From Bordetella parapertussis (GTDB taxonomy: Bacteria > Pseudomonadota > Gammaproteobacteria > Burkholderiales > SG8-41), in the NCBI GenBank assembly GCA_945885345.1, contig CAMCYP010000005.1, positions 7,021 to 71,020 of the forward strand: a stretch of 64,000 bases of DNA. Direction: 5' to 3'. Made by a program: the position numbers and the translations under genes. How positions within the stretch are numbered: position 1 is the stretch's first letter; every line of letters begins with the position of its first letter. The notes below the pieces were generated by a model. That model was given only the letters and a program-made list of their open reading frames with translations. It was not told the DNA's origin and ran no database searches. This document shows positions 1 through 64,000 of this stretch, piece after piece.

Positions 1-45
1 CCGTTCCGCTTGTCGTATCAAACCCAATAAAATCAGGAGCTTGTC

Positions 46-4411
<4,366 letters not shown>

Positions 4412-4432
4412 CCCGTTATCCGGAGCATATCC

Positions 4433-4906
4433 ATGGCGAAAACCCCATTGACGGTCAAAGGCGCAGAAATGCTGCGCAACGAGCTGCATGAACTGAAAAC
4501 CGTGCAGCGTCCCGCCATCATCACGGCCATTGCCGAGGCGCGTTCACACGGCGATCTGTCGGAAAACGCCGAATATGCCGCGGCCAAGGAACGGCAGAGT
4601 TTCATCGAAGGCCGCATCGCAGAAGTGGAGTCGAAAGTCTCCAATGCGCAGATCATCGATCCGTCGATGATGGATACCGACGGCCGCTGCGTGTTCGGCG
4701 CGACGGTGGATCTGGAAGAGGTCGGTGGTGCTGCGGTGACCTACCAGATCGTCGGTGACGACGAAGCTGATATCAAGCTGGGCAAAATCTCCATCAGTTC
4801 TCCGATTGCCCGCGCCCTGATCGGCAAGTACGCCGGTGACATGGCCGAAGTGCATGCCCCCAGTGGTGTGCGCGAATACGAGATCATCGATATCCGCTAC
4901 GTCTGA
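4433..4906 (+). CDS. greA: transcription elongation factor GreA
   Basis: 157 aa. N-terminal coiled-coil ([17 protein letters not shown]) and C-terminal GreA/GreB domain ([14 protein letters not shown]). Confidence 0.93.
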
Positions 4907-5364
4907 TGCGCGGCATCGTTGATGCCTTGCAGTCGATGGCTGCGACGCTGTGGGTGGGCGGGATGTGGGCCATCGGTTTCATCGTGGCGCCGGTGTTGTT
5001 CGCCACATTACCCGACCGCGCACTGGCCGGACTGCTCGCCGGGAAACTCTTTTCATTGATCGCATGGATCGGCATTGCCTGCGCGATTTACCTGATCATT
5101 TACCGACTGGCGCGTGACGGCGCGGGCGCATTGCGCCAGGGATTGTTCTGGATCGTGCTGCTGATGCTGGTGCTGACGATTGCGGGGGAGTTCGGCGTGC
5201 AGCCGGTGCTGGCAGCGCTGAAGGAGCGGGCGCTGCCCAAGCAGGTCATGGAATCGGTGCTGCGGGATCGCTTTGCCGCATGGCACGGCGTGGCCAGCGG
5301 GCTTTACGTAATCCAGAGCGTGTTCGGTGCGGCGCTGATGATCCTGCTGGGGCGCGGAAAATAA
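4906..5364 (+). CDS. DUF4149-like integral membrane protein
   Basis: 152 aa with four hydrophobic helices. Start overlaps the greA stop. No catalytic motif recognised. Confidence 0.7.
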   Translation: MRGIVDALQSMAATLWVGGMWAIGFIVAPVLFATLPDRALAGLLAGKLFSLIAWIGIACAIYLIIYRLARDGAGALRQGLFWIVLLMLVLTIAGEFGVQPVLAALKERALPKQVMESVLRDRFAAWHGVASGLYVIQSVFGAALMILLGRGK

Positions 5365-5398
5365 TTGTTTAAAAACAATTACTTATAGGGTTTAACGG

Positions 5399-5812
5399 TC
5401 AGGAACCCTGGAAGCTGCGCTTGGTGCGTCGTGGCCCGGGTTTGGCTTTGCGCGGTCCCGGCCGGGACGGACGCCCGAGGTCTTTTTTGGTTGCGGATTT
5501 TGCTTCACGAAGCTGGCGTGATTTTGAGGCTGGCTCGTCGTCGGGGCGCGGGCGGAAGATCACCAGGATTTTTCCGATATGCTGCACGGCAACGGCATCG
5601 AGTGGCGTGCAGATGGCCTCGATCATCGCAGCGCGCGCGTCACGGTCATCGCCGAATATGCGGATCTTGATCAGTTCGTGGCTTTTCAGGCTGACATCGA
5701 TTTCATGAAGCACGGTCGGCGTCAGGCCGGCATCGCCGACGATGACCACCGGTTGCAGGTGATGCGCCCGGGCTTTTAATGCGCGGCGCTGCGCAGGATT
5801 CAGATTAAGCAT
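5399..5812 (-). CDS. yhbY: YhbY/CRM-domain RNA-binding protein with basic C-terminal tail
   Basis: 137 aa. N-terminus LNPAQRRALKARAHHLQPVVIVGDAGLT...HELIKIRI is typical of YhbY. Divergent from rlmE as in many proteobacteria. Confidence 0.85.
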   Translation of the reverse strand: MLNLNPAQRRALKARAHHLQPVVIVGDAGLTPTVLHEIDVSLKSHELIKIRIFGDDRDARAAMIEAICTPLDAVAVQHIGKILVIFRPRPDDEPASKSRQLREAKSATKKDLGRPSRPGPRKAKPGPRRTKRSFQGS

Positions 5813-5866
5813 GCAGGCAGTTTAACAGGCTATTGCACAGACATTTACTGAAGAAGCGGAACAAGA

Positions 5867-6493
5867 ATGGCCCGCAGCAAAACCAGCAAAGCGTGGATGC
5901 AGGAGCATGTCAACGATCCCTATGTGCGCAAGGCACAGGCGGAAGGCATGCGTTCACGCGCAGCCTACAAACTGGAGCAGCTCGCTGAACGCGACAAGCT
6001 GCTGAAGCCCGGCATGACCGTGGTTGATCTCGGCGCAGCGCCCGGAGGCTGGTCGCAGGTTGCCGGCCGTGTAGCCGGAAGTAGCGGCCGCGTGGTGGCG
6101 GTGGATCTGCTGGACATGACCCCGGTCGCGGGCGTGACCTTTATCCGGGGTGATTTCGGAGAAGACGCCGTGCTGACGGAAGTGAAGCAGGCCATCGGTG
6201 ACGGTGGCGTAGACCTTGTGCTTTCGGATATGGCCCCCAATATCAGCGGTGTATCGAGTGTAGATCAGGCGCGCAGTGTGGGGCTGGCCGAGCTGGCGCT
6301 GGATTTTGCTGTCAACCACCTGAAACCGCAGGGGAATTTTCTGGTCAAAGTGTTCCAAGGATCGGGGTTTGAGGCGCTGGTGGCGGATATCCGGCGCAAA
6401 TTTGTCCAGGTCATGATCCGCAAGCCCGAGGCGTCTCGCAGTCGTTCCAGTGAGGTCTATGTCGTGGCCAAGGGCCTGAAGGTCCGTGGCTGA
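5867..6493 (+). CDS. rlmE: 23S rRNA (uridine-2'-O)-methyltransferase RlmE/FtsJ
   Basis: 208 aa. SAM motif VVDLGAAPGGWSQV, DLVLSDMAPN. Lies upstream of ftsH. Confidence 0.93.
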   Translation: MARSKTSKAWMQEHVNDPYVRKAQAEGMRSRAAYKLEQLAERDKLLKPGMTVVDLGAAPGGWSQVAGRVAGSSGRVVAVDLLDMTPVAGVTFIRGDFGEDAVLTEVKQAIGDGGVDLVLSDMAPNISGVSSVDQARSVGLAELALDFAVNHLKPQGNFLVKVFQGSGFEALVADIRRKFVQVMIRKPEASRSRSSEVYVVAKGLKVRG

Positions 6494-6609
6494 GGGTTCC
6501 GCTGCGGGGTTGCTGCTGCGGTGCGGGAAAAAAGAGTCTAGAATTGAATCACTTAGGTTTATTTTAGTGCGGCGGCGGCCCCCAGGGCTGCGCGCAACGA
6601 GGAGCGATT

Positions 6610-8499
6610 TTGAACAATCTGATGAAGAACATGGCGATCTGGCTGGTGATCGCGCTGGTGTTGATGACGGTATTCAACCAATTCAACGCGCGGCAGACCA
6701 CGCAGAAGGCCATGGAGTATTCCCAGTTCATCGACGAGGTGAAGCAGGGCCGGATTGCCAAGGTCACCATCGAAGGCCGTGTGGTGAAGGGCGTCAAATC
6801 GACCGGCGAGAAATTCACCACCTACGCGCCCTCCGACATCTGGATGGTCACCGACCTGCTGAAGAACGGTGTCATCGTCGAGGCCAAGCCCGAGGAGGAG
6901 CCCTCGCTGCTGATGAACATCTTCGTGTCGTGGTTCCCGATGCTGCTGCTGATCGGCGTGTGGGTGTTTTTCATGCGCCAGATGCAGGGCGGTGGCCGCG
7001 GCGGTGCCTTCAGTTTTGGCAAGAGCAAGGCGCGATTGCTCGACGAAAACAACAATACGGTGACCTTTGCCGATGTTGCCGGCTGCGAAGAAGCCAAGGA
7101 AGAAGTGTCCGAACTGGTCGAGTTCCTGCGTGACCCGTCGAAATTCCAGAAACTCGGTGGTCGCATTCCGCGCGGCGTGCTGATGGTCGGCAATCCCGGC
7201 ACCGGCAAGACGCTGCTGGCGCGCGCGATTGCGGGTGAAGCCAAAGTGCCGTTTTTCTCGATCTCCGGTTCGGATTTTGTCGAGATGTTTGTCGGCGTAG
7301 GCGCGGCCCGCGTGCGCGACATGTTCGAGAACGCCAAGAAACACGCACCCTGCATCGTATTCATCGACGAAATTGACGCGGTTGGCCGCCAGCGCGGCGC
7401 CGGTCTCGGCGGCGGCAATGACGAGCGCGAACAGACACTGAACCAGTTGCTGGTGGAAATGGACGGCTTTGAGGCGAACTCGGGCGTCATCATCATCGCT
7501 GCGACCAACCGTCCCGACGTGCTTGATCCGGCGCTGATGCGCCCGGGCCGTTTTGATCGCCAGGTCGTGGTGCCGCTGCCCGACATCCGCGGCCGCGAAC
7601 AGATCCTGCTGGTGCACATGCGCAAAGTGCCGGTGGCGCCCGACGTCAAGGCTGACATCATCGGACGTGGCACGCCGGGATTCTCCGGTGCCGACCTCGC
7701 CAACCTCGTCAACGAGGCGGCCTTGTTCGCTGCGCGCGGCAACAAGCGCCTGGTTGACATGGAAGATTTCGAGCGCGCCAAGGACAAGATCATCATGGGG
7801 GCCGAGCGCCGTTCGATGGTCATGCCGGAACACGAGCGCCGCAACACCGCGTACCACGAAGCCGGCCACGCACTGGTCGCGCGCCGCCTGTCGCGTACCG
7901 ATCCGGTGCACAAGGTCACCATCATCCCGCGCGGTCGCGCGCTGGGCGTGACCATGCAGTTGCCGACGGAAGACCGCTACAGCATGGACAAGGAACAGTT
8001 GCTGCAGAACATCGCGGTGCTGTTCGGTGGCCGCATTGCCGAGGAAGTATTCATGGGGCAAATGACCACCGGCGCGTCCAATGACTTCGAACGTGCCACC
8101 GACATGGCGCGTAACATGGTGATGCGCTGGGGCATGAGCGACAGCCTGGGTCCGATGGTCTACGGCGAGAACGAGGGCGAGGTATTCCTCGGCCGTTCGG
8201 TTACCACGCATAAAAACGTGTCGGAGACGACCATGCAGCAGGTCGACGCCGAAATCCGCCGCATCATCGACCAGCAGTACGCGCTGGCGCGCAAGCTGAT
8301 CGAGGAAGACCGCGAAAAGGTCGAGGCGATGGCGAAGGCGCTGCTTGAATGGGAAACCATCGATGCCGAGCAGATTGAGGACATCATGCAGGGGCGCGCG
8401 CCACGTGCGCCCAAACCGGTAGCGTCACAGCCGCCGAAACCGCCGCGCGACAGCACCCCTGGTGCGACAGCAACCAGCAAGCCGGCGGCCGAGGCCTGA
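6610..8499 (+). CDS. ftsH: ATP-dependent zinc metalloprotease FtsH
   Basis: 629 aa. Two N-terminal TM helices, Walker A GNPGTGKT, Walker B IVFIDEID, zinc site [11 protein letters not shown] start 6 nt after GAGGAG; an ATG at 6622 is an alternative. Confidence 0.96.
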
Positions 8500-8552
8500 T
8501 AACCGCGTTTGTGTAATCTGCGGTGATCCGCGGATAAAGGTGGTCAAACCGG

Positions 8553-8581
8553 GTGGCGGAATTTTCCGCCACTCTTTTTTT
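8553..8581 (+). terminator. Rho-independent terminator after ftsH
   Basis: Hairpin GTGGCGG-aatttt-CCGCCAC followed by TCTTTTTTT. Confidence 0.7.
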
Positions 8582-8596
8582 GAGTGATGCCCGGCG

Positions 8597-9424
8597 ATGT
8601 TTCTTCAGTGCGGCAAATACAGGCTGTCACTTGCGCGTCCGCTGATCATGGGCGTGATCAACGTCACCCCTGATTCATTTTCCGACGGCGGACGTTTTTT
8701 TTCGGCTGCCGCGGCCGTTGCGCATGCACGGCAACTGATAGCCGAAGGCGCCGATTTGCTCGACGTCGGTGGTGAGTCGACGCGGCCCGGCGCCGCACCG
8801 GTTACCCTGGAAGAAGAGCGGCGCCGCGTATTGCCGGTGCTGGAGGCGCTGGCAGATGCGGGCGTGCCACTGTCGGTCGATACCCAGAAACCGGAACTGA
8901 TGCGTGAGGTGGTGGCGGCGGGTGCCGCGATGGTCAATGACGTCAACGGTTTCCAGGCTCCGGGGGCGCTGGCGACGGTTGCCGGCAGCAATTGCGCGAT
9001 CTGCATCATGCACAAGCAAGGTGATCCGCAGACCATGCAGCAGGTGCCGCAATACGCCGATGTCGTGGCCGAGGTACACGATTACCTGCGGCAGCGCATC
9101 ACGGCGGCGGAGCAAGCCGGCATTGCCCGCGACCGCATGGTTGTCGATCCGGGCTTCGGTTTTGGCAAAACGCTGGACCACAACCTCGAACTGCTGCGGC
9201 GTCTGAAAGAGTTTTCGGCCTTGTCCGTGCCGGTGCTGGCGGGGCTGTCGCGCAAATCGATGATCGGCAAACTTACCGGCAGAGAGGCCGGCGATCGTCT
9301 CGCAGGTAGCGTTGCGGCAGCGCTGTTTGCGGTGCAGCGCGGCGCGTCCATCGTGCGGGTACACGATGTGGCGGCGACGCGGGATGCGTTGGCAGTTTGG
9401 CAGGCGGTCAGTGCGGGTGATTAA
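8597..9424 (+). CDS. folP: dihydropteroate synthase
   Basis: 275 aa. Pterin-binding motif GVINVTPDSFSDGG, VDPGFGFGK. Confidence 0.94.
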   Translation: MFLQCGKYRLSLARPLIMGVINVTPDSFSDGGRFFSAAAAVAHARQLIAEGADLLDVGGESTRPGAAPVTLEEERRRVLPVLEALADAGVPLSVDTQKPELMREVVAAGAAMVNDVNGFQAPGALATVAGSNCAICIMHKQGDPQTMQQVPQYADVVAEVHDYLRQRITAAEQAGIARDRMVVDPGFGFGKTLDHNLELLRRLKEFSALSVPVLAGLSRKSMIGKLTGREAGDRLAGSVAAALFAVQRGASIVRVHDVAATRDALAVWQAVSAGD

Positions 9425-9541
9425 GTGATTGGGTGGCGATGTGATTCAGCGTGAGGTATCGAGTAATGGCTAATGGGCTCAAAACCGCTGTAACATTCAT
9501 GTCAAACAAGCAGGCTCTTCATCACCTAATCACTTAATCAC
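9417..9541. repeat. 19-bp inverted repeat pair flanking about 87 bp, MITE/REP-like, in the folP-glmM spacer
   Basis: Left arm GTGATTAAGTGATTGGGTG (9417-9435). The reverse complement of the right arm (9523-9541) is GTGATTAAGTGATTAGGTG, an 18/19 match. The left arm contains the folP TAA stop. Confidence 0.75.
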
Positions 9542-9550
9542 TGATTTTCA

Positions 9551-10897
9551 ATGACCAGAAAATATTTCGGCACCGACGGTGTACGCGGCACGGTGGGCGT
9601 GGCACCGATCACCCCGGATTTCGTGATGCGCCTCGGTTATGCCGCCGGCAAGGTGCTGGCGCGCAAGGCCGGCAGTGAACGTCCTGCGGTGCTGATCGGC
9701 AAGGATACCCGGGTGTCCGGTTACATGCTCGAGTCCGCGCTGGAAGCCGGGCTGTCGGCGGCCGGCGTCGATGTATTGTTGGTGGGCCCGATGCCGACAC
9801 CTGGCGTGGCTTATCTGACGCGGGCGCTGCGCCTGTCCGCCGGTATCGTCATCAGCGCCTCGCACAATCCGCATCAGGACAACGGCATCAAGTTTTTCTC
9901 TGCGGCCGGCACCAAGCTCGCTGATGCGACCGAGGCGGCGATCGAGGCCGCTCTCGATAAACCGCTGCAGTGCGCTTCATCGGCGCGGCTGGGCAAGGCG
10001 CGGCGCGTTGAGGATGCGGCGGGGCGTTATATCGAATTCTGTAAAAGCACTTTCCCGGCCAACCTCGATCTGCGTGGTTTGCGCATCGCGGTGGATTGCG
10101 CGCATGGCGCCGGGTATCACATTGCACCGCATGTTTTCCATGAGCTGGGTGCCGAGGTAGTTACGGTCGGTGCTGCGCCCGACGGTTTCAACATCAACAA
10201 GGGCGTTGGTGCAACCAATCCTGAATCGCTGCGCCGTGCAGTGCTTAAGGCCAGGGCCGACCTTGGCATCGCACTCGACGGCGACGGCGACCGATTGATC
10301 ATGGCGGATGCCGCCGGACGCATTTATGACGGCGATGAACTGTTGTATGTGATCGCTGCGCACCGCAAGCGCGTGCGTACGCTGAAAGGTGGTGTCATCG
10401 GTACGCAGATGACCAATCTGGCGATGGCGCAGGCACTGGCGAAATTGAAAATTCCGTTTGCCCGTGCCAAGGTCGGTGACCGTTATGTGCTGGAGATGCT
10501 CGAGGCGCGCGGCTGGCAACTCGGAGGCGAAAATTCCGGCCACATCATCTGTCTCGACCAGCACACCACGGGGGACGCCATCGTCTCCGCGCTGCAGGTA
10601 CTGCAGGCTTTGCTCAGTGCTAAAACCACGCTGGCCAAGGCGGTGGATTTTGTCTTGTATCCGCAGGTACTGGTCAATGTGCGCGTGGCGAACGGCGCTG
10701 CGCGTACTGCGCTGACGGCTGCGGCAGTGACCAGGGCGGTGGCCGCAGCGGAGCGCGCGCTGGATGGCGCAGGGCGTGTGCTGTTGCGGCCGTCGGGTAC
10801 CGAGCCGCTGATCCGCGTGATGGTCGAAGGATCATCGAAGACCAATGTGACGCGGCTGGCTGCTGCCATCGCCAAAGCTGTTCAGGCTGCAGGCTGA
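9551..10897 (+). CDS. glmM: phosphoglucosamine mutase
   Basis: 448 aa. [13 protein letters not shown], active-site loop SASHNP, LDGDGDR metal loop. Confidence 0.95.
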
Positions 10898-10948
10898 CTT
10901 AGTTAGCTAGCTAAGATAAATAATTGATTTTATTTGTTTATTTTTATA

Positions 10949-10984
10949 TTGACGGCTTTTTATTATTTCCATATTATTGGAAAT
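10949..10984 (+). promoter_or_regulatory. candidate sigma70 promoter with dyad operator in front of arsR
   Basis: TTGACG (10949-10954), 17-nt spacer, TATTAT (10972-10977). Dyad ATTTCCA-tattat-TGGAAAT (10965-10984) brackets the -10. The ATG at 10985 is 7 nt after the -10 with no SD. Confidence 0.45.
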
Positions 10985-11329
10985 ATGAAAACAAAAGACG
11001 CCGTTACAGCCTTGGCCGCCCTGGCGCAGGAATCCCGTCTGGGTGTTTATCGCCTGCTGGTACAGGCTGGCCCGGATGGGATGGCCGCCGGCGCCATTGC
11101 CGACGAGCTCGGTTTGCCGCCACCGACGCTGTCCTTCCATCTGAAAGAATTGAGCAACGCCGGACTGGCGATCTCGCGCCAGGAAGGACGTTACGTCATT
11201 TATTCGGCGAATTTCGGCAATGCGCTGAAGCTGGTCAATTTTCTTACCGAGAACTGCTGCGGCGGTCAATCCTGTCTACCCGAATGCGCGCCGGCCGTTG
11301 CAGCTACTACTGAAGGAGCAATGCCATGA
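10985..11329 (+). CDS. arsR: ArsR/SmtB family transcriptional repressor
   Basis: wHTH core ESRLGVYRLL...ELGLPPPTLSFHLKEL and C-terminal Cys cluster ENCCGGQSCLPEC. The track ORF starts at 10934, but the upstream codons are AT-rich promoter-like sequence. Confidence 0.85.
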   Translation: MKTKDAVTALAALAQESRLGVYRLLVQAGPDGMAAGAIADELGLPPPTLSFHLKELSNAGLAISRQEGRYVIYSANFGNALKLVNFLTENCCGGQSCLPECAPAVAATTEGAMP

Positions 11330-11763
11330 AACGCTTTCACATGCATGTTGCGGTGGACGATATTGAACAAAATGTCCGCTTTTATTCCACGTTGTTCGGT
11401 GCAGCACCGACCGTGCACAAACCTGATTACGCGAAGTGGATGCTTGACGATCCGTGTGTCAATTTTGCAATTTCTGCACGTGGCACGAAAACCGGGCTGG
11501 ATCATGTCGGCATCCAGGTCGAAAACCCCGTGGAACTGGCTGATATCCACAGCCGACTTGAGCGCGCTGACCAGCAGATGCTGGAGCAGCAGGCGACGAA
11601 TTGTTGTTACGCGAAGTCAAACAAGTACTGGGTGCAGGATCCGCAGGGTATTGCATGGGAAGCCTATGAGACGCTGGGTGCGGTTCCGGTGTTTGGTGAT
11701 GGCGCGCTGGCAACGCAGCCAGGCATGAACTTGAAGGCGGCCTGTTGTGCGCCGTCACGGTAA
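11326..11763 (+). CDS. arsI: ArsI/CadI-type VOC (glyoxalase fold) metalloenzyme, candidate C-As lyase
   Basis: 145 aa. Candidate metal ligands H5/H7, H60, E112 and a vicinal Cys pair C93-C94 (NCCYAKS), as described for ArsI. Start overlaps the arsR stop (ATGA). Confidence 0.65.
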   Translation: MKRFHMHVAVDDIEQNVRFYSTLFGAAPTVHKPDYAKWMLDDPCVNFAISARGTKTGLDHVGIQVENPVELADIHSRLERADQQMLEQQATNCCYAKSNKYWVQDPQGIAWEAYETLGAVPVFGDGALATQPGMNLKAACCAPSR

Positions 11764-11802
11764 ATCCGGGCGCTGACTCAATCAGAAAATCAGGGAAATT
11801 TC

Positions 11803-12306
11803 ATGTCCGACAGCAAAACCTACAATGTACTGTTCCTGTGTACAGGGAATTCTGCACGCAGCATCATGGCCGAGGTCATGCTCAACAGCATGGGCAAGGG
11901 ACGCTTCAGGGCCTGGAGCGCAGGCAGCCATCCCGCGGGCAGGGTGAATCCGTTTGCTCTGGAGCTGCTCGCCAAAAATCAATTGCCGGTCGAAGGATTG
12001 CGCAGCAAGAACTGGGAAGAGTTTGCGAGTCCCGGCGCGCCGCAGATTGATTTTGTGTTTACCGTCTGCGACAACGCCGCCGGCGAAGTCTGTCCGATCT
12101 GGCCGGGACGACCGATGACCGCACACTGGGGCATACCCGATCCGGCGGCTGCCGAAGGCAGCGATGACGACAAGCGCAGGGCTTTTTTCCTCGCCTACAA
12201 CCAGCTCAGTACGCGGCTGTCGCTGTTCGTCAACCTGCCGCTGGATCGTCTGGACAAAATGACCCTGCAGCAGCAGTTGAAGGATATCGGCGCAGTACAG
12301 AAATGA
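11803..12306 (+). CDS. arsC: arsenate reductase, LMW-PTP (thioredoxin-coupled) type
   Basis: 167 aa. P-loop LCTGNSARS plus the downstream Cys pair VCDNAAGEVCP. Confidence 0.88.
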   Translation: MSDSKTYNVLFLCTGNSARSIMAEVMLNSMGKGRFRAWSAGSHPAGRVNPFALELLAKNQLPVEGLRSKNWEEFASPGAPQIDFVFTVCDNAAGEVCPIWPGRPMTAHWGIPDPAAAEGSDDDKRRAFFLAYNQLSTRLSLFVNLPLDRLDKMTLQQQLKDIGAVQK

Positions 12307-12962
12307 GGCTGCGGCGCCGCCTCGCCGCAGAGGGACTGGGTACGGCCTTCCTGCTGGCGACGGTCATCGGCTCCGGCATCATGGGCGAACGCCTCGCCGG
12401 CGGCAATGTCGCGATTGCGCTGCTCGCCAATGCTGTGGCCACGGGGGCAGCGCTGGTGGCCCTGATCCACGCCTTCGGTCCGATATCCGGCGCGCATTTC
12501 AATCCCGCGGTGACGCTGGTGATGATGTTGCGCGGTGAAATTTCCCGGCGCGATACAGCTGCCTTCATTGCAGTGCAGATCATTGCAGCCTATGCCGGTG
12601 TTGCCTGCGCGCACCTGATGTTTGGCGAGCCACTGTTTTTCGAATCGCTGAAAGCGCGTACCGGGCTGGCGCAGTGGTGGAGCGAAGTCGTCGCCACTTT
12701 TGGCTTGATCACGGTGATCCTTGCTTGTGCACGCTCCAGCGCGGCTGCGTTGCCTTATGTGGTGGGCGCCTATATCACTGCCGCGTACTGGTTTACGGCA
12801 TCAACTTCATTTGCCAATCCGGCAGTGACGCTGGCGCGTGCGGCCAGCAATACCTTTGCCGGAATCCGTTTCGCCGATGCCCCGATGTTCATTGTCGCCC
12901 AGCTCGCAGGCGCCTTGCTGGCAGCTGTCGTGATGGGCTGGCTGCTGCGCGGCGAAGAATGA
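12303..12962 (+). CDS. MIP-family aquaglyceroporin (AqpS-like) in an ars cassette
   Basis: 219 aa, six TM segments, two NPA boxes (HFNPAVTL and FANPAVTL). 4-nt overlap with arsC. Confidence 0.85.
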   Translation: MRLRRRLAAEGLGTAFLLATVIGSGIMGERLAGGNVAIALLANAVATGAALVALIHAFGPISGAHFNPAVTLVMMLRGEISRRDTAAFIAVQIIAAYAGVACAHLMFGEPLFFESLKARTGLAQWWSEVVATFGLITVILACARSSAAALPYVVGAYITAAYWFTASTSFANPAVTLARAASNTFAGIRFADAPMFIVAQLAGALLAAVVMGWLLRGEE

Positions 12963-12966
12963 GCGG

Positions 12967-12984
12967 CTGTCATGAAGTTGTCAC
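12967..12984 (+). promoter_or_regulatory. Pho box upstream of pstS
   Basis: CTGTCAT-GAAG-TTGTCAC is two 7-bp direct repeats with a 4-bp spacer, matching the PhoB consensus CTGTCAT-N4-CTGTCAY. It lies about 70 nt upstream of the pstS start. Confidence 0.6.
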
Positions 12985-13049
12985 AGCTCCTGATTACCAT
13001 CCGTGAATCACTCAGCAGACACTAGTGTGATTACGAAAAAACAGGAGAA

Positions 13050-14102
13050 ATGAGAATGAAATTATCAAGCAAAATCAATATGTTAGTCGCAGCGACGGCA
13101 TTTGCGCTGGCAGGGGCTGCCAGTGCCGCTGAAATTACCGGCGCTGGCGCCACGTTTCCGGCGCCGGTTTATGCCAAATGGGCCGAGGCCTACAACAAGG
13201 CCACCGGCAACAAGCTGAATTACCAGTCCATCGGCTCAGGCGGCGGTATTACACAGATCAAGGCCAAGACCGTGGACTTTGGCGCCTCCGACATGCCGCT
13301 GAAACCTGCCGATCTTGAAAAAGACGGCATGATGCAGTTTCCCACGGTGATGGGTGGCGTGGTGCCGGTGGTGAATCTGCAGGGCATCAAGCCGGGTGAA
13401 ATCAAGCTCACCGGCGAAGTGCTGGCCAACATTTACCTCGGCAAAATCAACAAGTGGAATGACCCGGCACTGGTTGCACTGAACCCGGGGCTGAAACTGC
13501 CGGCGCAGGACATCGCCGTGGTGCGTCGCGCTGACGGTTCCGGCACGACATTCATCTTTACCAATTACCTGTCCAAGGTCAGTGCCGAGTGGAAGCAGAA
13601 AGTCGGCGAAGGCACGGCCGTGCAGTGGCCGCTGGGTCTGGGTGGCAAGGGCAATGAAGGTGTTTCGGCCTTCGTGCAGCGTGTGGCCGGTTCGATCGGT
13701 TATGTGGAATATGCCTATGCCAAGCAGAATAAACTGCTGCACACGCAGTTGCAGAATGCCGACAAGGTATTCGTGCAGCCCAGCGACGATGCGTTCAAAG
13801 CCGCGGCGGCGGGTGCAGACTGGAATAAATCGGCATTCTACGAAATCCTGACCAACCAGCCGGGCAAGGCCGCATGGCCGATTTCCGGGGCCACATTCAT
13901 CCTGCTGCACAAAGTGCAGGACAAGCCGGCGCAGGCAGTCGAGGCGATGAAGTTCTTCGACTGGGCCTATAAAAATGGCGACCGGCTTGCTTCTGACCTT
14001 GATTACGTGCCGATGCCTGACAGCGTGGTCAAACTGATCTCGGCTGCATGGGCAGCAAACGTGAAGGATGGTTCCGGCAAGGCAATCTGGACCGGCAAGT
14101 AA
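13050..14102 (+). CDS. pstS: phosphate ABC transporter substrate-binding protein
   Basis: 350 aa. Signal peptide, [21 protein letters not shown] motif. The start may be the ATG at 13056. Confidence 0.94.
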
Positions 14103-14127
14103 CAGTCGGGCGGTATTTTCCAAGGGG

Positions 14128-14161
14128 CGGCGCTGAGATAAATATCGGCGCCGTCTTTTTT
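14128..14161 (+). terminator. hairpin plus T-tract between pstS and pstC (partial terminator/attenuator)
   Basis: CGGCGC...GCGCCG stem (extendable by G-U and G-C pairs) followed by TCTTTTTT. Confidence 0.45.
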
Positions 14162-14182
14162 AAGGCCGCCCAAAGGAATATC

Positions 14183-15211
14183 ATGGACATCACCGCCGCG
14201 AATCCAGCTGTTGCCGTGACGACCGATAACGCCGTACCCAGAAAAACCAGAATGCCCGGCCCCGGCACTGCCGCCAAAAGCGGTCGTTTCGGTGACGTGC
14301 TCTTTTTCAATCTGACGCGCGCTTTTGCAATATTCACGCTGGTCACGCTGGCCGGCATCATCATTTCCCTGTTTGTCAGTGCCTGGCCCTCGATCCAGAA
14401 GTTCGGCCTGCCGTTCCTCTGGACGTCGGAATGGAATCCGCCGATGGAGCGCTTTGGCGCGCTGATTCCGATATACGGCACGATGGTGACCTCGGCGATC
14501 GCGCTGATCATCGCCGTTCCGGTCAGCTTCGGCATCGCGCTGTTTCTGACGGAACTGTCGCCGCTGTGGCTGCGTCGCCCGCTGGGTACCGCCATCGAGT
14601 TGCTGGCGGCGATTCCCAGCATTGTTTACGGCATGTGGGGGCTGCTGGTGTTTGCTCCGTTGTTTGGCCAGTACGTGCAGCCGCTGCTGAAAGTCACATT
14701 GGGCAATATCCCGCTGATCGGTTTGCTGTTCAGCGGACCGCCGATCGGCATCGGCCTGCTCTGTGCCGGGATCATCCTGGCGATCATGATCATTCCGTTC
14801 ATCGCGGCGGTGATGCGCGACGTGTTTGAGGTGACGCCGACCCTGCTCAAGGAATCGGCGTTTGGCCTCGGTGCGACGACCTGGGAGGTGGTGTGGAATG
14901 TCGTGCTGCCCTACACCAAGGTTGGCGTGGTCGGCGGCATCATGCTCGGCCTCGGGCGTGCGCTGGGTGAGACGATGGCGGTGACTTTTGTCATCGGCAA
15001 CACCAATTTCCTCAACGACATTTCGCTGTTTTCACCCGGCAACAGCATTACCTCCGCGCTGGCCAATGAATTCCAGGAGGCCAGCTCCGGGCTGCATTCC
15101 GCAGCGCTGATCGAGCTCGGGCTGATCCTGTTCCTGATCACGTTCATCGTGCTTGCCGCATCGAAGCTGCTGCTGATGCGCTTGTCAGTGCACGAAGGTG
15201 CGAAGACCTGA
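14183..15211 (+). CDS. pstC: phosphate ABC transporter permease PstC
   Basis: Multi-TM permease, EAA-like loop [13 protein letters not shown]. The track ORF from 14048 overlaps pstS and the terminator, so ATG 14183 is preferred. Confidence 0.9.
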
Positions 15212-15221
15212 GGCAGATGCG

Positions 15222-16061
15222 ATGAATCTCCGCGCAAAACGAAAACTCGTCAACAGTACGGCGCTGGCATTGTCGCTGCTGGCGATGGCCTTCGGCCTGT
15301 TCTGGCTGATGTGGATCCTGATCGAAGTGCTGCGGCTGGGCGTGGGCGGATTGTCTGCGGACCTGTTCACGAAAATGACGCCGCCGCCGGGCTCCGATGG
15401 CGGCTTGCTCAACGCCATCGTCGGTAGCCTGATCATGGTCGGTCTTGGCACACTGATCGGCACGCCGATCGGCATGATGGCCGGGGTTTATCTGGCCGAG
15501 TACGGCCAGCGCGGCTGGCTGGGTTCGGTGACGCGCTTCATCAATGACATCCTGCTGTCCGCGCCGTCGATCGTGATCGGACTCTTCGTCTACGCGGTCA
15601 TGGTGGTCAACATGGGCGGATTTTCCGGCATGGCGGGTGTGGTGGCGCTGGCGCTGCTGGTGATCCCGGTGGTCGTGCGCACAACGGAAAACATGCTGAT
15701 CCTGGTGCCCAACAGCCTGCGCGAAGCCGCTTTTGCGCTGGGTGCGCAGAAATGGAAGGTGATCTGCCTGATCACGGCCCGCGCCGCCCGTGCCGGCATC
15801 CTGACAGGGGTGCTGCTTGCGGTGGCGCGGATTGCCGGTGAAACTGCGCCGCTGCTGTTTACGGCGCTCTCCAACCAGTTCTGGACGGTGAATCTGACCG
15901 AGCCGATGGCCAATCTGCCGGTGACCATATTCAAGTTCGCAATGAGCCCATTCCAAGACTGGCAGCGCCTGGCCTGGGCAGGTGTGTTCCTGATCACCAT
16001 GGGCGTGCTGACCCTGAACATCCTGGCGCGTGTCCTGTTCAAAGAGGAAACAAAGCGGTGA
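15222..16061 (+). CDS. pstA: phosphate ABC transporter permease PstA
   Basis: Six TM segments, [14 protein letters not shown] loop. ATG 15222 is 8 nt after GAGG; a GTG at 15198 is an alternative. Confidence 0.9.
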
Positions 16062-16882
16062 ATACATCCATGTCATTTGCAGCGGCGCGGGAGCATGCGC
16101 AGCCCGCGCAGGCGAATCCGGCACAGGAGGAGGTGCAGATCCTGGCGCGGAATTTCAATTTTTATTACGGCAAGTTCCACGCACTTAAAAACATCAACCT
16201 GGAGATTTACAAAAACCGGGTGACGGCATTCATCGGTCCTTCCGGCTGCGGCAAGTCGACGCTGTTGCGCACATTCAACCGCATGTACGAGCTGTACCCG
16301 GAGCAGCGCGCCGAAGGGCAGCTGATGATGGACGGCAAGAATATACTCGACAGCGACGTGGACATGATCGACTTGCGTGCGCGCGTCGGCATGGTGTTCC
16401 AGAAGCCCACGCCGTTTCCGATGTCGATTTACGAAAATATCGCCTTCGGCGTGTCCATGCATGAGCGGCTGCCGCGCGGGCTGATGCAGGAGCGCGTCGA
16501 ATGGGCGCTGCGCAAGGGTGCGTTGTGGGAAGAGGTCAAGGACAAACTGAACCAGAGCGGCATGAGTCTGTCTGGCGGCCAGCAGCAGCGGCTGTGCATT
16601 GCGCGCTGCATTGCGGTCAAGCCCGAGGTGATACTGCTTGATGAGCCGACATCGGCGCTGGATCCGATCTCGACCGCGCGCATCGAGGAACTGATCACCG
16701 AGCTGAAGAAGGATTTCACGATCGTCATCGTGACCCACAACATGCAGCAGGCGGCGCGTGTGTCCGACTATACCGCCTACATGTATCTGGGCGATCTGGT
16801 CGAAGTCGGTCCCACCGACAGCATTTTCATCAAGCCCAAAAACAAGGCGACGGAAGACTACATCACCGGCCGTTTCGGCTGA
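16058..16882 (+). CDS. pstB: phosphate ABC transporter ATP-binding protein
   Basis: Walker [10 protein letters not shown], signature LSGGQQQR, Walker [12 protein letters not shown]. Confidence 0.95.
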
Positions 16883-17025
16883 TTCAGATTGCGGCGGCAG
16901 CGCCCACCGCAATCTGCCGTTGCCCCGCATTGAATTCATCCGGCGCTCGCCGGTCGAACGGGTATCGCTGTACCACGGGCTTCGGGTACAATACTGCGAT
17001 TATTCGACGCGGTTGACATTTTCTG

Positions 17026-17955
17026 ATGAAAATCAATGATTTAACAGGGGTTCGCGGCAGCATGGTGGCTATTGTCACGCCGATGGCGGATGACGGGGCG
17101 CTGGATATCGAAGCATTCCGCAAGCTGCTGGACTGGCATGTCGCCGAAGGCACTGACGGCATCGTCGTTGTCGGCACCACCGGCGAATCACCGACCGTTG
17201 ATTTCGACGAGCACCGCCTGCTGATCGAGACCGCGGTAAAACATGTTGCAGGACGCGTGCCGGTCATCGCCGGCACCGGCGCCAACTCGACGCGCGAAGC
17301 GATTGAACTTTCCGGATATGCCAAGGCGGCCGGCGCAGACATGAGCCTGACCGTGGTGCCGTATTACAACAAGCCGACGCAGGAAGGGCTGTACCGCCAT
17401 TTCCGTGCGATTGCCGAAGCGGTGGATATTCCGCAGATCCTCTACAACGTGCCTGGCCGCACCGTTGCCGATCTCGGCACCGATACGACGCTGCGACTGG
17501 CCGAGGTGCCGGGCATTGTCGGCATCAAGGATGCGACGGGCAACCTGGAGCGCGGCACCGAACTGCTGCGCCGCAAACCCAAATCATTCCGCGTCTACAG
17601 CGGCGACGATGCCACCGGTATTGCGCTGATGCTGCTCGGCGGTGACGGCGTGATTTCGGTGACGGCCAATGTCGCGCCGCGCCTGATGCACGAGATGTGC
17701 GCAGCCGCCCTCGGCGGCAATGCCACCCAGGCGGTGGCGCTGAATAACCGGCTGCTCGGTTTGCATCGTCATTTGTTTTGCGAGGCAAATCCGATACCGG
17801 TGAAATGGGCGGTGGAGCAACTGGGTCTGATGCAGGGTGGTATCCGCTTGCCGCTGACGCCGCTAGCGCCGCAATATCACGAACAGGTGCGCGAGGCCAT
17901 GCAGCAGGCTGGCGCTGTAAAAATTGCTGGAGGGAAGCGTCATGCAGTGGCTTAA
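17026..17955 (+). CDS. dapA: 4-hydroxy-tetrahydrodipicolinate synthase
   Basis: 309 aa. [19 protein letters not shown], Schiff-base Lys context [10 protein letters not shown]. Confidence 0.93.
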
Positions 17956-19081
17956 GCCGGCGGGTGTGGTTTTGGCAGTCGTCGCCGGATTGGCGCTGGG
18001 TGCCTGCAGTTCGGTGGAAATTCCTACCAAGAAAATCGATTACAAATCGACGACCAAGCTGCCCACCCTGGAAATCCCTCCGGATCTGGCGCGCCCCGGC
18101 AGCGATGAACGGTTTACGGTTCCGGATGCTGTTGCCAGCAAGGGTACGGCGACGTATTCCGATTACAACAAGGACCGCGCAGCTCGCCAGCCAAACTCTG
18201 CCCAGGCCGTGCTGCCGAACGTTGAAAACGTGCGCATCGAGCGTGCCGGCACGCAACGCTGGCTGGTGGTGCCGGGTACGCCCGAGAAAATATGGCCTAC
18301 GGTCAAGGAGTTCTGGCAGCAAACCGGGTTTGTGGTCAATGTCGAGCAGCCTGAAGCCGGGATCATGGAAACCGACTGGAACGAGAACCGCGCAAAAATT
18401 CCGGAATCCGGAATCCGCGGTTTGATCGGCCGTGCAATCGACAGTCTGTATTCAACTTCGGAGCGCGACAAATACCGCACCCGCATCGAAAACGGAGCAC
18501 AACCCGGCACGACTGAAATCTATGTCAGCCATCGCGGTATGGAAGAGGTGTATATCACCGAGGGCAAAGACCAGTTGCGCTGGCAGCCGCGCCCGCCGGA
18601 TCCTGACCTTGAAGCTGAGATGCTGCGCCGGATGATGGTGCGCTTTGGTGTTGATGGCGAACGCGCCAAAAGCCAGGTCGCTGCGGCCAAACTCGAGCCG
18701 CAGGCCAAACTCAACAAGGGCGGCGCCGAAGGCAGCATGCTTGCGCTGAACGACCAGTTTGACCGTGCCTGGCGGCGAGTCGGCCTGGCGCTGGATCGCG
18801 TCGGCTTCACGGTGGAAGACCGGGATCGCTCGAAGGGCCTTTACTTCGTGCGTTACATCGATCCCGATGCCGATTTGAAAACCACCGAGGAAAAAGGCTG
18901 GCTGTCCAAGCTGAAGTTCTGGAGCAGTTCAAAACCCCAGCCGGGCAAGGAGCAGTATCGCATTCTGGTGCAGGGCGATGGTTCCAGTGCTGAAGTCCGC
19001 GTGCTTGACAAGGATGGCGCGCGCGAACAGTCGGACACTGCCAATCGCATACTGTCGCTGCTCTATGAACAGCTGAAGTGA
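17942..19081 (+). CDS. bamC: outer membrane protein assembly factor BamC (NlpB)
   Basis: Lipobox LALGAC after [29 protein letters not shown]...[11 protein letters not shown] is typical of BamC. Sits immediately downstream of dapA as in E. coli. Confidence 0.8.
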
Positions 19082-19162
19082 GCGGCGCCGGCTGAAGCGT
19101 AAATCCACCCCGGCGCCACCCTTTTTCTTGCCGTTTTTTTGCCTGCGATACGTTTCGCCTCA

Positions 19163-19930
19163 ATGCGTTTTGCCTCATTAGGCAGCGGCAGCGAGGGCAA
19201 TGCGCTGGTTGTGGAGGCCGGCGCTTCGCGCGTGCTGCTCGATTGCGGTTTCAGTGCCGCCGAAACGGTGCGCCGGCTGGCCCGGCTCGGGCTGGAACCG
19301 GATGCGCTGGACGCCATACTGGTGACCCATGAGCATGATGACCATGTCGGTGGCGTGGCACGGTTTGCCCGCAAATTCAATATCCCGGTTTACCTGTCGT
19401 ATGGGACTCACGCGGCGACAGCTGCCGCTGGCAGCGTATTCCCTGAAGTGGTAATCATCGACAGCCATACCCCATTTGCGGTCGGGGACATCGAGATTTT
19501 TCCCTATCCGGTGCCGCATGATGCGCGCGAACCGACGCAGTTTGTATTTGGCAACGGCGCATCGCGGCTCGGGGTGCTGACCGATGCCGGGGCGTCCACG
19601 CCGCATATCGAAATCATGCTGTCCGGCCTCGATGCGCTGGTCATCGAATGCAACCACGACCGCGATCTGCTGCTGGGCAGCAGCTATCCGGAATATCTCA
19701 AGAATCGCATTGCCGGCCGCTACGGACACCTTGACAATAATCAGGCTGCGCAAATCGTCGCTGCGATCGACCGCCAGTCACTGCAGCACGTGGTGGCGGC
19801 GCATCTGTCGCAGAAAAACAATCGTCCCGATCTGGCCTGCGCAGCGCTGGCGGGTGCGCTCAACTGTGCGCCGGACTGGATCGGTGTGGCGTCGCAGGCG
19901 GATGGGTCCGACTGGCGCATGTTGTCCTGA
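19163..19930 (+). CDS. MBL-fold metallo-hydrolase
   Basis: MRFASLGSGSEGNA start and HxHxDH motif THEHDDHVGG. Substrate unknown. Confidence 0.8.
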   Translation: MRFASLGSGSEGNALVVEAGASRVLLDCGFSAAETVRRLARLGLEPDALDAILVTHEHDDHVGGVARFARKFNIPVYLSYGTHAATAAAGSVFPEVVIIDSHTPFAVGDIEIFPYPVPHDAREPTQFVFGNGASRLGVLTDAGASTPHIEIMLSGLDALVIECNHDRDLLLGSSYPEYLKNRIAGRYGHLDNNQAAQIVAAIDRQSLQHVVAAHLSQKNNRPDLACAALAGALNCAPDWIGVASQADGSDWRMLS

Positions 19931-19943
19931 CTTGAAGCGATAA

Positions 19944-19976
19944 TAAAAAAGCCGGCCCGCAGGCCGGCTTTTTTAT
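19944..19976. terminator. bidirectional Rho-independent terminator
   Basis: AAAAAA-GCCGGCC-cgca-GGCCGGC-TTTTTT between convergent genes. Confidence 0.85.
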
Positions 19977-19989
19977 TCAGCAGTAAAAC

Positions 19990-20271
19990 TTACTTCTTGA
20001 CTGCGTCCTTGGCAGCATCAGCAGCGCCTTTGGCGGCGTCAGCAGCGCCTTTGGCAGCATCAGCAGCACCTTTGGCGGCATCAGCGGCGCCTTGGGCGGC
20101 GTCGGCAGCCGGGGCAGCAGCGTCAGCTTTCGGGGCTTCAGGGGCGGGTGCCGGAGCCGGAGCCGGGGCCGGAGCGGGGGCCGGAGCAGGTGCGGGTGCC
20201 GGGGCGGGTTTTTCGCCGCAGGCGGTCAGGCCGAGGGCCAGCAGGGCAACAACGAGGAGGGAGCGATTCAT
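19990..20271 (-). CDS. small low-complexity lipoprotein with a (PA)n tract and GAADAAK heptad repeats
   Basis: MNRSLLVVALLALGLTACGE lipobox, then a PA dipeptide run and four GAADAAK repeats. The track ORF extends to 20496, but that part lacks coding character and overlaps the next gene. Confidence 0.7.
   Translation of the reverse strand: MNRSLLVVALLALGLTACGEKPAPAPAPAPAPAPAPAPAPAPAPEAPKADAAAPAADAAQGAADAAKGAADAAKGAADAAKGAADAAKDAVKK
20011..20110. repeat. tandem 21-bp repeat, about 4.5 units, inside the lipoprotein gene
   Basis: Units GGCRGCRTCAGCRGCRCCTTK at 20011, 20032, 20053 and 20074, plus a partial unit. Confidence 0.9.
20141..20208. repeat. hexanucleotide (GGNGCN) tandem tract encoding the (PA)n run
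   Basis: GGTGCCGGAGCCGGAGCCGGGGCCGGAGCGGGGGCCGGAGCAGGTGCGGGTGCCGGGGCGGG. Confidence 0.9.
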
Positions 20272-20428
20272 GATTATGACTATCCTTCGAAGGTAAAGTG
20301 GTTCATTCCAAATTTGGTTGGCACCGTTCACGCTGCGGAATTCGCGAAGACCTCCCGCAGCAGCCATCATGCCGGCGCGCATTCTATCAGTGTTTGGCAG
20401 GTAAAAGAGAGGCTGCAGCGACCGATAG

Positions 20429-20941
20429 TCACAGCCCGGTGACGTTTGCCGCCAGCGGCGGGCCGGAGCAGTCCTGGATTTCGCTGAAACGTTCAATCAG
20501 TTGCTGGGCGCCGGCGGCGTCATGCGTGCCGTGGGCTGCCCGCATGTGGTCGTAGTGGAAGCGGTGCACATAGTGGCTGCCGTCAAAAATGACAAATGGA
20601 TCAGCGGCTTGTTTGGCGGCACGCAGGGTCTCGCGGATGGTGCAGGCGTGGGTGAAGTGTTGCGCCAGATTGACCAGGCGCGGGCATTCCGTGATGAGCG
20701 GCCGGGTATCGTGGAGCAGGATCAACAAACGGTTGGCGCGATTGGCCAGCAGGAACTGTCTCAATAGTTCGACGCGTGCCGTGTTGTTCCAGGCGCGGCC
20801 TGTTGTCCTGTCAAAAGCCTTGTCGAAAACGCGAATGATGGTCTGGGTCATCGGGATCATCCGGTCGATGATCTCTTCGTATTCACGGTTGCTTTCGAAG
20901 CGCCGATATTCGGCATTGGGCGGATTGCCGGTCAGTTCCAT
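20429..20941 (-). CDS. hypothetical protein, no family recognised
   Basis: 170-aa ORF with balanced, non-Arg-rich composition. Lies 21 nt downstream of roxA on the same strand. Confidence 0.5.
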   Translation of the reverse strand: MELTGNPPNAEYRRFESNREYEEIIDRMIPMTQTIIRVFDKAFDRTTGRAWNNTARVELLRQFLLANRANRLLILLHDTRPLITECPRLVNLAQHFTHACTIRETLRAAKQAADPFVIFDGSHYVHRFHYDHMRAAHGTHDAAGAQQLIERFSEIQDCSGPPLAANVTGL

Positions 20942-20962
20942 GCGTATGGGTCCAAATTCCGT

Positions 20963-22078
20963 TCAGAGCGTCACGTAACCCGCGCGGTACCAGGCATACA
21001 GTACGTCCATGCCCGCTACCGGCACAGCAACCGGCGGCAGCATGCGGCGGTCGGCGAACTGGCGCAGACGCGGCCGCGCGCGCGCGGGTACGACGCAACG
21101 TTCACCGTTGATGTAAAACGCGGCGTAGTCGTAAAGCAGTATCGATTGCGGCGCCATGCGCAATCCCTGTTTCCTGACGGCTTTGCCAAATGCGGCCAGG
21201 GTCAGTGCCCGCTGTGGTTGTGCGTAGACCACATGGTTCTTGGGTGTGCTCAGATCCTCGCCGAGGAAACGCAGCAGGTCGTCGCGGCTCCAGCGCGCAC
21301 CGTCGAGCAGGCACAGCAGGCCCTGCGTCAGCTGGCTGTTGATCTGTGCGGGATGGCGGGTGGGTCTGAGTTGCGGGTCGGTGTAGAGCTGCGGCGCGTC
21401 CAGCCGGTCCTGCAGAAATTCGAGAAAGCGGCCGCACAGATCCTGCGCCGACGGTGCGCGAAAACCGATCGAGTAGGTAATGCATTCGTCGAGCGCAACA
21501 CCATCATGCGCGCAGCGCGGCGGCAGGTAGAGCATGTCGCCCGCCGCCAGCGTCCATTCGCGGGCGGCGCGGAAGCGGCTGAGTATTTTCAGCGGCGCAT
21601 CGGCGACCAGCGCCAGGCCGCGCTGGCTGCTGATCTGCCAGCGGCGCCGGCCTTCACCCTGCAACAGAAAGACATCGTAGCTGTCGAAATGCGGGCCGAC
21701 GCCGCCACCGGGCGGCGCGTAGCTGACCATCAGGTCGTCGAGGCGGGCATAGGGGATGAAGGCAAACTGCGCCAGCAGTGCCTGTGCCTCCGGCAACACA
21801 TGGTTCACGCCCTGCACCAGCAACGTCCAGTTGCGCGTGGGCAGTTTGGCGAAATCACGTTGCGTAAACGGGCCGTGGGTCACCTGCCAGCGTCCTCCTT
21901 TGCGCACGATCAGCCGCGATTCGGTATCCGCGGACCCGGCCATGTCCTGCAGGTCGCGGCGCGTCACCAGCGGCGCGAACTGCGGCAGGCTGCTGCGGGC
22001 CAGCAGCGGCTTTTTCTGCCAGTGCCGGTGCAGGAATTGTGCCGGGGTCAGGCCATTGAACAGTGGATTACGCATCAT
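20963..22078 (-). CDS. roxA: JmjC/cupin ribosomal protein oxygenase (YcfD/RoxA-like)
   Basis: 371 aa. FLHRHWQKKP, WQVTHGPF, NWTLLVQGVNH, PGGGVGPHFDSYDVFLLQGEGRRRW closely parallel E. coli YcfD. Confidence 0.85.
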   Translation of the reverse strand: MMRNPLFNGLTPAQFLHRHWQKKPLLARSSLPQFAPLVTRRDLQDMAGSADTESRLIVRKGGRWQVTHGPFTQRDFAKLPTRNWTLLVQGVNHVLPEAQALLAQFAFIPYARLDDLMVSYAPPGGGVGPHFDSYDVFLLQGEGRRRWQISSQRGLALVADAPLKILSRFRAAREWTLAAGDMLYLPPRCAHDGVALDECITYSIGFRAPSAQDLCGRFLEFLQDRLDAPQLYTDPQLRPTRHPAQINSQLTQGLLCLLDGARWSRDDLLRFLGEDLSTPKNHVVYAQPQRALTLAAFGKAVRKQGLRMAPQSILLYDYAAFYINGERCVVPARARPRLRQFADRRMLPPVAVPVAGMDVLYAWYRAGYVTL

Positions 22079-22207
22079 GGCTGATTATAAATTGACCGTC
22101 GCCTGCCGCGCTTGACCGGAAGACGCTTTGTTTACAAAATCCGGCATCGGGCGCCGTGCGGCGCGGGCCCGCCGGAATCCGGTGCCGAAACTGACCAAGG
22201 AACGTAG

Positions 22208-22687
22208 ATGCAAATTGCAAAAAACACGGTTGTGACCCTGACTTTTGAACTGCTGGACGCGCAGGGCGGCATGATTGAGAAAGCGGAAACGCCGATTGCC
22301 TATATTCATGGCGGGTTCCACGGTATTTTCCCGTTGGTCGAGCAGGCGCTCGACGGCAAAAAAGTCGGTGACAGTTGCGAAGTTCGCCTTACGCCGAATG
22401 ATGCCTTCGGCGAATACGATGCCAAGCTGGTGCAGGTTGAAGAGCGCGACAAATTTCCGCCCGATGTCGCCGTCGGCATGCAGTTTGAAGGCCGTGGTGA
22501 AGAGTCCGGCCATACTGTTGTGTACACGGTGACCGATGTTGCGGCGGACAAGGTCGTGGTTGACGGCAATCATCCGCTGGCCGGGCAGACGCTGAACTTC
22601 CATTGCACGGTGACGGAAGTGCGCGTGGCGACCGGTGAAGAATTGGAGCACGGGCATGTGCACGGCGCACACGGCCACCATCATTAA
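22208..22687 (+). CDS. slyD: FKBP-type peptidyl-prolyl isomerase SlyD
   Basis: 159 aa. FKBP plus IF-insert architecture and a His-rich tail HGHVHGAHGHHH. Confidence 0.9.
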   Translation: MQIAKNTVVTLTFELLDAQGGMIEKAETPIAYIHGGFHGIFPLVEQALDGKKVGDSCEVRLTPNDAFGEYDAKLVQVEERDKFPPDVAVGMQFEGRGEESGHTVVYTVTDVAADKVVVDGNHPLAGQTLNFHCTVTEVRVATGEELEHGHVHGAHGHHH

Positions 22688-22762
22688 GTGCGGTGGGGAG
22701 TGAGGAGTGTGGGCTGAGGTGCGCTACGGCGGATATATAAAAATATCAATAAAAACAAATAC

Positions 22763-25345
22763 TTATGATTTATTGCCGGGCTGCGTCAATTCACGCAGCC
22801 GGTAGAGCAGTTCCAGCGCATCGCGCGGCGTCAGCGCATCGGGGTCGCAGTCGCGTAGCGCATCGACGGCAGGATGCGGCTCTGGTGTCGCGGGTTCATT
22901 TGTCGGAGCGGAACCCGAGAACAAATCACCCTGCGGTACCTGCGCCGCCGCCGCAGCTTCCAGATCGGCCAGGCGTTTTTTTGCGCTGCGGATTACCGCG
23001 CCGGGTACGCCGGCGAGTTGTGCCACCTGCAAGCCGTAACTGCGGCTCGCCGGGCCTTCCTCGACGCTGTGCAGAAACACGATGCGGTCTTTATGTTCGA
23101 CCGCATCGAGATGCACGTTGGCCACCTGTTTGAATTCGACTGCGAGTTGCGTCAATTCAAAATAATGCGTGGCGAACAGCGTGTAACAGGCATTGCGTTC
23201 GATCAGGTGGTGCGCAATGGCCCAGGCCAGCGCGAGGCCGTCGTAAGTCGAAGTGCCGCGGCCGATTTCATCCATCAGCACCAGGCTCTGCGGCGTGGCG
23301 TGGTGCAGGATATAGGCGGCCTCGGTCATCTCGACCATGAAGGTCGAGCGGCCGCCGGCAAGATCATCCGCAGCGCCGATACGCGTGAAAATACGGTCCA
23401 GCGGGCCCAGCCGTGCACGTGTTGCCGGCACGAAGGATCCGCAATGTGCGAGCAGCGCAATCAGCGCGGTCTGCCGCATGTAGGTGGATTTACCGCCCAT
23501 GTTCGGGCCGGTGATCAGCAGCATGCGGCGCGTTGCTGACAGGCGCGCGTCGTTGGCAATGAAGGGGCTGGCCTGCGCTTCGACCACCGGATGGCGGCCG
23601 GCGGTGATGTCGATCACCGCTTCGTCGGTGAATTCCGGCGCCGACCAGTTGAGTGCAGTTGCGCGTTCGGCGAAGGTCGCCAGCATGTCGAGTTCGGCGA
23701 GTGCTGACGCAACGCGCTGCAGCTCCGGCACATGGGGGGCAAGTTTCGCCAGCAGCTGGTCGTAGAGCAGTTTTTCGCGTGCCAGCGCGCGATCCTGCGC
23801 CGACAGCGCCTTGTCCTCGAAGGTCTTCAGTTCCGGTGTGATGTAACGCTCGGCATTTTTCAGCGTCTGCCGGCGGCGATAATCATCCGGTACTTTTTCC
23901 GACTGCGCGCGCGTGACTTCGATATAGAAACCATGCACGCGGTTGAATTCCACTTTCAGCGTGGTAATGCCGGTACGTGTGCGTTCACGCACTTCGAGCT
24001 CAGCGAGGAAGGCGCCGCAGTTGTCCTGGATGCCGCGCAGTTCGTCGAGCTCGGCGTCGTAACCGTCAGCGATCACGCCACCTTCGCGGATCACCGATGA
24101 CGGTTCCGTTTTGACCGCTGCGGCCAGCAGGGCCGCCAGTTCATGCTGTGGGGCGAGGTCGGTGGCCAGCGCACGCAGGCGTGTAGTGCCGGTATCGCTG
24201 AGGGTTTGCACCAGTTCCGGCAGTCTCTGCAGTGAACTGCGCAGGCCGGACAGATCGCGTGGTCGTGCGGTGGCCAGTGCGACGCGGGCCGCGATGCGTT
24301 CGACATCGGAAAAATGCTTTAACGCACCGAGCAGGGGGACATAACGCTCGTTGCTTATCAGTTCGGCGACGGCCTGATGCAGCGACTGCACCAGCGCACG
24401 GTCGGTCAGCGGGTGGTGCAGCGCGTGGCGCAGCCGGCGGCTGCCCATGCCGGTGGCGCAGGTGTCGAGCAGCGACAGCAGTGTCGGCGCGGGTTCGCCG
24501 CGGATGGTTTCGGTGATTTCGAGATTGCGTCTTGTCGCCGGATCCATACGCAGATAGGCGCGTTCGGTTTCCACGGTCAGCGCGCGGACGTGGGCGATGG
24601 CCGATCCCTGCGTGGATTTGGCATAGTCGAGCAGCGCACCGGCAGCAGCGATGGCGACATCCATCGTCTGCGCGCCGAAGCCACTTAAATCATGGGTATC
24701 AAACTGCGCGCACAAGGTGCGGCGTGCGGTGTCGGTGTCAAAGCGCCACGGCGGCAGGTGGCGGACCGCGGTGCCGTCATCGACCGTATCCAGGGTTGCA
24801 CCTTCAGCCATCAGGATTTCCGCGGGACGCAGGCGTTCGATCTCGGCGGCAAAGTTCGTCGGCGCGGTTTCCATGACGCAGAAGCGCCCTGAGGCCAGCG
24901 ACAGCCAGGCCAGCCCCAGCAGATTGCCGCTGCGGTGCGCGGCGAGCAGCAGGTTTTCGCTTTTTTCGTCGAGCAGCGCTGATTCGGTCAGCGTGCCCGG
25001 CGTGACGATGCGCATCACCTTGCGTTCGACAGGGCCCTTGGAGGTGGCCGGGTCACCGATCTGTTCGCAGATGGCGACGGATTCGCCGAGCTTCACCAGC
25101 TTGGCCAGATACTGGTCCAGTGCATGGAAGGGCACACCGGCCATCTTGATCGGCGTGCCGGCTGATTCGCCGCGCGAGGTCAGCGTGATGTCCATCAGCC
25201 GCGCCGCGCGTTCGGCATCGTCGAAAAACAGCTCGTAGAAATCGCCCATGCGGTAGAACACCAGCTGATCCGGGTGCTCCGATTTGATGCGCAGGTACTG
25301 CTGCATCATTGGAGTATGTGCAGCGAAGGGCGTTTCCGGTTTCAT
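22763..25345 (-). CDS. mutS: DNA mismatch repair protein MutS
   Basis: [13 protein letters not shown]-terminus, Walker [10 protein letters not shown]. Start set at MKPETPF (25345); the track ORF extends to 25426. Confidence 0.95.
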
Positions 25346-25489
25346 GGGCCTTATTTTACGAGATGCACGGCTTGCTGCAATTGGTAAAGTCAACTTTGCC
25401 TGCCGAGCAGATGGGTTATGCTGCATGCTAATAATGCTATCCCCTGGGAATTAATTCGTTCGGGCATGAGTGGCCATGTTGACACTGAT

Positions 25490-28093
25490 ATGCGCGGTCC
25501 GGTGATTGTCATCAGCATCGCCTGGCGCGTACTGATGCTGGTGGGGGCGCTGATGCTGGCGCAGCCAGCTGTTGCCCGAGAGGTGCGTGTTGGTGTCTAC
25601 GAGAACGAGCCAAAAATAGTTCTCGGTCAGGATGGTCAGCCATCAGGCATATTGGGAGATCTGCTGCAGGAAATTGCGCGCCGCGAAGGCTGGACCTTGC
25701 GAGCGGTGCCGTGCGAATGGCAGGCCTGTCTTGAGGCGCTGCGGTCTGGCGCCATCGATTTGATGCCGGATGTAGCGTACACCGAGGATCGCGACAAGGT
25801 TTTTGATTTTCACGCTGTGCCCGCCCTGTACAGCTGGTCCCAGATTTATCGTCATCCCCGGGAATCCATTGCCTCCATGCCTGAACTGCAGGGCAAGCGG
25901 GTTGCTGTGCTCGAAGGTTCGGTGCAGGAAAGTTATTTGAGGCAACTGCTGGCCGAGTTCGGGGTAAGTGCCACGCTGGTGCCGGTGCGGGATTTGAGTG
26001 AAGGTTTTGCGCAGGCCGGATCCCACACCGTTGACGCGGTGGTTGCGAACCACAGCTATGGTGACCTGCATGCGCTGCGCTACCATTTGGTACAAACCCC
26101 GATCATGTTTCAACCTGCGCGGCTGTTCTATGCGACTGGCAGCGGCAGGGAGGGGGAGCTGCTGGCGGTGATCGACAGGCACCTAAAATCCTGGCAGGAC
26201 GATACGAGTTCGGTCTATTTCGAGGTGTTGCGGCGCTGGGGGGCACCCCAGCAACAAGTGCGGGTGCCTGCCGCAGTCTGGTGGGGAGGTGCTGTCGTGG
26301 TGGCCCTGCTGTTGCTCGCCATGGCCGCTGCAGCGCTGTTGCGCCGTCAGGTGAACATCAGGACACACGATCTGCGTGCGAGCGAAGACCGTTTGGCGAC
26401 TATCCTCAACAGCGTTGACGCCTATATTTATATCAAGGACATAGGATTGCGCTACCAGTACGCCAATCGCAAGGTCTGCGAACTGTTCGGAAGACCGCAT
26501 GATCAGGTCACGGGCCATATCGACGGTGATTTTTTTGATGAGGCGACAGCGGCCCGCTTGCGGGAGAACGACCTTCGCGTCATTGAAGGCGGTGAGCGCA
26601 TAGTCGAGGAGGAGGTCAATAAACCCCGTGATGGCAGCGCAGAGCGCATCTTACTCTCTGTAAAATTGCCGCTGCGTGAGCTGGACGGCCGGATTTACGC
26701 GCTGTGCGGCATCTCTACGGATATTACCGAGCAGCGCCGGTTCGTTGAGGAAATCCACCAGCTTTCTTTTTATGATCACCTGACTCATTTACCCAACCGG
26801 CGGCAGTTTCTCGAGCGCTTGTCTGATGCGCTTCAAGCCTGCAAGCCCACGGTTGCCGAAGGTGCACCGCGCAATCAAGGCGCGTTGCTGCTGGTGAATC
26901 TGGATTACTTCAAGATGGTGAACGACGCGCTGGGTTACGACAAGGGGGACCTGCTGCTTCAGGAGATGGCCAAGCGGCTGTTGCAGCATGTACGGATTGC
27001 GGATTTTCTGGGCCGATTGGGCAGTGACGAGTTTGGATTGCTGGTTTCGGGCTTGGATGCGGATCCCCGTGCGGCAGCGCGCGAAGTCGAGTTGCGGGCC
27101 CGGCAGATTCTCTCCGACCTCAGCCAGCCCTATGAACTGGGGGAGCGCCGGCATCTCTGCACGGCGAGCATCGGTATTGCGATGCTTTCCGGCAGTGACG
27201 GCTCAGCCGAGGAAATTCTGCAGCGCGCCGATATGGCGAAGGAGCGTGCCAAAAGCGACGGCCGAAATTCGGTCCGGTTTTTCGACCCGTTGATGCAGGC
27301 ACAGATGCTGGCTCGTTCTGCGCTTGACGCCGATATGAGGCTTGCATTGCGCGAGGGCCAGTTCCTGTTGTATTACCAGCCGCAGGTCGACGATCAGGGG
27401 TTGTGGGTGGGCTGCGAAGCGCTGGTGCGCTGGAGGCATCCGCAACGCGGCATGGAGTCGCCGGCAGACTTCATCCCGGTTGCCGAAGACAGCGGTCTGA
27501 TCCTGCCCTTGGGAAGATGGATATTGGAGACCGCCTGCAGGCAACTGGTGGCATGGAGCAGCCAGCCTCAAACTTCAAAATGGTTTATTGCGGTGAACGT
27601 GAGTGCCTATCAGTTCCAGCACCCGGATTTCGTCAAGGAAGTGCTGGCAGTATTGGAAGAGACTGGTGCTGATCCGGGGTTGCTTGAACTGGAGTTGACC
27701 GAGAGCCAATTGGTTCAGAATTTCGAGGATGTGATTGCCAAGATGTCCGCGCTCAAGGATCGTGGTGTCCGTTTTTCTCTGGACGATTTTGGAACCGGGT
27801 ATTCATCGCTGCTTTTTCTCAAGCGACTTCCCCTGGACAAGCTGAAAATAGATCAGTCATTTATACGCGATTTGATGTTCGATGCCGACAGCGAGGCCAT
27901 TGTCAGCGCCGTCGTTGGACTCGGCAAGAGCCTGGAGCTGGATATCAGCGCGGAAGGGGTGGAGACGCAGGAGCAACGCGCAGCCTTGGCCGCGATCGGT
28001 TGCCATCTTTGCCAGGGATATCTTTTTGCCCGTCCGGCACCTGCAGAAGATATTGTGAAATTGCAGCCCGGTCCCGGGGCAGTCATCCAGTAA
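25490..28093 (+). CDS. membrane sensor: periplasmic solute-binding domain, TM, PAS, GGDEF (GSDEF variant), EAL
   Basis: Signal/TM at the N-terminus, SBP-type domain, second TM, then PAS. GGDEF region with RIAD I-site five residues before GSDEF. EAL domain with EALVRW and DDFGTGYSS. Start uncertain (25418 or 25490). Confidence 0.85.
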   Translation: MRGPVIVISIAWRVLMLVGALMLAQPAVAREVRVGVYENEPKIVLGQDGQPSGILGDLLQEIARREGWTLRAVPCEWQACLEALRSGAIDLMPDVAYTEDRDKVFDFHAVPALYSWSQIYRHPRESIASMPELQGKRVAVLEGSVQESYLRQLLAEFGVSATLVPVRDLSEGFAQAGSHTVDAVVANHSYGDLHALRYHLVQTPIMFQPARLFYATGSGREGELLAVIDRHLKSWQDDTSSVYFEVLRRWGAPQQQVRVPAAVWWGGAVVVALLLLAMAAAALLRRQVNIRTHDLRASEDRLATILNSVDAYIYIKDIGLRYQYANRKVCELFGRPHDQVTGHIDGDFFDEATAARLRENDLRVIEGGERIVEEEVNKPRDGSAERILLSVKLPLRELDGRIYALCGISTDITEQRRFVEEIHQLSFYDHLTHLPNRRQFLERLSDALQACKPTVAEGAPRNQGALLLVNLDYFKMVNDALGYDKGDLLLQEMAKRLLQHVRIADFLGRLGSDEFGLLVSGLDADPRAAAREVELRARQILSDLSQPYELGERRHLCTASIGIAMLSGSDGSAEEILQRADMAKERAKSDGRNSVRFFDPLMQAQMLARSALDADMRLALREGQFLLYYQPQVDDQGLWVGCEALVRWRHPQRGMESPADFIPVAEDSGLILPLGRWILETACRQLVAWSSQPQTSKWFIAVNVSAYQFQHPDFVKEVLAVLEETGADPGLLELELTESQLVQNFEDVIAKMSALKDRGVRFSLDDFGTGYSSLLFLKRLPLDKLKIDQSFIRDLMFDADSEAIVSAVVGLGKSLELDISAEGVETQEQRAALAAIGCHLCQGYLFARPAPAEDIVKLQPGPGAVIQ

Positions 28094-28094
28094 G

Positions 28095-28784
28095 GTGCGG
28101 TTCTTGCATAAGCGCATACTGTTGTTGGCGTTGCTGATGGCTGCGCTTTGTGCCTGCACCCCGCAGCAGGTGCTGCTCAATGCATTGATTCCGGATGGCA
28201 CGACCTCGATGCTGTTGTCGCACCTGCAGACCGTCGAGGACGGTAACCGCCGGCGCGTCATCGACCTGGAGCAGAAGGGGGACTGGGCCGGACTCAGCGG
28301 TTTTGCCGACACCAATATTGCCGCTGATCCTTTCAGCCCGGAGTGGCGGATGATCGGTGGTTATGCGCAGTTGCAGTTGCGCGATTATCCCAGAGCCATG
28401 GCGTATTTCAGCGAAATGATCCGGCTCGCGCCGGACGATGCCTCGGGGTATCACTTTCTTGCCGAGACACAGCGTGCCGCGGGGCAGCCGCAGCGGGCAG
28501 TGACCACGCTGGAGCGTGCTCTGTTGGTGGTGCGCGAGTCGCCGCTGACCCATCAATTGCTGGGAGAGGCGTACAGCGACATGGGGCGTTACCGGCCTGC
28601 CGCGGAATCCTATAACCGCGCGCTGGCGCTGGATCCGCTGCTGGTTGATGCCTGGTTCGGCATGGGGCGTGCGTCGTTGCAACTGGGGCGTACTGCGGAT
28701 GCGCGGGATGCGCTGAGCGAGCTGGAACGGCTGCATTCGCCGCGTGCTACGGAACTGCGTGCGTTGCTGGCGAAAGCAAAGTAA
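28095..28784 (+). CDS. TPR-repeat lipoprotein
   Basis: GTG start 1 nt after the preceding stop. Lipobox LCAC. Several TPR-like repeats (AEAYSDMGRYRPAAESYNRALALDP). Confidence 0.7.
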   Translation: MRFLHKRILLLALLMAALCACTPQQVLLNALIPDGTTSMLLSHLQTVEDGNRRRVIDLEQKGDWAGLSGFADTNIAADPFSPEWRMIGGYAQLQLRDYPRAMAYFSEMIRLAPDDASGYHFLAETQRAAGQPQRAVTTLERALLVVRESPLTHQLLGEAYSDMGRYRPAAESYNRALALDPLLVDAWFGMGRASLQLGRTADARDALSELERLHSPRATELRALLAKAK

Positions 28785-28810
28785 CGAGTTGGCAGGTTAT
28801 TAAAAAACGA

Positions 28811-28899
28811 CTCGTCACCCCGGCGAAAGCCGGGGCCCAGGAAACACATTCACATTAATCAACAACTTACTGGATGCCGGCTTTCGCCGGCATGACGAG
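28811..28899. repeat. REP-like inverted pair of hairpin modules
   Basis: Left arm CTCGTCACCCCGGCGAAAGCCGGGGCCCAG (28811-28840). The reverse complement of the right arm (28870-28899) is CTCGTCATGCCGGCGAAAGCCGGCATCCAG. Each arm is itself a hairpin with compensatory changes. Confidence 0.85.
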
Positions 28900-28932
28900 G
28901 TTGTTATTGCCGCGACGAATTTCAACATCCGA

Positions 28933-30696
28933 TCAGCGCGGCGGGATCACCGGCAGCAGCAGGGCGGATGATTGCTCCGGTCCGGTGTGCAGTGTGACCT
29001 TGCCGCCGAAGATCGCAGACGGCCGATCCATCTCATCATCGTGTTCGAACGGACCGCAGCCGCGCATCGGATGTTTCATGTTCGACAGCGTGGTTGCCGC
29101 GCCATCCCAGACATAGTCCCTGCCGCGGATGGTCAGTGCGACACGATAATCTTTTGGTACGACGATGCAGGTCGGCCAGATCTCGATATCCAGTGCATAC
29201 GCGGTGCCCGGCGTCAGCAATTGCTTTTCATCGTGGGTATGCCAGGGTCGGTACGGCAGGGAACGCGCCACATCCAGTTTGCGGTGCGAGGCGCGTAGCC
29301 AGCCCTGGCTGACGGGGGTGTGCGGGTCGAGCGCACCCTGGAATACGACTTCCTTGTCCTGGGGATCGAATACCCGCAGCACCACAAACAGGTCGGCATC
29401 GACGGTTGAAGAAGAAACAAACAGTCGCAGTGCCGACGGCCCGGTGATTTCCGTGTCTTCGGTCAACGGTGGCGTGCTGAAAGTGAGGCCTTCGCCCATG
29501 GCATCGTAGCTCAGGGTTTGATCGGTGGTGACCGGCGTTGGCGACAATGTCATGTCGCGCGGATCAAGGTACAGGTTCGTCCAGCGTGTGCGTGCCAGCG
29601 GCCATTCCTGTTCGTGACGTTCGACAAAGCGTTCTTTGCCGTTCTGTGGCGCATGGCGTAGCTGCAGCAGCACGCGCGGCTGTTGCGCCCAGCCGGTTTT
29701 CTCGCCCTTGAGGAAATGACCGAAGAATTTTTTCTGCAGACCGACGCCGTAGTCGGTGTAGAACGGCGCCCAGTGCGAGCCACCATGCACTTCCAGCCAT
29801 TTGTCGCGCGATGCGGCGCGCAGGAAACCCTCGAAATTGCCGCGGGAATGCAGGCCGAGGCCGCCCCAGTTGGCGGCTGACAGCAGCGGCACTTTGACTT
29901 TGCTCAGGTCCGGTGTGCGTTCGCGGTAGTACTCGTCTTCCATTTCCCGCGCCGAAATTTGCTGCCACATGTTTTCGCGGTTGGCGACGAGTTCGGCCTC
30001 ATCCAGGGTTTCCGGGCCGCAGACCAGTTCGCCGGTGATGGGATTGCGTGCGCCGCGTTCGCCGACGCCGTGCTGCACGGTCTTGACCTGCATATCCTGC
30101 CAGTTTTTGCGGAAGACACAGACGATGCCGCCGTGGCGGTTACCGTCGCGGTAAGAGTCCGACCAGCCTTCCCACACGCAGATCGCGGCGAGGTGCGGCG
30201 GTTGCGCAGCTGCGGCCCGCCACTGGTTGGAAGCGTAATAGGAAATGCCGTTCAGCCCCACCTTGCCGTTGCACCAGGGTTGCGCTGCGGCCCATTCGAT
30301 GCAGTGGTAAATATCCTGCGTTTCGCGCTGGTTGTTGTGGCAGAGGAAACCAGGTGAACGACCGGCACCGCGCGAATCGACGCGGATCACCACATAACCG
30401 TCGGGCACCCATTTTTCCGGATCGACGACTTCCCAGTTGGCGTAGCGGTTGCTGGTGTTGGCGACGGCGTCCGGGTTGTCGCGGCACATGATCTCCCAGG
30501 CAGTTTTGTAACCGTCCTGGAAGGCGAGACCTTTGCCGTAGGGGCCGTAGGACAGCAGCACAGGATAACGGCCCGGTGTCACTGGCAGGAACACGTCGGC
30601 GCGCAGCACCAGGCCGTCGTCCATGGTGACGGGTACATCCCAGGCGATGCGCATGCCATCGCGTAATTCTGTTTTTAAATTCTGCGTCACGTGCAC
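28933..30696 (-). CDS. CocE/NonD family (X-Pro dipeptidyl-peptidase S15-like) hydrolase
   Basis: 587 aa. N-terminal alpha/beta fold (PVLLSYGPYGK, VRVDSRGAGRSPG) and a C-terminal jelly-roll-like region. Confidence 0.8.
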   Translation of the reverse strand: MHVTQNLKTELRDGMRIAWDVPVTMDDGLVLRADVFLPVTPGRYPVLLSYGPYGKGLAFQDGYKTAWEIMCRDNPDAVANTSNRYANWEVVDPEKWVPDGYVVIRVDSRGAGRSPGFLCHNNQRETQDIYHCIEWAAAQPWCNGKVGLNGISYYASNQWRAAAAQPPHLAAICVWEGWSDSYRDGNRHGGIVCVFRKNWQDMQVKTVQHGVGERGARNPITGELVCGPETLDEAELVANRENMWQQISAREMEDEYYRERTPDLSKVKVPLLSAANWGGLGLHSRGNFEGFLRAASRDKWLEVHGGSHWAPFYTDYGVGLQKKFFGHFLKGEKTGWAQQPRVLLQLRHAPQNGKERFVERHEQEWPLARTRWTNLYLDPRDMTLSPTPVTTDQTLSYDAMGEGLTFSTPPLTEDTEITGPSALRLFVSSSTVDADLFVVLRVFDPQDKEVVFQGALDPHTPVSQGWLRASHRKLDVARSLPYRPWHTHDEKQLLTPGTAYALDIEIWPTCIVVPKDYRVALTIRGRDYVWDGAATTLSNMKHPMRGCGPFEHDDEMDRPSAIFGGKVTLHTGPEQSSALLLPVIPPR

Positions 30697-30742
30697 CCCC
30701 TCCGGGAACGTATGCGGAAAATAAGCAGCAGATGACCGGCAA

Positions 30743-31543
30743 TCAGGCTTTTTTCAGTGCCGGCGTCAGATGCGGTGCGAGCAGCGGCAGCAGTTGCGCA
30801 AACACTTTCGGTGCGCCGGCGACGATGTTGCCACTCTCAAGATAATGGTCGTTGCCCTGCAGGTCGCCGACCAGGCCGCCTGCTTCGGTAATCAGCAAGG
30901 CACCGGCGGCGATGTCCCACTTGCTCAAACCGATTTCCCAGAAAGCGTCGAGGCGTCCTGCTGCCACGTAGGCGAGGTCCAGTGATGCGGCGCCGGGACG
31001 GCGGATACCGGCGGTATTCTTGATTACGTCGCGCATCATGCCGAGGTAGGCCTCGAGATGATCGAGCTGGCGGTACGGGAAACCGGTGCCGATCAGACAG
31101 GGTTTCAGGTGGTCGCGTTTGCTGACGCGCAGCCGCGATTCGTTGAGAAAGGCGCCGCGACCGCGGGTTGCCGTGAACAGGTCGTTGCGCACCGGGTCGT
31201 AAACCACGGACTGGGTGATGATGCCCTTCTGCGCCAGCGCGATCGATACCGCGTATTGCGGAAAGCCGTGCAGGAAATTGGTGGTGCCGTCGAGCGGATC
31301 GATGATCCACTGGAATTCGGAGTTGCCGGAGGCGCCGGACTCCTCTGCTAAAATCGAGTGCGTCGGATAGGCTTCGCGTAGCGTACGGATGATCGCCTGT
31401 TCGGCTTCACGGTCCACTTCCGAGACAAAATCATTCGCGGCTTTTTCCCTGACGGCAATCACATCCAGGTTGCGTCCGGCGCGGTTGATGATGCCGCCGG
31501 CGCGGCGCGCGGCTTTGACCGCAATAGTGAGCATGGGATGCAT
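30743..31543 (-). CDS. suhB: inositol monophosphatase family protein SuhB
   Basis: [16 protein letters not shown] as in E. coli SuhB; [15 protein letters not shown] motifs. Divergent from trmJ. Confidence 0.92.
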
Positions 31544-31654
31544 GATGGTCAGCGATTTAAAGTGGACAGTGATCAGTAAAGAGCGGAATAAACAGCAGTC
31601 TGATGCAGATCGAGGAATATTTTCCAGGGCCGGCATGACCGGACGGTATTTTAC

Positions 31655-32395
31655 GTGAACACCACAGACCCGCTCAAAAATATTCGCATCGTGCTGTGCG
31701 GCACGGCGCATCCCGGCAACATCGGCTCCGCTGCGCGTGCAATGCGTACCATGGGCATCACCGACCTCGCGCTGGTGAATCCGCAGCGCTATCCCGATCC
31801 GCAGGCGGTGTGGATGGCGGCCGGTGCCACCGACGTGCTGGAGGCCGCACGCATCTGCAGCAGTCTTGGTGAGGCATTGACCGGCGTGGCATTGGCGGTG
31901 GCCTGTTCGGCGCGGCGGCGCGATGTCGCGGTGCCGATGGTCGATGCGCGCGCCGCAGCGGCGGAGGCAGTGGCGATTGCGCAGGAACGTCCGGTGGCGC
32001 TGGTGTTCGGCAACGAGACTTCCGGGCTCAGCAATGACGAGGTCGGGGCCTGCGGTTTGCTGGCGAGCATTCCGGTGACAGCAGATTTTTCATCGCTGAA
32101 CGTGGCGGCTGCCGTGCAGGTGTTCTGTTATGAACTGCGCATGGCCTGCGGCGTGGCACTGCTGCCGGACAAGGCGCAGGAACTGGCGACGCACGAAGAA
32201 GTGGAAGCGTTTTACGCTCACCTTGAGCGCACCATCACCGCAACCGGTTTTCTCAATCCCGCGCACCCGCGCAAGCTGATGTATCGCTTGCGCCGCATGT
32301 TTGCCCGCACCCGCCTGCAGGTGGAGGAGGTCAACATCCTGCGCGGCATCCTCAGCAGCCTGATCACGCGCAAGGGGCCGCGCAAGTACGACTGA
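31655..32395 (+). CDS. trmJ: tRNA (cytidine/uridine-2'-O)-methyltransferase TrmJ (SpoU family)
   Basis: 246 aa, GTG start. [36 protein letters not shown] motifs. Synteny suhB<>trmJ-iscR. Confidence 0.85.
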
Positions 32396-32493
32396 TCACC
32401 ATAATCCATTGTTTTTATTGAATTATTCAATTCCCCCTTATTCTTGATTAAAATAGTGGGTCATCATGGCCGCTAATCCCTCAGGCAACGCAA

Positions 32494-33216
32494 ATGTTTG
32501 AACGCATCCAGGAAGAAATCGCCGTCGTTTTTGATCGCGACCCCGCGGCGCGCAGCACCTGGGAAGTGGTGACCTGTTATCCGGGGTTCCACGCCATGCT
32601 GGCGCATCGTCTGTCGCACGGCTTGTGGGGCTACGGCTTCAAATGGCTGGGACGCTGGATTGCGTACGGCGCGCGCTGGCTGACCGGCATCGAAATTCAT
32701 CCCGGCGCCACTATCGGCCGGCGCTTTTTCATCGATCATGGCATGGGCGTGGTCATCGGTGAGACCGCCGAGATCGGTGACGATTGCACGCTGTACCACG
32801 GTGTCACGCTGGGTGGCACCACCTGGAACAAGGGTAAGCGCCACCCGACGCTGAAAAACGGCGTGGTCATCGGCGCCGGTGCCAAGGTGCTCGGCCCGAT
32901 CACCATCGGCGTGAACGCCAAGATCGGCTCCAATGCCGTGGTGGTGAAGGATGTGCCGGACGGTGCAACCGCCATTGGCATTCCGGCGCGACTGGTGGAA
33001 AGCCAGGAAACCGATGGTCGTTTCGCCGCCTATGCGGTGGGGCGTGATGCCAATGACCCTGTTGCCAAGGCGATGCATGCGCTGATTGACCACAGTGTTG
33101 ATACCGACAAGCGCATCGCCCAGATCCTTGCCGAGCTGAAACGGCTGGGGCTGCAAGTCGAGTGCGCGGATACCGAAAACTTCGACGCCGGGAAGCTGAA
33201 CCGGATTGTTGATTGA
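32494..33216 (+). CDS. cysE: serine O-acetyltransferase
   Basis: 240 aa. [20 protein letters not shown]-terminal SATase helix region, then hexapeptide repeats ([15 protein letters not shown]). Confidence 0.88.
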
Positions 33217-33335
33217 ATTACTCGGGTAAGGTATACTTGAGCGACTTTGAAGGTTTATCGACGGATTTGTAAATTCGCTGGATGTATTTACATAAATCAT
33301 TGTTTTTAAATGATTTTTTAGCTTAGAGGTGGGAC

Positions 33336-33812
33336 ATGAGACTGACGACCAAAGGCCGGTTTGCGGTAACCGCGATTGTGGATCTGGGCATGCGCCATGG
33401 CAGCGGCCCGGTCACGCTGGCGGAAATCAGCAGGCGGCAGAAAATTTCGCTGTCGTACCTGGAGCAGCTGTTCGGCAAGTTGCGCCGGCGCGGCATCGTT
33501 GATTCGGTGCGCGGTCCTGGTGGCGGTTATTGCCTTGCCCGCGACATGGCGCAACTGACCGTCGCTGAAATCATTCTTGCCGTGGATGAACCGATCGATG
33601 CCACGCAATGCGCCGGCAAGGAAAACTGCAAGGACGAAGAAAAATGCCTGACCCACGACCTGTGGGCCAATTTGAACGAACGCATTTTTGATTACCTCGG
33701 TTCGGTCACGCTGCGCCACCTGGTGGAAAACCAGCGCGCCAAGGAAGCGGGCATTACGCCGATGCATGACATGCGCCTGGTGTCGCGCAAGCGTGATCCG
33801 GCGACGGTCTGA
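33336..33812 (+). CDS. iscR: Rrf2-family Fe-S regulator IscR
   Basis: MRLTTKGRFAVTAIVDL wHTH. Cluster ligand pattern C-X5-C-X5-C-X2-H (CAGKENCKDEEKCLTH). Confidence 0.9.
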   Translation: MRLTTKGRFAVTAIVDLGMRHGSGPVTLAEISRRQKISLSYLEQLFGKLRRRGIVDSVRGPGGGYCLARDMAQLTVAEIILAVDEPIDATQCAGKENCKDEEKCLTHDLWANLNERIFDYLGSVTLRHLVENQRAKEAGITPMHDMRLVSRKRDPATV

Positions 33813-33830
33813 CCGGATACGGATACTGCA

Positions 33831-34976
33831 GTGGACCACATCTACTTCGACCATAACGCCACCACACCGCTCGATGAGCGCGTGCTGGCCGCCATGCTGC
33901 CGTATCTGCAGGCGCAGCATGGCAATGCGTCAAGCCGCCATGAATTCGGCACGGTCGCGCGCAAGGCCGTGGACGACGCGCGCGAGCAGGTCGCGGTGCT
34001 GGTGGGCGTGCAGCCGGTGCAGGTGATTTTCACCAGCGGCGGTACTGAAGCGAACAACTTGTTGATCAAGGGCGCCGCCGGGTATCTGAAACCAGCGCAG
34101 GTCGCTGTCAGCGCCATCGAGCATCCCTGCGTGGCAAAGCCGGCGCAGGAACTGACGCGCCAGGGCTGGACGCTGCGCAAGCTGGCAGTCACGCGGCAGG
34201 GTGCGATTGACCTTGCGGATGTTGATGCCGCACTGACGACACCCACCGGTATTGTTTCAGTGATGCTGGCCAATAACGAAACCGGCGTGATCCAGGACGT
34301 TGCCGCAGTGGGCGAACGCGCGCGACGCGCGAAGGCCGTCATGCATACCGATGCGGTGCAGGCGCTGGGCAAGATTGCGGTGGACTTCAATGCACTGAAT
34401 GTCAGTGCGATGACAATCTCGGCGCACAAGATTTACGGGCCCAAGGGTGCGGGTGCGCTGGTTGTCGACAAGCGCCTGGAGCTGCGGCCGCTGTTGTCCG
34501 GTGGCGGGCACGAACGCGGAATGCGCTCGGGTACTGAAAATGTGCCGGCGATTGTCGGTTTCGGCGCGGCCTGTGAACTGGCCGCCGGGCGCATGAGTGA
34601 TTTGAATAAACATGTGCAGGCACTGCGTGAGCGTCTGGAGCGCGGCCTGACGGGCATGGGTGCAGTTATTTTCGGTGCCGCTGCGATGCGCGTGCCGAAC
34701 ACCAGTTATTTCGCATTGCAGGGCATCGACGGTGAAGCGCTGGTGATCGAACTCGACAAGGCCGGATACGCGGTGGCGGCAGGCGCGGCCTGCTCCAGCA
34801 CCAGTTCAGAACCGTCGGCAACCCTGCTGGCGATGGGCGTGGTGCCGGCAGTGGCGCGGGGCGCAGTGCGGTTTTCGCTGGGAGCGGGAAACACCGCAGA
34901 ACAGGTGGACGGATTTTTGACGGCGCTGGCAGCGGTTGCGCAGCGCCTGCGGCAGATGACTGCTGTTGCAGTGTGA
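33831..34976 (+). CDS. class I (NifS/IscS-like) cysteine desulfurase
   Basis: 381 aa, GTG start. PLP-Lys context SAHKIYGPKG, catalytic Cys loop AAGAACSS. Confidence 0.88.
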   Translation: MDHIYFDHNATTPLDERVLAAMLPYLQAQHGNASSRHEFGTVARKAVDDAREQVAVLVGVQPVQVIFTSGGTEANNLLIKGAAGYLKPAQVAVSAIEHPCVAKPAQELTRQGWTLRKLAVTRQGAIDLADVDAALTTPTGIVSVMLANNETGVIQDVAAVGERARRAKAVMHTDAVQALGKIAVDFNALNVSAMTISAHKIYGPKGAGALVVDKRLELRPLLSGGGHERGMRSGTENVPAIVGFGAACELAAGRMSDLNKHVQALRERLERGLTGMGAVIFGAAAMRVPNTSYFALQGIDGEALVIELDKAGYAVAAGAACSSTSSEPSATLLAMGVVPAVARGAVRFSLGAGNTAEQVDGFLTALAAVAQRLRQMTAVAV

Positions 34977-34994
34977 ATGTGAAGGAGCAATGAC

Positions 34995-35330
34995 ATGGCA
35001 ATTTTACTGACTGAAAACGCGGCACAGCAGATCAAGAGCCAGCTGGCGAAACGCGGCAAGGGGCTGGGCCTGCGCGTGGGCGTGAAGAAAAACGGCTGCT
35101 CGGGCTGGGCTTACACCTATGACTATGCCGATGCGGTGAAGTCTGAAGACCAGGTCTTCGAGGCGCACGACACGAAGCTGGTGGTTGATGGCGAAAGCCT
35201 GGAATTTCTCGACGGCTCGACGCTGGATTTCGTCAAGGACGGGCTGAAACAGGTGTTCAAGTTCAGCAATCCCAATGTCGACGCCACCTGCGGCTGCGGC
35301 GAGAGTTTCAGCGTCAAAGCCGAAACCTGA
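34995..35330 (+). CDS. sufA: A-type Fe-S cluster carrier (IscA/SufA/HesB family)
   Basis: 111 aa. Cys ligands NGCSG ... CGCGESF. Confidence 0.8.
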   Translation: MAILLTENAAQQIKSQLAKRGKGLGLRVGVKKNGCSGWAYTYDYADAVKSEDQVFEAHDTKLVVDGESLEFLDGSTLDFVKDGLKQVFKFSNPNVDATCGCGESFSVKAET

Positions 35331-35354
35331 AACAGGAATACAAGCCAAAAGCCT

Positions 35355-36788
35355 ATGAGTACCGTTTTAGACAATCTCGTCAGTCAGCCCTATAAACACG
35401 GTTTCGTCACGGACATCGAGTCCGAATCGGCGCCCAAGGGTTTGAGCGAAGACACCATCCGCATGATTTCGGCGAAAAAGAACGAGCCGGAATGGCTGCT
35501 GGAATTCCGTCTGCAGGCCTATCGTCACTGGCTGACGATGACCGAGCCGCAGTGGCCAAATGTGCATTATCCGAAGATCGATTTTCAGGCGATCAGCTAT
35601 TACGCCGCGCCCAAGCCCAAGCTGAAAAAAAGCATGGACGAGGTTGATCCGGAATTGCTGCGGACCTTCGAGAAACTCGGCGTGCCGATGCACGAACGCG
35701 CCGCGCTGGCCGGTGTGGCGGTGGACGTCATTTTCGACTCGGTGTCGGTGACCACCACGTACAAGGAAAAGCTTGCCGAAGTCGGCATCATTTTCGGTTC
35801 GATTTCCGATGCTGTGCGCGACCATCCGGATCTGGTTCGCAAGTACATGGGCTCGGTGGTGCCGGTCGGTGACAACTACTACGCGGCGCTGAATTCCGCG
35901 GTGTTCACTGACGGTTCGTTCTGCTTTATTCCGAAGGGCGTCAAATGCCCGATGGAGCTGTCGACCTATTTCCGTATCAATACCCAGGACTCGGGGCAGT
36001 TTGAGCGTACGCTGATCATTGCCGAAGAGGGTGCGCAGGTGTCGTACCTCGAAGGCTGCACTGCGCCGAAGTTCGATACCAATCAATTGCACGCGGCGGT
36101 GGTCGAATTGGTGGCGCTGGACAATGCCGACATCAAATATTCGACGGTGCAGAACTGGTACGCCGGTGATGAAAACGGCGTCGGCGGCATTTACAACTTT
36201 GTCACCAAGCGCGGCCTGTGCAAGGGTCACAACTCGAAGATTTCCTGGACCCAGGTCGAAACCGGTTCGGCGATCACCTGGAAATACCCGTCCTGCGTGC
36301 TGCTCGGCGACAACTCGATCGGCGAGTTTTACTCGGTCGCGCTGACCAACCACAAGCAGCAGGCCGATACCGGCACCAAGATGATTCACATTGGAAAAAA
36401 CACCAAAAGCACGATCATCAGCAAAGGTATCTCGGCCGGACAGTCCAACAACAGTTACCGCGGGCTGGTGAAAATCGGGCCGCGGGCCGAGGGCGCACGC
36501 AATTTCTCGCAATGCGATTCGATGCTGATCGGCACGCAGTGCGGCGCCAATACCTTTCCCTATATCCAGGTGCAAAACCCGACGGCGAAAGTCGAGCACG
36601 AAGCGACCACGTCGAAAATCGGCGAAGACCAGCTGTTTTATTTCCAGAGCCGCGGCATCCCTACCGAAGAAGCGGTGTCGATGATCATCAACGGCTTTTG
36701 CAAGGATGTTTTCCAGCAACTGCCGATGGAGTTCGCCGTCGAGGCGACCAAACTCCTCGGCCTGAAACTTGAAGGTAGTGTCGGATGA
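35355..36788 (+). CDS. sufB: Fe-S cluster assembly scaffold SufB
   Basis: 477 aa. Long beta-helix core typical of SufB, conserved C-terminal FYFQSRGI ... INGFC. Confidence 0.94.
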
Positions 36789-36811
36789 TTTGCAAATTCA
36801 AAATCAAAAGC

Positions 36812-36916
36812 AGCCACAGAGATCACAGAGGACACAGAGAGCGCCTCGCGTTGTCGAATCCCTCATGCCTTGAGGTTGCCGTGTTTTTCTCTGTGAACTC
36901 TGTGTCCTCTGTGGCT
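36812..36916. repeat. inverted repeat of CACAGAG-type 9-mers (REP/MITE-like) in the sufB-sufC spacer
   Basis: Left arm AGCCACAGAGATCACAGAGGACACAGAGA (36812-36840). The reverse complement of the right arm (36888-36916) is AGCCACAGAGGACACAGAGTTCACAGAGA. Confidence 0.85.
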
Positions 36917-36939
36917 AAAAAGGTTTTCAGGTTTTAAGC

Positions 36940-37722
36940 ATGATTAATACAAACGCAAAAACATTACTCGAAGTACGTAACCTCACCGCCACCGTGGCGG
37001 GTGTGGAAATCCTCAAAGGCATCAACCTGACGGTGCGTGCCGGTGAAGTGCACGCCATCATGGGGCCCAATGGTTCCGGCAAAAGCACCTTTGCCAAGGT
37101 GCTCGCCGGCCATCCGGCGTACACCGTCAAAGGTGGTGAAGTGCTGTTCCAGGGCAAGGATCTGTTCGCGCTGGCCTCGGACGAACGCGCCCGCGCCGGC
37201 ATATTCCTCGGCTTCCAGTATCCGGTGGAAATCCCCGGCGTCACCAACAGTGCCTTTCTGCGTCTGGCCTACAACACGGTGCAAAGCGGTCGCGGCAAGG
37301 ATGAACTCGATCCGCTGGAATTTGACGATCTGGTGCGCGAAAAAATGAAACTGCTGGAAATGAGCCCGGAGTTTCTCAGCCGCAGCATCAATGACGGATT
37401 TTCCGGCGGCGAGAAAAAGCGCAACGAGATTCTGCAAATGGCTCTGCTTGAGCCGGTGCTGGCGCTGCTCGACGAGACTGACTCGGGCCTCGACATCGAC
37501 GCGCTGCGCGTGGTGGCAGGTGGTGTCAATCAACTGCTGACCCCTGACAATGCCTGCGTGCTGGTGACGCATTACCAGCGCCTGCTCAATTACATCACGC
37601 CGGATTATGTGCACGTGATGTCGGCCGGCCGCATCATCAAATCCGGTGACAAGGCGCTGGCGCTGGAACTGGAAGAGCGCGGTTACGACTGGCTGCTGGA
37701 TGCGAAAAAGGCGGCAGCGTGA
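36940..37722 (+). CDS. sufC: Fe-S cluster assembly ATPase SufC
   Basis: Walker [10 protein letters not shown], signature FSGGEKKR, Walker [11 protein letters not shown]. Confidence 0.95.
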
Positions 37723-39026
37723 CGGTTATTGCATCTCATCCCTACGTGGCTTCGCTGCTGACCGGCAGCACTGCCGTGCCGAAGAGCCCTGCCGCGTGGC
37801 TGGATGCACGCCGTGCTGCGGCACTGGAACGCGCCAATGTGCTGGCGGTGCCGACCACGCGTGACGAGGAATGGCGCTTTACCGACCTGACGCCACTGAC
37901 CAAATTGCAGTTCCAGCCAGTGGCGGCTGCAGCGAGCGTATCCGCCTCTGACATCGCGGCCTATGCGGTAGCTGAAGCCGCTGTGCGCTTGGTATTCGTC
38001 GACGGGATTTATGCGCCGACGCTGTCGCAACGTGATGCGCTGCCCGCGGGCATTACTGTTGAACTGCTGGCGGATGCGTTGAAAAGCCATGGTGCGCTGA
38101 TCGAGCCGCACCTGGCGCAGCTGGTGAAGAACGACAAGGATCTGTTCGCGGCGCTGAACACGGCCTTCCTGCAGCACGGTGTATTCATTCATGCCGCGAA
38201 AAACGCAGTGCTGAAAGCACCGATCCATCTGCTGTTCGTCGCGACCCGCAAGGGCGCTGCGGCGTATCCGCGCTGCCTGATCGTCGCCGACACGGGCAGT
38301 GAGATCAGCGCCATCGAAGATTACGTGGCGCTGGGCGGCGAAGCCTATCTGACCAATGCTGTGACTGAAGTCGTGGTTGCGCCGAATGCCTCGGTACGCC
38401 ACATCAAGCTGCAGCGTGAAAGTGACCAGGCCTTCCATATCGGCACTTATGCAGTGACGCTGGCGAAAGATGCCCGTTACCTGGCACATGCCGTGACTTT
38501 CGGTGCGCGGCTGTCGCGTAACAATCTGACGGTGACGCAGCAGGGCGAAGGCGCGCATGCGCAGATCGACGGCATTGCGCTGATCGGTGGCCGCCAGCTG
38601 GCGGATACGCATACGCTGATGGACCACACTCAGCCTCACGGCACCTGCGTGCAGTCGCACAAGACCATCGTCGGCGGCGCGGGACATGCAGTGTTCAACG
38701 GTAAGGTGTTTGTACGCGAAGGTGCGCAACAGACCGATTCCTCACAGCAAAGCCGCAACCTGCTGCTGTCGGACAAGGCGCATGTTGACACCAAGCCGCA
38801 GCTGGAGATTTTTGCCGACGACGTCAAATGCGCACACGGTGCGACGGTTGGCCAGCTTGATGCCGATCACCTGTTTTATCTGAAAAGCCGTGGCCTGCCC
38901 GAAGCGCAGGCGCGCAATCTGCTGACCTATGCCTTCGGCGCCGAGATCATCGACCGCATACCGGTGCCGTCGCTGGTGGCGCAACTGGAGAAGTCCGTCA
39001 TGGCGCGCACGGAGGTGGCGGCATGA
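37719..39026 (+). CDS. sufD: Fe-S cluster assembly protein SufD
   Basis: 435 aa. 4-nt overlap with sufC. SufB/D beta-helix, C-terminal FYLKSRGL. Confidence 0.9.
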
Positions 39027-39132
39027 GCAGGGAGCAGGGGCCCCGCGGAGCGGGGATGCGACCGTCCGCGAATGCCGCCAGCCGCCGACGCGATGACGGT
39101 TCGGTACGGATGGTGGTAATGGAGGCGGCATC

Positions 39133-40389
39133 ATGAGTGGCCACGGCAAACTGGCGACCATGCCGGCAGCGGCACTGGACATTGAACGTCTGCGCCGCGA
39201 TTTCCCCATCCTCGACCTGAAGGTAAACGGTAAGCCATTGATTTTCCTGGATAATGCAGCGTCCAGCCAGATGCCGCGCCAGGTCATGGAGCGCTGGGTG
39301 AAATACCGCTCGGAACAGCACGCCAACATTCATCGCGCCGTGCATTACCTGTCGGAAACCGCGACTGCCGAATATGAGAAGGCGCGGCACAAAGTGCAGG
39401 CCTTCATCAATGCTGCGGAAGCGCGCGAGTGCATTTTCACCAGCGGCACCACCGATGGCATCAATCTGGTGGCGCATGGTTACGGCCGCAGATTTTTTGC
39501 GGCGGGCGATGAAATCATCCTGACCACGCTGGAGCATCACTCGAACATCGTGCCCTGGCAGATGGTTGCCGAAGAGAAGGGCGCGAAAATCCGCGTTGCC
39601 CCCATCAACGACCGCGGCGAGTTGCTGGTCGACGAATACCGCAAGCTGTTCAACGCGAAAACCAAATTCGTTGCGATGACCCATGTCTCGAACGCGCTGG
39701 GCACGATCACTCCCGTCAAGGAGATGATCGCGATTGCTCACGAATACGGCGTGCCGGTGCTGGTCGATGGTGCACAGGCGGCGCCGCATCTGAAGGTCGA
39801 TGTGCAGGACCTCGATTGCGATTTTTACGTGTTCTCCAGCCACAAGCTCTGCGGCCCGACCGGCGTCGGTGTGTTGTACGGCAAGGCCGCGTTGCTGGAG
39901 AAAATGCAGCCCTTCAAGGGCGGCGGCGACATGATCCTGTCGGTGACCTTTGAAAAAACGACTTACGCGCCGATCCCCGCCAAGTTCGAGGCCGGCACGC
40001 CGCCCATCGGCGAAGCGATCACGCTGGGTGCGGCCATTGATTACCTGTCGGCGATCGGCATCGAGCGCATTGCCGCGCACGAAACCGATCTGCTCGATTA
40101 CGCGACGGACCAGTTGAATCGCATGCCGGGCATCCGCCTGATCGGCACTGCCGAGAAAAAAGCCGCAGTGCTGTCGTTCGCAGTGGAGGGCGTGCATCCG
40201 CATGATGTCGGTTCGCTGCTCAATGACGACGGCGTGGCGATCCGCACGGGGCACCACTGTGCGCAGCCGGTGATGCAGCGCTTCAAGGTACCGGCGACCT
40301 GCCGTGCGTCGTTTGCCTTTTACAACACCATGGCCGAAGTGGATGCGCTGGCCGCATCGATCGCCCGCGTGCAGAAACTGTTCGCCTGA
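39133..40389 (+). CDS. sufS: class II cysteine desulfurase SufS
   Basis: 418 aa. PLP-Lys SSHKLCGPTG, catalytic Cys RTGHHCAQP. SD GGAGG 7 nt upstream. Confidence 0.94.
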   Translation: MSGHGKLATMPAAALDIERLRRDFPILDLKVNGKPLIFLDNAASSQMPRQVMERWVKYRSEQHANIHRAVHYLSETATAEYEKARHKVQAFINAAEARECIFTSGTTDGINLVAHGYGRRFFAAGDEIILTTLEHHSNIVPWQMVAEEKGAKIRVAPINDRGELLVDEYRKLFNAKTKFVAMTHVSNALGTITPVKEMIAIAHEYGVPVLVDGAQAAPHLKVDVQDLDCDFYVFSSHKLCGPTGVGVLYGKAALLEKMQPFKGGGDMILSVTFEKTTYAPIPAKFEAGTPPIGEAITLGAAIDYLSAIGIERIAAHETDLLDYATDQLNRMPGIRLIGTAEKKAAVLSFAVEGVHPHDVGSLLNDDGVAIRTGHHCAQPVMQRFKVPATCRASFAFYNTMAEVDALAASIARVQKLFA

Positions 40390-40410
40390 AACGAGTTACG
40401 AAATAACGAT

Positions 40411-40854
40411 ATGGACAGCCGCGAGCTTTATCAGGAAATGATTCTTGAGCACAACAAGAAGCCCCGCAACTGGGGGCTGCTTGCTGATGCCACGCACAAG
40501 GCGGAAGGACTGAATCCGCTGTGCGGCGACCACCTGCATCTGTCTTTGCGGGTTGCCGGCGATACCGTCGAGGCCGTGGGTTTCGAGGGCGAGGCCTGTG
40601 CGATCTGCAAGGCTTCGGCGTCGATGATGACCGCGATCGTCAAGGGCAAGACCCGCGCCGACGCCGAGCAGATGGTGCAGGAGTTCCGCGACATGACCAC
40701 CGGCAAGCTGGACCCGGCGGCGCCGCATCACCTCGGGCGGCTGACGGTGTTTGCGGGTGTGCGCGACCTGCCGACCCGCGTCAAATGCGCAATCCTGCCC
40801 TGGCATACGCTGCACGCGGCCTTTGCCGGTACCGATACTGCTTCCACCGAATAA
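40411..40854 (+). CDS. sufU: SufU-type sulfurtransferase (IscU-like, zinc type)
   Basis: 147 aa. NPLCGD, GEACAICKASAS, RVKCAILPW. No LPPVK motif. Confidence 0.8.
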   Translation: MDSRELYQEMILEHNKKPRNWGLLADATHKAEGLNPLCGDHLHLSLRVAGDTVEAVGFEGEACAICKASASMMTAIVKGKTRADAEQMVQEFRDMTTGKLDPAAPHHLGRLTVFAGVRDLPTRVKCAILPWHTLHAAFAGTDTASTE

Positions 40855-40872
40855 CACCACTGCATCACGACC

Positions 40873-41439
40873 ATGCCGAAAATCGCAGAAATCGAACCGA
40901 CCCCCAATCCGAACGCGATGAAGTTCATTCTGCGCGAGCCGCTGACCTGGGGCATCACGCGTTCGTATGACAAGCCGGAGCAGGCGGTGGGCGATCCGCT
41001 GGCCATGAAGCTGTTTGACATTGAACATGTCACCAACGTGTTTTATGTCGACCACTGGGTGACCGTGACACAGGACGGCGCTGCGGACTGGCAGGAACTG
41101 ATGCGCGATCTGGCGGTGCCGATCCGTGAGGCCCCTTCGGCCGATGCCAACTCTGACAAACTCGCAGAGCAATCCAGCGAGGCGATGGATCCGGCCAAAC
41201 TCAGCTCGGAAGACCGCGAGCGCCTAGACAAGATCAACGCCATCCTCGACGAACAGATCCGTCCCTATCTGCAGAACGACGGCGGCGACCTTTATGTCAT
41301 GGGTCTCGAAGGCAACAAGCTGACCGTCCATTACCAGGGCGCCTGCGGCAGCTGCCCCAGTTCGCTGTCGGGTACGCTGGCCGGCATCGAAAGCCTGGTG
41401 CGCCAGATCGAGCCCGACATGGAAGTGGTCGCGGTTTGA
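40873..41439 (+). CDS. NifU/Nfu-type Fe-S carrier (Nfu_N-like domain plus NifU C-terminal domain)
   Basis: 188 aa. N-terminus PTPNPNAMKF, C-terminal domain with GACGSCPSS CxxC motif. Confidence 0.8.
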   Translation: MPKIAEIEPTPNPNAMKFILREPLTWGITRSYDKPEQAVGDPLAMKLFDIEHVTNVFYVDHWVTVTQDGAADWQELMRDLAVPIREAPSADANSDKLAEQSSEAMDPAKLSSEDRERLDKINAILDEQIRPYLQNDGGDLYVMGLEGNKLTVHYQGACGSCPSSLSGTLAGIESLVRQIEPDMEVVAV

Positions 41440-41455
41440 TCGTGGCGAAATAAGT

Positions 41456-41776
41456 ATGGCGGACTGGGTCAAGGTGGCGGCGGTCGGCGAGATCGCCCCG
41501 GGATCCTGCAAGGTGGCCGATATCGACGGCACCGCGGTTGCGGTATTCAATGTCGGTGGCGAACATTTTGCAATCGAGGACGTCTGCACCCACGATGGCG
41601 GCGAACTGGCGAGCGGCGTCATTGAAGGCGACCAGGTCGTCTGCCCGCGCCACGGTGCGCGCTTCTGTCTGCGCACTGGCGAGGCGCTGTCGGCGCCGGC
41701 TTACGAGCCGACGGCAAAATTTCCGCTGCGCGTCGAGAACGGCTTCATCGAAGTCCGCGACGACCGCTGGGACTAG
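41456..41776 (+). CDS. Rieske-type [2Fe-2S] ferredoxin
   Basis: 106 aa. CTHDGG ... CPRHGARF ligands. Confidence 0.85.
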   Translation: MADWVKVAAVGEIAPGSCKVADIDGTAVAVFNVGGEHFAIEDVCTHDGGELASGVIEGDQVVCPRHGARFCLRTGEALSAPAYEPTAKFPLRVENGFIEVRDDRWD

Positions 41777-41933
41777 CGGGGCGGTGACGAACTCCCCGGG
41801 GCGCTGAATGAGGCGTAAGGAGCTGGAGACTGCTGCATCTGTTGCTAGCCAGTAATGCCGCGTTGCCAAAATCGCGGTTGGCGGTCACAATCCCCTGCAG
41901 GTGAGTCGGACATTTCAACCGGGGGAGACCAGT

Positions 41934-42926
41934 ATGAAATCCAGTTCCGTTCGTCGCGCTGTCGCGCGTGTTTGCTGTACCGTGGCTGTCGTTCTGCCGT
42001 TACTGGCGGGCGCCCAGCAATATCCGTCGCGGCCACTGCTGATCGTCGCACCGTTTGGCGCAGGCGGTGATTCGGATATCGCTGCCCGCAATCTGGCGGC
42101 GGTAGTGCCGAAATACCTCAAGCAGAATGCGGTGGTGCTCAACAAGGTCGGCGCCAGCGGCGCAATCGGTTCCGAGTACGTCAAAAACGCCGCTCCCGAT
42201 GGTTACACCTTGTTGCTGGCGCGCGTCGGTTCGCAGGCTACGCTGCCGGCGCTGAAGCCCGACCTCGGCTACAAGTGGAATGACTTTTCTTTCCTCGGCA
42301 TTCTTGAACTCAATCCCTATGTCTGTGCGGTGGTTGCGGATTCCCAATACAAGACTTTCGGCGATCTGGTCGAAGGTATCCGCAGGAATCCGGGCAAGCT
42401 GAAGTACAGCACGGCCGGCGTCGGTACCATTCACGAAATGGGACCGCAGCTATTGTTCGACGCGCAGAAGCTGGGCAAGGATGCCGGAAACCAGATTCCG
42501 TACAAGAGTGGCGGTGAAGCGGCAACCGCGCTGCTTGGCCGTCATGTCGATTTCAGCTGTTCCAACCTCGGCACCGTGCTTGGCTTTATCAAGAACAAGC
42601 AGATGCGCGCGCTGGTGACGACGACACCGGAGCGTTTCAAGGAAATTCCGGACGTGCCGACGGCAAAAGAAGCCGGTTATCCGACCCTGGAGCGCATCAT
42701 CGGCTGGAGCGCACTCTACGGACCACCGAAAATGGACCAGAAGCTTGTTGCTGTCTGGGGCGATACACTGCAGAAAGTCGGCAAGGATGCGCAGTGGATC
42801 AACGCGACTGAAAGAGTCGGCTCGGTGCCGCACATCAAGTCGCCGGAGGCCACGGCGGCTTATGTCAAAGAGCAGTACGAGACTTATTACAGGCTGGGCA
42901 AGGCGCTGAATATTGTGCTGCAGTGA
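41934..42926 (+). CDS. Bug/TctC-family tripartite tricarboxylate transporter substrate-binding protein
   Basis: Signal peptide then QQYPSRPLLIVAPFGAGGDSDIAAR, typical of the Bug family. ATG 41934 follows GGGGGAGA. Confidence 0.82.
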   Translation: MKSSSVRRAVARVCCTVAVVLPLLAGAQQYPSRPLLIVAPFGAGGDSDIAARNLAAVVPKYLKQNAVVLNKVGASGAIGSEYVKNAAPDGYTLLLARVGSQATLPALKPDLGYKWNDFSFLGILELNPYVCAVVADSQYKTFGDLVEGIRRNPGKLKYSTAGVGTIHEMGPQLLFDAQKLGKDAGNQIPYKSGGEAATALLGRHVDFSCSNLGTVLGFIKNKQMRALVTTTPERFKEIPDVPTAKEAGYPTLERIIGWSALYGPPKMDQKLVAVWGDTLQKVGKDAQWINATERVGSVPHIKSPEATAAYVKEQYETYYRLGKALNIVLQ

Positions 42927-43134
42927 CTGGTAACTGGTAACTGGTAACTGGTAACTGGTAATTGGTAATTGGTGAATGGTGACTGGTGACTGGTAACTGG
43001 TGAATGGTGATGGGTAATGGGGGAGGGTGGGTGGATTTGAAAGTATCGATATCAAAAGTGTATGTCATGCCACCGGCGGCGTGCCTTACACGATTGTTTT
43101 TACCAATCACCAGTCACCAGTCACCAATTACCAC
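42927..43134. repeat. heptanucleotide (NTGGTRA) tandem array with an inverted partial array
   Basis: About 14 units at 42927-43024, starting 1 nt after the TGA stop. Five inverted units TACCAAT-CACCAGT-CACCAGT-CACCAAT-TACCAC at 43101-43134, ending 6 nt before the next ATG. Confidence 0.9.
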
Positions 43135-43140
43135 GTTGTA

Positions 43141-44187
43141 ATGGATACCCTGACCCACGCGCTGTCCGGCGCGTTGCTGGCGCGCGCCACCACCGGACTC
43201 GAAAAACCCGCGCTGCCGATCGGCCGCCGCATGGCCATCGGTGCACTGGTGGCGGCCTTCCCCGACATCGACTTTGTTGCATCGTGGCTGTCGCCGCTGG
43301 CCTATCTCTATCATCATCGCGGCGTCACTCATTCGCTGCTGATGCTGCCGCTGTGGACTGTGCTGCTGGCGTGGATTTTCACGCTGATCTGGCGCAGCGG
43401 TCCCGGGTGGAAGGCTTATGTGCCGGTGGTGGCGATGTCGCTGGCGGCACATATCGCCGGCGACTGGATCACCACCTTCGGCACCATGATTTTTGCGCCG
43501 TTCTCGGATTACCGCTCCGGCATCGGCACCACTTTCATCATCGACCTGTGGTTCTCCGGCATCATCATCGCCGGCCTGCTGCTGTCGCTGGTATGGCGCC
43601 GCTCTCGCCTGCCGGCAGTGGCGGGACTGGTCGTATTGGTCGGCTATGTCGTGATGCAATCCGTGCTGCTGCAGCGTGCCGTCGATTTTGGCGAGCAATA
43701 TGCAGCATCGGAGCACATGGAGCAGGTGCGGGTCACCGCCATGCCGCGGCCGGTGTCGCCGTTCAACTGGATGGTCGTGATCGAGGATGCCAAGGGCTAT
43801 CACTACAGCCAGATCAACCTGATCCGCAAAGAGGTGCGGCAGGCGGCGGACGATGCGGGCTTCATCGCCCGGCTCGACGCCGTGTACCGTCCGCTGGATC
43901 AGGCGATCTGGGACACCGATGTGCATTACGGCCGCGGCTCGCAGGGTGCCGTGGTGCGCGCGGTGTTCGAACATCCGGAGTTTGCCTTCTTCCGCTGGTT
44001 CGCGGCGTACCCGGCGCTGCACCGCATCGACAGTGACACGTCATCGCTGTGCATCTGGTTCAAGGACCTGCGTTTCCTGACACCCGGGCGTGAGGAGTTC
44101 CCCTTCATCTACGGCATGTGCAGCGAGGGCGCGGGTCCGATGCGGCCTTACCGCCTCGACGGCGAGCGGCGTTTCCCCGTCTACTGA
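43141..44187 (+). CDS. YdjM/DUF457-like membrane-bound metal-dependent hydrolase
   Basis: MDTLTHALSGALLARA N-terminus, multiple TM helices with HH/HxxxD patterns, soluble C-terminal domain. The track ORF from 43027 only reads through the repeats. Confidence 0.7.
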   Translation: MDTLTHALSGALLARATTGLEKPALPIGRRMAIGALVAAFPDIDFVASWLSPLAYLYHHRGVTHSLLMLPLWTVLLAWIFTLIWRSGPGWKAYVPVVAMSLAAHIAGDWITTFGTMIFAPFSDYRSGIGTTFIIDLWFSGIIIAGLLLSLVWRRSRLPAVAGLVVLVGYVVMQSVLLQRAVDFGEQYAASEHMEQVRVTAMPRPVSPFNWMVVIEDAKGYHYSQINLIRKEVRQAADDAGFIARLDAVYRPLDQAIWDTDVHYGRGSQGAVVRAVFEHPEFAFFRWFAAYPALHRIDSDTSSLCIWFKDLRFLTPGREEFPFIYGMCSEGAGPMRPYRLDGERRFPVY

Positions 44188-44395
44188 TTTTTACGCGTTG
44201 CCCGCTTGCAGTGCATCCCGCTGGCCTATGCACCCGGGCGATGCGCCTTTACGCTGCAGCAATTACCGTCTGGCCCGGCAAAGCGGCTTTCCCGGATTGG
44301 CACTTAAATTGCTAATGATTTTGGTCGTAATCCCTGAAGCAGCCTTCATGGGGAGGGGCATGAAGGTCTGATCCATCTTTGTGGAGATGCAGACC

Positions 44396-44626
44396 ATGAT
44401 CAATGCCGGATTTGTCGATTTCCTGTTCACCGGGGTGGCCATCGTGCCCCAGCTGTTGCTGTTCACCGGGTATATCGGGCCCGCCCTGTTGCTGTTCATC
44501 CCGCTCTTGATCGCCGCCTGCCTGATCAGTATGTACAGGCAGCAGGTTGCCGCGGCGGAAGAAAACACGGCTGACGAAGAAGAGGCCACAGAACAGGAGC
44601 TGCCACTGAGCACCGCCGGACGCTGA
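44396..44626 (+). CDS. small two-TM membrane protein with acidic tail (hypothetical)
   Basis: ATG 10 nt after GGAG. Two hydrophobic helices, then a Glu-rich tail. No family recognised. Confidence 0.35.
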   Translation: MINAGFVDFLFTGVAIVPQLLLFTGYIGPALLLFIPLLIAACLISMYRQQVAAAEENTADEEEATEQELPLSTAGR

Positions 44627-44683
44627 GGCGCGTGGCTTGACGCAAATCAACCTGCAGCGGCGCCGTACTGGCAGACTGGCGCC

Positions 44684-44977
44684 ATGGAAAACCGCTGCCT
44701 GCTGACGTTCTGCGCCGTTACGGCGCTTGTGCTGACCTGCGGCGCGTTGCCGCCCGCTGCCGCGGCAGAGTCCGCGCCGGTTCAGCGCGAAATCATTCCC
44801 GGTTCTGAACTGATGACGACGCAGGAGCGCGAGCGCTATCGCCTGCGCCTGCGCGGCGCCGGAACGCCAGAAGAACGCGAGCGGCTGCGCGCCGAGCATG
44901 TCAGAGCGATGGAGGAACGCGCACAGCTGCGCGGCCTGCAGTTGATCGATTATTCGCGCCTCAAAAGCGCGCCATGA
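44684..44977 (+). CDS. small secreted Arg/Glu-rich helical protein (hypothetical)
   Basis: Signal peptide ending AAAES. ERERYRLRL...EERERLRAEH repeats. Stop overlaps the next start (ATGA). Confidence 0.45.
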   Translation: MENRCLLTFCAVTALVLTCGALPPAAAAESAPVQREIIPGSELMTTQERERYRLRLRGAGTPEERERLRAEHVRAMEERAQLRGLQLIDYSRLKSAP

Positions 44978-45246
44978 CACGCCTGCTGCTGATGGCTCTG
45001 CTGTGCGGCCCAGTAGCCGGATATGCTGCCGGCGATCCGCAACGCGGCGAAAAACTGCATGCTGATTGCCTGGGTTGCCACGGTGCCGCGCTTTATGTGG
45101 CGCCACGGGCAAAAATCAACACACCGGTATCGCTGAAAAAGGAGGTCGAGCGCTGGAACGACCGTATGAATCCCAAATTCAGCAAACAGGACATCGAAGA
45201 TCTGCTGGCTTACCTGGATCGGGACTTTTATAAATTCACGCGGTAG
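44974..45246 (+). CDS. small monoheme c-type cytochrome
   Basis: 90 aa. Signal peptide, single CLGCH haem-binding motif. Confidence 0.6.
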   Translation: MTRLLLMALLCGPVAGYAAGDPQRGEKLHADCLGCHGAALYVAPRAKINTPVSLKKEVERWNDRMNPKFSKQDIEDLLAYLDRDFYKFTR

Positions 45247-45299
45247 AGGGGATCGGGGTGGTGCTGGGGATTATGATCTAAGTATTTGTTTTTATTTAA

Positions 45300-46142
45300 T
45301 TAATTGAGCTCTGCGGAGAGCAGCCAGAGCATCGCGTCCAGCCCCGAGTGATTCAAGGCATAGGTCGTCTTCTCGCGCACCACCGGTTTCGCACGATACG
45401 CCACGCTGACGCCGCACTCCGCCATGAATTTCAGATCGTTCGCGCCGTCGCCGACCCCGGCAATCTGCGTGCGTGAAATGCCGAGTTCCGTCGCCACGCG
45501 CAGCAGTGATGTGCGCTTCATGTCGGCGTTGACGATGTCGCCGATGACATTGCCCGTCAGCTTTCCGTTAATGATCTCGAGCACGTTCGAGTGCGTATAG
45601 TCGAGCCTGATGCGCGGCTTCAGCCGGTTCGTCATGTAGGTGAAGCCGCCAGACACCAGCAGCGTTTTGATGCCGGCGGCGCGGACTTTTTCGAGCAGGG
45701 CTTCCGCACCCGGCGAGAAGCGCAGTCGTTCATCGTAGACCCGCTGCAATGCGCTTTCATCCAGGCCTTTCAGCAAGGCCAGCCGCCGCCGCAGACTTTC
45801 GTCATATTCGATTTCACCGCGCATTGCGCTTGCGGTGATTTTGGCGACTTCGGCCTTGATGCCGACGATGTCGGCGAGCTCGTCTATGGTTTCCATGGTG
45901 ATCAGCGTCGAATCCATGTCCATCACCAGTAGTTTGAAATCGCCGAGTCGGCGGCCTTCCGGCACGAAGCCGTGATCGAGTTTTGCGCCGGCGCACAGTT
46001 CAGCGATGCCGGTTGCCGGTTGCGCATTGCACAGGCGGAATGCGGTGCCGGTCAGGCGATCGATGGCGCTGGCATTGGAGATTTTGGCGAGCTGTTTGAG
46101 GTCGGTGGTTGCTACCTCTGCGCCCTGGATGATGAGATGCAT
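45300..46142 (-). CDS. serB: phosphoserine phosphatase SerB
   Basis: 280 aa. HAD motif I VMDMDSTLI, later GDGANDL. N-terminal ACT-like region. Confidence 0.88.
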   Translation of the reverse strand: MHLIIQGAEVATTDLKQLAKISNASAIDRLTGTAFRLCNAQPATGIAELCAGAKLDHGFVPEGRRLGDFKLLVMDMDSTLITMETIDELADIVGIKAEVAKITASAMRGEIEYDESLRRRLALLKGLDESALQRVYDERLRFSPGAEALLEKVRAAGIKTLLVSGGFTYMTNRLKPRIRLDYTHSNVLEIINGKLTGNVIGDIVNADMKRTSLLRVATELGISRTQIAGVGDGANDLKFMAECGVSVAYRAKPVVREKTTYALNHSGLDAMLWLLSAELN

Positions 46143-46214
46143 GATGGTTCGGCTAAGGCGCCGAAAATATGTCGAAGAGGCGCGATTATAGCGGAGGCTT
46201 TAGGGCGATTCGCT

Positions 46215-46997
46215 TCAAGGCAAGCTGATCCAGGCCGCGATGCGCTGCACGACCTCGCGTTCGATGCCGTTAAAGCCATGATAGGCGCGGGCTTCGCAGG
46301 GATCGCCGACGCTGATGCCGCCTTCGAACACCAGCAGTTCCTTGCGCGGCGGCGTGGTCAGCCGCTCCATCAGTTGCGGCACATCGCTGAAGCGGCAGAC
46401 GCGGCAACTGTCCTCGCGGTGGTGCGCGACCAGCACGGGGATGCGGATGCGATCCAGCGCCATCTCCGGTACGGCGCGGCCTCGTGGATCGCTGACCACC
46501 GTCGAGGTGAGCACGATGCCGTCGGGGCCGCCGTCAGTGACCGGCAGGCGAGTGGCGATGTGCCCCACGGATTGTGTGCCGCGGCTGGTGCCGATCAGCC
46601 ATACCGGAATTTTTGATTGTTGCCGCAACCAGGCGATGACTGCCTTGACGTCGCTGACATGCTCGTCAGTCTGGCGATAACCGGACAAAAATGGTGGCGA
46701 TTGCCTGTCCGACGGCGCATCGATGACTACGGTGGTCAAACCTTGCTCGACAAATAGTTGGCGTGTGCGTATCAGGAAATTGCCACCGCGTGTAATGACG
46801 CCATCGGGCTGGATCTGGATGCCGCCGTCGCCGCCAGCGAACAGGATCACAGCGGCCTTGGGTTTTCCCGGGGTGATGACGAGGATGCGCTGCGTGACGC
46901 CGGGGCGCGACGGCACATCCACCACCTGCGGCGATTGTGCATGGGCAGCCGATGCGGCGGCCAGCAGCAGCATCGACTGCATGCGAAGAATGTTCAT
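46215..46997 (-). CDS. secreted alpha/beta-fold hydrolase
   Basis: Signal peptide MNILRMQSMLLLAAASAAHA. LIGTSRGT nucleophile-elbow-like segment. 4-nt overlap with the upstream AraC gene. Confidence 0.65.
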   Translation of the reverse strand: MNILRMQSMLLLAAASAAHAQSPQVVDVPSRPGVTQRILVITPGKPKAAVILFAGGDGGIQIQPDGVITRGGNFLIRTRQLFVEQGLTTVVIDAPSDRQSPPFLSGYRQTDEHVSDVKAVIAWLRQQSKIPVWLIGTSRGTQSVGHIATRLPVTDGGPDGIVLTSTVVSDPRGRAVPEMALDRIRIPVLVAHHREDSCRVCRFSDVPQLMERLTTPPRKELLVFEGGISVGDPCEARAYHGFNGIEREVVQRIAAWISLP

Positions 46998-47974
46998 GGC
47001 TGAGCAGCTTTCCGGATTGCTCCGGCCCTGCGCCAGGTCGCCGGCGGCATGCCGAACTCGCGCTTGAAGGCCCGGCTGAAGGCGGCCTCCGATTCGTAAC
47101 CACTGCGCTCGGCGATACGCACGATGGCGTCCCCGTCCGAACGCAGCGACTGCGCCGCGAGCGCCAGGCGCCAGCGCATCAGGTACTGGATGGGTGGTTC
47201 ACCGACCAGCGCCGCAAAACGCTCAGCCAGCGCGGAACGGGAAAGCGCCACCTCGCGCGCCAGTTCGTCCACGGTCCAGGCGCGGCCTGGATTGCCATGC
47301 ATCAAGGCCAGTGCGCGCCCGATCTGCGGGTCGCGCACGCCAGCCAGCCAGCCGCGACCTTCCGGGGGCATCTGTTCGACGTATCGCCGCAGGGCTTCGA
47401 CGAACATCAGTTCGGCCAGCTTGGCGAGCATGGATTCGGCGCCCGGCCGCGCATTCGAGGATTCGGCCACGCCCACGCGCAACAGTTCGCGCAGCAGCGC
47501 TGATGCCGGCCCGTCGCCAATGGGAATGCGCAAAACGCGCGGCAGAGCTTCAAGCAGCGGGCGGCACACGCTGCGGCTGCACGCAAGATAGCCGCATACG
47601 AAGCGCGTGGCGGTTCCGCCGCCGCCATGGCGGATCTGGGTGAAGTCGGTGGCGGCATCCGCATCGATCAGGCTGGCTGTTGCCACGGGTGCGAGACGCA
47701 GGTCGCTACCCAGCAGGTGAGCGGCATCGTTCAGAAACAGCACGAGGTCCCCGGCGACCAGATCCAGGGTTTCCCCACCGTCGGCCATGCGCAACTTGCA
47801 ACCACCCTCGGTCAGGAAGTGGAAGAACATCACGTGCTCGGCTCCGGAAAGCTGTGTCTTGACGCTGGTCAGGCCGAATTTCGACAGCGCGCACCACGGC
47901 GCGGTGAACTCCGCGTTGATGTAGACGGCGCCTTCGAGATGCACCGACTTCAGTACGTCTGACAAGGCATCCAT
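46994..47974 (-). CDS. AraC-family transcriptional regulator with N-terminal cupin domain
   Basis: MDALSDVLKSVHLEGAVY cupin_6-like N-terminus. C-terminal dual HTH (GYESEAAFSRAFKREFG). Confidence 0.85.
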   Translation of the reverse strand: MDALSDVLKSVHLEGAVYINAEFTAPWCALSKFGLTSVKTQLSGAEHVMFFHFLTEGGCKLRMADGGETLDLVAGDLVLFLNDAAHLLGSDLRLAPVATASLIDADAATDFTQIRHGGGGTATRFVCGYLACSRSVCRPLLEALPRVLRIPIGDGPASALLRELLRVGVAESSNARPGAESMLAKLAELMFVEALRRYVEQMPPEGRGWLAGVRDPQIGRALALMHGNPGRAWTVDELAREVALSRSALAERFAALVGEPPIQYLMRWRLALAAQSLRSDGDAIVRIAERSGYESEAAFSRAFKREFGMPPATWRRAGAIRKAAQP

Positions 47975-48108
47975 GGAGTTTCGGTCAAGAACTTCGGTGT
48001 TTCGGCCAAGACGCACAGCCGGAGGGTACGGATACTAGCAACCCTCGCGGCGCCGGGCAATTTGCGCCGTTTCTGGATTTCAATGTGCAACCGGAAAGGA
48101 TTTACAGC

Positions 48109-48960
48109 ATGACGACCACCGAAATGCTCCGCTCCACTGTTCCCCCTGCCCAGCCGGGCATCGATCTTGCCGCCGTCAAGACCCGCCAGCAGGCCGCGTG
48201 GTCCACGGGCAACTATGCCGTCGTCGGCACGACGCTGCAGATTGTCGGCGAAAACCTGTGCGAGGCACTCGACCTGCGCGCCGGCAGCCGTGTGCTCGAC
48301 GTCGCCGCCGGCAACGGCAATGCCACCCTGGCAGCCGCACGTCGCTGGTGCGAAGTGACTTCCACCGACTATGTGGCGGCGCTGCTCGAATCCGGGCGGA
48401 GGCGGGCGCAGGCCGAAGGGCATGCCATCCGCTTCCAGGAAGCGGATGCCGAGAATCTGCCGTTCCCTGACGCGTCATTTGATGTGGTGATGTCCACCTT
48501 CGGCGTGATGTTTACCCCGAACCAGGGGCGCGCGGCGAGCGAACTGCTGCGTGTGTGCAAGCCCGGCGGCAGGATCGGCCTGGCGAACTGGACGCCGGAA
48601 AGTTTTATCGGGAAAGTATTCAAAACCATCGGCCAGTACATTCCGCCCGCACCGGGGGTTCAGTCACCGGCGCAGTGGGGCACGAAGGCGCGGCTCGAGG
48701 AACTGTTCGGCAAAAACGCGAGGGAAATCCGCACCACCATCCGTCCGTTCACCTTCCGCTACGCCTCGCCGGCGCACTGGATCGAAGTGTTCCGCACTTA
48801 CTACGGCCCGATGAGCAAGACCTTCCTTGCGCTTGATTCTGCGCAGCAGGCGGCGTTCACCCGTGACCTGCTGGCCCTGATGGCGCATGACAACTGCTCG
48901 GGCGATGACACGCTGGTCCTGCCCAGCGATTATCTTGAAGTCGTGATCGAGCGCAAATGA
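48109..48960 (+). CDS. class I SAM-dependent methyltransferase
   Basis: Motif I VLDVAAGNGN, post-I acidic residue. SD GGAAAGGA upstream of ATG 48109. Confidence 0.8.
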   Translation: MTTTEMLRSTVPPAQPGIDLAAVKTRQQAAWSTGNYAVVGTTLQIVGENLCEALDLRAGSRVLDVAAGNGNATLAAARRWCEVTSTDYVAALLESGRRRAQAEGHAIRFQEADAENLPFPDASFDVVMSTFGVMFTPNQGRAASELLRVCKPGGRIGLANWTPESFIGKVFKTIGQYIPPAPGVQSPAQWGTKARLEELFGKNAREIRTTIRPFTFRYASPAHWIEVFRTYYGPMSKTFLALDSAQQAAFTRDLLALMAHDNCSGDDTLVLPSDYLEVVIERK

Positions 48961-48988
48961 ACAGCAACAACCAACAGGGATATGCAAC

Positions 48989-49423
48989 ATGAGCAAGGAA
49001 AAAACGTACGAGGGCAGCTGCTTTTGCGGGACTGTCCAGTTCACGGTCAGCGGTGAACCGGCCGGCATGGGCTATTGCCATTGCGAATCCTGTCGCAGCT
49101 GGTCGGCGGGCCCGGTCAACGCCTTTACCTTGTGGAAACCCGAAGCTGTGCAGGTCGCGCGCGGTGCAGACCAGATCGGTACTTACAACAAGACGCCGCA
49201 CAGTTCGCGCAAATGGTGCAAAACCTGTGGCGGCCATATATTTACCGAGCATCCCGGCATGGGGCTCACCGACGTGTATGCGGCGGTCATTCCGGAATTT
49301 CCGTTCCACGCCGGCATCCATGTCAATTACCAGGAGTCGAGGCTGCCGATCAGGGACGGATTGCTTAAGATGAAAGACATGCCGAAGGAAATGGGGGGCT
49401 CCGGCGCCAGCGTGGCGGAGTAA
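48989..49423 (+). CDS. GFA/CENP-V family Cys-rich zinc protein
   Basis: GSCFCGTVQF ... GYCHCESCRSWS ... KWCKTCG motifs. Confidence 0.8.
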   Translation: MSKEKTYEGSCFCGTVQFTVSGEPAGMGYCHCESCRSWSAGPVNAFTLWKPEAVQVARGADQIGTYNKTPHSSRKWCKTCGGHIFTEHPGMGLTDVYAAVIPEFPFHAGIHVNYQESRLPIRDGLLKMKDMPKEMGGSGASVAE

Positions 49424-49473
49424 CGCAGCCTTCGCTTATTTCCGGACCGCTGTCCGGCGTGACTGCCGCATGG

Positions 49474-49806
49474 TCACGCCGGACGCGGCGCAAACAGGAT
49501 GATCGCCATGCCGGTAACGGCGACTGCGGCACCGGTCAGATCCCACAGCGTCGGACGGATGCCGTCCACGGCCCACAGCCAGAGGATGGCGACGGCGACA
49601 TAGACGCCGCCGTACGCGGCATAGACCCGGCCGGCAGCGGCAGGGTGCAGTGTCAGCAGCCAGACGAACAATCCCAGTGAAACAGCGGCCGGCCCCAGCA
49701 CCCAGACTGGTGCGCCCTTGTGCAGCCACAGATAAGGCAGATAGCAGCCAACGATTTCGGCGAGGGCCGTGGCGATGAACAGGGCAGCGGTTTTTAGTTC
49801 GTACAT
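49474..49806 (-). CDS. ynfA: YnfA (UPF0060) small membrane protein
   Basis: 110 aa, four [14 protein letters not shown] ... [12 protein letters not shown] typical of YnfA. Confidence 0.8.
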
Positions 49807-49998
49807 GTCGGATTTTCAGGGTGGTTTTGCCGATTCTAGCGGTGGTGCGGTGCCGGATGCCGGGGTTATTTTTTAGCAATTTGATTTTTTGGGTTAAAAA
49901 TGCGCTTGTGAGGCACGGTGCAATGCGCCCGTCGCGTCCTGCAGGGGCGCATCGCAACGAGCATGTTGTTGCCGGGCCCGGTTGACGCACCGAACAAC

Positions 49999-50751
49999 TC
50001 AATATCCCAGTACAAGCTTCACGACCAGCATCATTACGACGCCCAGTACAAAGGCCGCGAAGTGAATGATATTGGCCTTCATGTCAGTATGTGCCTTGAC
50101 CTCTGGAATCAGGTCTGATGCGCCAATGTAAATGAAATTGCCGGCCGCGAACGGCACCAGAAAGGATATGTCGAGCCGGAAAGATGCGAAGTAGGCAATG
50201 ATGCTTCCCAGCAGGAAGGTCAGTGCGGACAGCACGTTGTAGAACAGCGCCTGGCGTCGCCCCCAGCCGCCATGCACTAGTACCCCGAAATCACCGAGTT
50301 CTTGCGGCACCTCGTGTGCTGCTGCTGCGAGCCAGGTCACGATGCCCAAGCGGATGTCAATCAGAAAGGTCCCCGCCACTGCCAGCCCGCCCAGGAAATT
50401 GTGCAGGCCATCGCCGATCAGTATCAAGTAAGTCAGCGGTTTTTTGCATGTGGTTTCGGCACGATGGCAGTGATGCCAGTGCAGGAGCTGTTCCAGTCCG
50501 AAGAAAATCGTGAAGCCAGCCAGAACGAGGGTGTAGACGGTAAGATCGCCCAAGCCGGAGGCGAGTCCCACCGGGATCATGTGAAAAAAGGCTCCGCCCA
50601 GCAGTGAGCCGGCAGAGAAGGCCACCAGCGGCAGCAGTATGCGCTGCAGCGTTTGTTCGCTCAGCACCAATGTAATGCTGCCGACGAGCGCAATTGCGCT
50701 CATCATCAGCCCGCTCCCGACAATCCACAGCAACAACGGATCCAGGTTCAT
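49999..50751 (-). CDS. ZIP-family divalent metal transporter
   Basis: 250 aa, multi-TM. HEVPQELGDF and GDGLHNFLGG motifs, His-rich loop HWHHCH. Confidence 0.85.
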   Translation of the reverse strand: MNLDPLLLWIVGSGLMMSAIALVGSITLVLSEQTLQRILLPLVAFSAGSLLGGAFFHMIPVGLASGLGDLTVYTLVLAGFTIFFGLEQLLHWHHCHRAETTCKKPLTYLILIGDGLHNFLGGLAVAGTFLIDIRLGIVTWLAAAAHEVPQELGDFGVLVHGGWGRRQALFYNVLSALTFLLGSIIAYFASFRLDISFLVPFAAGNFIYIGASDLIPEVKAHTDMKANIIHFAAFVLGVVMMLVVKLVLGY

Positions 50752-50941
50752 GATTTTCGGCCGAGTTTCAGAGCAGTGTCTTCAAGGCCCAATGAAACAC
50801 GCATTGTCTGCGGGCGGGGCTGTGATCTCCCATTTCGTCAGTACGCCCATATTCGGATCCGCTGCTACAGCATTGTCCTGCGTCAATCGTTGTCGGTCGA
50901 TGCGCCGATGCGCTGCCGCGGCATCAAAGCAGTACCTGATC

Positions 50942-51451
50942 TCAAGGAAAGGCCGGGATGGTCGGTTCGACGCCTTTGACGTCGGCTTCAGGGTGATGTT
51001 GCTTGATGATCTGCGTGATTTCCTGGATGCGGGCTACAGGCACGTCGATCATCATCAAAAGTTCGCCCTTGTTGATGGCACGCTCGAAGCGTTTCAGGTG
51101 CGTATTGCCCACATTCATGCCCACCATGCCGCCCAGCCATGCGCCGACCCCCGCACCTGCCAAGGTGCTCGCAAGGATGATGCCGCCGGCAATGACGATG
51201 TTGGCTGCCGGCAGCGAAATCGCCACCAGACCGGCCAGGGTGCCGGCGGCCCCCCCCATCGCAAGTCCGCGCTGTGTGGCGGGGATGAAATCCGATTTTT
51301 GCAACAAAGAGGCCTCAGGCAAATCTTCCAACGGCGTGCCGCGCTTTGCGAGTACGTGCATATTGCGTTCTTCGATACGCGCCAGCAGCAATTCGTCAAC
51401 GATGGCTTTCGCGCTGGCAATGTTCGGGGCAAGGAAATAAAGGCGTTTCAT
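50942..51451 (-). CDS. DUF1269-like membrane protein with glycine-zipper segment
   Basis: MKRLYFLAP start. Gly/Ala-rich TM region GGAAGTLAGL...GAGVGAWLGGMVG. The track ORF extends to 51550. Confidence 0.55.
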   Translation of the reverse strand: MKRLYFLAPNIASAKAIVDELLLARIEERNMHVLAKRGTPLEDLPEASLLQKSDFIPATQRGLAMGGAAGTLAGLVAISLPAANIVIAGGIILASTLAGAGVGAWLGGMVGMNVGNTHLKRFERAINKGELLMMIDVPVARIQEITQIIKQHHPEADVKGVEPTIPAFP

Positions 51452-51633
51452 ATTGCGTTCTCCGGAAGATCGGACGGCTATTCCAGAAATGGAAAGCGGT
51501 CTTTTTTGCTGCGGTGTTACTGTCAGTGATGCAATGGCAGATATTGCCAATTACGGTGCTGGCGGACGGATGGGAGAGCGGTGCGACCGCGGGAACTGCC
51601 GCTATCGTCCCCCGTTTCAATGCCGGCCGGGCC

Positions 51634-52239
51634 TCAGTCCCCCATTTCCGGTTTCCAGATTTCCCAAATCCTGCCTACGAGATCAGGCCCCGGCTTGAGC
51701 GTCATTTTGCCGGGCTTCCATCCCGACGGCGTGGCCTCGGCGCCTTTGCTGTCGCGGACCACCTGGAAAGCCTGGATCTGCCTGATGGTTTCGCCCACGT
51801 TCCTGCCGACCGGCGGCGTCAGCACTTCGAAAGCCTGGATGATGCCGTCGGGATCGATGATGAACCGCCCGCGGTTTTCCACCCCCGCATCCTCGTCGTA
51901 CGCGCCGTAGACCGTTCCGACCTTGCCGCCTCCGTCGGAGAGCATGGCGAAAGGGACGCCGCCCTTGACCATTTTCGACAGTTCATGGTCATTCCACATC
52001 TTGTGCACGAAAACGCTGTCGACGCTCATCGACAGGACTTCGACGCCGAGTTTCTGAAATTCCGGATATTTATCGGCGACCGCCGATATCTCCGTTGCTC
52101 AGACAAACGTGAAATCACCCGGATACAGGCAGAGCACGACCCATTTGCCCAGGTGATCCGAGAGTTTTACCGAGGTGAACGCGCCCTTGTGATAAGCCGG
52201 CGCGACAAAATCAGGGGCTGGTTTTCCGACCTGGATCAT
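51634..52239 (-). CDS. peroxiredoxin (AhpC/Prx family) with in-frame UGA at the peroxidatic position; candidate selenoprotein
   Basis: Track ORFs 52099..52425 and 51634..52029 share one frame. The only stop between them is the TGA at 52099-52101, codon 47. Read-through gives [17 protein letters not shown], against the family motif FTFVCPTEI. ATG 52239 lies 7 nt after AAGGAGG. Confidence 0.75.
52064..52093 (-). promoter_or_regulatory. SECIS-like stem-loop downstream of the in-frame UGA
   Basis: RNA GGAGAUAUCGGC-GGUC-GCCGAUAAAUAUCC starts 5 nt after the UGA codon (8 nt after its first base). 7-bp apical stem and GGUC loop, with G/U at +22/+23 from the U of UGA. Confidence 0.55.
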
Positions 52240-52737
52240 TTTACGTACCTCCTTCGGTGATTGCGGTGTCTGCATTTCCTGCGTTGCGTCCGCTTGCCCC
52301 ACCGGGCCGCCGGTCGGTCGGGCGCATCCAATTTTGGGTGTTTCAGCCATAACAAAACTCCTTCGGAATAAAGATTCCATGGCGTCGGGAAATGATGAGG
52401 ATTTGCCCATTGCGCTGGATATCAACGGAAATCGGCTTGCTGAGACCTGATACTACCTGCTACTAGAAGCGGGGGCTTGGACGTTTATTGATACAGGTCA
52501 ACGCGGCAGGTGCTCCTGGTCGCACTTGTGTCAGGAGCCAATTTTTATATTTAAAAACATGGCATTGTCGCTGGCATCGGCCTTCGCGTCCCTGGTCCGG
52601 GCACTGGCTGGCACGTCGCTCAGGCTGCGCCGGAACCAAAATGCTATCTTATTGATTTTAAAGGTAAATAATATCGATTATAATGCGCCCCTCAAAACGC
52701 TGGCCGCATCCTGCGACAGCGTGGCACCAGGCATCAG

Positions 52738-54351
52738 ATGAGCATCGACAAAGAAGTCTCGCGGCGACGCACCTTCGCCATCATTTCGCATCCCGACGCG
52801 GGCAAGACCACGCTGACCGAAAAGCTGCTGCTGTTCGCCGGTGCGATCCACATCGCCGGCAGCGTCAAGTCGCGCAAGGCCTCGCGTTACGCGACTTCGG
52901 ACTGGATGGAAATCGAGAAGCAGCGCGGCATCTCGGTCGCCAGTTCGGTGATGCAGATGGAGTATCGGGATTGCGTCATCAACCTGCTCGACACCCCCGG
53001 CCATCGCGATTTTTCCGAAGACACCTACCGCGTGTTGACCGCCGTCGACGCCGCGCTGATGGTGATCGACGCCGCCAACGGCATCGAGCCGCAGACGCTG
53101 CGCTTACTTCAGGTTTGCCGCGGGCAGAACACGCCGGTGATTACCTTCATCAACAAGATGGATCGTGAAGTGCGTGAACCGACGGACCTCGTTGATGAAA
53201 TCGAACGCACACTGGGCATGCCGGTTGTGCCCTGCACCTGGCCCGTCGGCATGGGCAAGCAGTTCAAGGGTGTGTTCGACCTGCGCAACGACCGCATGCG
53301 CGTGTTCACCGCCGGAGAAGACCGCGTCGGCGCCAATGACGATGAAATCATCTCCGGTATCGATAACCCGGAATGTGTGGCGCGGTACGGCGACACCTTT
53401 ACCCACGCCCGCCAGGAAATCGAACTGGTGCAGGGCGTATCGCCGAGTTACGACCGAGAGACCTTCCTCGCCGGCAAACAGACGCCGCTGTTTTTTGGTT
53501 CGGCGATCAACAACTTCGGTGTGCAGGAAGTGCTCGACGCGGTGATCGATTTTGCATCGCCCCCGCGTGCCCACAAGGCCCTGCAGCGCACGGTCGAGCC
53601 GGTGGAGCCCAAGTTCTCCGGTGTGGTGTTCAAGATCCAGGCCAATATGGATCCGGGGCATCGCGACCGCGTTGCCTTCATCCGCGTCTGCTCCGGCCGT
53701 TTCGAGCGCAGCATGCGGCTGAAAAACTGCCGCACCGACAAATTTTTCCGCCCGAGCAGCGTGGTGTCCTTCCTGTCGCAGCGCCGCGACCAGGTTGAGG
53801 ATGCCTACGCCGGTGACATCATCGGCATTCCCAACCATGGCGTGCTGCAACTCGGCGACACGCTGACCGAAGGCGAAGACCTGCAGTTCACCGGCCTGCC
53901 GTTTTTTGCGCCGGAACTGTTCCAGACCGTCGAGGTTGCTGATCCGTTGCGCAGCAAGCAGTTGCGCACCGGACTGGCCCAATTGGGCGAGGAGGGTGCG
54001 ATCCAGGTGTTCAAGCCGGTGGCGGGTACCCTGCTGCTGCTCGGTGCGGTCGGCCAGTTGCAGTTCGAGGTGGTGGCGCACCGCTTGAAACACGAATACG
54101 GCTGCGAAGCGCGGCTGGCGCCGGCACGTTATGTCGCGGCGCGCTGGGTGACCTGTGATGACGAGCGCGAACTGCAGCGTTTTATCGATGCCAATTCACA
54201 CCGCGTGGCGCACGATGCGGTGGGTGCGCCGGCCTTTCTTGCGACCAATTCAATCGAAATTGATGTGGCCACCGAGCAGTGGCCGAAAATCAAGTTCCAT
54301 GCGTTGCGTGAGCACGCGGGACTGATTTTTCACTCCAACGCCGTAAGCTGA
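52738..54351 (+). CDS. prfC: peptide chain release factor 3
   Basis: 537 aa. GTPase motifs SHPDAGKTT, DTPGH, NKMD. Confidence 0.95.
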   Translation: MSIDKEVSRRRTFAIISHPDAGKTTLTEKLLLFAGAIHIAGSVKSRKASRYATSDWMEIEKQRGISVASSVMQMEYRDCVINLLDTPGHRDFSEDTYRVLTAVDAALMVIDAANGIEPQTLRLLQVCRGQNTPVITFINKMDREVREPTDLVDEIERTLGMPVVPCTWPVGMGKQFKGVFDLRNDRMRVFTAGEDRVGANDDEIISGIDNPECVARYGDTFTHARQEIELVQGVSPSYDRETFLAGKQTPLFFGSAINNFGVQEVLDAVIDFASPPRAHKALQRTVEPVEPKFSGVVFKIQANMDPGHRDRVAFIRVCSGRFERSMRLKNCRTDKFFRPSSVVSFLSQRRDQVEDAYAGDIIGIPNHGVLQLGDTLTEGEDLQFTGLPFFAPELFQTVEVADPLRSKQLRTGLAQLGEEGAIQVFKPVAGTLLLLGAVGQLQFEVVAHRLKHEYGCEARLAPARYVAARWVTCDDERELQRFIDANSHRVAHDAVGAPAFLATNSIEIDVATEQWPKIKFHALREHAGLIFHSNAVS

Positions 54352-54378
54352 ACGACAAACGGTACATAGCCCGGATGA

Positions 54379-54430
54379 GCGGGACATCATATCCCGCCGG
54401 CCGCGAGTTCGAATCTCGCACCTCCCGCCA
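54379..54430 (+). pseudogene. truncated tRNA gene, 3' half only (extra hairpin, T-arm, 3' acceptor strand, G discriminator, encoded CCA)
   Basis: GCGAG-TTCGAAT-CTCGC T-arm (54403-54419), ACCTCCC-G-CCA (54420-54430), preceded by hairpin GCGGGA-catcata-TCCCGC. No complementary GGGAGGT 5' strand or D-arm upstream. Confidence 0.6.
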
Positions 54431-54491
54431 ATTCGGAACAAGGGGTTGGCTCAAAATGCCGGCCCCAGAATCGTGCTTGTTGAAATACGGC

Positions 54492-54869
54492 CTAAACTAG
54501 CACTTGGCGTGAGTCGAGAAAGAAGTCTTGGATTTGCAGATCTATCATTCGATCAATCATCTGCGCCGGTCTTCTGCCGTGCGGGCACGGTAGCCGTTCT
54601 GTTGTCCCAAACAGTCTGCATATGATCGGTCTATCTCGATAGACAGTACATCCATGATCCCCGAGGTGGGGGCAACTGAGCGTAGCGAGTGCTGCTTCGT
54701 GCTCGGCGTCTCTGACGTGTGGAAGCTCGAACATTTCTTCGCTCGAAGCCGTGACAGGGCCGCAACAATCATGGCATCCAGGGATACATTCAAAGCTGGG
54801 GATATGCCGCCTGAAAAAGTGGATCTTTCGAATTTTAACTGTCACGTTTTTTCTTCCTGCGGATTCCAC
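54492..54869 (-). CDS. YkgJ/UPF0153-like Cys-cluster (CxxCxxCC) protein
   Basis: 125 aa. CIPGCHDCCGP and CPHLGDHGCTVYRDRPIICRLFG motifs. Lower GC than the flanks. Confidence 0.65.
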   Translation of the reverse strand: MESAGRKNVTVKIRKIHFFRRHIPSFECIPGCHDCCGPVTASSEEMFELPHVRDAEHEAALATLSCPHLGDHGCTVYRDRPIICRLFGTTERLPCPHGRRPAQMIDRMIDLQIQDFFLDSRQVLV

Positions 54870-54955
54870 AGAGATGAAATGATATGTGTTCGACGTCCGC
54901 CATTGCTTAAAGTCAGAAATTTTTTAAAGCATGCCATTGTAATCAGGCGATTGCT

Positions 54956-55135
54956 CTAAACGTCATCGATCTTGCCGCTTGGTGCCCATTCGACTTCATG
55001 TTGCTTCAAATAGTCGCGGATGAGCTGGCGCACGACCTGCGATGGAGTGACGTCTTGTTGCGCACACAGTTGCTCAAGCGCCTTTTTCTTGTCGGGGTCT
55101 ATAAGCACTGTTAGCCGAGCTGTTTTCTGTTCCAT
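54956..55135 (-). CDS. ribbon-helix-helix (CopG-like) DNA-binding protein
   Basis: 59 aa from MEQKTARLTVLIDPDKKKALEQL. SD AGGAGG upstream. The track ORF extends to 55168. Confidence 0.6.
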   Translation of the reverse strand: MEQKTARLTVLIDPDKKKALEQLCAQQDVTPSQVVRQLIRDYLKQHEVEWAPSGKIDDV

Positions 55136-55217
55136 ATGACTTTCCTCCTTTTTATGTATTATAATCATATGTGAATAACATTATCATATTATTATAATAA
55201 AATCAGGAGTTGGCCAG

Positions 55218-56960
55218 ATGATTGCCTTGCTCGAAGCCCACAGAGCCGGACTCTATGCCCGCGCACATTGGCTACCCAATATCGTGGCCGGGATTATTGT
55301 TGCTGTGGTGGCGCTTCCCTTGGCGATGGCATTTGCCATAGCCAGTGGTGCTCGCCCAGAGCATGGTCTCTACACAGCGATTATTGGCGGCGGGCTGGTG
55401 ACCATTTTCGGTGGTAGCCGATTACAGATTGCCGGACCGACCGGGGCTTTTATCGCCATCCTGGCTGGTGTCACCGCAAAGTACGGTATCGCTGGCTTGC
55501 AGGTAGCCACCCTCATGGCCGGGGTCATCCTGTTACTGATGGGGATGGCGCGCATGGGCGGTGTAATCAAGTTCATCCCTGCGCCCGTGATCGTGGGCTT
55601 CACGTCAGGAATTGGCGTGATCATCTTCGTGGGTCAATGGCGTGATTTCTTGGGTCTGCCTAAAGTGGTCGGGGAGCACTTTCACGAGAAACTCTGGCAC
55701 TTGATACAAGTATTGCCTCAAATTCACCTGCCAACCGCTGGCTTGGCACTCGTAAGCATTGGCCTCATTCTGTTCGCACCCCGTATCAAAAGATTAAGGC
55801 GTGTGCCAGGGCCACTGGTGGCGATGGTTGTGGCTACGATGTTACAGGCTGTGATACAAACGCCCGGTATAGCAACAATTGGCAGCGAGTTCGGCGGCAT
55901 TCCTACAGGCTTGCCATCACTCACACTGCCGGATCTCACGATTGGGCAATTGCTCCTGCTCATAGGTCCGGCTTTCACAATCGCAATGTTGGGTGCTATC
56001 GAATCACTGCTTTCAGCAGTAGTCGCAGACGGTATGTCAGGGACGCGGCATAACTCGAATCAGGAACTGATAGGCCAGGGTATTGCGAATATCGTTACAC
56101 CGCTGTTTGGTGGTTTCGCGGCGACTGGCGCCATCGCGCGAACCGCAACCAATATACGCAACGGCGCCACTAGTCCGCTTGCCGGGATCGTACACGCTGC
56201 CATGTTAGTCGGAGTGCTGCTGTTTCTGGCGCCTTTGGCTTCCAGCATCCCACTCGCGGCGCTCGCGGCAATTTTATTTGTAGTGGCATGGAACATGAGC
56301 GAAGTGAGGCACTTTGCTCATATCCTGAGCAAAGCACCCACAGCCGATCGCGTCATTCTTGTTATTACGTTTTTGCTGACTGTGTTCGCGGATCTCGTAG
56401 TGGCGGTCAATGTGGGCGTAATTCTTGCCATCCTCCAGTTCATTCGCCGCATGTCCGAGGTTGTCGAAACGCAGCAAGTAGACACTCAAGTGCTGCAGGT
56501 CGAACTTGCTCAACATGGCGTCGATCATTTACCTACGGGCACGATAGTTTATGAAATTGACGGTCCGATGTTCTTCGGGGCGGTGGAAAACTTCGAACGG
56601 GCATTACTGCAAACCCATGCCGATCCGAAGACCCTGATTATTCGACTAAGGCGGGTGCCTTTCATAGACATTACCGGCATTCAGATGTTGGAAGAGGTCA
56701 CGGGGAAGTTGCGCATGCGCGGTGTGAAAGTCGTGTTATGTGAGGCTAACGAACGCGTGCTTACAAAATTAAGTAAAGCGGGTGTGGTGGGGGAAGGTCC
56801 ATCAGATTGTCATGTAGGCAAGTTCATCGATGCGATCCATGGGGCAATCGAAGACAACAGCGCAGAGGCGCATCGCAATGGCCTACTCAGTGATATTGCC
56901 ACCCGATTTATAGAGGCCAGCGAGGGGCACTTTCGCCAAGATGGCGGCGACAAGAAATGA
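55218..56960 (+). CDS. SulP-family anion transporter with C-terminal STAS domain
   Basis: 580 aa. Multi-TM N-terminal region (AFAIASGARPEHGLYTAIIGG), C-terminal STAS (IVYEIDGPMFFGAV). A/T-richer third codon positions than neighbouring genes. Confidence 0.9.
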   Translation: MIALLEAHRAGLYARAHWLPNIVAGIIVAVVALPLAMAFAIASGARPEHGLYTAIIGGGLVTIFGGSRLQIAGPTGAFIAILAGVTAKYGIAGLQVATLMAGVILLLMGMARMGGVIKFIPAPVIVGFTSGIGVIIFVGQWRDFLGLPKVVGEHFHEKLWHLIQVLPQIHLPTAGLALVSIGLILFAPRIKRLRRVPGPLVAMVVATMLQAVIQTPGIATIGSEFGGIPTGLPSLTLPDLTIGQLLLLIGPAFTIAMLGAIESLLSAVVADGMSGTRHNSNQELIGQGIANIVTPLFGGFAATGAIARTATNIRNGATSPLAGIVHAAMLVGVLLFLAPLASSIPLAALAAILFVVAWNMSEVRHFAHILSKAPTADRVILVITFLLTVFADLVVAVNVGVILAILQFIRRMSEVVETQQVDTQVLQVELAQHGVDHLPTGTIVYEIDGPMFFGAVENFERALLQTHADPKTLIIRLRRVPFIDITGIQMLEEVTGKLRMRGVKVVLCEANERVLTKLSKAGVVGEGPSDCHVGKFIDAIHGAIEDNSAEAHRNGLLSDIATRFIEASEGHFRQDGGDKK

Positions 56961-56969
56961 AGGTGAATT

Positions 56970-57209
56970 TTGAAGACAAAGCCTGAAAGCCTGAAAGAAA
57001 AATCCCTGCCATTGCCCCTGATGCGAAAGGCCGGAATTTTTCAAGTTGTCGCGACGATGTTTTGTGGAATATTTGCGATCGGTGCCAAGGGAACCTGGCA
57101 AAAAGACGGCGCGACAGTCACGTTCACTCAAGTCATTATCGCTGCCGCGATTACCCTGATCGTTCTGGTGCTAGTGTTAGTCGCTATTGTTACGCTGGTC
57201 GTGCACTAG
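56970..57209 (+). CDS. DUF2970-like small membrane protein
   Basis: 79 aa. FCGIFAIGAK...IIAAAITLIVLVLVLVAIV pattern. Follows sulP by 9 nt. Confidence 0.55.
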   Translation: MKTKPESLKEKSLPLPLMRKAGIFQVVATMFCGIFAIGAKGTWQKDGATVTFTQVIIAAAITLIVLVLVLVAIVTLVVH

Positions 57210-57243
57210 CTCCCGTCCAATTGGGCGGCGTACTCAGCAGAAT

Positions 57244-58029
57244 TCAGCGGGCAGCGACTTCCGCAGTCCAGCGCAGGATTTCATCGATGGATGCGCGCGG
57301 GGCGCCACGATGGTCGGCATCCGGTTCGTAGAGCCGGGTCAACGGATTTTTCGGCAGTGCGGCGAACATTGCCTGTTTCACCCGCAGCAGGGCCGGGTAA
57401 TCCGAGGTAGGTGCGACGTGCAGAACGGGCAATGATTGCGGCAGTGCCCGCGAAGATTTTTCCTGGTTCATTGCGCCATCGGGATCGAACCACGCCAGGT
57501 AAATCGCCGCCGTGGTGTTGACGGTCCAGTTTCCCTTGCCGCCTTCGTATTCATCAAATTCACCGCGTTCATCGCCTTTGCCGGATGCGACCAGACTGCG
57601 CGCACGCGCGACCGAGGCGCCGACTTGTTGTTGATAGAAGTTCGTGGCGACATTGCCGCCGGGTGCGATGATGATCAGGCCATCCAGCGGATGTTTGCTG
57701 GCGTAGTGCAGGGCGAACACGGCGCCCTGGCTGTGGCCGGCAACAAACAGTTTTTTTGCACCCTTGCTGCGCAGTTCTGCCAGCGCGGCAGTCACTTCCT
57801 GTTCCGCAGCAGCCACGTCCTTGTCGTAATGGCGCTTGCCCGACCAGGGCATTTCCAGATTGGCGACCAGGATTCCTTTGCCGGCCAGGCCGGAGGCGAG
57901 GCCGCCGACCAGCCGGTCGGGTGAGCCGCCTTTGCCGTGCATGATTACGACGCCGGTTTGCGCCAGTGCGGGCATGCCGACGAACAGCGTCAAGGCGAGT
58001 AACAGCAGTGTGCAGAGCCGGGTAGCCAT
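57244..58029 (-). CDS. secreted alpha/beta hydrolase
   Basis: Signal peptide, VVIMHGKGG, nucleophile elbow GHSQG. Confidence 0.75.
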   Translation of the reverse strand: MATRLCTLLLLALTLFVGMPALAQTGVVIMHGKGGSPDRLVGGLASGLAGKGILVANLEMPWSGKRHYDKDVAAAEQEVTAALAELRSKGAKKLFVAGHSQGAVFALHYASKHPLDGLIIIAPGGNVATNFYQQQVGASVARARSLVASGKGDERGEFDEYEGGKGNWTVNTTAAIYLAWFDPDGAMNQEKSSRALPQSLPVLHVAPTSDYPALLRVKQAMFAALPKNPLTRLYEPDADHRGAPRASIDEILRWTAEVAAR

Positions 58030-58041
58030 GGTGTGCGCAGT

Positions 58042-61000
58042 CTACGCCAGTTCGGCAAACACGCGGCGGATCTCGGCGACGCGAGCTTTCAGTTCAGGGA
58101 TTTTGATGTCGATGCGCAGACGGTCCGGGCCGGCGAGTTTGTAATTGCGTCTGGTCTGGATCAGCTTGATGATTTTCATTGGTTCGATCGGCGGATTCGG
58201 CACGAACTGCAGCTGGATCGCATTGTCGCTGGCGTCGATGCGCGCGATGCCCAGCGGTTTGCCGTGGATGCGCAGGCGGTGGCTGTCGATCAAGACGCGC
58301 GTCGGATCCGGCAGATCACCGAAGCGGTCGATCAATTCTTCCTGCAGCAGCTGCAACTGATCGTCGCTGCCGCAGTTGGCGAGACGTTTGTAAATCACCA
58401 GCCGTTCGTGCACGTCGCTGCAGTAGGCATCAGGCAGCAGGGCAGGCGTATGCAGGTTGATCTCGGTGGTGACGCCCAGCGGTGCATTGAGGTCCGGCTC
58501 CTTGCCGGCTTTCAACGCCTTCACTGCAGTGTCGAGCATCGCGCAATACAGGTTGAAGCCGATTTCCTGCATCTCGCCCGACTGCGAATCGCCCAGCACT
58601 TCGCCGGCGCCGCGGATTTCGAGATCGTGCATGGCGAGGAAAAACCCGGAACCGAGTTCTTCCATGGACTGGATCGCTTCCAGGCGTTTTTTCGCACCGA
58701 TGGTGATGTTGCCTTCATCGGGCAGCAGCAGGTAGGCATAGGCCTGGTGGTGCGAGCGGCCGACCCGCCCGCGCAACTGGTGCAGCTGTGCCAGGCCGAA
58801 ACGGTCGGCGCGATTGATGATAATGGTGTTGGCGGTGGGAATGTCGATGCCGGTTTCGATGATGGTGGTGCACAACAGCACATTGAAACGGCCCTGATAA
58901 AAATCGCGCATCGCGAGTTCGAGGTCACGTTCACGCATCTGGCCGTGGGCGATACGGATCCGTGCTTCGGGCAGGAGCTGTACCAGTTCTTCCTCGATGT
59001 TGCGGATGGTGTCGATGTCGTTGTGCAGGAAATAAACCTGGCCGCCGCGTTTCAGTTCGCGCAGCACGGCTTCACGGATCAGGGATTTGGCGTAGCGGGC
59101 GACGAAGGTTTTGATCGCGAGGCGGCGCTGCGGTGCGGTGGCGATCACCGAAAAGTCACGCAGGCCTTCCAGCGACATCGCCAGCGTGCGCGGGATGGGT
59201 GTCGCCGTGAGTGTCAGCACGTCGACTTCGGCGCGCAGGGCCTTCAGCCGTTCCTTCTGGTGCACGCCGAAGCGGTGTTCTTCGTCGATGATCACCAGGC
59301 CGAGGTTCTTGAATTTGATGTCGCGGCCGATCAGCTTGTGCGTGCCGATGGCGATGTCGATGCGGCCTGCGGTGATGCCGGCGAGCGCGTCCGTCGTTTC
59401 AGCAGTGCTGCGGAAGCGTGACAGTTCGGCGATTTTGACCGGCCAGTCGGCAAAGCGGTCGGAGAAGGTATTGAAATGCTGTTCTGCCAGCAGCGTCGTC
59501 GGTACCAGCACGGCGACCTGCTTGCCGTCAGCCACTGCAACAAAGGCGGCGCGCAGGGCGACTTCGGTTTTGCCGAAGCCGACATCGCCGCAGACCAGGC
59601 GATCCATCGGTTTGCTGCTTTTGAGGTCTTCGAGCGTGGCGTTGATCGCCGCGGCCTGATCCGGCGTCTCTTCGAAAGGAAAACCTTCGGCGAAGGCTTC
59701 GTAGTCATGCGGCTTCAGCGAGAAAGCATAACCTTCGCGCGCCGCGCGCTGCGCATACAGCGCCAGCAGTTCGGCGGCGGTATCGCGCACCTGCGCTGCG
59801 GCTTTTTTCTTTGCCTTGTCCCACTGTCCGCTGCCCAGCTGGTGCAGGGGCGCCTGATCCGCGGATGCGCCGCTGTAACGGCTGATCAGGTGCAGGCTCG
59901 ACACCGGCACATACAGCTTGTCGTTGTTGGCGTATTCCAGTGTCAGGAATTCCGTCGTGCCTTCACCGAGGTCCAGCGTCTGCAGGCCGACATAACGGCC
60001 GATGCCATGGGTTTCATGCACCACCGGATCGCCGATCTTGACCTCGGACAGATCGCGCAGCATGTTTTCCGGCGACGACCGTTTTGCATCGCGCACAGCG
60101 CGCTGGCGCGCCTGCGCGGCATAGAGTTCGTTTTCGGTAACGATCGCAAGATGCGCAGCGACATTGATGAAACCGGTCTGCAGCGGGGCCACGCTCAATA
60201 CAAATTTTGCGTCGCTGGCCCTGAAGCCCGCGTAGTCCGCGACCTGCGCCGGCTTCAGGTCGTATTCCGCGAAGTACTCGAGCATGGTTTCGCGGCGGCC
60301 CAGGCTTTCGGCGAGCACCAGCACGCGACCATCGAAGCCATTGATAAAGGCGCGCAGCCGGTGCAGCGGATCGTCGGTGCGGCGTTCGACATTCAGCAGT
60401 GGCAGCGATGCGGTCGCGGCCTGCTCATGGTTTTCTCCCTCTCCCCGCGAGCGGGGAGAGGGTTGGGGTGAGGGGGTACCACCGACCCCTACCCTCACCC
60501 CAACCCTCTCCCGCCCTAGGGTAGGAGAGGGGGTTTCTTCTAAGTAATTGTTTTTATTGTTATTTTTATCGGTTCCCGCAGGGAAGCCAGGCGCCACTAC
60601 GTTGAGATCAATGCGCGGGAAGGGCTTGATCGCACCGAAGAATGCGTCTTCGGTCAGGAATAATTCCTGCGGCGGCAGCACCGGATTGGCGAGGTCACCG
60701 CGCACCATCGCATGCCGGCCACGGGTGTCGGCCCAGAATTCATCAATGGCCTCGGCCACGCCGGGACGCAGGCAGATCGTCGTGCCCTTGGGCAGGTAAT
60801 CGGTGACCAGTGCCGTGTTGTCAAAAAACAGCGGCAGGAAATATTCGATGCCCGCAGTCGGGATGCCCTTGGACACATCCTTGTACACCTTGCTGCGTGA
60901 GGGGTCGCCTTCGAAACGTTCGCGGAAACGCTGACGAAACTGTTTTTGCGCCTCTTCGTCCATCGGGAATTCGCGTGCCGGCAGCAATCGCACTTCCGGC

Positions 61001-61605
61001 ACTTTCATGATCGTGCGCTGGCTGTCGATGTCGAAACTGCGGATGGTGTCGATGACTTCGTCGAACAGATCGATGCGGTAGGGCAGCGGGCTGCCCATCG
61101 GGTAAAGATCGATCAGCCCGCCGCGGAAACTGTATTCGCCGGGGGCGACGACCTGTGTCACATGGTTGTAGCCGGCCAGCACCAGCTGGTGGCGCAGCGC
61201 ATCGGCGCCGAGTTTTGCGCCCTGGCGGAAATAAAAGGTATTGGCGGTGATGTAATCCACCGGCGCCATGCGGTACAGCGCCGTGGTCACCGGCACCAGC
61301 GCGATGTCGAAATCGCCGCGCACCATTTCGCACAGCGTCGCCAGCCGTTCCGATACCAGATCATGGTGCGGCGAGAACTGGTCCCAGGGCAGGGTTTCCC
61401 AGTCGGGCAGCAGGTGCACGCGCAACTGCGGCGCGAAGAACGGAATCTCCTGCAACAGGCGCTGCGCCTGCCAGGCCGACTCGGTAATCACCAGCAATGG
61501 ACGTGCGCGGGCCGCCAGCGCGGCGAGCGCCGGAGCATCACTCGAACCCTGCAGCAGTGCAGTGCTTGCGCGCTGCCCCGGTGCGGGCAGCTGGAGGGGA
61601 AGCAT
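58042..61605 (-). CDS. mfd: transcription-repair coupling factor Mfd, carrying an in-frame repeat-derived insertion
   Basis: 1187 aa. Helicase motif I CGDVGFGKTEVA, motif II IIDEEHRFG, C-terminal TRG/D7 regions. Residues about 345-392 are low-complexity and encoded by a palindromic repeat. Confidence 0.95.
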   Translation of the reverse strand: MLPLQLPAPGQRASTALLQGSSDAPALAALAARARPLLVITESAWQAQRLLQEIPFFAPQLRVHLLPDWETLPWDQFSPHHDLVSERLATLCEMVRGDFDIALVPVTTALYRMAPVDYITANTFYFRQGAKLGADALRHQLVLAGYNHVTQVVAPGEYSFRGGLIDLYPMGSPLPYRIDLFDEVIDTIRSFDIDSQRTIMKVPEVRLLPAREFPMDEEAQKQFRQRFRERFEGDPSRSKVYKDVSKGIPTAGIEYFLPLFFDNTALVTDYLPKGTTICLRPGVAEAIDEFWADTRGRHAMVRGDLANPVLPPQELFLTEDAFFGAIKPFPRIDLNVVAPGFPAGTDKNNNKNNYLEETPSPTLGRERVGVRVGVGGTPSPQPSPRSRGEGENHEQAATASLPLLNVERRTDDPLHRLRAFINGFDGRVLVLAESLGRRETMLEYFAEYDLKPAQVADYAGFRASDAKFVLSVAPLQTGFINVAAHLAIVTENELYAAQARQRAVRDAKRSSPENMLRDLSEVKIGDPVVHETHGIGRYVGLQTLDLGEGTTEFLTLEYANNDKLYVPVSSLHLISRYSGASADQAPLHQLGSGQWDKAKKKAAAQVRDTAAELLALYAQRAAREGYAFSLKPHDYEAFAEGFPFEETPDQAAAINATLEDLKSSKPMDRLVCGDVGFGKTEVALRAAFVAVADGKQVAVLVPTTLLAEQHFNTFSDRFADWPVKIAELSRFRSTAETTDALAGITAGRIDIAIGTHKLIGRDIKFKNLGLVIIDEEHRFGVHQKERLKALRAEVDVLTLTATPIPRTLAMSLEGLRDFSVIATAPQRRLAIKTFVARYAKSLIREAVLRELKRGGQVYFLHNDIDTIRNIEEELVQLLPEARIRIAHGQMRERDLELAMRDFYQGRFNVLLCTTIIETGIDIPTANTIIINRADRFGLAQLHQLRGRVGRSHHQAYAYLLLPDEGNITIGAKKRLEAIQSMEELGSGFFLAMHDLEIRGAGEVLGDSQSGEMQEIGFNLYCAMLDTAVKALKAGKEPDLNAPLGVTTEINLHTPALLPDAYCSDVHERLVIYKRLANCGSDDQLQLLQEELIDRFGDLPDPTRVLIDSHRLRIHGKPLGIARIDASDNAIQLQFVPNPPIEPMKIIKLIQTRRNYKLAGPDRLRIDIKIPELKARVAEIRRVFAELA
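60431..60570. repeat. GC-rich nested palindromic repeat plus AT-rich tail embedded in mfd
   Basis: TTTTCTCCCTCTCCCCGC-gag-GCGGGGAGAGGGTTGGGGTGAGGGGG...CCCTCACCCCAACCCTCTCC...CTAAGTAATTGTTTTTATTG. A related copy lies at about 61746-61818. Confidence 0.85.
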
Positions 61606-61686
61606 CAGATGCGGTCTTGCGAAAGGGCGCTATTATAAACACGACCAGTTGTTTATACGGTGAAGACGCGCATGATCATTTTCAGT

Positions 61687-61884
61687 CGTCATTCCGGCGC
61701 GCCCCGAAGGAAGTCCTCTTGGAGGGAAAGCCGGAATCCAGTTTATTTTTCTCCCTCTCCCCGCATGTCGCGGGGAGACAAGGGCACACTTGAAGCGAGG
61801 CAGGGTTGGGGAGAGGGGCTGCTACTGCGCTTCATATTGAAGGTTTTAAATAACCTCTGGATTCCGGCTTGCGCCGGAATGACG
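61687..61884. repeat. composite repeat: REP-like CGTCATTCCGGC...GCCGGAATCCAG arms enclosing a CTCCCTCTCCCCGC-type element
   Basis: The reverse complement of the right arm (61857-61884) is CGTCATTCCGGCGCAAGCCGGAATCCAG. The left arm from 61687 is the same with an insert of about 27 nt in its loop. The interior matches the element inside mfd. Confidence 0.8.
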
Positions 61885-62985
61885 GCGTTGATTGTCGTGT
61901 GGCCGGTGATGGCGCAGACCGTCCAGTCCGAGAAACACGCCTTTCGCGTGGTGACACTGACGCGCGGCCTGGAAAACCCCTGGTCGATTGCTTTCCTGCC
62001 CGATGGTCGCATGCTGGTGACCGAGCGCGAAGGCCGGTTGCGCATCGTCGGCCGCGATTTCAAGCTCGATCCGAAACCGGTCGAGGGCCTGCCGGAGATT
62101 ATTGCCAGCGGGCAGGGCGGATTGTTCGATGTCGTTCTGCACCCGCAATACGCCGACAATGGCCGGATCTACTGGTCCTACAACGCACCCGATAAAGACG
62201 CAAAAGCAGGCGGCTGGGGCACGGCGATGGCGCGCGGCAAGCTGAGTGGTTATCGCATGACGGACGTGCAGATACTGTTCAGCATGGTGCCAAAGACCCG
62301 CACCGGCCACCACTTCGGCGGACGCATCGTGTTTGACCGGAAAAACTTTGTGTATCTATCGCTGGGTGACCGTGGCGACATGCCGCGCGCACAGAAACTC
62401 GACGACCATGCCGGCGGCGTGATCCGCCTGCACGACGACGGCCGTGTGCCCGCTGATAATCCTTTCGTCAAACGCGCCGGCGCGAAACCGGAGAAATTCA
62501 CACTGGGCAATCGCAACATGCAGGGCGCTGCCCTGCATCCGCAGACCGGCGAGTTGTGGACCAATGAACATGGCCCGCAGGGCGGCGATGAAGTGAATGT
62601 GATGCGCTCGGGGCGCAACTACGGCTGGCCGGTGATCACCTATGGTGTCAATTACGGCATCGGCACCAAGATCGGAGAAGGCAATACCAAGGCCGGCATG
62701 GAGCAGCCGCTGAAGGTCTGGGTGCCGTCGATTGCGCCTTCGGGCATGGCGTTTTATACCGGCGACAAATTTCCCAACTGGAAAGGCAATCTGCTGGTCG
62801 GTGCACTCAAGGATGAAATGTTGGTGCGACTGGAACTGGATGGCGAGAAGGTGGTGCGCGAGGAGCGGATGATCAAGGGCGTGATCGGGCGCATTCGTGA
62901 TGTGCGGATGGGGCCGGATGGCTTCGTCTATTTGCTGACGGATGGGCGGGATGGGGTGGTGGTGAGGCTGGAACCTATAAAATAA
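61879..62985 (+). CDS. PQQ-dependent soluble sugar (glucose/sorbosone) dehydrogenase, YliI-like
   Basis: Beta-propeller motifs ENPWSIAFLPDGRMLVTEREGRLRIV, GGRIVFD, NYGWPV. Start uncertain: ATG 61879 lies inside the repeat arm, ATG 61909 is an alternative, and the track ORF from 61660 only translates repeats. Confidence 0.85.
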   Translation: MTALIVVWPVMAQTVQSEKHAFRVVTLTRGLENPWSIAFLPDGRMLVTEREGRLRIVGRDFKLDPKPVEGLPEIIASGQGGLFDVVLHPQYADNGRIYWSYNAPDKDAKAGGWGTAMARGKLSGYRMTDVQILFSMVPKTRTGHHFGGRIVFDRKNFVYLSLGDRGDMPRAQKLDDHAGGVIRLHDDGRVPADNPFVKRAGAKPEKFTLGNRNMQGAALHPQTGELWTNEHGPQGGDEVNVMRSGRNYGWPVITYGVNYGIGTKIGEGNTKAGMEQPLKVWVPSIAPSGMAFYTGDKFPNWKGNLLVGALKDEMLVRLELDGEKVVREERMIKGVIGRIRDVRMGPDGFVYLLTDGRDGVVVRLEPIK

Positions 62986-63092
62986 TTAATAAAATCAAAT
63001 GCCTGTAATTAATTCAGTGGGTGTGTAGAGCGCTGCTCTGTCATGCAATGACAATCACTTCGAGTCGGGCCAGCAGGGATTAGCATGCGCAT

Positions 63093-63635
63093 ATGAAGAA
63101 AATGCAGATCAACAAGGCATTCACGCTGATCGAACCCGGGCCGGTTGTCCTTGTGACGACAAACGACGGCAGGAAGAACAATGTGATGACGATCTCGTGG
63201 ACCATGGTGATGGACTTCACGCCGGTATTCGCCATCACCACGGGGCCCTGGAACCATTCCTTTGCCGCGCTTCAAAAAACCCGGGAGTGCGTGATTTCAA
63301 TTCCCACCGTCGACCTGCTGGATCAGGTCATCGGGGTGGGGACCTGTTCCGGCGCCGATACGGACAAGTTCGGGAAATTCATGCTGACGCCGGTCAAGGC
63401 GAGGCATGTCAAGGCGCCTCTGATCAAGGAGTGTCTGGCGAATATCGAATGCAAAGTCATGGACATCATCGGGAAACACGACATCGTGGTTCTCCAGGGC
63501 GTCGCGTCATACTTCGATGACAAAAGGAAAGAGAAAAGAACGATTCATGCGGTTGGTGACGGCACTTTCATAATCGATGGACGCAAAATAAGTCGAAAGA
63601 AAATGATGGGGGCCAAGATCCCGGCAGGTCTCTGA
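63093..63635 (+). CDS. flavin reductase-like (FMN-binding split-barrel) protein
   Basis: 180 aa. GPVVLVTTNDGRKNNVMTISW typical of the flavin_reduct domain. Confidence 0.75.
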   Translation: MKKMQINKAFTLIEPGPVVLVTTNDGRKNNVMTISWTMVMDFTPVFAITTGPWNHSFAALQKTRECVISIPTVDLLDQVIGVGTCSGADTDKFGKFMLTPVKARHVKAPLIKECLANIECKVMDIIGKHDIVVLQGVASYFDDKRKEKRTIHAVGDGTFIIDGRKISRKKMMGAKIPAGL

Positions 63636-63700
63636 TTTTTCGGTTGAAAATTGATGCAGATCAAGACGTTCCGTTCATTCGCGCCGCAACATCATGAAAC

Positions 63701-64000
63701 ATGAAATCGCTGACTGAACAACAGATCGCATCGTTGAAGGACTGGATGGCCAGGCGCAAAAGCCATCTGCTGGACGAAATCCGTGAAGTGCTGGCGCGTT
63801 CCGGCAGAGCCCAGCACGCGGAACTTTTGGGCGACATGGGCGACGAAGCGGTTGCCAGCCTGTTGCGGGATATCTCCGAAGCAGAAGTCCTGCGTGACAT
63901 TGGAGAAGTGCGCGACATTGCCGCGGCGGAACAGCGCTTGGCAGGCGGACAGTACGGCATCTGCATCGATTGTGGTGAGCCGGTGGTTTATGAGCGCCTG
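63701..64000 (+). CDS. DksA/TraR-family C4 zinc-finger protein, 3'-truncated by the window end
   Basis: Open frame from ATG 63701 to the window edge. Coiled-coil region, then CIDCGEPV, the first CxxC of the zinc finger. Absent from the ORF track because no stop is reached. Confidence 0.65.
   Translation, partial: MKSLTEQQIASLKDWMARRKSHLLDEIREVLARSGRAQHAELLGDMGDEAVASLLRDISEAEVLRDIGEVRDIAAAEQRLAGGQYGICIDCGEPVVYERL

Follow-up and report, generated by a model that had tools for sequence, protein, structure and literature searches.

The locus considered here raises a simple question with two very different answers. A single in-frame TGA divides a peroxiredoxin (Prx) gene on the minus strand of the 64,000-nt stretch of DNA that was analysed (hereafter, the window), and this gene has either been inactivated by a nonsense mutation or encodes an intact protein in which the codon is read as selenocysteine (Sec). 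An earlier note on this DNA had favored the second answer, and our results point the same way. Specifically, we assign a probability of roughly 0.9 to the locus being an intact prxU gene, in which the peroxidatic Cys is replaced by Sec via an in-frame UGA and a SECIS hairpin. PrxU is a Prx1/AhpC-type, thioredoxin-dependent peroxiredoxin with Sec in place of the peroxidatic Cys.

The description of the reading frame in the earlier note held on the sequence. The minus-strand open reading frame fragments at 52099..52425 and 51634..52029 lie in the same frame, the 69 nt separating them are stop-free, and the TGA at 52101..52099 is the sole break in a frame that is otherwise open across 51634..52350 (Table 1), with no further stops or frameshifts. 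The terminator of the gene, at 51636..51634, is a TGA as well. As had been predicted for automatic annotation, the ENA assembly of the same locus carries the gene as two pieces, of 83 aa and 131 aa. A single in-frame stop and a gene called as two fragments are also what would be seen in an ordinary pseudogene, that is, a Cys-type peroxiredoxin killed by a lineage-specific TGC/TGT-to-TGA nonsense mutation, and the comparative data presented below bear directly on that alternative.

Read from ATG 52350 through the UGA, the product matched the NCBIfam model NF040737 (peroxi_PrxU) over its full length (model positions 2-233 of 233), scoring 414.2 bits against a cutoff of 270, and it still scored 394.4 bits when started at ATG 52239. 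Its Pfam domains are AhpC-TSA and 1-cysPrx_C. The TIGR03137 AhpC model, in turn, gave 184 bits, under its cutoff of 272, and, with UGA at the peroxidatic position (C_P) and Thr at the resolving position (C_R), the product falls outside the typical 2-Cys Prx/AhpC enzymes. The gene is a further member of an established and curated family, and it is unusual mainly for its betaproteobacterial host.

Table 1. Features of the prxU locus, in window coordinates
Feature	Position	Strand	Details
prxU CDS, long form	51634..52350	minus	238 codons plus stop; Sec UGA is codon 84; from frame and translation
Shine-Dalgarno AAGGAG, first start	52358..52363	minus	7 nt upstream of ATG 52350..52348
N-terminal arm with invariant Cys9	52294..52350	minus	GCxRP motif; Cys9 codon 52326..52324
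Variable linker, residues 20-37	52240..52293	minus	Follows the N-terminal arm
Internal Shine-Dalgarno AAGGAGG	52248..52254	minus	8 nt upstream of the internal ATG
Internal start ATG, Met38	52237..52239	minus	Would give a 201-aa short form, Sec47
Cys74	52129..52131	minus	-10 from Sec in LC(L/F)YPGDFTFVU; candidate second resolving thiol
Sec codon UGA (U84)	52099..52101	minus	Peroxidatic Cys site in P77-x3-T81-x2-U84
PrxU UGA-plus-SECIS covariance-model match	52051..52104	minus	Full match
SECIS apical hairpin UAUCGGC-GGUC-GCCGAUA	52071..52088	minus	18 nt, 11 nt after UGA; positions 14-31 (U of UGA = 1)
SECIS loop GGUC	52078..52081	minus	Positions 21-24; G22 and U23 exposed
Thr207 at the resolving-Cys position	51730..51732	minus	EV-C-PAGW to EA-T-PSGW, from alignments to 4fh8 and 7kj1

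The UGA codon and the hairpin behind it

When aligned with solved peroxiredoxins, the UGA coincides with C_P, where the earlier note had placed it, with FTFV-U-ATE as the flanking residues, and the catalytic Pro77, Thr81, and Arg160 are retained. Without exception, the PrxU loci retrieved from other species carry TGA here. Specifically, it was found at 82/82 loci in a set drawn from the Desulfobacterota, Planctomycetota, Acidobacteriota, Nitrospirota, Spirochaetota, Chloroflexota, and others, as well as at 74/74 further fetched loci, some of which are re-fetches of the same contigs. A DNA pattern search, in which the pattern itself includes the TGA, added 120 Sec-type loci from GC-rich genomes. 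In Cys forms of the family this codon is TGC, as seen in a small set of controls (n = 4) that were fetched individually; when the Cys-form alignment was used as a query for Cys-form loci, the matches were all TGA forms. Such family-wide conservation of the TGA argues against a nonsense mutation confined to one lineage. Within the window, a scan for other TGA-split open reading frames gave 94 candidates, among which a recognisable redox motif was present in prxU alone, an uninformative result at 60% GC.

Because the TGA is family-wide, a sequencing or assembly error is unnecessary as an explanation. Moreover, an ENA contig from a separate assembly matches exactly over 12,274 nt, TGA included, and 12 sites differ in a second contig from that population, which indicates that the assemblies are independent; we consider an error at this codon barely credible. 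In many database homologues, the Sec site is recorded as W or G, as would be expected if a reassigned code or general suppression had UGA read as Trp, Gly, or Cys, in which case the product would be no selenoprotein. However, these residues arose artificially when TGA was translated under codes 4 or 25, and Trp or Gly as the peroxidatic residue would abolish catalysis. In the window, TGA terminates 13/20 genes and occurs internally in 0/19 of the others, and the hairpin that follows the prxU UGA has a SelB-type GGUC loop, leaving a negligible probability for a reassigned code or suppression.

Regarding that hairpin, the structure drawn in the earlier note, GGAGAUAUCGGC-GGUC-GCCGAUAAAUAUCC, beginning 5 nt past the UGA, stood in part. 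The 7-bp apical stem and the GGUC loop are present in the minimum free energy (MFE) fold, but the lower stem (positions 8-11 with 36-39) is not conserved in the family, in which it showed no covariation, and it was excluded from the element. The MFE is -24.2 kcal/mol (z = -2.26), and 6/200 shuffles fold as well. Thus, the fold of the single sequence is weakly better than chance, and the significance of the hairpin derives from the comparative data. Across PrxU loci, 98.9% of cells are paired, a value matched by 0/500 shuffles, while slid-register controls were 38-69% paired. Compensatory changes occur in 5/8 hairpin pairs, at synonymous sites; for example, the pair 18-27 at such sites is GC in 48 loci, AU in 27, UA in 6, and CG in 1. 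G22 and U23 are invariant (82/82 loci), with 42 loci having a GGUC loop and 39 an AGUU loop. When a covariance model was trained on 81 other species, with the window left out, it recovered the element at 76.6 bits (E = 4.6e-18) as the sole significant match in 64 kb, the runner-up scoring 8.9 bits. The hairpin is absent in 3/4 Cys-form homologues, and no Rfam model recognised it at either gathering or E-value thresholds. A hairpin that co-varies immediately after the TGA again speaks against the pseudogene. From what is established for Sec insertion in bacteria, SelB-GTP-Sec-tRNA(Sec) would bind the apical loop (G22, U23) with the ribosome at the UGA, such that Sec would be inserted at codon 84, and the terminal UGA of prxU, which has no hairpin, would end translation.

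Coding integrity, host, and probable transfer

Downstream of the UGA, the product keeps 34/34 family-invariant residues and 42/43 of those conserved at >=90% (P = 1e-7), and dN/dS is 0.04-0.13. With purifying selection persisting beyond the TGA and no extra stops or frameshifts in the gene, the pseudogene reading is refuted by the comparative data, and we hold it to be highly improbable. Taken together, the PrxU family match, the conserved TGA, the covarying hairpin recovered by the covariance model, and the downstream constraint, alongside the ordinary use of TGA as a stop in the window, indicate a selenoprotein gene, in agreement with the earlier proposal of a PrxU-type Sec peroxiredoxin.

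The remaining alternative concerns the host. The window contains none of selA, selB, selC, or selD, as had been noted earlier; no sel genes (NCBIfam models on selected open reading frames) and no tRNA were detected in the 64 kb. Further, Sec-PrxU is rare in Betaproteobacteria, accounting for 1/120 of the GC-rich matches (an Ottowia metagenome-assembled genome), PrxU adjoins prfC in 0/80 related prfC loci, and the closest homologues of the window PrxU belong to other phyla, at <=81% identity. The host is an uncultured betaproteobacterium that probably acquired prxU horizontally. These same observations would also fit a gene that was transferred recently and became stranded in a host without Sec machinery, in which translation would stop at UGA84 and the gene would be effectively dead while too young to have decayed. 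However, since the nearest known homologue is ~81% identical, the lineage has substantially diverged, and despite this divergence 76/77 conserved downstream residues are kept, at the P and dN/dS values given above. In addition, no damage is seen in the hairpin, in either Shine-Dalgarno motif, or in either ATG. The GC3 of prxU (0.72-0.77) is the same as that of host genes, which likewise counts against a stranded gene, although the nearest homologues are themselves GC-rich, so that matching GC3 is no proof of long residence. Finally, Sec decoding is a frequent trait among Betaproteobacteria (PMC1794560). Weighing these points, we consider a stranded gene unlikely and return to the functional selenoprotein gene as the preferred reading: we infer a Sec-decoding capacity in the source organism, and prxU probably marks its host as a Sec-decoding organism.

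Two translation starts and candidate resolving thiols

The earlier note had begun the protein at ATG 52239. This start does place the UGA at codon 47 and is a conserved internal start, but the full-length start of the family lies 37 codons upstream, at ATG 52350, with Sec as residue 84 of 238. A Shine-Dalgarno-like motif precedes the equivalent first ATG in 91/107 family loci, the arm motif (GCxRP) is in frame in 107/113 distinct PrxU loci, and the NF040737 model covers the arm. The Gly, Cys, Arg, and Pro of the arm are kept through all synonymous codons, which indicates selection at the protein level. In the AF2 model of a Cys-form homologue, pLDDT is 55-60 for the arm and <50 for the linker, and the Prx core is confident.

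The internal start is marked just as clearly. The AAGGAGG that the earlier note had described before ATG 52239 is present at 52254-52248, although we counted its spacer as 8 nt rather than 7. An SD-like motif occupies this place in 113/113 loci, against a background of 1.6% within the same genes, and its nucleotides are conserved even though the residues they encode differ (KE, QE, EE, RE, AE, TE). At -46 from Sec, 105 loci have ATG, 2 have GTG, and 1 has ATT, and in the remaining 5 loci an ATG lies two codons further upstream, with the SD shifted along with it. These patterns of sequence conservation suggest that both starts are probably used, yielding a 238-aa long form with U84 and a 201-aa short form with U47.

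The earlier note had also read EATPSGW at the position of the resolving Cys, and alignment to solved 2-Cys Prx structures bears this out; T207 is nearly invariant across the PrxU family. Its description of a one-Sec enzyme without a resolving Cys is accurate for the canonical C-terminal position, but other conserved cysteines exist, namely, C9 in the arm and C74. The Cys74 column is invariant in a 102-sequence PrxU alignment, and the equivalent site holds Phe in solved Prx1/AhpC enzymes. Going by peroxiredoxin chemistry, the selenolate, activated by Pro77, Thr81, and Arg160, would reduce the peroxide and become a selenenic acid, which would be resolved by a thiol before thioredoxin recycles the enzyme. 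With Thr207 in place of the canonical C-terminal resolving Cys, resolution would fall to thioredoxin itself or to one of two conserved cysteines, namely, Cys9 on the flexible N-terminal arm and Cys74, for which resolving roles are suggested by their conservation.

One possible, and still tentative, extension of these observations is that PrxU genes are dual-start genes, with a long isoform in which the arm Cys, being tethered, might resolve the Sec-selenenic acid, and a short "one-Sec" isoform, which would correspond to the 203-aa form reportedly purified from Eubacterium acidaminophilum. In such a dual-start scheme, the arm Cys may take over from the C-terminal resolving Cys that 2-Cys peroxiredoxins have and PrxU has lost. 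We found no description of a dual-start or N-terminal resolving Cys architecture of PrxU in the searchable literature.

Significance and relation to known systems

For annotation, the consequence is that the 83 aa and 131 aa fragments of the public assembly belong together and should be annotated as a single selenoprotein of 238 aa. The gene represents a rare betaproteobacterial case of a selenoperoxidase, as PrxU is otherwise typical of anaerobes (Desulfobacterota, Clostridia), together with Acidobacteriota, Planctomycetota, and NC10. To our knowledge, the PrxU family has seen almost no biochemistry since 2001, and the by-products of this analysis may outweigh the gene itself in usefulness. 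These include a clean alignment of the SECIS in which synonymous sites covary four ways, evidence that many PrxU proteins in public databases have W or G at the Sec site, and a hypothesis, open to testing, that PrxU has two isoforms and an N-terminal resolving Cys. Further, the locus suggests that selenoprotein genes have moved horizontally into hosts in which Sec decoding already serves formate dehydrogenase. Zhang et al. (2006) reported FdhA as the only selenoprotein family in Betaproteobacteria (PMC1794560), which counts against a functional Sec-PrxU in this host; prxU would extend the betaproteobacterial selenoproteome beyond FdhA.

Relative to typical 2-Cys peroxiredoxins, the predicted fold is of the Prx1/AhpC type (TM ~0.9, normalised to the target) and matches those of human Prx2 (7kj1), AcePrx-1 (4fh8), and Salmonella AhpC (4ma9), with ~45-50% identity in the core. 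The catalytic Pro, Thr, and Arg and the C-terminal 1-cysPrx_C region are common to both groups. In contrast, PrxU has Sec for the peroxidatic Cys, FVUA for FVCP, and Thr for the resolving Cys (VCP), and it adds the invariant Cys at -10 and the N-terminal Cys arm.

The likeness to the Escherichia coli fdhF SECIS that the earlier note had pointed to proved to be real. Both hairpins lie within the coding sequence, immediately 3' of the UGA, and in both the minimal element is an upper stem-loop ~11 nt from the UGA; the prxU loop G-U falls within ~20-25 nt of it, in keeping with fdhF-type spacing. The loop is the same GGUC, with a 1-nt offset (positions 21-24 in prxU and 22-25 in fdhF, placing the G-U at 22-23 and 23-24, respectively). 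The two differ in that the prxU stem is a perfect 7-8 bp helix, with no bulged U like U17 of fdhF, in that half of the PrxU family has an AGUU loop, and in that the lower stem of PrxU is not conserved. A bulge of this kind in the upper stem is not known to be shared by all bacterial SECIS elements.

The closest relationship is with PrxU itself (NF040737), represented by the prototype from E. acidaminophilum and by CLOST_2406 of Clostridium sticklandii, with which the window gene shares the full-length HMM match, the UGA in PxxxTxxU, the GCxRP arm, the family SECIS, and the absence of a C-terminal resolving Cys. As the earlier note had stated, a Sec peroxiredoxin has been experimentally established in E. 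acidaminophilum (Sohling 2001, as cited in PMC13188914). The C. sticklandii protein has Sec84 in 240 residues (PMC3091704), and the window protein likewise has Sec84 in ~240 residues. What sets the window protein apart within the family is modest: it is at most ~81% identical to any known member, and it carries F75L and an Asp for Glu at the stem-pairing codon (AUA...GAU), each of which is shared with a few other members.

Frame, family, and selection across the UGA

The peroxiredoxin gene (prxU) lies within one minus-strand frame that runs from 52425 to 51634, with the TGA at 52101..52099 as the sole interruption; a check of the sequence bore out the earlier note on this frame, on the translation from ATG 52239 (...EATPSGW...PEMGD), and on the AAGGAGG at 52254-52248. 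In a public assembly, the locus is annotated as a pair of gene fragments, 83 and 131 aa long. With the stop read as Cys, Pfam assigns AhpC-TSA and 1-cysPrx_C domains to the product, which from ATG 52239 scores 394 bits against the NCBIfam equivalog NF040737 'peroxi_PrxU' (cutoff, 270 bits), aligned from model position 35 on. Extended upstream in frame, it reaches 414 bits and covers model positions 2-233 of 233, while the AhpC model TIGR03137 stays below threshold (184 bits vs a cutoff of 272). The closest solved structures (4fh8, 7kj1, and 5zte), typical 2-Cys peroxiredoxins of the Prx1/AhpC subfamily, share the fold (TM ~0.9; core identity, ~45-50%). In alignments to these, the UGA falls on the peroxidatic Cys, as had been proposed; Pro77, Thr81, and Arg160 are conserved, and the catalytic triad around the selenocysteine (Sec) is intact.

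The UGA is a property of the family. Thousands of homologues turned up among the 5.8 billion proteins searched, and many of the closest (P0001-P0120) carry W, and one G, at the catalytic position. The DNA behind one such entry (L002:135-857) has TGA at this codon; the W or G comes from reading UGA under genetic code 4 or 25, a systematic database artefact that disguises selenoproteins as seemingly full-length Trp proteins. On whether orthologues have UGA or TGC, TGA was found in 80/80 fetched reference-genome loci (from Desulfobacterota, Planctomycetota, Acidobacteriota, Nitrospirota, Spirochaetota, Chloroflexota, Calditrichota, and others), as well as in L002 and the window. A second scan found it in 74/74 loci, some of them the same contigs fetched again, and a further 120 Sec-type loci were recovered in GC-rich genomes with a DNA pattern that includes the TGA. 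Genuine Cys-form PrxU exist as a minority.

Within the window, TGA ends 13 of the 20 confidently identified genes, prxU among them, and none of the other 19 contains an internal in-frame TGA; thus, the genetic code is standard. The separately assembled ENA contig k141_1184961 is identical to the window over 12,274 nt, TGA included. A second ENA contig, k141_1306204, differs from window positions 15418-29838 at 12 of 14,421 positions, which shows that the assemblies are independent and indicates strain-level heterogeneity of the population in the sample. Purifying selection on prxU extends past the UGA. Specifically, 34/34 family-invariant and 42/43 residues conserved at ≥90% are kept downstream of it (hypergeometric P = 1e-7), where 16% of positions differ from the nearest relative, and comparison with the closest homologues gives a dN/dS of 0.04-0.13 at nearly saturated dS.

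The hairpin after the UGA

The proposed SECIS hairpin, GGAGAUAUCGGC-GGUC-GCCGAUAAAUAUCC, is present, its first base five nt past the UGA codon. Folded alone, the region reaches -24.2 kcal/mol (z = -2.26; 6/200 shuffles fold equally well); since this is a modest gain over shuffles, the structure is established by comparative data rather than by one sequence. With the U of UGA numbered 1, the stem joins positions 14-20 to 25-31 in virtually every sequence; the loop has an invariant G22-U23 flanked by positions 21 and 24, which change together (G-C in 42, A-U in 39). Several of the paired bases sit at synonymous third positions of codons: pair 18-27, joining Ser UCN with Ala GCN, is GC in 48, AU in 27, UA in 6, and CG in 1, and pair 15-30, joining Ile AUN with Glu/Asp GAN, is UA in 53, CG in 16, and AU in 11. 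Overall, 98.9% of alignment cells are paired, with double changes in 5/8 pairs, a pattern that 0/500 shuffles match, and pairing falls to 38-69% in controls with the partner shifted by 1-3 columns. The lower stem drawn in the earlier note shows no covariation in the family alignment.

A covariance model built from 81 other sequences, with the window left out, gave one significant match in the 64 kb, at 52051-52104 (-) (76.6 bits; E ~5e-18), the next best reaching 8.9 bits; the element has no counterpart among Rfam models. Of four Cys-form genes for an almost identical peptide, three lack the hairpin (4-5/8 pairs, and no G-U where the loop would be). The fourth (L242:1001-1795, protein P0018, TGC) keeps 8/8 of the SECIS stem with the loop GAUC rather than GGUC, and may carry a fossil SECIS after a recent Sec-to-Cys conversion. 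The Escherichia coli fdhF SECIS, to which the earlier note likened this hairpin, was verified against 5,419 genomes: the GGUC loop is identical but lies at 22-25 (G23, U24) in fdhF, versus 21-24 in the window.

The terminator of prxU (51634-51636) is also TGA, 154 codons past the Sec-UGA. In this mRNA, therefore, UGA would be read two ways, and the hairpin alone would tell one from the other. On established knowledge of Sec decoding, SelB with Sec-tRNA(Sec) would bind the GGUC loop and insert Sec at codon 84, and the terminal UGA, having no hairpin, would end translation. The selenolate would reduce peroxide, giving a selenenic acid that a thiol would resolve, and thioredoxin would recycle the enzyme.

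Two starts and the N-terminal arm

ATG 52239, the start assigned earlier, holds as a conserved start but is internal; the start annotated for the family is ATG 52350. That ATG (52350..52348) follows an AAGGAG with a 7-nt spacer and opens a long form of 238 residues, in which the UGA is codon 84. Codon -46 from Sec, corresponding to ATG 52239, is ATG in 105/113 loci, GTG in 2, and ATT in 1; the remaining 5 have ATG two codons upstream, with the Shine-Dalgarno (SD) motif shifted along. An SD-like motif precedes the -46 start in 113/113 loci, against a background of 1.6% in the same genes, and its nucleotides are conserved though the encoded residues vary. PrxU genes, then, conserve two regions for translation initiation within a single frame (upstream SD and ATG; internal AAGGAGG-N8-ATG), which suggests long and short isoforms. 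The prototype enzyme of Eubacterium acidaminophilum, reportedly purified as a 203-residue protein with Sec47, corresponds to the short form.

In 107/113 distinct loci, the arm consensus occurs in frame, ahead of a linker that varies. Gly, Cys, Arg, and Pro of the arm are conserved with all synonymous codons used; hence, the arm is translated and, judging from this comparison, is under protein-level selection across phyla. An AlphaFold2 model of a Cys-form homologue has a confident core, with pLDDT of 55-60 in the arm and <50 in the linker between arm and core, which is probably disordered. The earlier view that no resolving Cys exists stands for the canonical position, where Thr207 (EA-T-PSGW) takes the place of the Cys of EV-C-PAGW in solved structures, but not for the protein as a whole, since Cys9, on the flexible arm, and Cys74 are candidates. 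Cys74 (position -10 relative to Sec) never varies in the PrxU family, whereas Prx1/AhpC enzymes have Phe there. Cys9 may be a tethered resolving thiol, under a hypothesized scheme of two isoforms; alternatively, thioredoxin could act directly.

Features of prxU and its downstream neighbours
Feature	Positions	Strand	Basis
prxU upstream initiation region (SD + ATG)	52348-52363	-	Sequence
N-terminal arm, residues 1-19	52294-52350	-	Family comparison
Cys9 codon	52324-52326	-	Invariant in arm
prxU internal initiation region, AAGGAGG-N8-ATG	52237-52254	-	Sequence; family comparison
169-aa glycine-rich membrane protein, directly downstream of prxU	50942-51451	-	Sub-threshold YflT (heat-induced stress protein) match only
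ZIP metal transporter, next after the 169-aa protein	49999-50751	-	Gene identification

Genomic context and known selenoproteins

The gene content of the window is that of an ordinary chromosome (carB, ftsH, glmM, pstS, sufB, mutS, mfd, prfC, a ZIP transporter, and others). The window's prfC shares at most 74-78% identity with those of Polaromonas, Nitrosospira, Rubrivivax, and Piscinibacter; the host is therefore an uncultured betaproteobacterium that has no close relative among reference genomes. No convincing terminator was seen between prxU, the 169-aa protein gene, and the ZIP gene, and the latter two may thus be cotranscribed with prxU. As noted earlier, the 64 kb hold no sel genes, nor any tRNA; we infer that the Sec machinery is present in the host genome. 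Published surveys found the Sec-decoding trait frequent in Betaproteobacteria, with FdhA, in 2006, as the sole selenoprotein family there (PMC1794560).

The gene was likely acquired horizontally. PrxU lies beside prfC in 0/80 related loci, and 1 of the 120 GC-rich pattern matches is betaproteobacterial, an Ottowia MAG. This locus (L293, Ottowia sp., contig NZ_DAOKZG010000055.1) and L286, on a 1.7-kb contig of a MAG labelled Acidithiobacillus ferrivorans that may be mis-binned, are the only Sec-PrxU among the 120 assigned to Betaproteobacteria/Acidithiobacillia; at 66-68% protein identity (Ottowia, 66%), they are not orthologous to the window gene. GC3 of prxU (0.72 overall, 0.77 downstream of the UGA) falls among host genes (0.66-0.82), a match that gives no acquisition date because the nearest homologues are GC-rich too.

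The proposed selenocysteine peroxiredoxin is supported at the sequence level by every PrxU membership test run, and to a specialist this is unsurprising: the family is covered by a curated NCBI model and counted as an experimentally established bacterial selenoprotein family in current reviews (PMC13188914, in a passage citing Sohling et al. 2001). What is new is a member at most ~81% identical to known ones, in an unusual host class. The dual-start, N-terminal-Cys architecture that we hypothesize for PrxU found no description in the searchable literature. The geometry of the long form has a known likeness in the annotated selenoperoxiredoxin of Clostridium sticklandii, with Sec84 of 240 residues against codon 84 of 238 in the window (PMC3091704).

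Follow-up and report, generated by a model that had tools for sequence, protein, structure and literature searches.

A palindrome in the linker of Mfd matches an inverted BoxC pair and was probably inserted in frame as a passenger repeat

Results

The window (the whole 64-kb stretch of DNA analyzed here) carries mfd, which encodes the transcription-repair coupling factor (Table 1). We observed that the encoded protein matched the E. coli Mfd structures 6x26 and 2eyq over its full length (1183 bits). The D1-D7 architecture was present, and a Pfam scan found seven Mfd domains. The alignment to E. coli Mfd covered residues 10-336 and 400-1186, and the window Mfd had ~48 residues more. A sequence-only reading of this DNA had proposed that a palindromic repeat of intergenic type sits inside an uninterrupted mfd. 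The ORF was indeed unbroken across the palindrome and stop-free in the frame used.

The insertion site is the linker between domains D1b and D3. This linker was hypervariable, with a length of 19-30 aa in most of ~110 homologues and a tail up to 103 aa. AlphaFold pLDDT was below 50 at residues 340-387 and above 90 in the flanks. These data agree with the earlier proposal that the UvrB-homology module and D3 are joined by a tolerant surface linker, in that the hypervariable, low-confidence segment is predicted to be disordered.

Between positions 60437 and 60531 we found two perfect, mutually inverted copies of GGGAGAGGGTTGGGGTGAGGG, each preceded by the hairpin CCCTCTCC. The nested palindromes that had been described were borne out as perfect 12-nt arms (60437-48 / 60451-62) and perfect 21-nt arms (60454-74 / 60492-512), and a third pair had 14-nt arms (60504-17 / 60518-31). 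The pattern GGGNGAGGGNNNGGGNGAGGG occurred three times in the window compared to 0.06 expected. Folding energies were −37.7 kcal/mol as DNA (z −5.2 vs shuffles) and −76.3 kcal/mol as mRNA of the sense strand (z −5.9 vs shuffles). Triplex-motif (TM) copies in the 64-kb window were limited to the mfd pair and one variant. A search of the whole window against Rfam gave no match at gathering score; sub-threshold matches on the mfd element were to generic GC-hairpins (miRNA precursors) and, weakly, to sX13 (28 bits vs a cut-off of 50). Searching proteins with the 46-aa peptide of the insert returned no scorable candidates.

Table 1. Features of the mfd locus and related repeats in the window. Coordinates are window positions unless given as Mfd residues.
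Feature	Coordinates	Strand	Description
mfd (transcription-repair coupling factor)	58042..61605	minus	Intact 1187-aa ORF
Mfd Pfam domains, N-terminal part	UvrB_inter 126-213, MFD_D3 420-494, CarD_TRCF_RID 523-578 (residues)		
Mfd Pfam domains, C-terminal part	DEAD 647-808, Helicase_C 847-951, TRCF 1051-1144 (residues)		
Left flank GGTTTTCT	60429..60436	+	Imperfect direct repeat with 60532-60539; octamer also flanks E. coli BoxC copies
Net inserted block	60432..60539	.	108 nt = 36 codons, residues ~356-392 (EETPSPTLGRERVGVRVGVGGTPSPQPSPRSRGEGEN), relative to the closest Mfd relatives
Triplex motif 1 (TM1)	60437..60474	+	CCCTCTCCCCGC-ga-GCGGGGAGAGGG-TTG-GGGTGAGGG; TMECO-pattern match, first loop longer, self-paired
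Spacer, 17 nt	60475..60491	.	Separates the inward-facing G-rich / C-rich third-strand blocks of TM1 and TM2
Triplex motif 2 (TM2), inverted	60492..60531	-	Minus strand reads CCCTCTCCTACCCTAGGGCGGGAGAGGG-TTG-GGGTGAGGG
Right-flank direct repeat GGTTTCTT	60532..60539	+	AAGAAACC in gene orientation
AT-rich repeat, gene orientation GATAAAAATAACAATAAAAACAATTACTTAG	60540..60570	-	Residues ~345-355, DKNNNKNNYL
AT-rich core copies	22748..22765 (+), 5368-85 (+), 10917-34 (-), 32402-19 (-), 45279-96 (-)		Intergenic
Variant triplex motif	61751..61818	+	GGGGAGA/CAAGGGCACACTTGAAGCGAGGCA/GGG-TTG-GGGAGAGGG; 24-nt insert; ~150 nt upstream of mfd start
Outer repeat around variant motif	61687..61884	.	CGTCATTCCGGCGC ... 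GCGCCGGAATGACG and AAGCCGGAATCCAG ... CTGGATTCCGGCTT

By its sequence and layout, the mfd palindrome is a BoxC / PIT / TMECO intrastrand-triplex-motif pair of the kind described in E. coli (Bergler 1992; Hoyne & Maher 2000, 2002; Holder et al. 2015, PMC4666352), and not a REP. The published TMECO pattern is CCCTCNCCC-N3-6-GGGNGAGGG-N3-GGGNGAGGG (PMC4666352). Both G blocks of the mfd element, with TTG as N3, matched this pattern with 0 mismatches on both strands, and the C blocks pair. The first loops deviated, at 8 nt (self-paired) and ~10 nt compared to the published 3-6. We observed the palindromic BoxC configuration of opposite-strand motifs with inward third-strand blocks, 21-nt perfect arms and a 17-nt spacer. 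The E. coli hrpB-mrcB BoxC pair (TMECO 1+2, Table 1 of PMC4666352) has the same architecture and aligned to the mfd element along 91% of the element's length. The two systems share the sequence pattern, the inverted-pair layout and the GGTTTTCT flank, but the second loops are TTG and TTG in the mfd pair and TTA with CCG in E. coli pairs. The earlier description of a mobile or REP-like element thus held for the insertion of an intergenic-type palindrome and failed for the REP class.

The exact 21-mer was present in at least 119 species genomes from many phyla, always with the same hairpin ahead of it. Whereas TMECO has been reported from 262 proteobacterial genomes (PMC4666352), exact 21-mers also occurred in Chloroflexota, Planctomycetota, Cyanobacteria, Patescibacteria, Bacteroidota and Actinomycetota. 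The repeat family was seen in hundreds of unrelated genomes, mainly between genes. BoxC occupied a median of 9 places per E. coli genome, and related MAG loci held ~0.7-1 triplex motifs per 100 kb. Matching records made up 2 of 50,697 from phages and 324 of 72,556 from plasmids, the latter largely rhizobial megaplasmids. We considered phages and plasmids as dedicated vectors of the repeat and found no sign of this in these records. Holder et al. found neither a link to mobile elements nor stable triplex in vivo (PMC4666352).

We defined the boundaries of the insertion by aligning the DNA with L001, L003 and L005, empty-site loci in which the mfd site is otherwise alignable and the BoxC pair is missing. 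Alignment with the closest relatives placed the GC-rich insertion at about 60432-60539 (108 nt); the ends of the block are uncertain by a few nucleotides because of the flanking direct repeat. Locus L002 carried a variant element at the identical junction in the mfd linker, as a 177-nt allele. The insert flanks read GAAGAAACC / GAGAAAACC in the window, and L002 had a perfect 8-nt AAGAAACC at both ends. No clear target-site duplication was identified at the insert flanks, where there is an 8-9-nt direct repeat. This repeat may belong to the element itself, since the same octamer stands at one end of the E. coli copies.

The AT-rich repeat next to the BoxC pair has a different distribution. Its 20-mer occurred three times and its 18-mer core six times in the window (expected 0.00-0.01). 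The five copies outside mfd all lay in gaps between long ORFs, as the sequence-only reading had stated. Its consensus TAAAAATATCAATAAAAACAAATACTTAT was found in many Burkholderiales MAGs, and a degraded form was present in mfd of L001-L005, thus also in relatives without BoxC. Read from these loci, the AT-rich motif is a separate, older, clade-specific in-frame insertion common to the whole clade. The ~46 added residues proposed earlier are therefore a real extra segment but not a single event: an AT-rich repeat of ~10 codons came first, followed by the BoxC pair of 36 codons. We also inspected the AT-rich motif by eye as an IHF site or a sigma-70 promoter, and neither was convincing.

The second copy reported near 61746-61818 proved to be a related motif rather than a plain copy; it is a variant with a 24-nt internal insert. 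This insert had 23 exact matches, all in related Burkholderiales / Betaproteobacteria MAGs. The same variant motif occupies the mfd linker site of L002. The outer repeat that surrounds it in the window was not found upstream of mfd in L001, L002 or L005.

The Mfd linker has received repeats in other lineages as well. We verified triplex motifs in the mfd linker DNA of L245 (a single TM) and L246 (an outward-facing pair). Triplex motifs or other repeats were present in the D1b-D3 linker of three or more additional betaproteobacterial Mfd lineages. Unrelated repeat families fill it in other lineages, local tandem duplications were found in the linkers of P0006 and P0011, and a 4-nt deletion in the linker of L005 divides mfd between two ORFs. 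Distant orthologues with a comparable segment in this position had been named as an observation that would speak against an insertion, and formally such segments exist in P0011 and P0088/P0111. These are independent insertions from one repeat family; their layouts differ and intervening lineages lack the element, which points to a hotspot and not to vertical conservation.

We observed that TM repeats often land in frame inside real proteins. In other phyla, ~6% of the TM loci with the exact 21-mer were in frame in real genes, including those for IleS, Glf, HsdR, MnmE, CtaA, CheA and PriA, with Pfam domains flanking them on both sides. Of the six frames of the TM sequence, five are open and code for a Pro/Ser/Gly/Arg/Glu-rich peptide (PSPQPSP, ERVGVR, GEGWGEG and similar). 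The E. coli K-12 motif has been reported as "always intergenic" (PMC4666352), whereas the window copy is part of the mfd ORF (residues ~356-392). Given the ~6% of loci inside real genes, an intergenic location characterizes E. coli K-12 and is not a defining trait of the whole family.

Triplex motifs were concentrated around genes for DUF559, a PD-(D/E)XK (Vsr-like) endonuclease domain that is not a recognized transposase (Pfam). TMs lay within 150 nt at 50 of 80 DUF559 loci, a figure (62%) that applies to one DUF559 subfamily because three TM-adjacent genes served as seeds for the sample. TM density near DUF559 was 169 per 100 kb compared to a background of 0.72 per 100 kb (~230-fold). The orientation reproduced the BoxC-pair layout, being "+" upstream in 26 of 35 and "-" downstream in 30 of 37. 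The DUF559 ORF in full cassettes takes the slot that the 17-nt spacer holds in the mfd element. Whole TM-DUF559-TM cassettes were in frame in HsdM, IspE, an M14 peptidase and PriA; the flanks of DUF559 cassettes showed no consistent duplication. The E. coli DUF559 gene ycjD adjoins the original fabI/envM BoxC, and the association extends to the clade of the window (L243, L348). The 64-kb window itself had no DUF559 gene, and ~96% of the 119 TM loci had none nearby. In the literature on DUF559/ycjD and later TMECO work we found no DUF559-BoxC link and no BoxC inside genes.

Discussion

Our data suggest that an inverted BoxC pair, normally intergenic across phyla, very probably inserted in frame into the mfd linker as a passenger. 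The nearest parallels in mode are the Rickettsia palindromic elements (RPE) and Coxiella MITEs, which are likewise short palindromes standing in frame and stop-free in housekeeping proteins, to which they add surface peptide (PMC5896051; PMC1779305; reviewed in PMC3184786 and PMC10969869). As in RPE, a palindrome known from between genes occupies an in-frame position in a conserved protein with the ORF intact and has no transposase of its own. It differs from RPE in that its sequence, by inspection, belongs to an unrelated family, which spans phyla instead of one genus and has a candidate protein partner in DUF559.

REP/BIME sequences, too, are short extragenic palindromes rich in GC that often occur as inverted pairs, and REP pairs flank RAYT as TMs flank DUF559. 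However, the mfd element lacks the GTAG/CGTC head, its hairpin has a third G-rich block, and the gene flanked by TMs encodes DUF559 instead of a Y1 transposase (RAYT). The two TMs, as inverted copies, resemble the terminal inverted repeats of MITEs. Longer elements with the same ends (TM-DUF559-TM) exist; they encode an endonuclease domain and not a recognized transposase, and their mobility is putative. Like homing-endonuclease genes or inteins, TM-DUF559-TM stands in frame in PriA, HsdM, IspE and the M14 peptidase with the ORF unbroken. Unlike inteins and introns, it has no splicing domains or intron; the insert appears to be retained, with repeat-encoded flexible arms at its ends. Homing enzymes are known among the Vsr-like nucleases (I-Bth0305I).

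The main alternative concerns the number of events: the window and L002 may have gained their elements independently, with the AT motif (…TTAC/TTAG) as a preferred TM target, instead of inheriting a single ancestral insertion that was later rearranged. The 16-nt junction is identical in the two, each element starting directly behind the TTA(C/G) of the AT motif, and 4-5 of the 23 variant TMs in related MAGs lay within ~50 nt of an AT motif. The neighbor-joining (NJ) tree of six close Mfds was star-like and did not separate one insertion from two; the grouping of the window with P0001 was weak because protein distances hardly differ among the six relatives (89.5-93%). On the other hand, a strict TM was present within 100 nt at 0 of ~87 GC-rich AT-motif loci, and the TM-side adjacency (17%) was near a rough chance estimate of ~11% for two intergenic repeats. 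A single event predicts the shared junction equally well. We consider repeated site-specific insertion rather unlikely.

An adaptive role seems considerably less plausible. The mRNA hairpin might tune translation or decay, the hotspot might vary or switch Mfd, or the loop might offer a new interaction. The very stable sense-strand hairpin, the repeated hits on the same linker in several lineages and the split mfd of L005 would fit such a role. However, the peptide inserted in the window and in L002 is unconserved except at the repeat termini, the linkers of other lineages hold different, unrelated repeat families, and the loop is predicted to be disordered. PIT/BoxC elements had neither promoter nor terminator activity in E. 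coli (PMC4666352), and our scan of 60300-60700 found no promoter- or terminator-like site. The insertion in mfd is most likely a tolerated selfish passenger, not an adaptation.

An assembly artefact, in which a hairpin chimera or collapsed repeat made or misplaced the palindrome and the true linker is short, is very improbable. Long perfect inverted repeats are known to cause misassembly, the related contig L004 stops exactly at the AT motif, and the junction pattern had 0 matches in metagenome_contigs. However, the reading frame is kept, the flanks align cleanly to relatives, L002 from an independent sample has a homologous in-frame element at the same junction, and the unrelated assemblies L245 and L246 have in-frame TMs in the mfd linker. 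A local origin of the palindrome, from GC-rich linker codons that slipped or were duplicated, with a chance likeness to BoxC, has a precedent in the tandem duplications of P0006 and P0011 but is hardly credible for two perfect copies of a 21-mer that recurs letter for letter in at least 119 unrelated genomes, in an element that aligns lengthwise with E. coli BoxC, GGTTTTCT flank included.

For the passenger insertion we propose that the BoxC pair (108 nt, 36 codons) would have entered the D1b-D3 linker beside the older in-frame AT-rich repeat. Because its length is a multiple of three and most of its frames are open, Mfd would be read through and gain a predicted disordered surface loop. The insertion would persist because the linker tolerates almost any length and sequence, and the insert-bearing Mfd is presumably made and working. 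The stable hairpin (−76 kcal/mol as mRNA) and possible triplex or cruciform DNA may make the site unstable, which would explain the rearranged 177-nt allele of L002.

How such pairs reach new sites may involve DUF559. BoxC pairs could be ORF-less kin of TM-DUF559-TM cassettes, in which case the DUF559 endonuclease would probably be what establishes them at new sites, by way of DNA breakage and repair. In its widest form, this proposal makes BoxC/TMECO pairs the ORF-less miniatures of a pan-bacterial selfish TM-DUF559-TM cassette, spread by the DUF559 nuclease, with the Mfd linker as a recurrent landing site; we advance it tentatively, as a possibility that falls a little short of probable. Arms of structure-prone DNA with a flexible Pro/Ser/Gly reading in five of six frames would let cassettes and miniatures survive in frame in conserved proteins. 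The association could equally reflect DUF559 genes homing into pre-existing BoxC pairs.

For mfd, the finding identifies 36 repeat-derived residues in an apparently permissive loop, which helps to annotate the gene and to locate permissive sites in the protein. TMs, described as strictly intergenic, are here found inside bona fide proteins of several phyla, and odd PSPQPSP, GEGWGEG or ERVGVR stretches of database proteins can be explained as translated triplex motifs. BoxC/TMECO pairs have been unexplained since 1992 and their mode of spread is not known. The bracketing of DUF559 genes by TMs at ~230 times background provides a testable candidate for the origin and mobility of the motif, and it would give DUF559 proteins such as E. 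coli YcjD a first functional context.

An in-frame repeat pair within mfd

We observed that mfd encodes a complete set of Mfd domains (UvrB_inter, MFD_D3, CarD_TRCF_RID, DEAD, Helicase_C and TRCF; Pfam), in agreement with the unbroken ORF noted in the sequence-only reading. Against E. coli Mfd structures the protein scored 1183 bits, and the alignment fell into two pieces (query 10-336 with E. coli 14-341; query 400-1186 with E. coli 357-1142). This places ~48 extra residues between D1b and D3 (domain names as in the 2EYQ structure).

We retrieved the five closest Mfd relatives with their DNA and compared the site in gene orientation. Their identity to the window protein was 83-90% for the alignment as a whole and 89.8-91.3% in the N-terminal 345 columns. 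Three relatives (L001, L003 and L005) were empty at the site; L002 held a rearranged insert longer than that of the window. The distance between the NKNN and VE anchors was 50 residues in the window vs 14 in L001, and the net gain was 36 codons (108 nt, ~60432-60539, residues 356-392). The AT-rich motif at 60540-70, directly upstream of the pair of triplex motifs (TMs) in the gene, was present in all six relatives, and is therefore older than the TM pair. The segment is an insertion made in two events. The ~46 added residues claimed earlier stand as an extra segment but not as one event, since the GC-rich gain is 36 codons and the AT motif is separate.

The insert junction was identical in the window and L002. 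A single BoxC insertion in an ancestor, later rearranged, would account for this, and so would a strict site preference; the Mfd protein distances are too even to choose between the two. In L005, the same linker carries a 4-nt deletion (1374-1500), because of which gene calling gives two ORFs that overlap (409-1482 and 1425-2237) in place of one mfd, the latter beginning at a linker ATG. This mfd is split or inactivated, or else the deletion is a sequencing error.

Table. Features of the window and of comparison loci (L, genome loci; P, Mfd homologues; slash in sequences, insert junction, gene orientation)
Feature	Locus	Position	Detail
mfd	window	58042..61605, minus	1187-aa ORF
Inverted arms, perfect	window	60437-48 / 60451-62	12 nt
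Inverted arms, perfect	window	60454-74 / 60492-512	21 nt, 17-nt spacer
Inverted arms	window	60504-17 / 60518-31	14 nt
AT motif	window	5368-5385, 10917-10934, 22748-22765, 32402-32419, 45279-45296, 60541-60558	
Variant TM	window	61751-61818	24-nt insert inside second block
Outer palindromic repeat	window	61687-61884	CGTCATTCCGGCGC...GCGCCGGAATGACG; nested around variant TM, upstream of mfd
Empty site	L001, L003, L005		AATAAAAACAATGAnTTAC/TGAATnCCG...CCGCTGCC
Filled site	window		AATAAAAACAATTACTTAG/AAGAAACCCCCTCTCC...GGGGAGAGGGAGAAAACC...CTGCCA
Filled site	L002		...GAGTTAC/AAGAAACCCCCTCTCCCCGC...GGCGGGAGAGGAAGAAACC...
Mfd linker repeat	L245 (P0011)		one perfect TM
Mfd linker repeat	L246 (P0088; also P0111)		two TMs, opposite (outward) arrangement
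Mfd linker repeat	P0091		'...DSRLRGND...' repeat, unrelated to TM; family of outer repeat
Mfd linker repeat	P0006, P0018, P0019		yet other repeats
In-frame TM	L012		HsdR
In-frame TM	L042		UDP-galactopyranose mutase
In-frame TM	L097		IleS
In-frame TM	L114		MnmE
In-frame TM	L082		CtaA/COX15
In-frame TM	L039		CheA
In-frame TM	L036		PriA
Whole TM-DUF559-TM unit in frame	L250		HsdM
Whole TM-DUF559-TM unit in frame	L256, L263		M14 peptidase
Whole TM-DUF559-TM unit in frame	L262		IspE
Whole TM-DUF559-TM unit in frame	L247		PriA
Example DUF559 locus	L274	901-1353	
Example DUF559 locus	L250	925-1383	
Example DUF559 locus	L247	959-1391	

The GC-rich element belongs to the BoxC/TMECO family

The element is a nested palindrome, as previously described, with three sets of arms within 60437-60531. 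Its predicted fold reached −37.7 kcal/mol as single-strand DNA (z −5.2) and −76.3 kcal/mol as sense mRNA (z −5.9), in both cases far more stable than shuffled controls. The 21-mer GGGAGAGGGTTGGGGTGAGGG was present exactly, on both strands, in the window element, and exactly in at least 119 species genomes. Among the matches listed, hosts included Beta-, Alpha- and Gammaproteobacteria, Myxococcota, Planctomycetota, Chloroflexota, Cyanobacteria, Bacteroidota, Actinomycetota and Patescibacteria; a CTCCCTCTCCC-loop hairpin preceded the 21-mer in every case, and its mirror image often lay 30-80 nt downstream.

In E. coli, the median number of related places per genome was 9. The hrpB-mrcB spacer was the best E. 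coli match; it spanned 91% of the query and shared both its layout and its GGTTTTCT flank. Holder et al. 2015 (PMC4666352) list this locus in their Table 1 as 'TMECO 1+2'; they give the pattern as CCCTCNCCC-N3-6-GGGNGAGGG-N3-GGGNGAGGG and equate TMECO with BoxC (Bergler 1992) as well as with Hoyne and Maher's PIT elements. The same study reports intrastrand triplex formation in vitro, absence of promoter or terminator activity, a tie to local genomic instability, and that association with mobile elements was not found (PMC4666352). K-12 copies are 'always located intergenically' (PMC4666352), whereas the window pair lies inside mfd. An Rfam search returned no family for the element. The observation is real, and the sequence-only interpretation of an in-frame repeat was essentially right; the repeat family was already known, but its presence in such a context had not been described.

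In-frame TMs are not confined to mfd. We scanned the loci with the exact 21-mer (at least 119 loci, 124 sites) for stop-to-stop ORFs spanning a TM with at least 80 codons on each side, and found 32 among those listed. Seven were run against Pfam, and all seven had domains flanking both sides or across the motif. A stop (GGG TGA GGG) occurs in just one of the six TM frames; the five open frames (PSPQPSP, LTPTLS, PHPNPL, GEGWGEG, ERVGVR) were all used across the seven proteins. Further long ORFs run through TMs in L021 (Planctomycetota glnE), L020, L078, L111 and L113. The L021 GlnE ORF seems to hold two TMs, with a garbage reading past the second, where it may be frameshifted. A TM match overlapping annotated kdpC on rhizobial plasmids (Rhizobium sp. 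N621 and relatives, H32-H35, ~301936-301999) may represent a further copy within a coding region or at a gene end.

The Mfd linker is an insertion hotspot, probably a tolerant one

Across ~110 betaproteobacterial Mfd homologues, the R331-R407 segment is usually 19-30 aa with no conserved sequence, and expanded linkers form a tail up to 103 aa. Residues 1-522 were modelled with AlphaFold from a 76-row alignment (mean pLDDT 84.6); residues 340-387 had pLDDT <50, and the last D1b strand (331-336) and D3 exceeded 90. Both results support the tolerant linker proposed earlier. TMs occurred in the linkers of five of the ~110 Mfds, an estimated ~50-fold over expectation for a 90-nt target, given that comparable loci have a background of ~0.7-1 TM per 100 kb. 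This excess indicates that the linker is a real hotspot, for which tolerance is the most economical explanation.

The supposed second copy upstream of mfd is indeed a TM within another repeat, but not a plain copy. The mfd insert of L002 has this same variant TM at its ends. Its 24-nt insert had 23 exact matches, all in related Burkholderiales/Betaproteobacteria MAGs and often several per MAG, so the variant is a clade-specific subfamily. The outer repeat reads ...IPA.AGIQ / DSRLRGND in ORFs; L001, L002 and L005, whose regions upstream of mfd are short, lacked it there, and a similar one lies upstream of mfd in L004. Directly upstream of the mfd start, a block, GCGTTTATAATAGCGCCCTTT, is invariant between the window (61615-61640, minus) and all relatives (L001, L002, L004 and L005). 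This block, which includes a perfect TATAAT, is probably the −10 region of the mfd promoter.

The AT motif occurs six times in the window vs 0.01 expected. The five copies other than that in mfd all lie between ORFs, as had been stated, and the mfd copy is the only one inside a real gene among classifiable copies. The extended consensus (~30 nt, TAAAAATATCAATAAAAACAAATACTTAT) was found in many contigs of Burkholderiales/Betaproteobacteria MAGs; the repeat is clade-specific, the clade consisting of GC-rich Burkholderiales MAGs. In most cases it begins 7-10 nt past a stop codon; the motif's own TAA often resembles the stop. It had no Rfam, promoter or terminator match. G-rich stretches adjoining two intergenic copies, GGGGAGTGAGGAGTGTGGGCTGAGG (22690-22720) and GAGGGGATCGGGGTGGTGCTGGGG (45245-45270), may be decayed TM remnants.

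TMs flank many DUF559 genes

PriA of L036 contains a complete DUF559 domain between two TMs. L007 and L099 each have a DUF559 ORF directly beside a TM, and in L014 a 28-aa DUF559 remnant adjoins the TM. We scanned species genomes for DUF559 (PF04480) with an alignment of three full sequences and confirmed 573 relatives. With that query picked entirely from TM-adjacent genes, a strict TM lay no more than 150 nt away at 50 of the best 80 of 573 loci (L247-L326), with TMs on both sides at 22 of these 80. The gap between TM and ORF had a median of 44 nt on the upstream side and 22 nt on the downstream side. Upstream TMs were '+' in 26/35 loci and downstream TMs '-' in 30/37; TMs in a BoxC pair (two inverted TMs) are oriented in exactly this way, and the DUF559 ORF replaces the spacer. 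Near the DUF559 ORF there were 169 TMs per 100 kb, vs 15 per 100 kb elsewhere in these loci; the figure for 830 kb of unrelated loci was 0.72. Hosts ranged from Patescibacteria and Melainabacteria through Proteobacteria, plus one Bathyarchaeia MAG, and the link recurred in the window's own clade (L243, L348).

The E. coli K-12 locus L328 (NC_000913.3 1351030-1351830), with ycjD (b1289, DUF559), fits this pattern. A TM-type hairpin crosses the ycjD stop codon, and a full TM lies ~190 nt beyond, just upstream of fabI (envM); the 3' end of ycjD recurs between the two as a duplicated remnant. The envM/fabI sequence paper (Bergler 1992) reportedly gave the first description of BoxC, so the fabI-side TM is probably the original copy.

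Our search of the literature library found no publication connecting DUF559 with BoxC. Among the 119 loci listed, ~96% of TM loci were without DUF559 nearby. TMs may be miniatures derived from TM-DUF559-TM cassettes, or DUF559 genes may home into pairs that were already there.

Origin and retention of the mfd insert

We infer Mfd function and expression, and likewise a DUF559-driven spread of TMs. The mechanism of the mfd insertion is most likely passive. A structure-prone selfish repeat would enter the linker through break and repair, where any in-frame, stop-free sequence would be harmless to Mfd, and the insert would then be retained because loss of frame would cost the motor domains.
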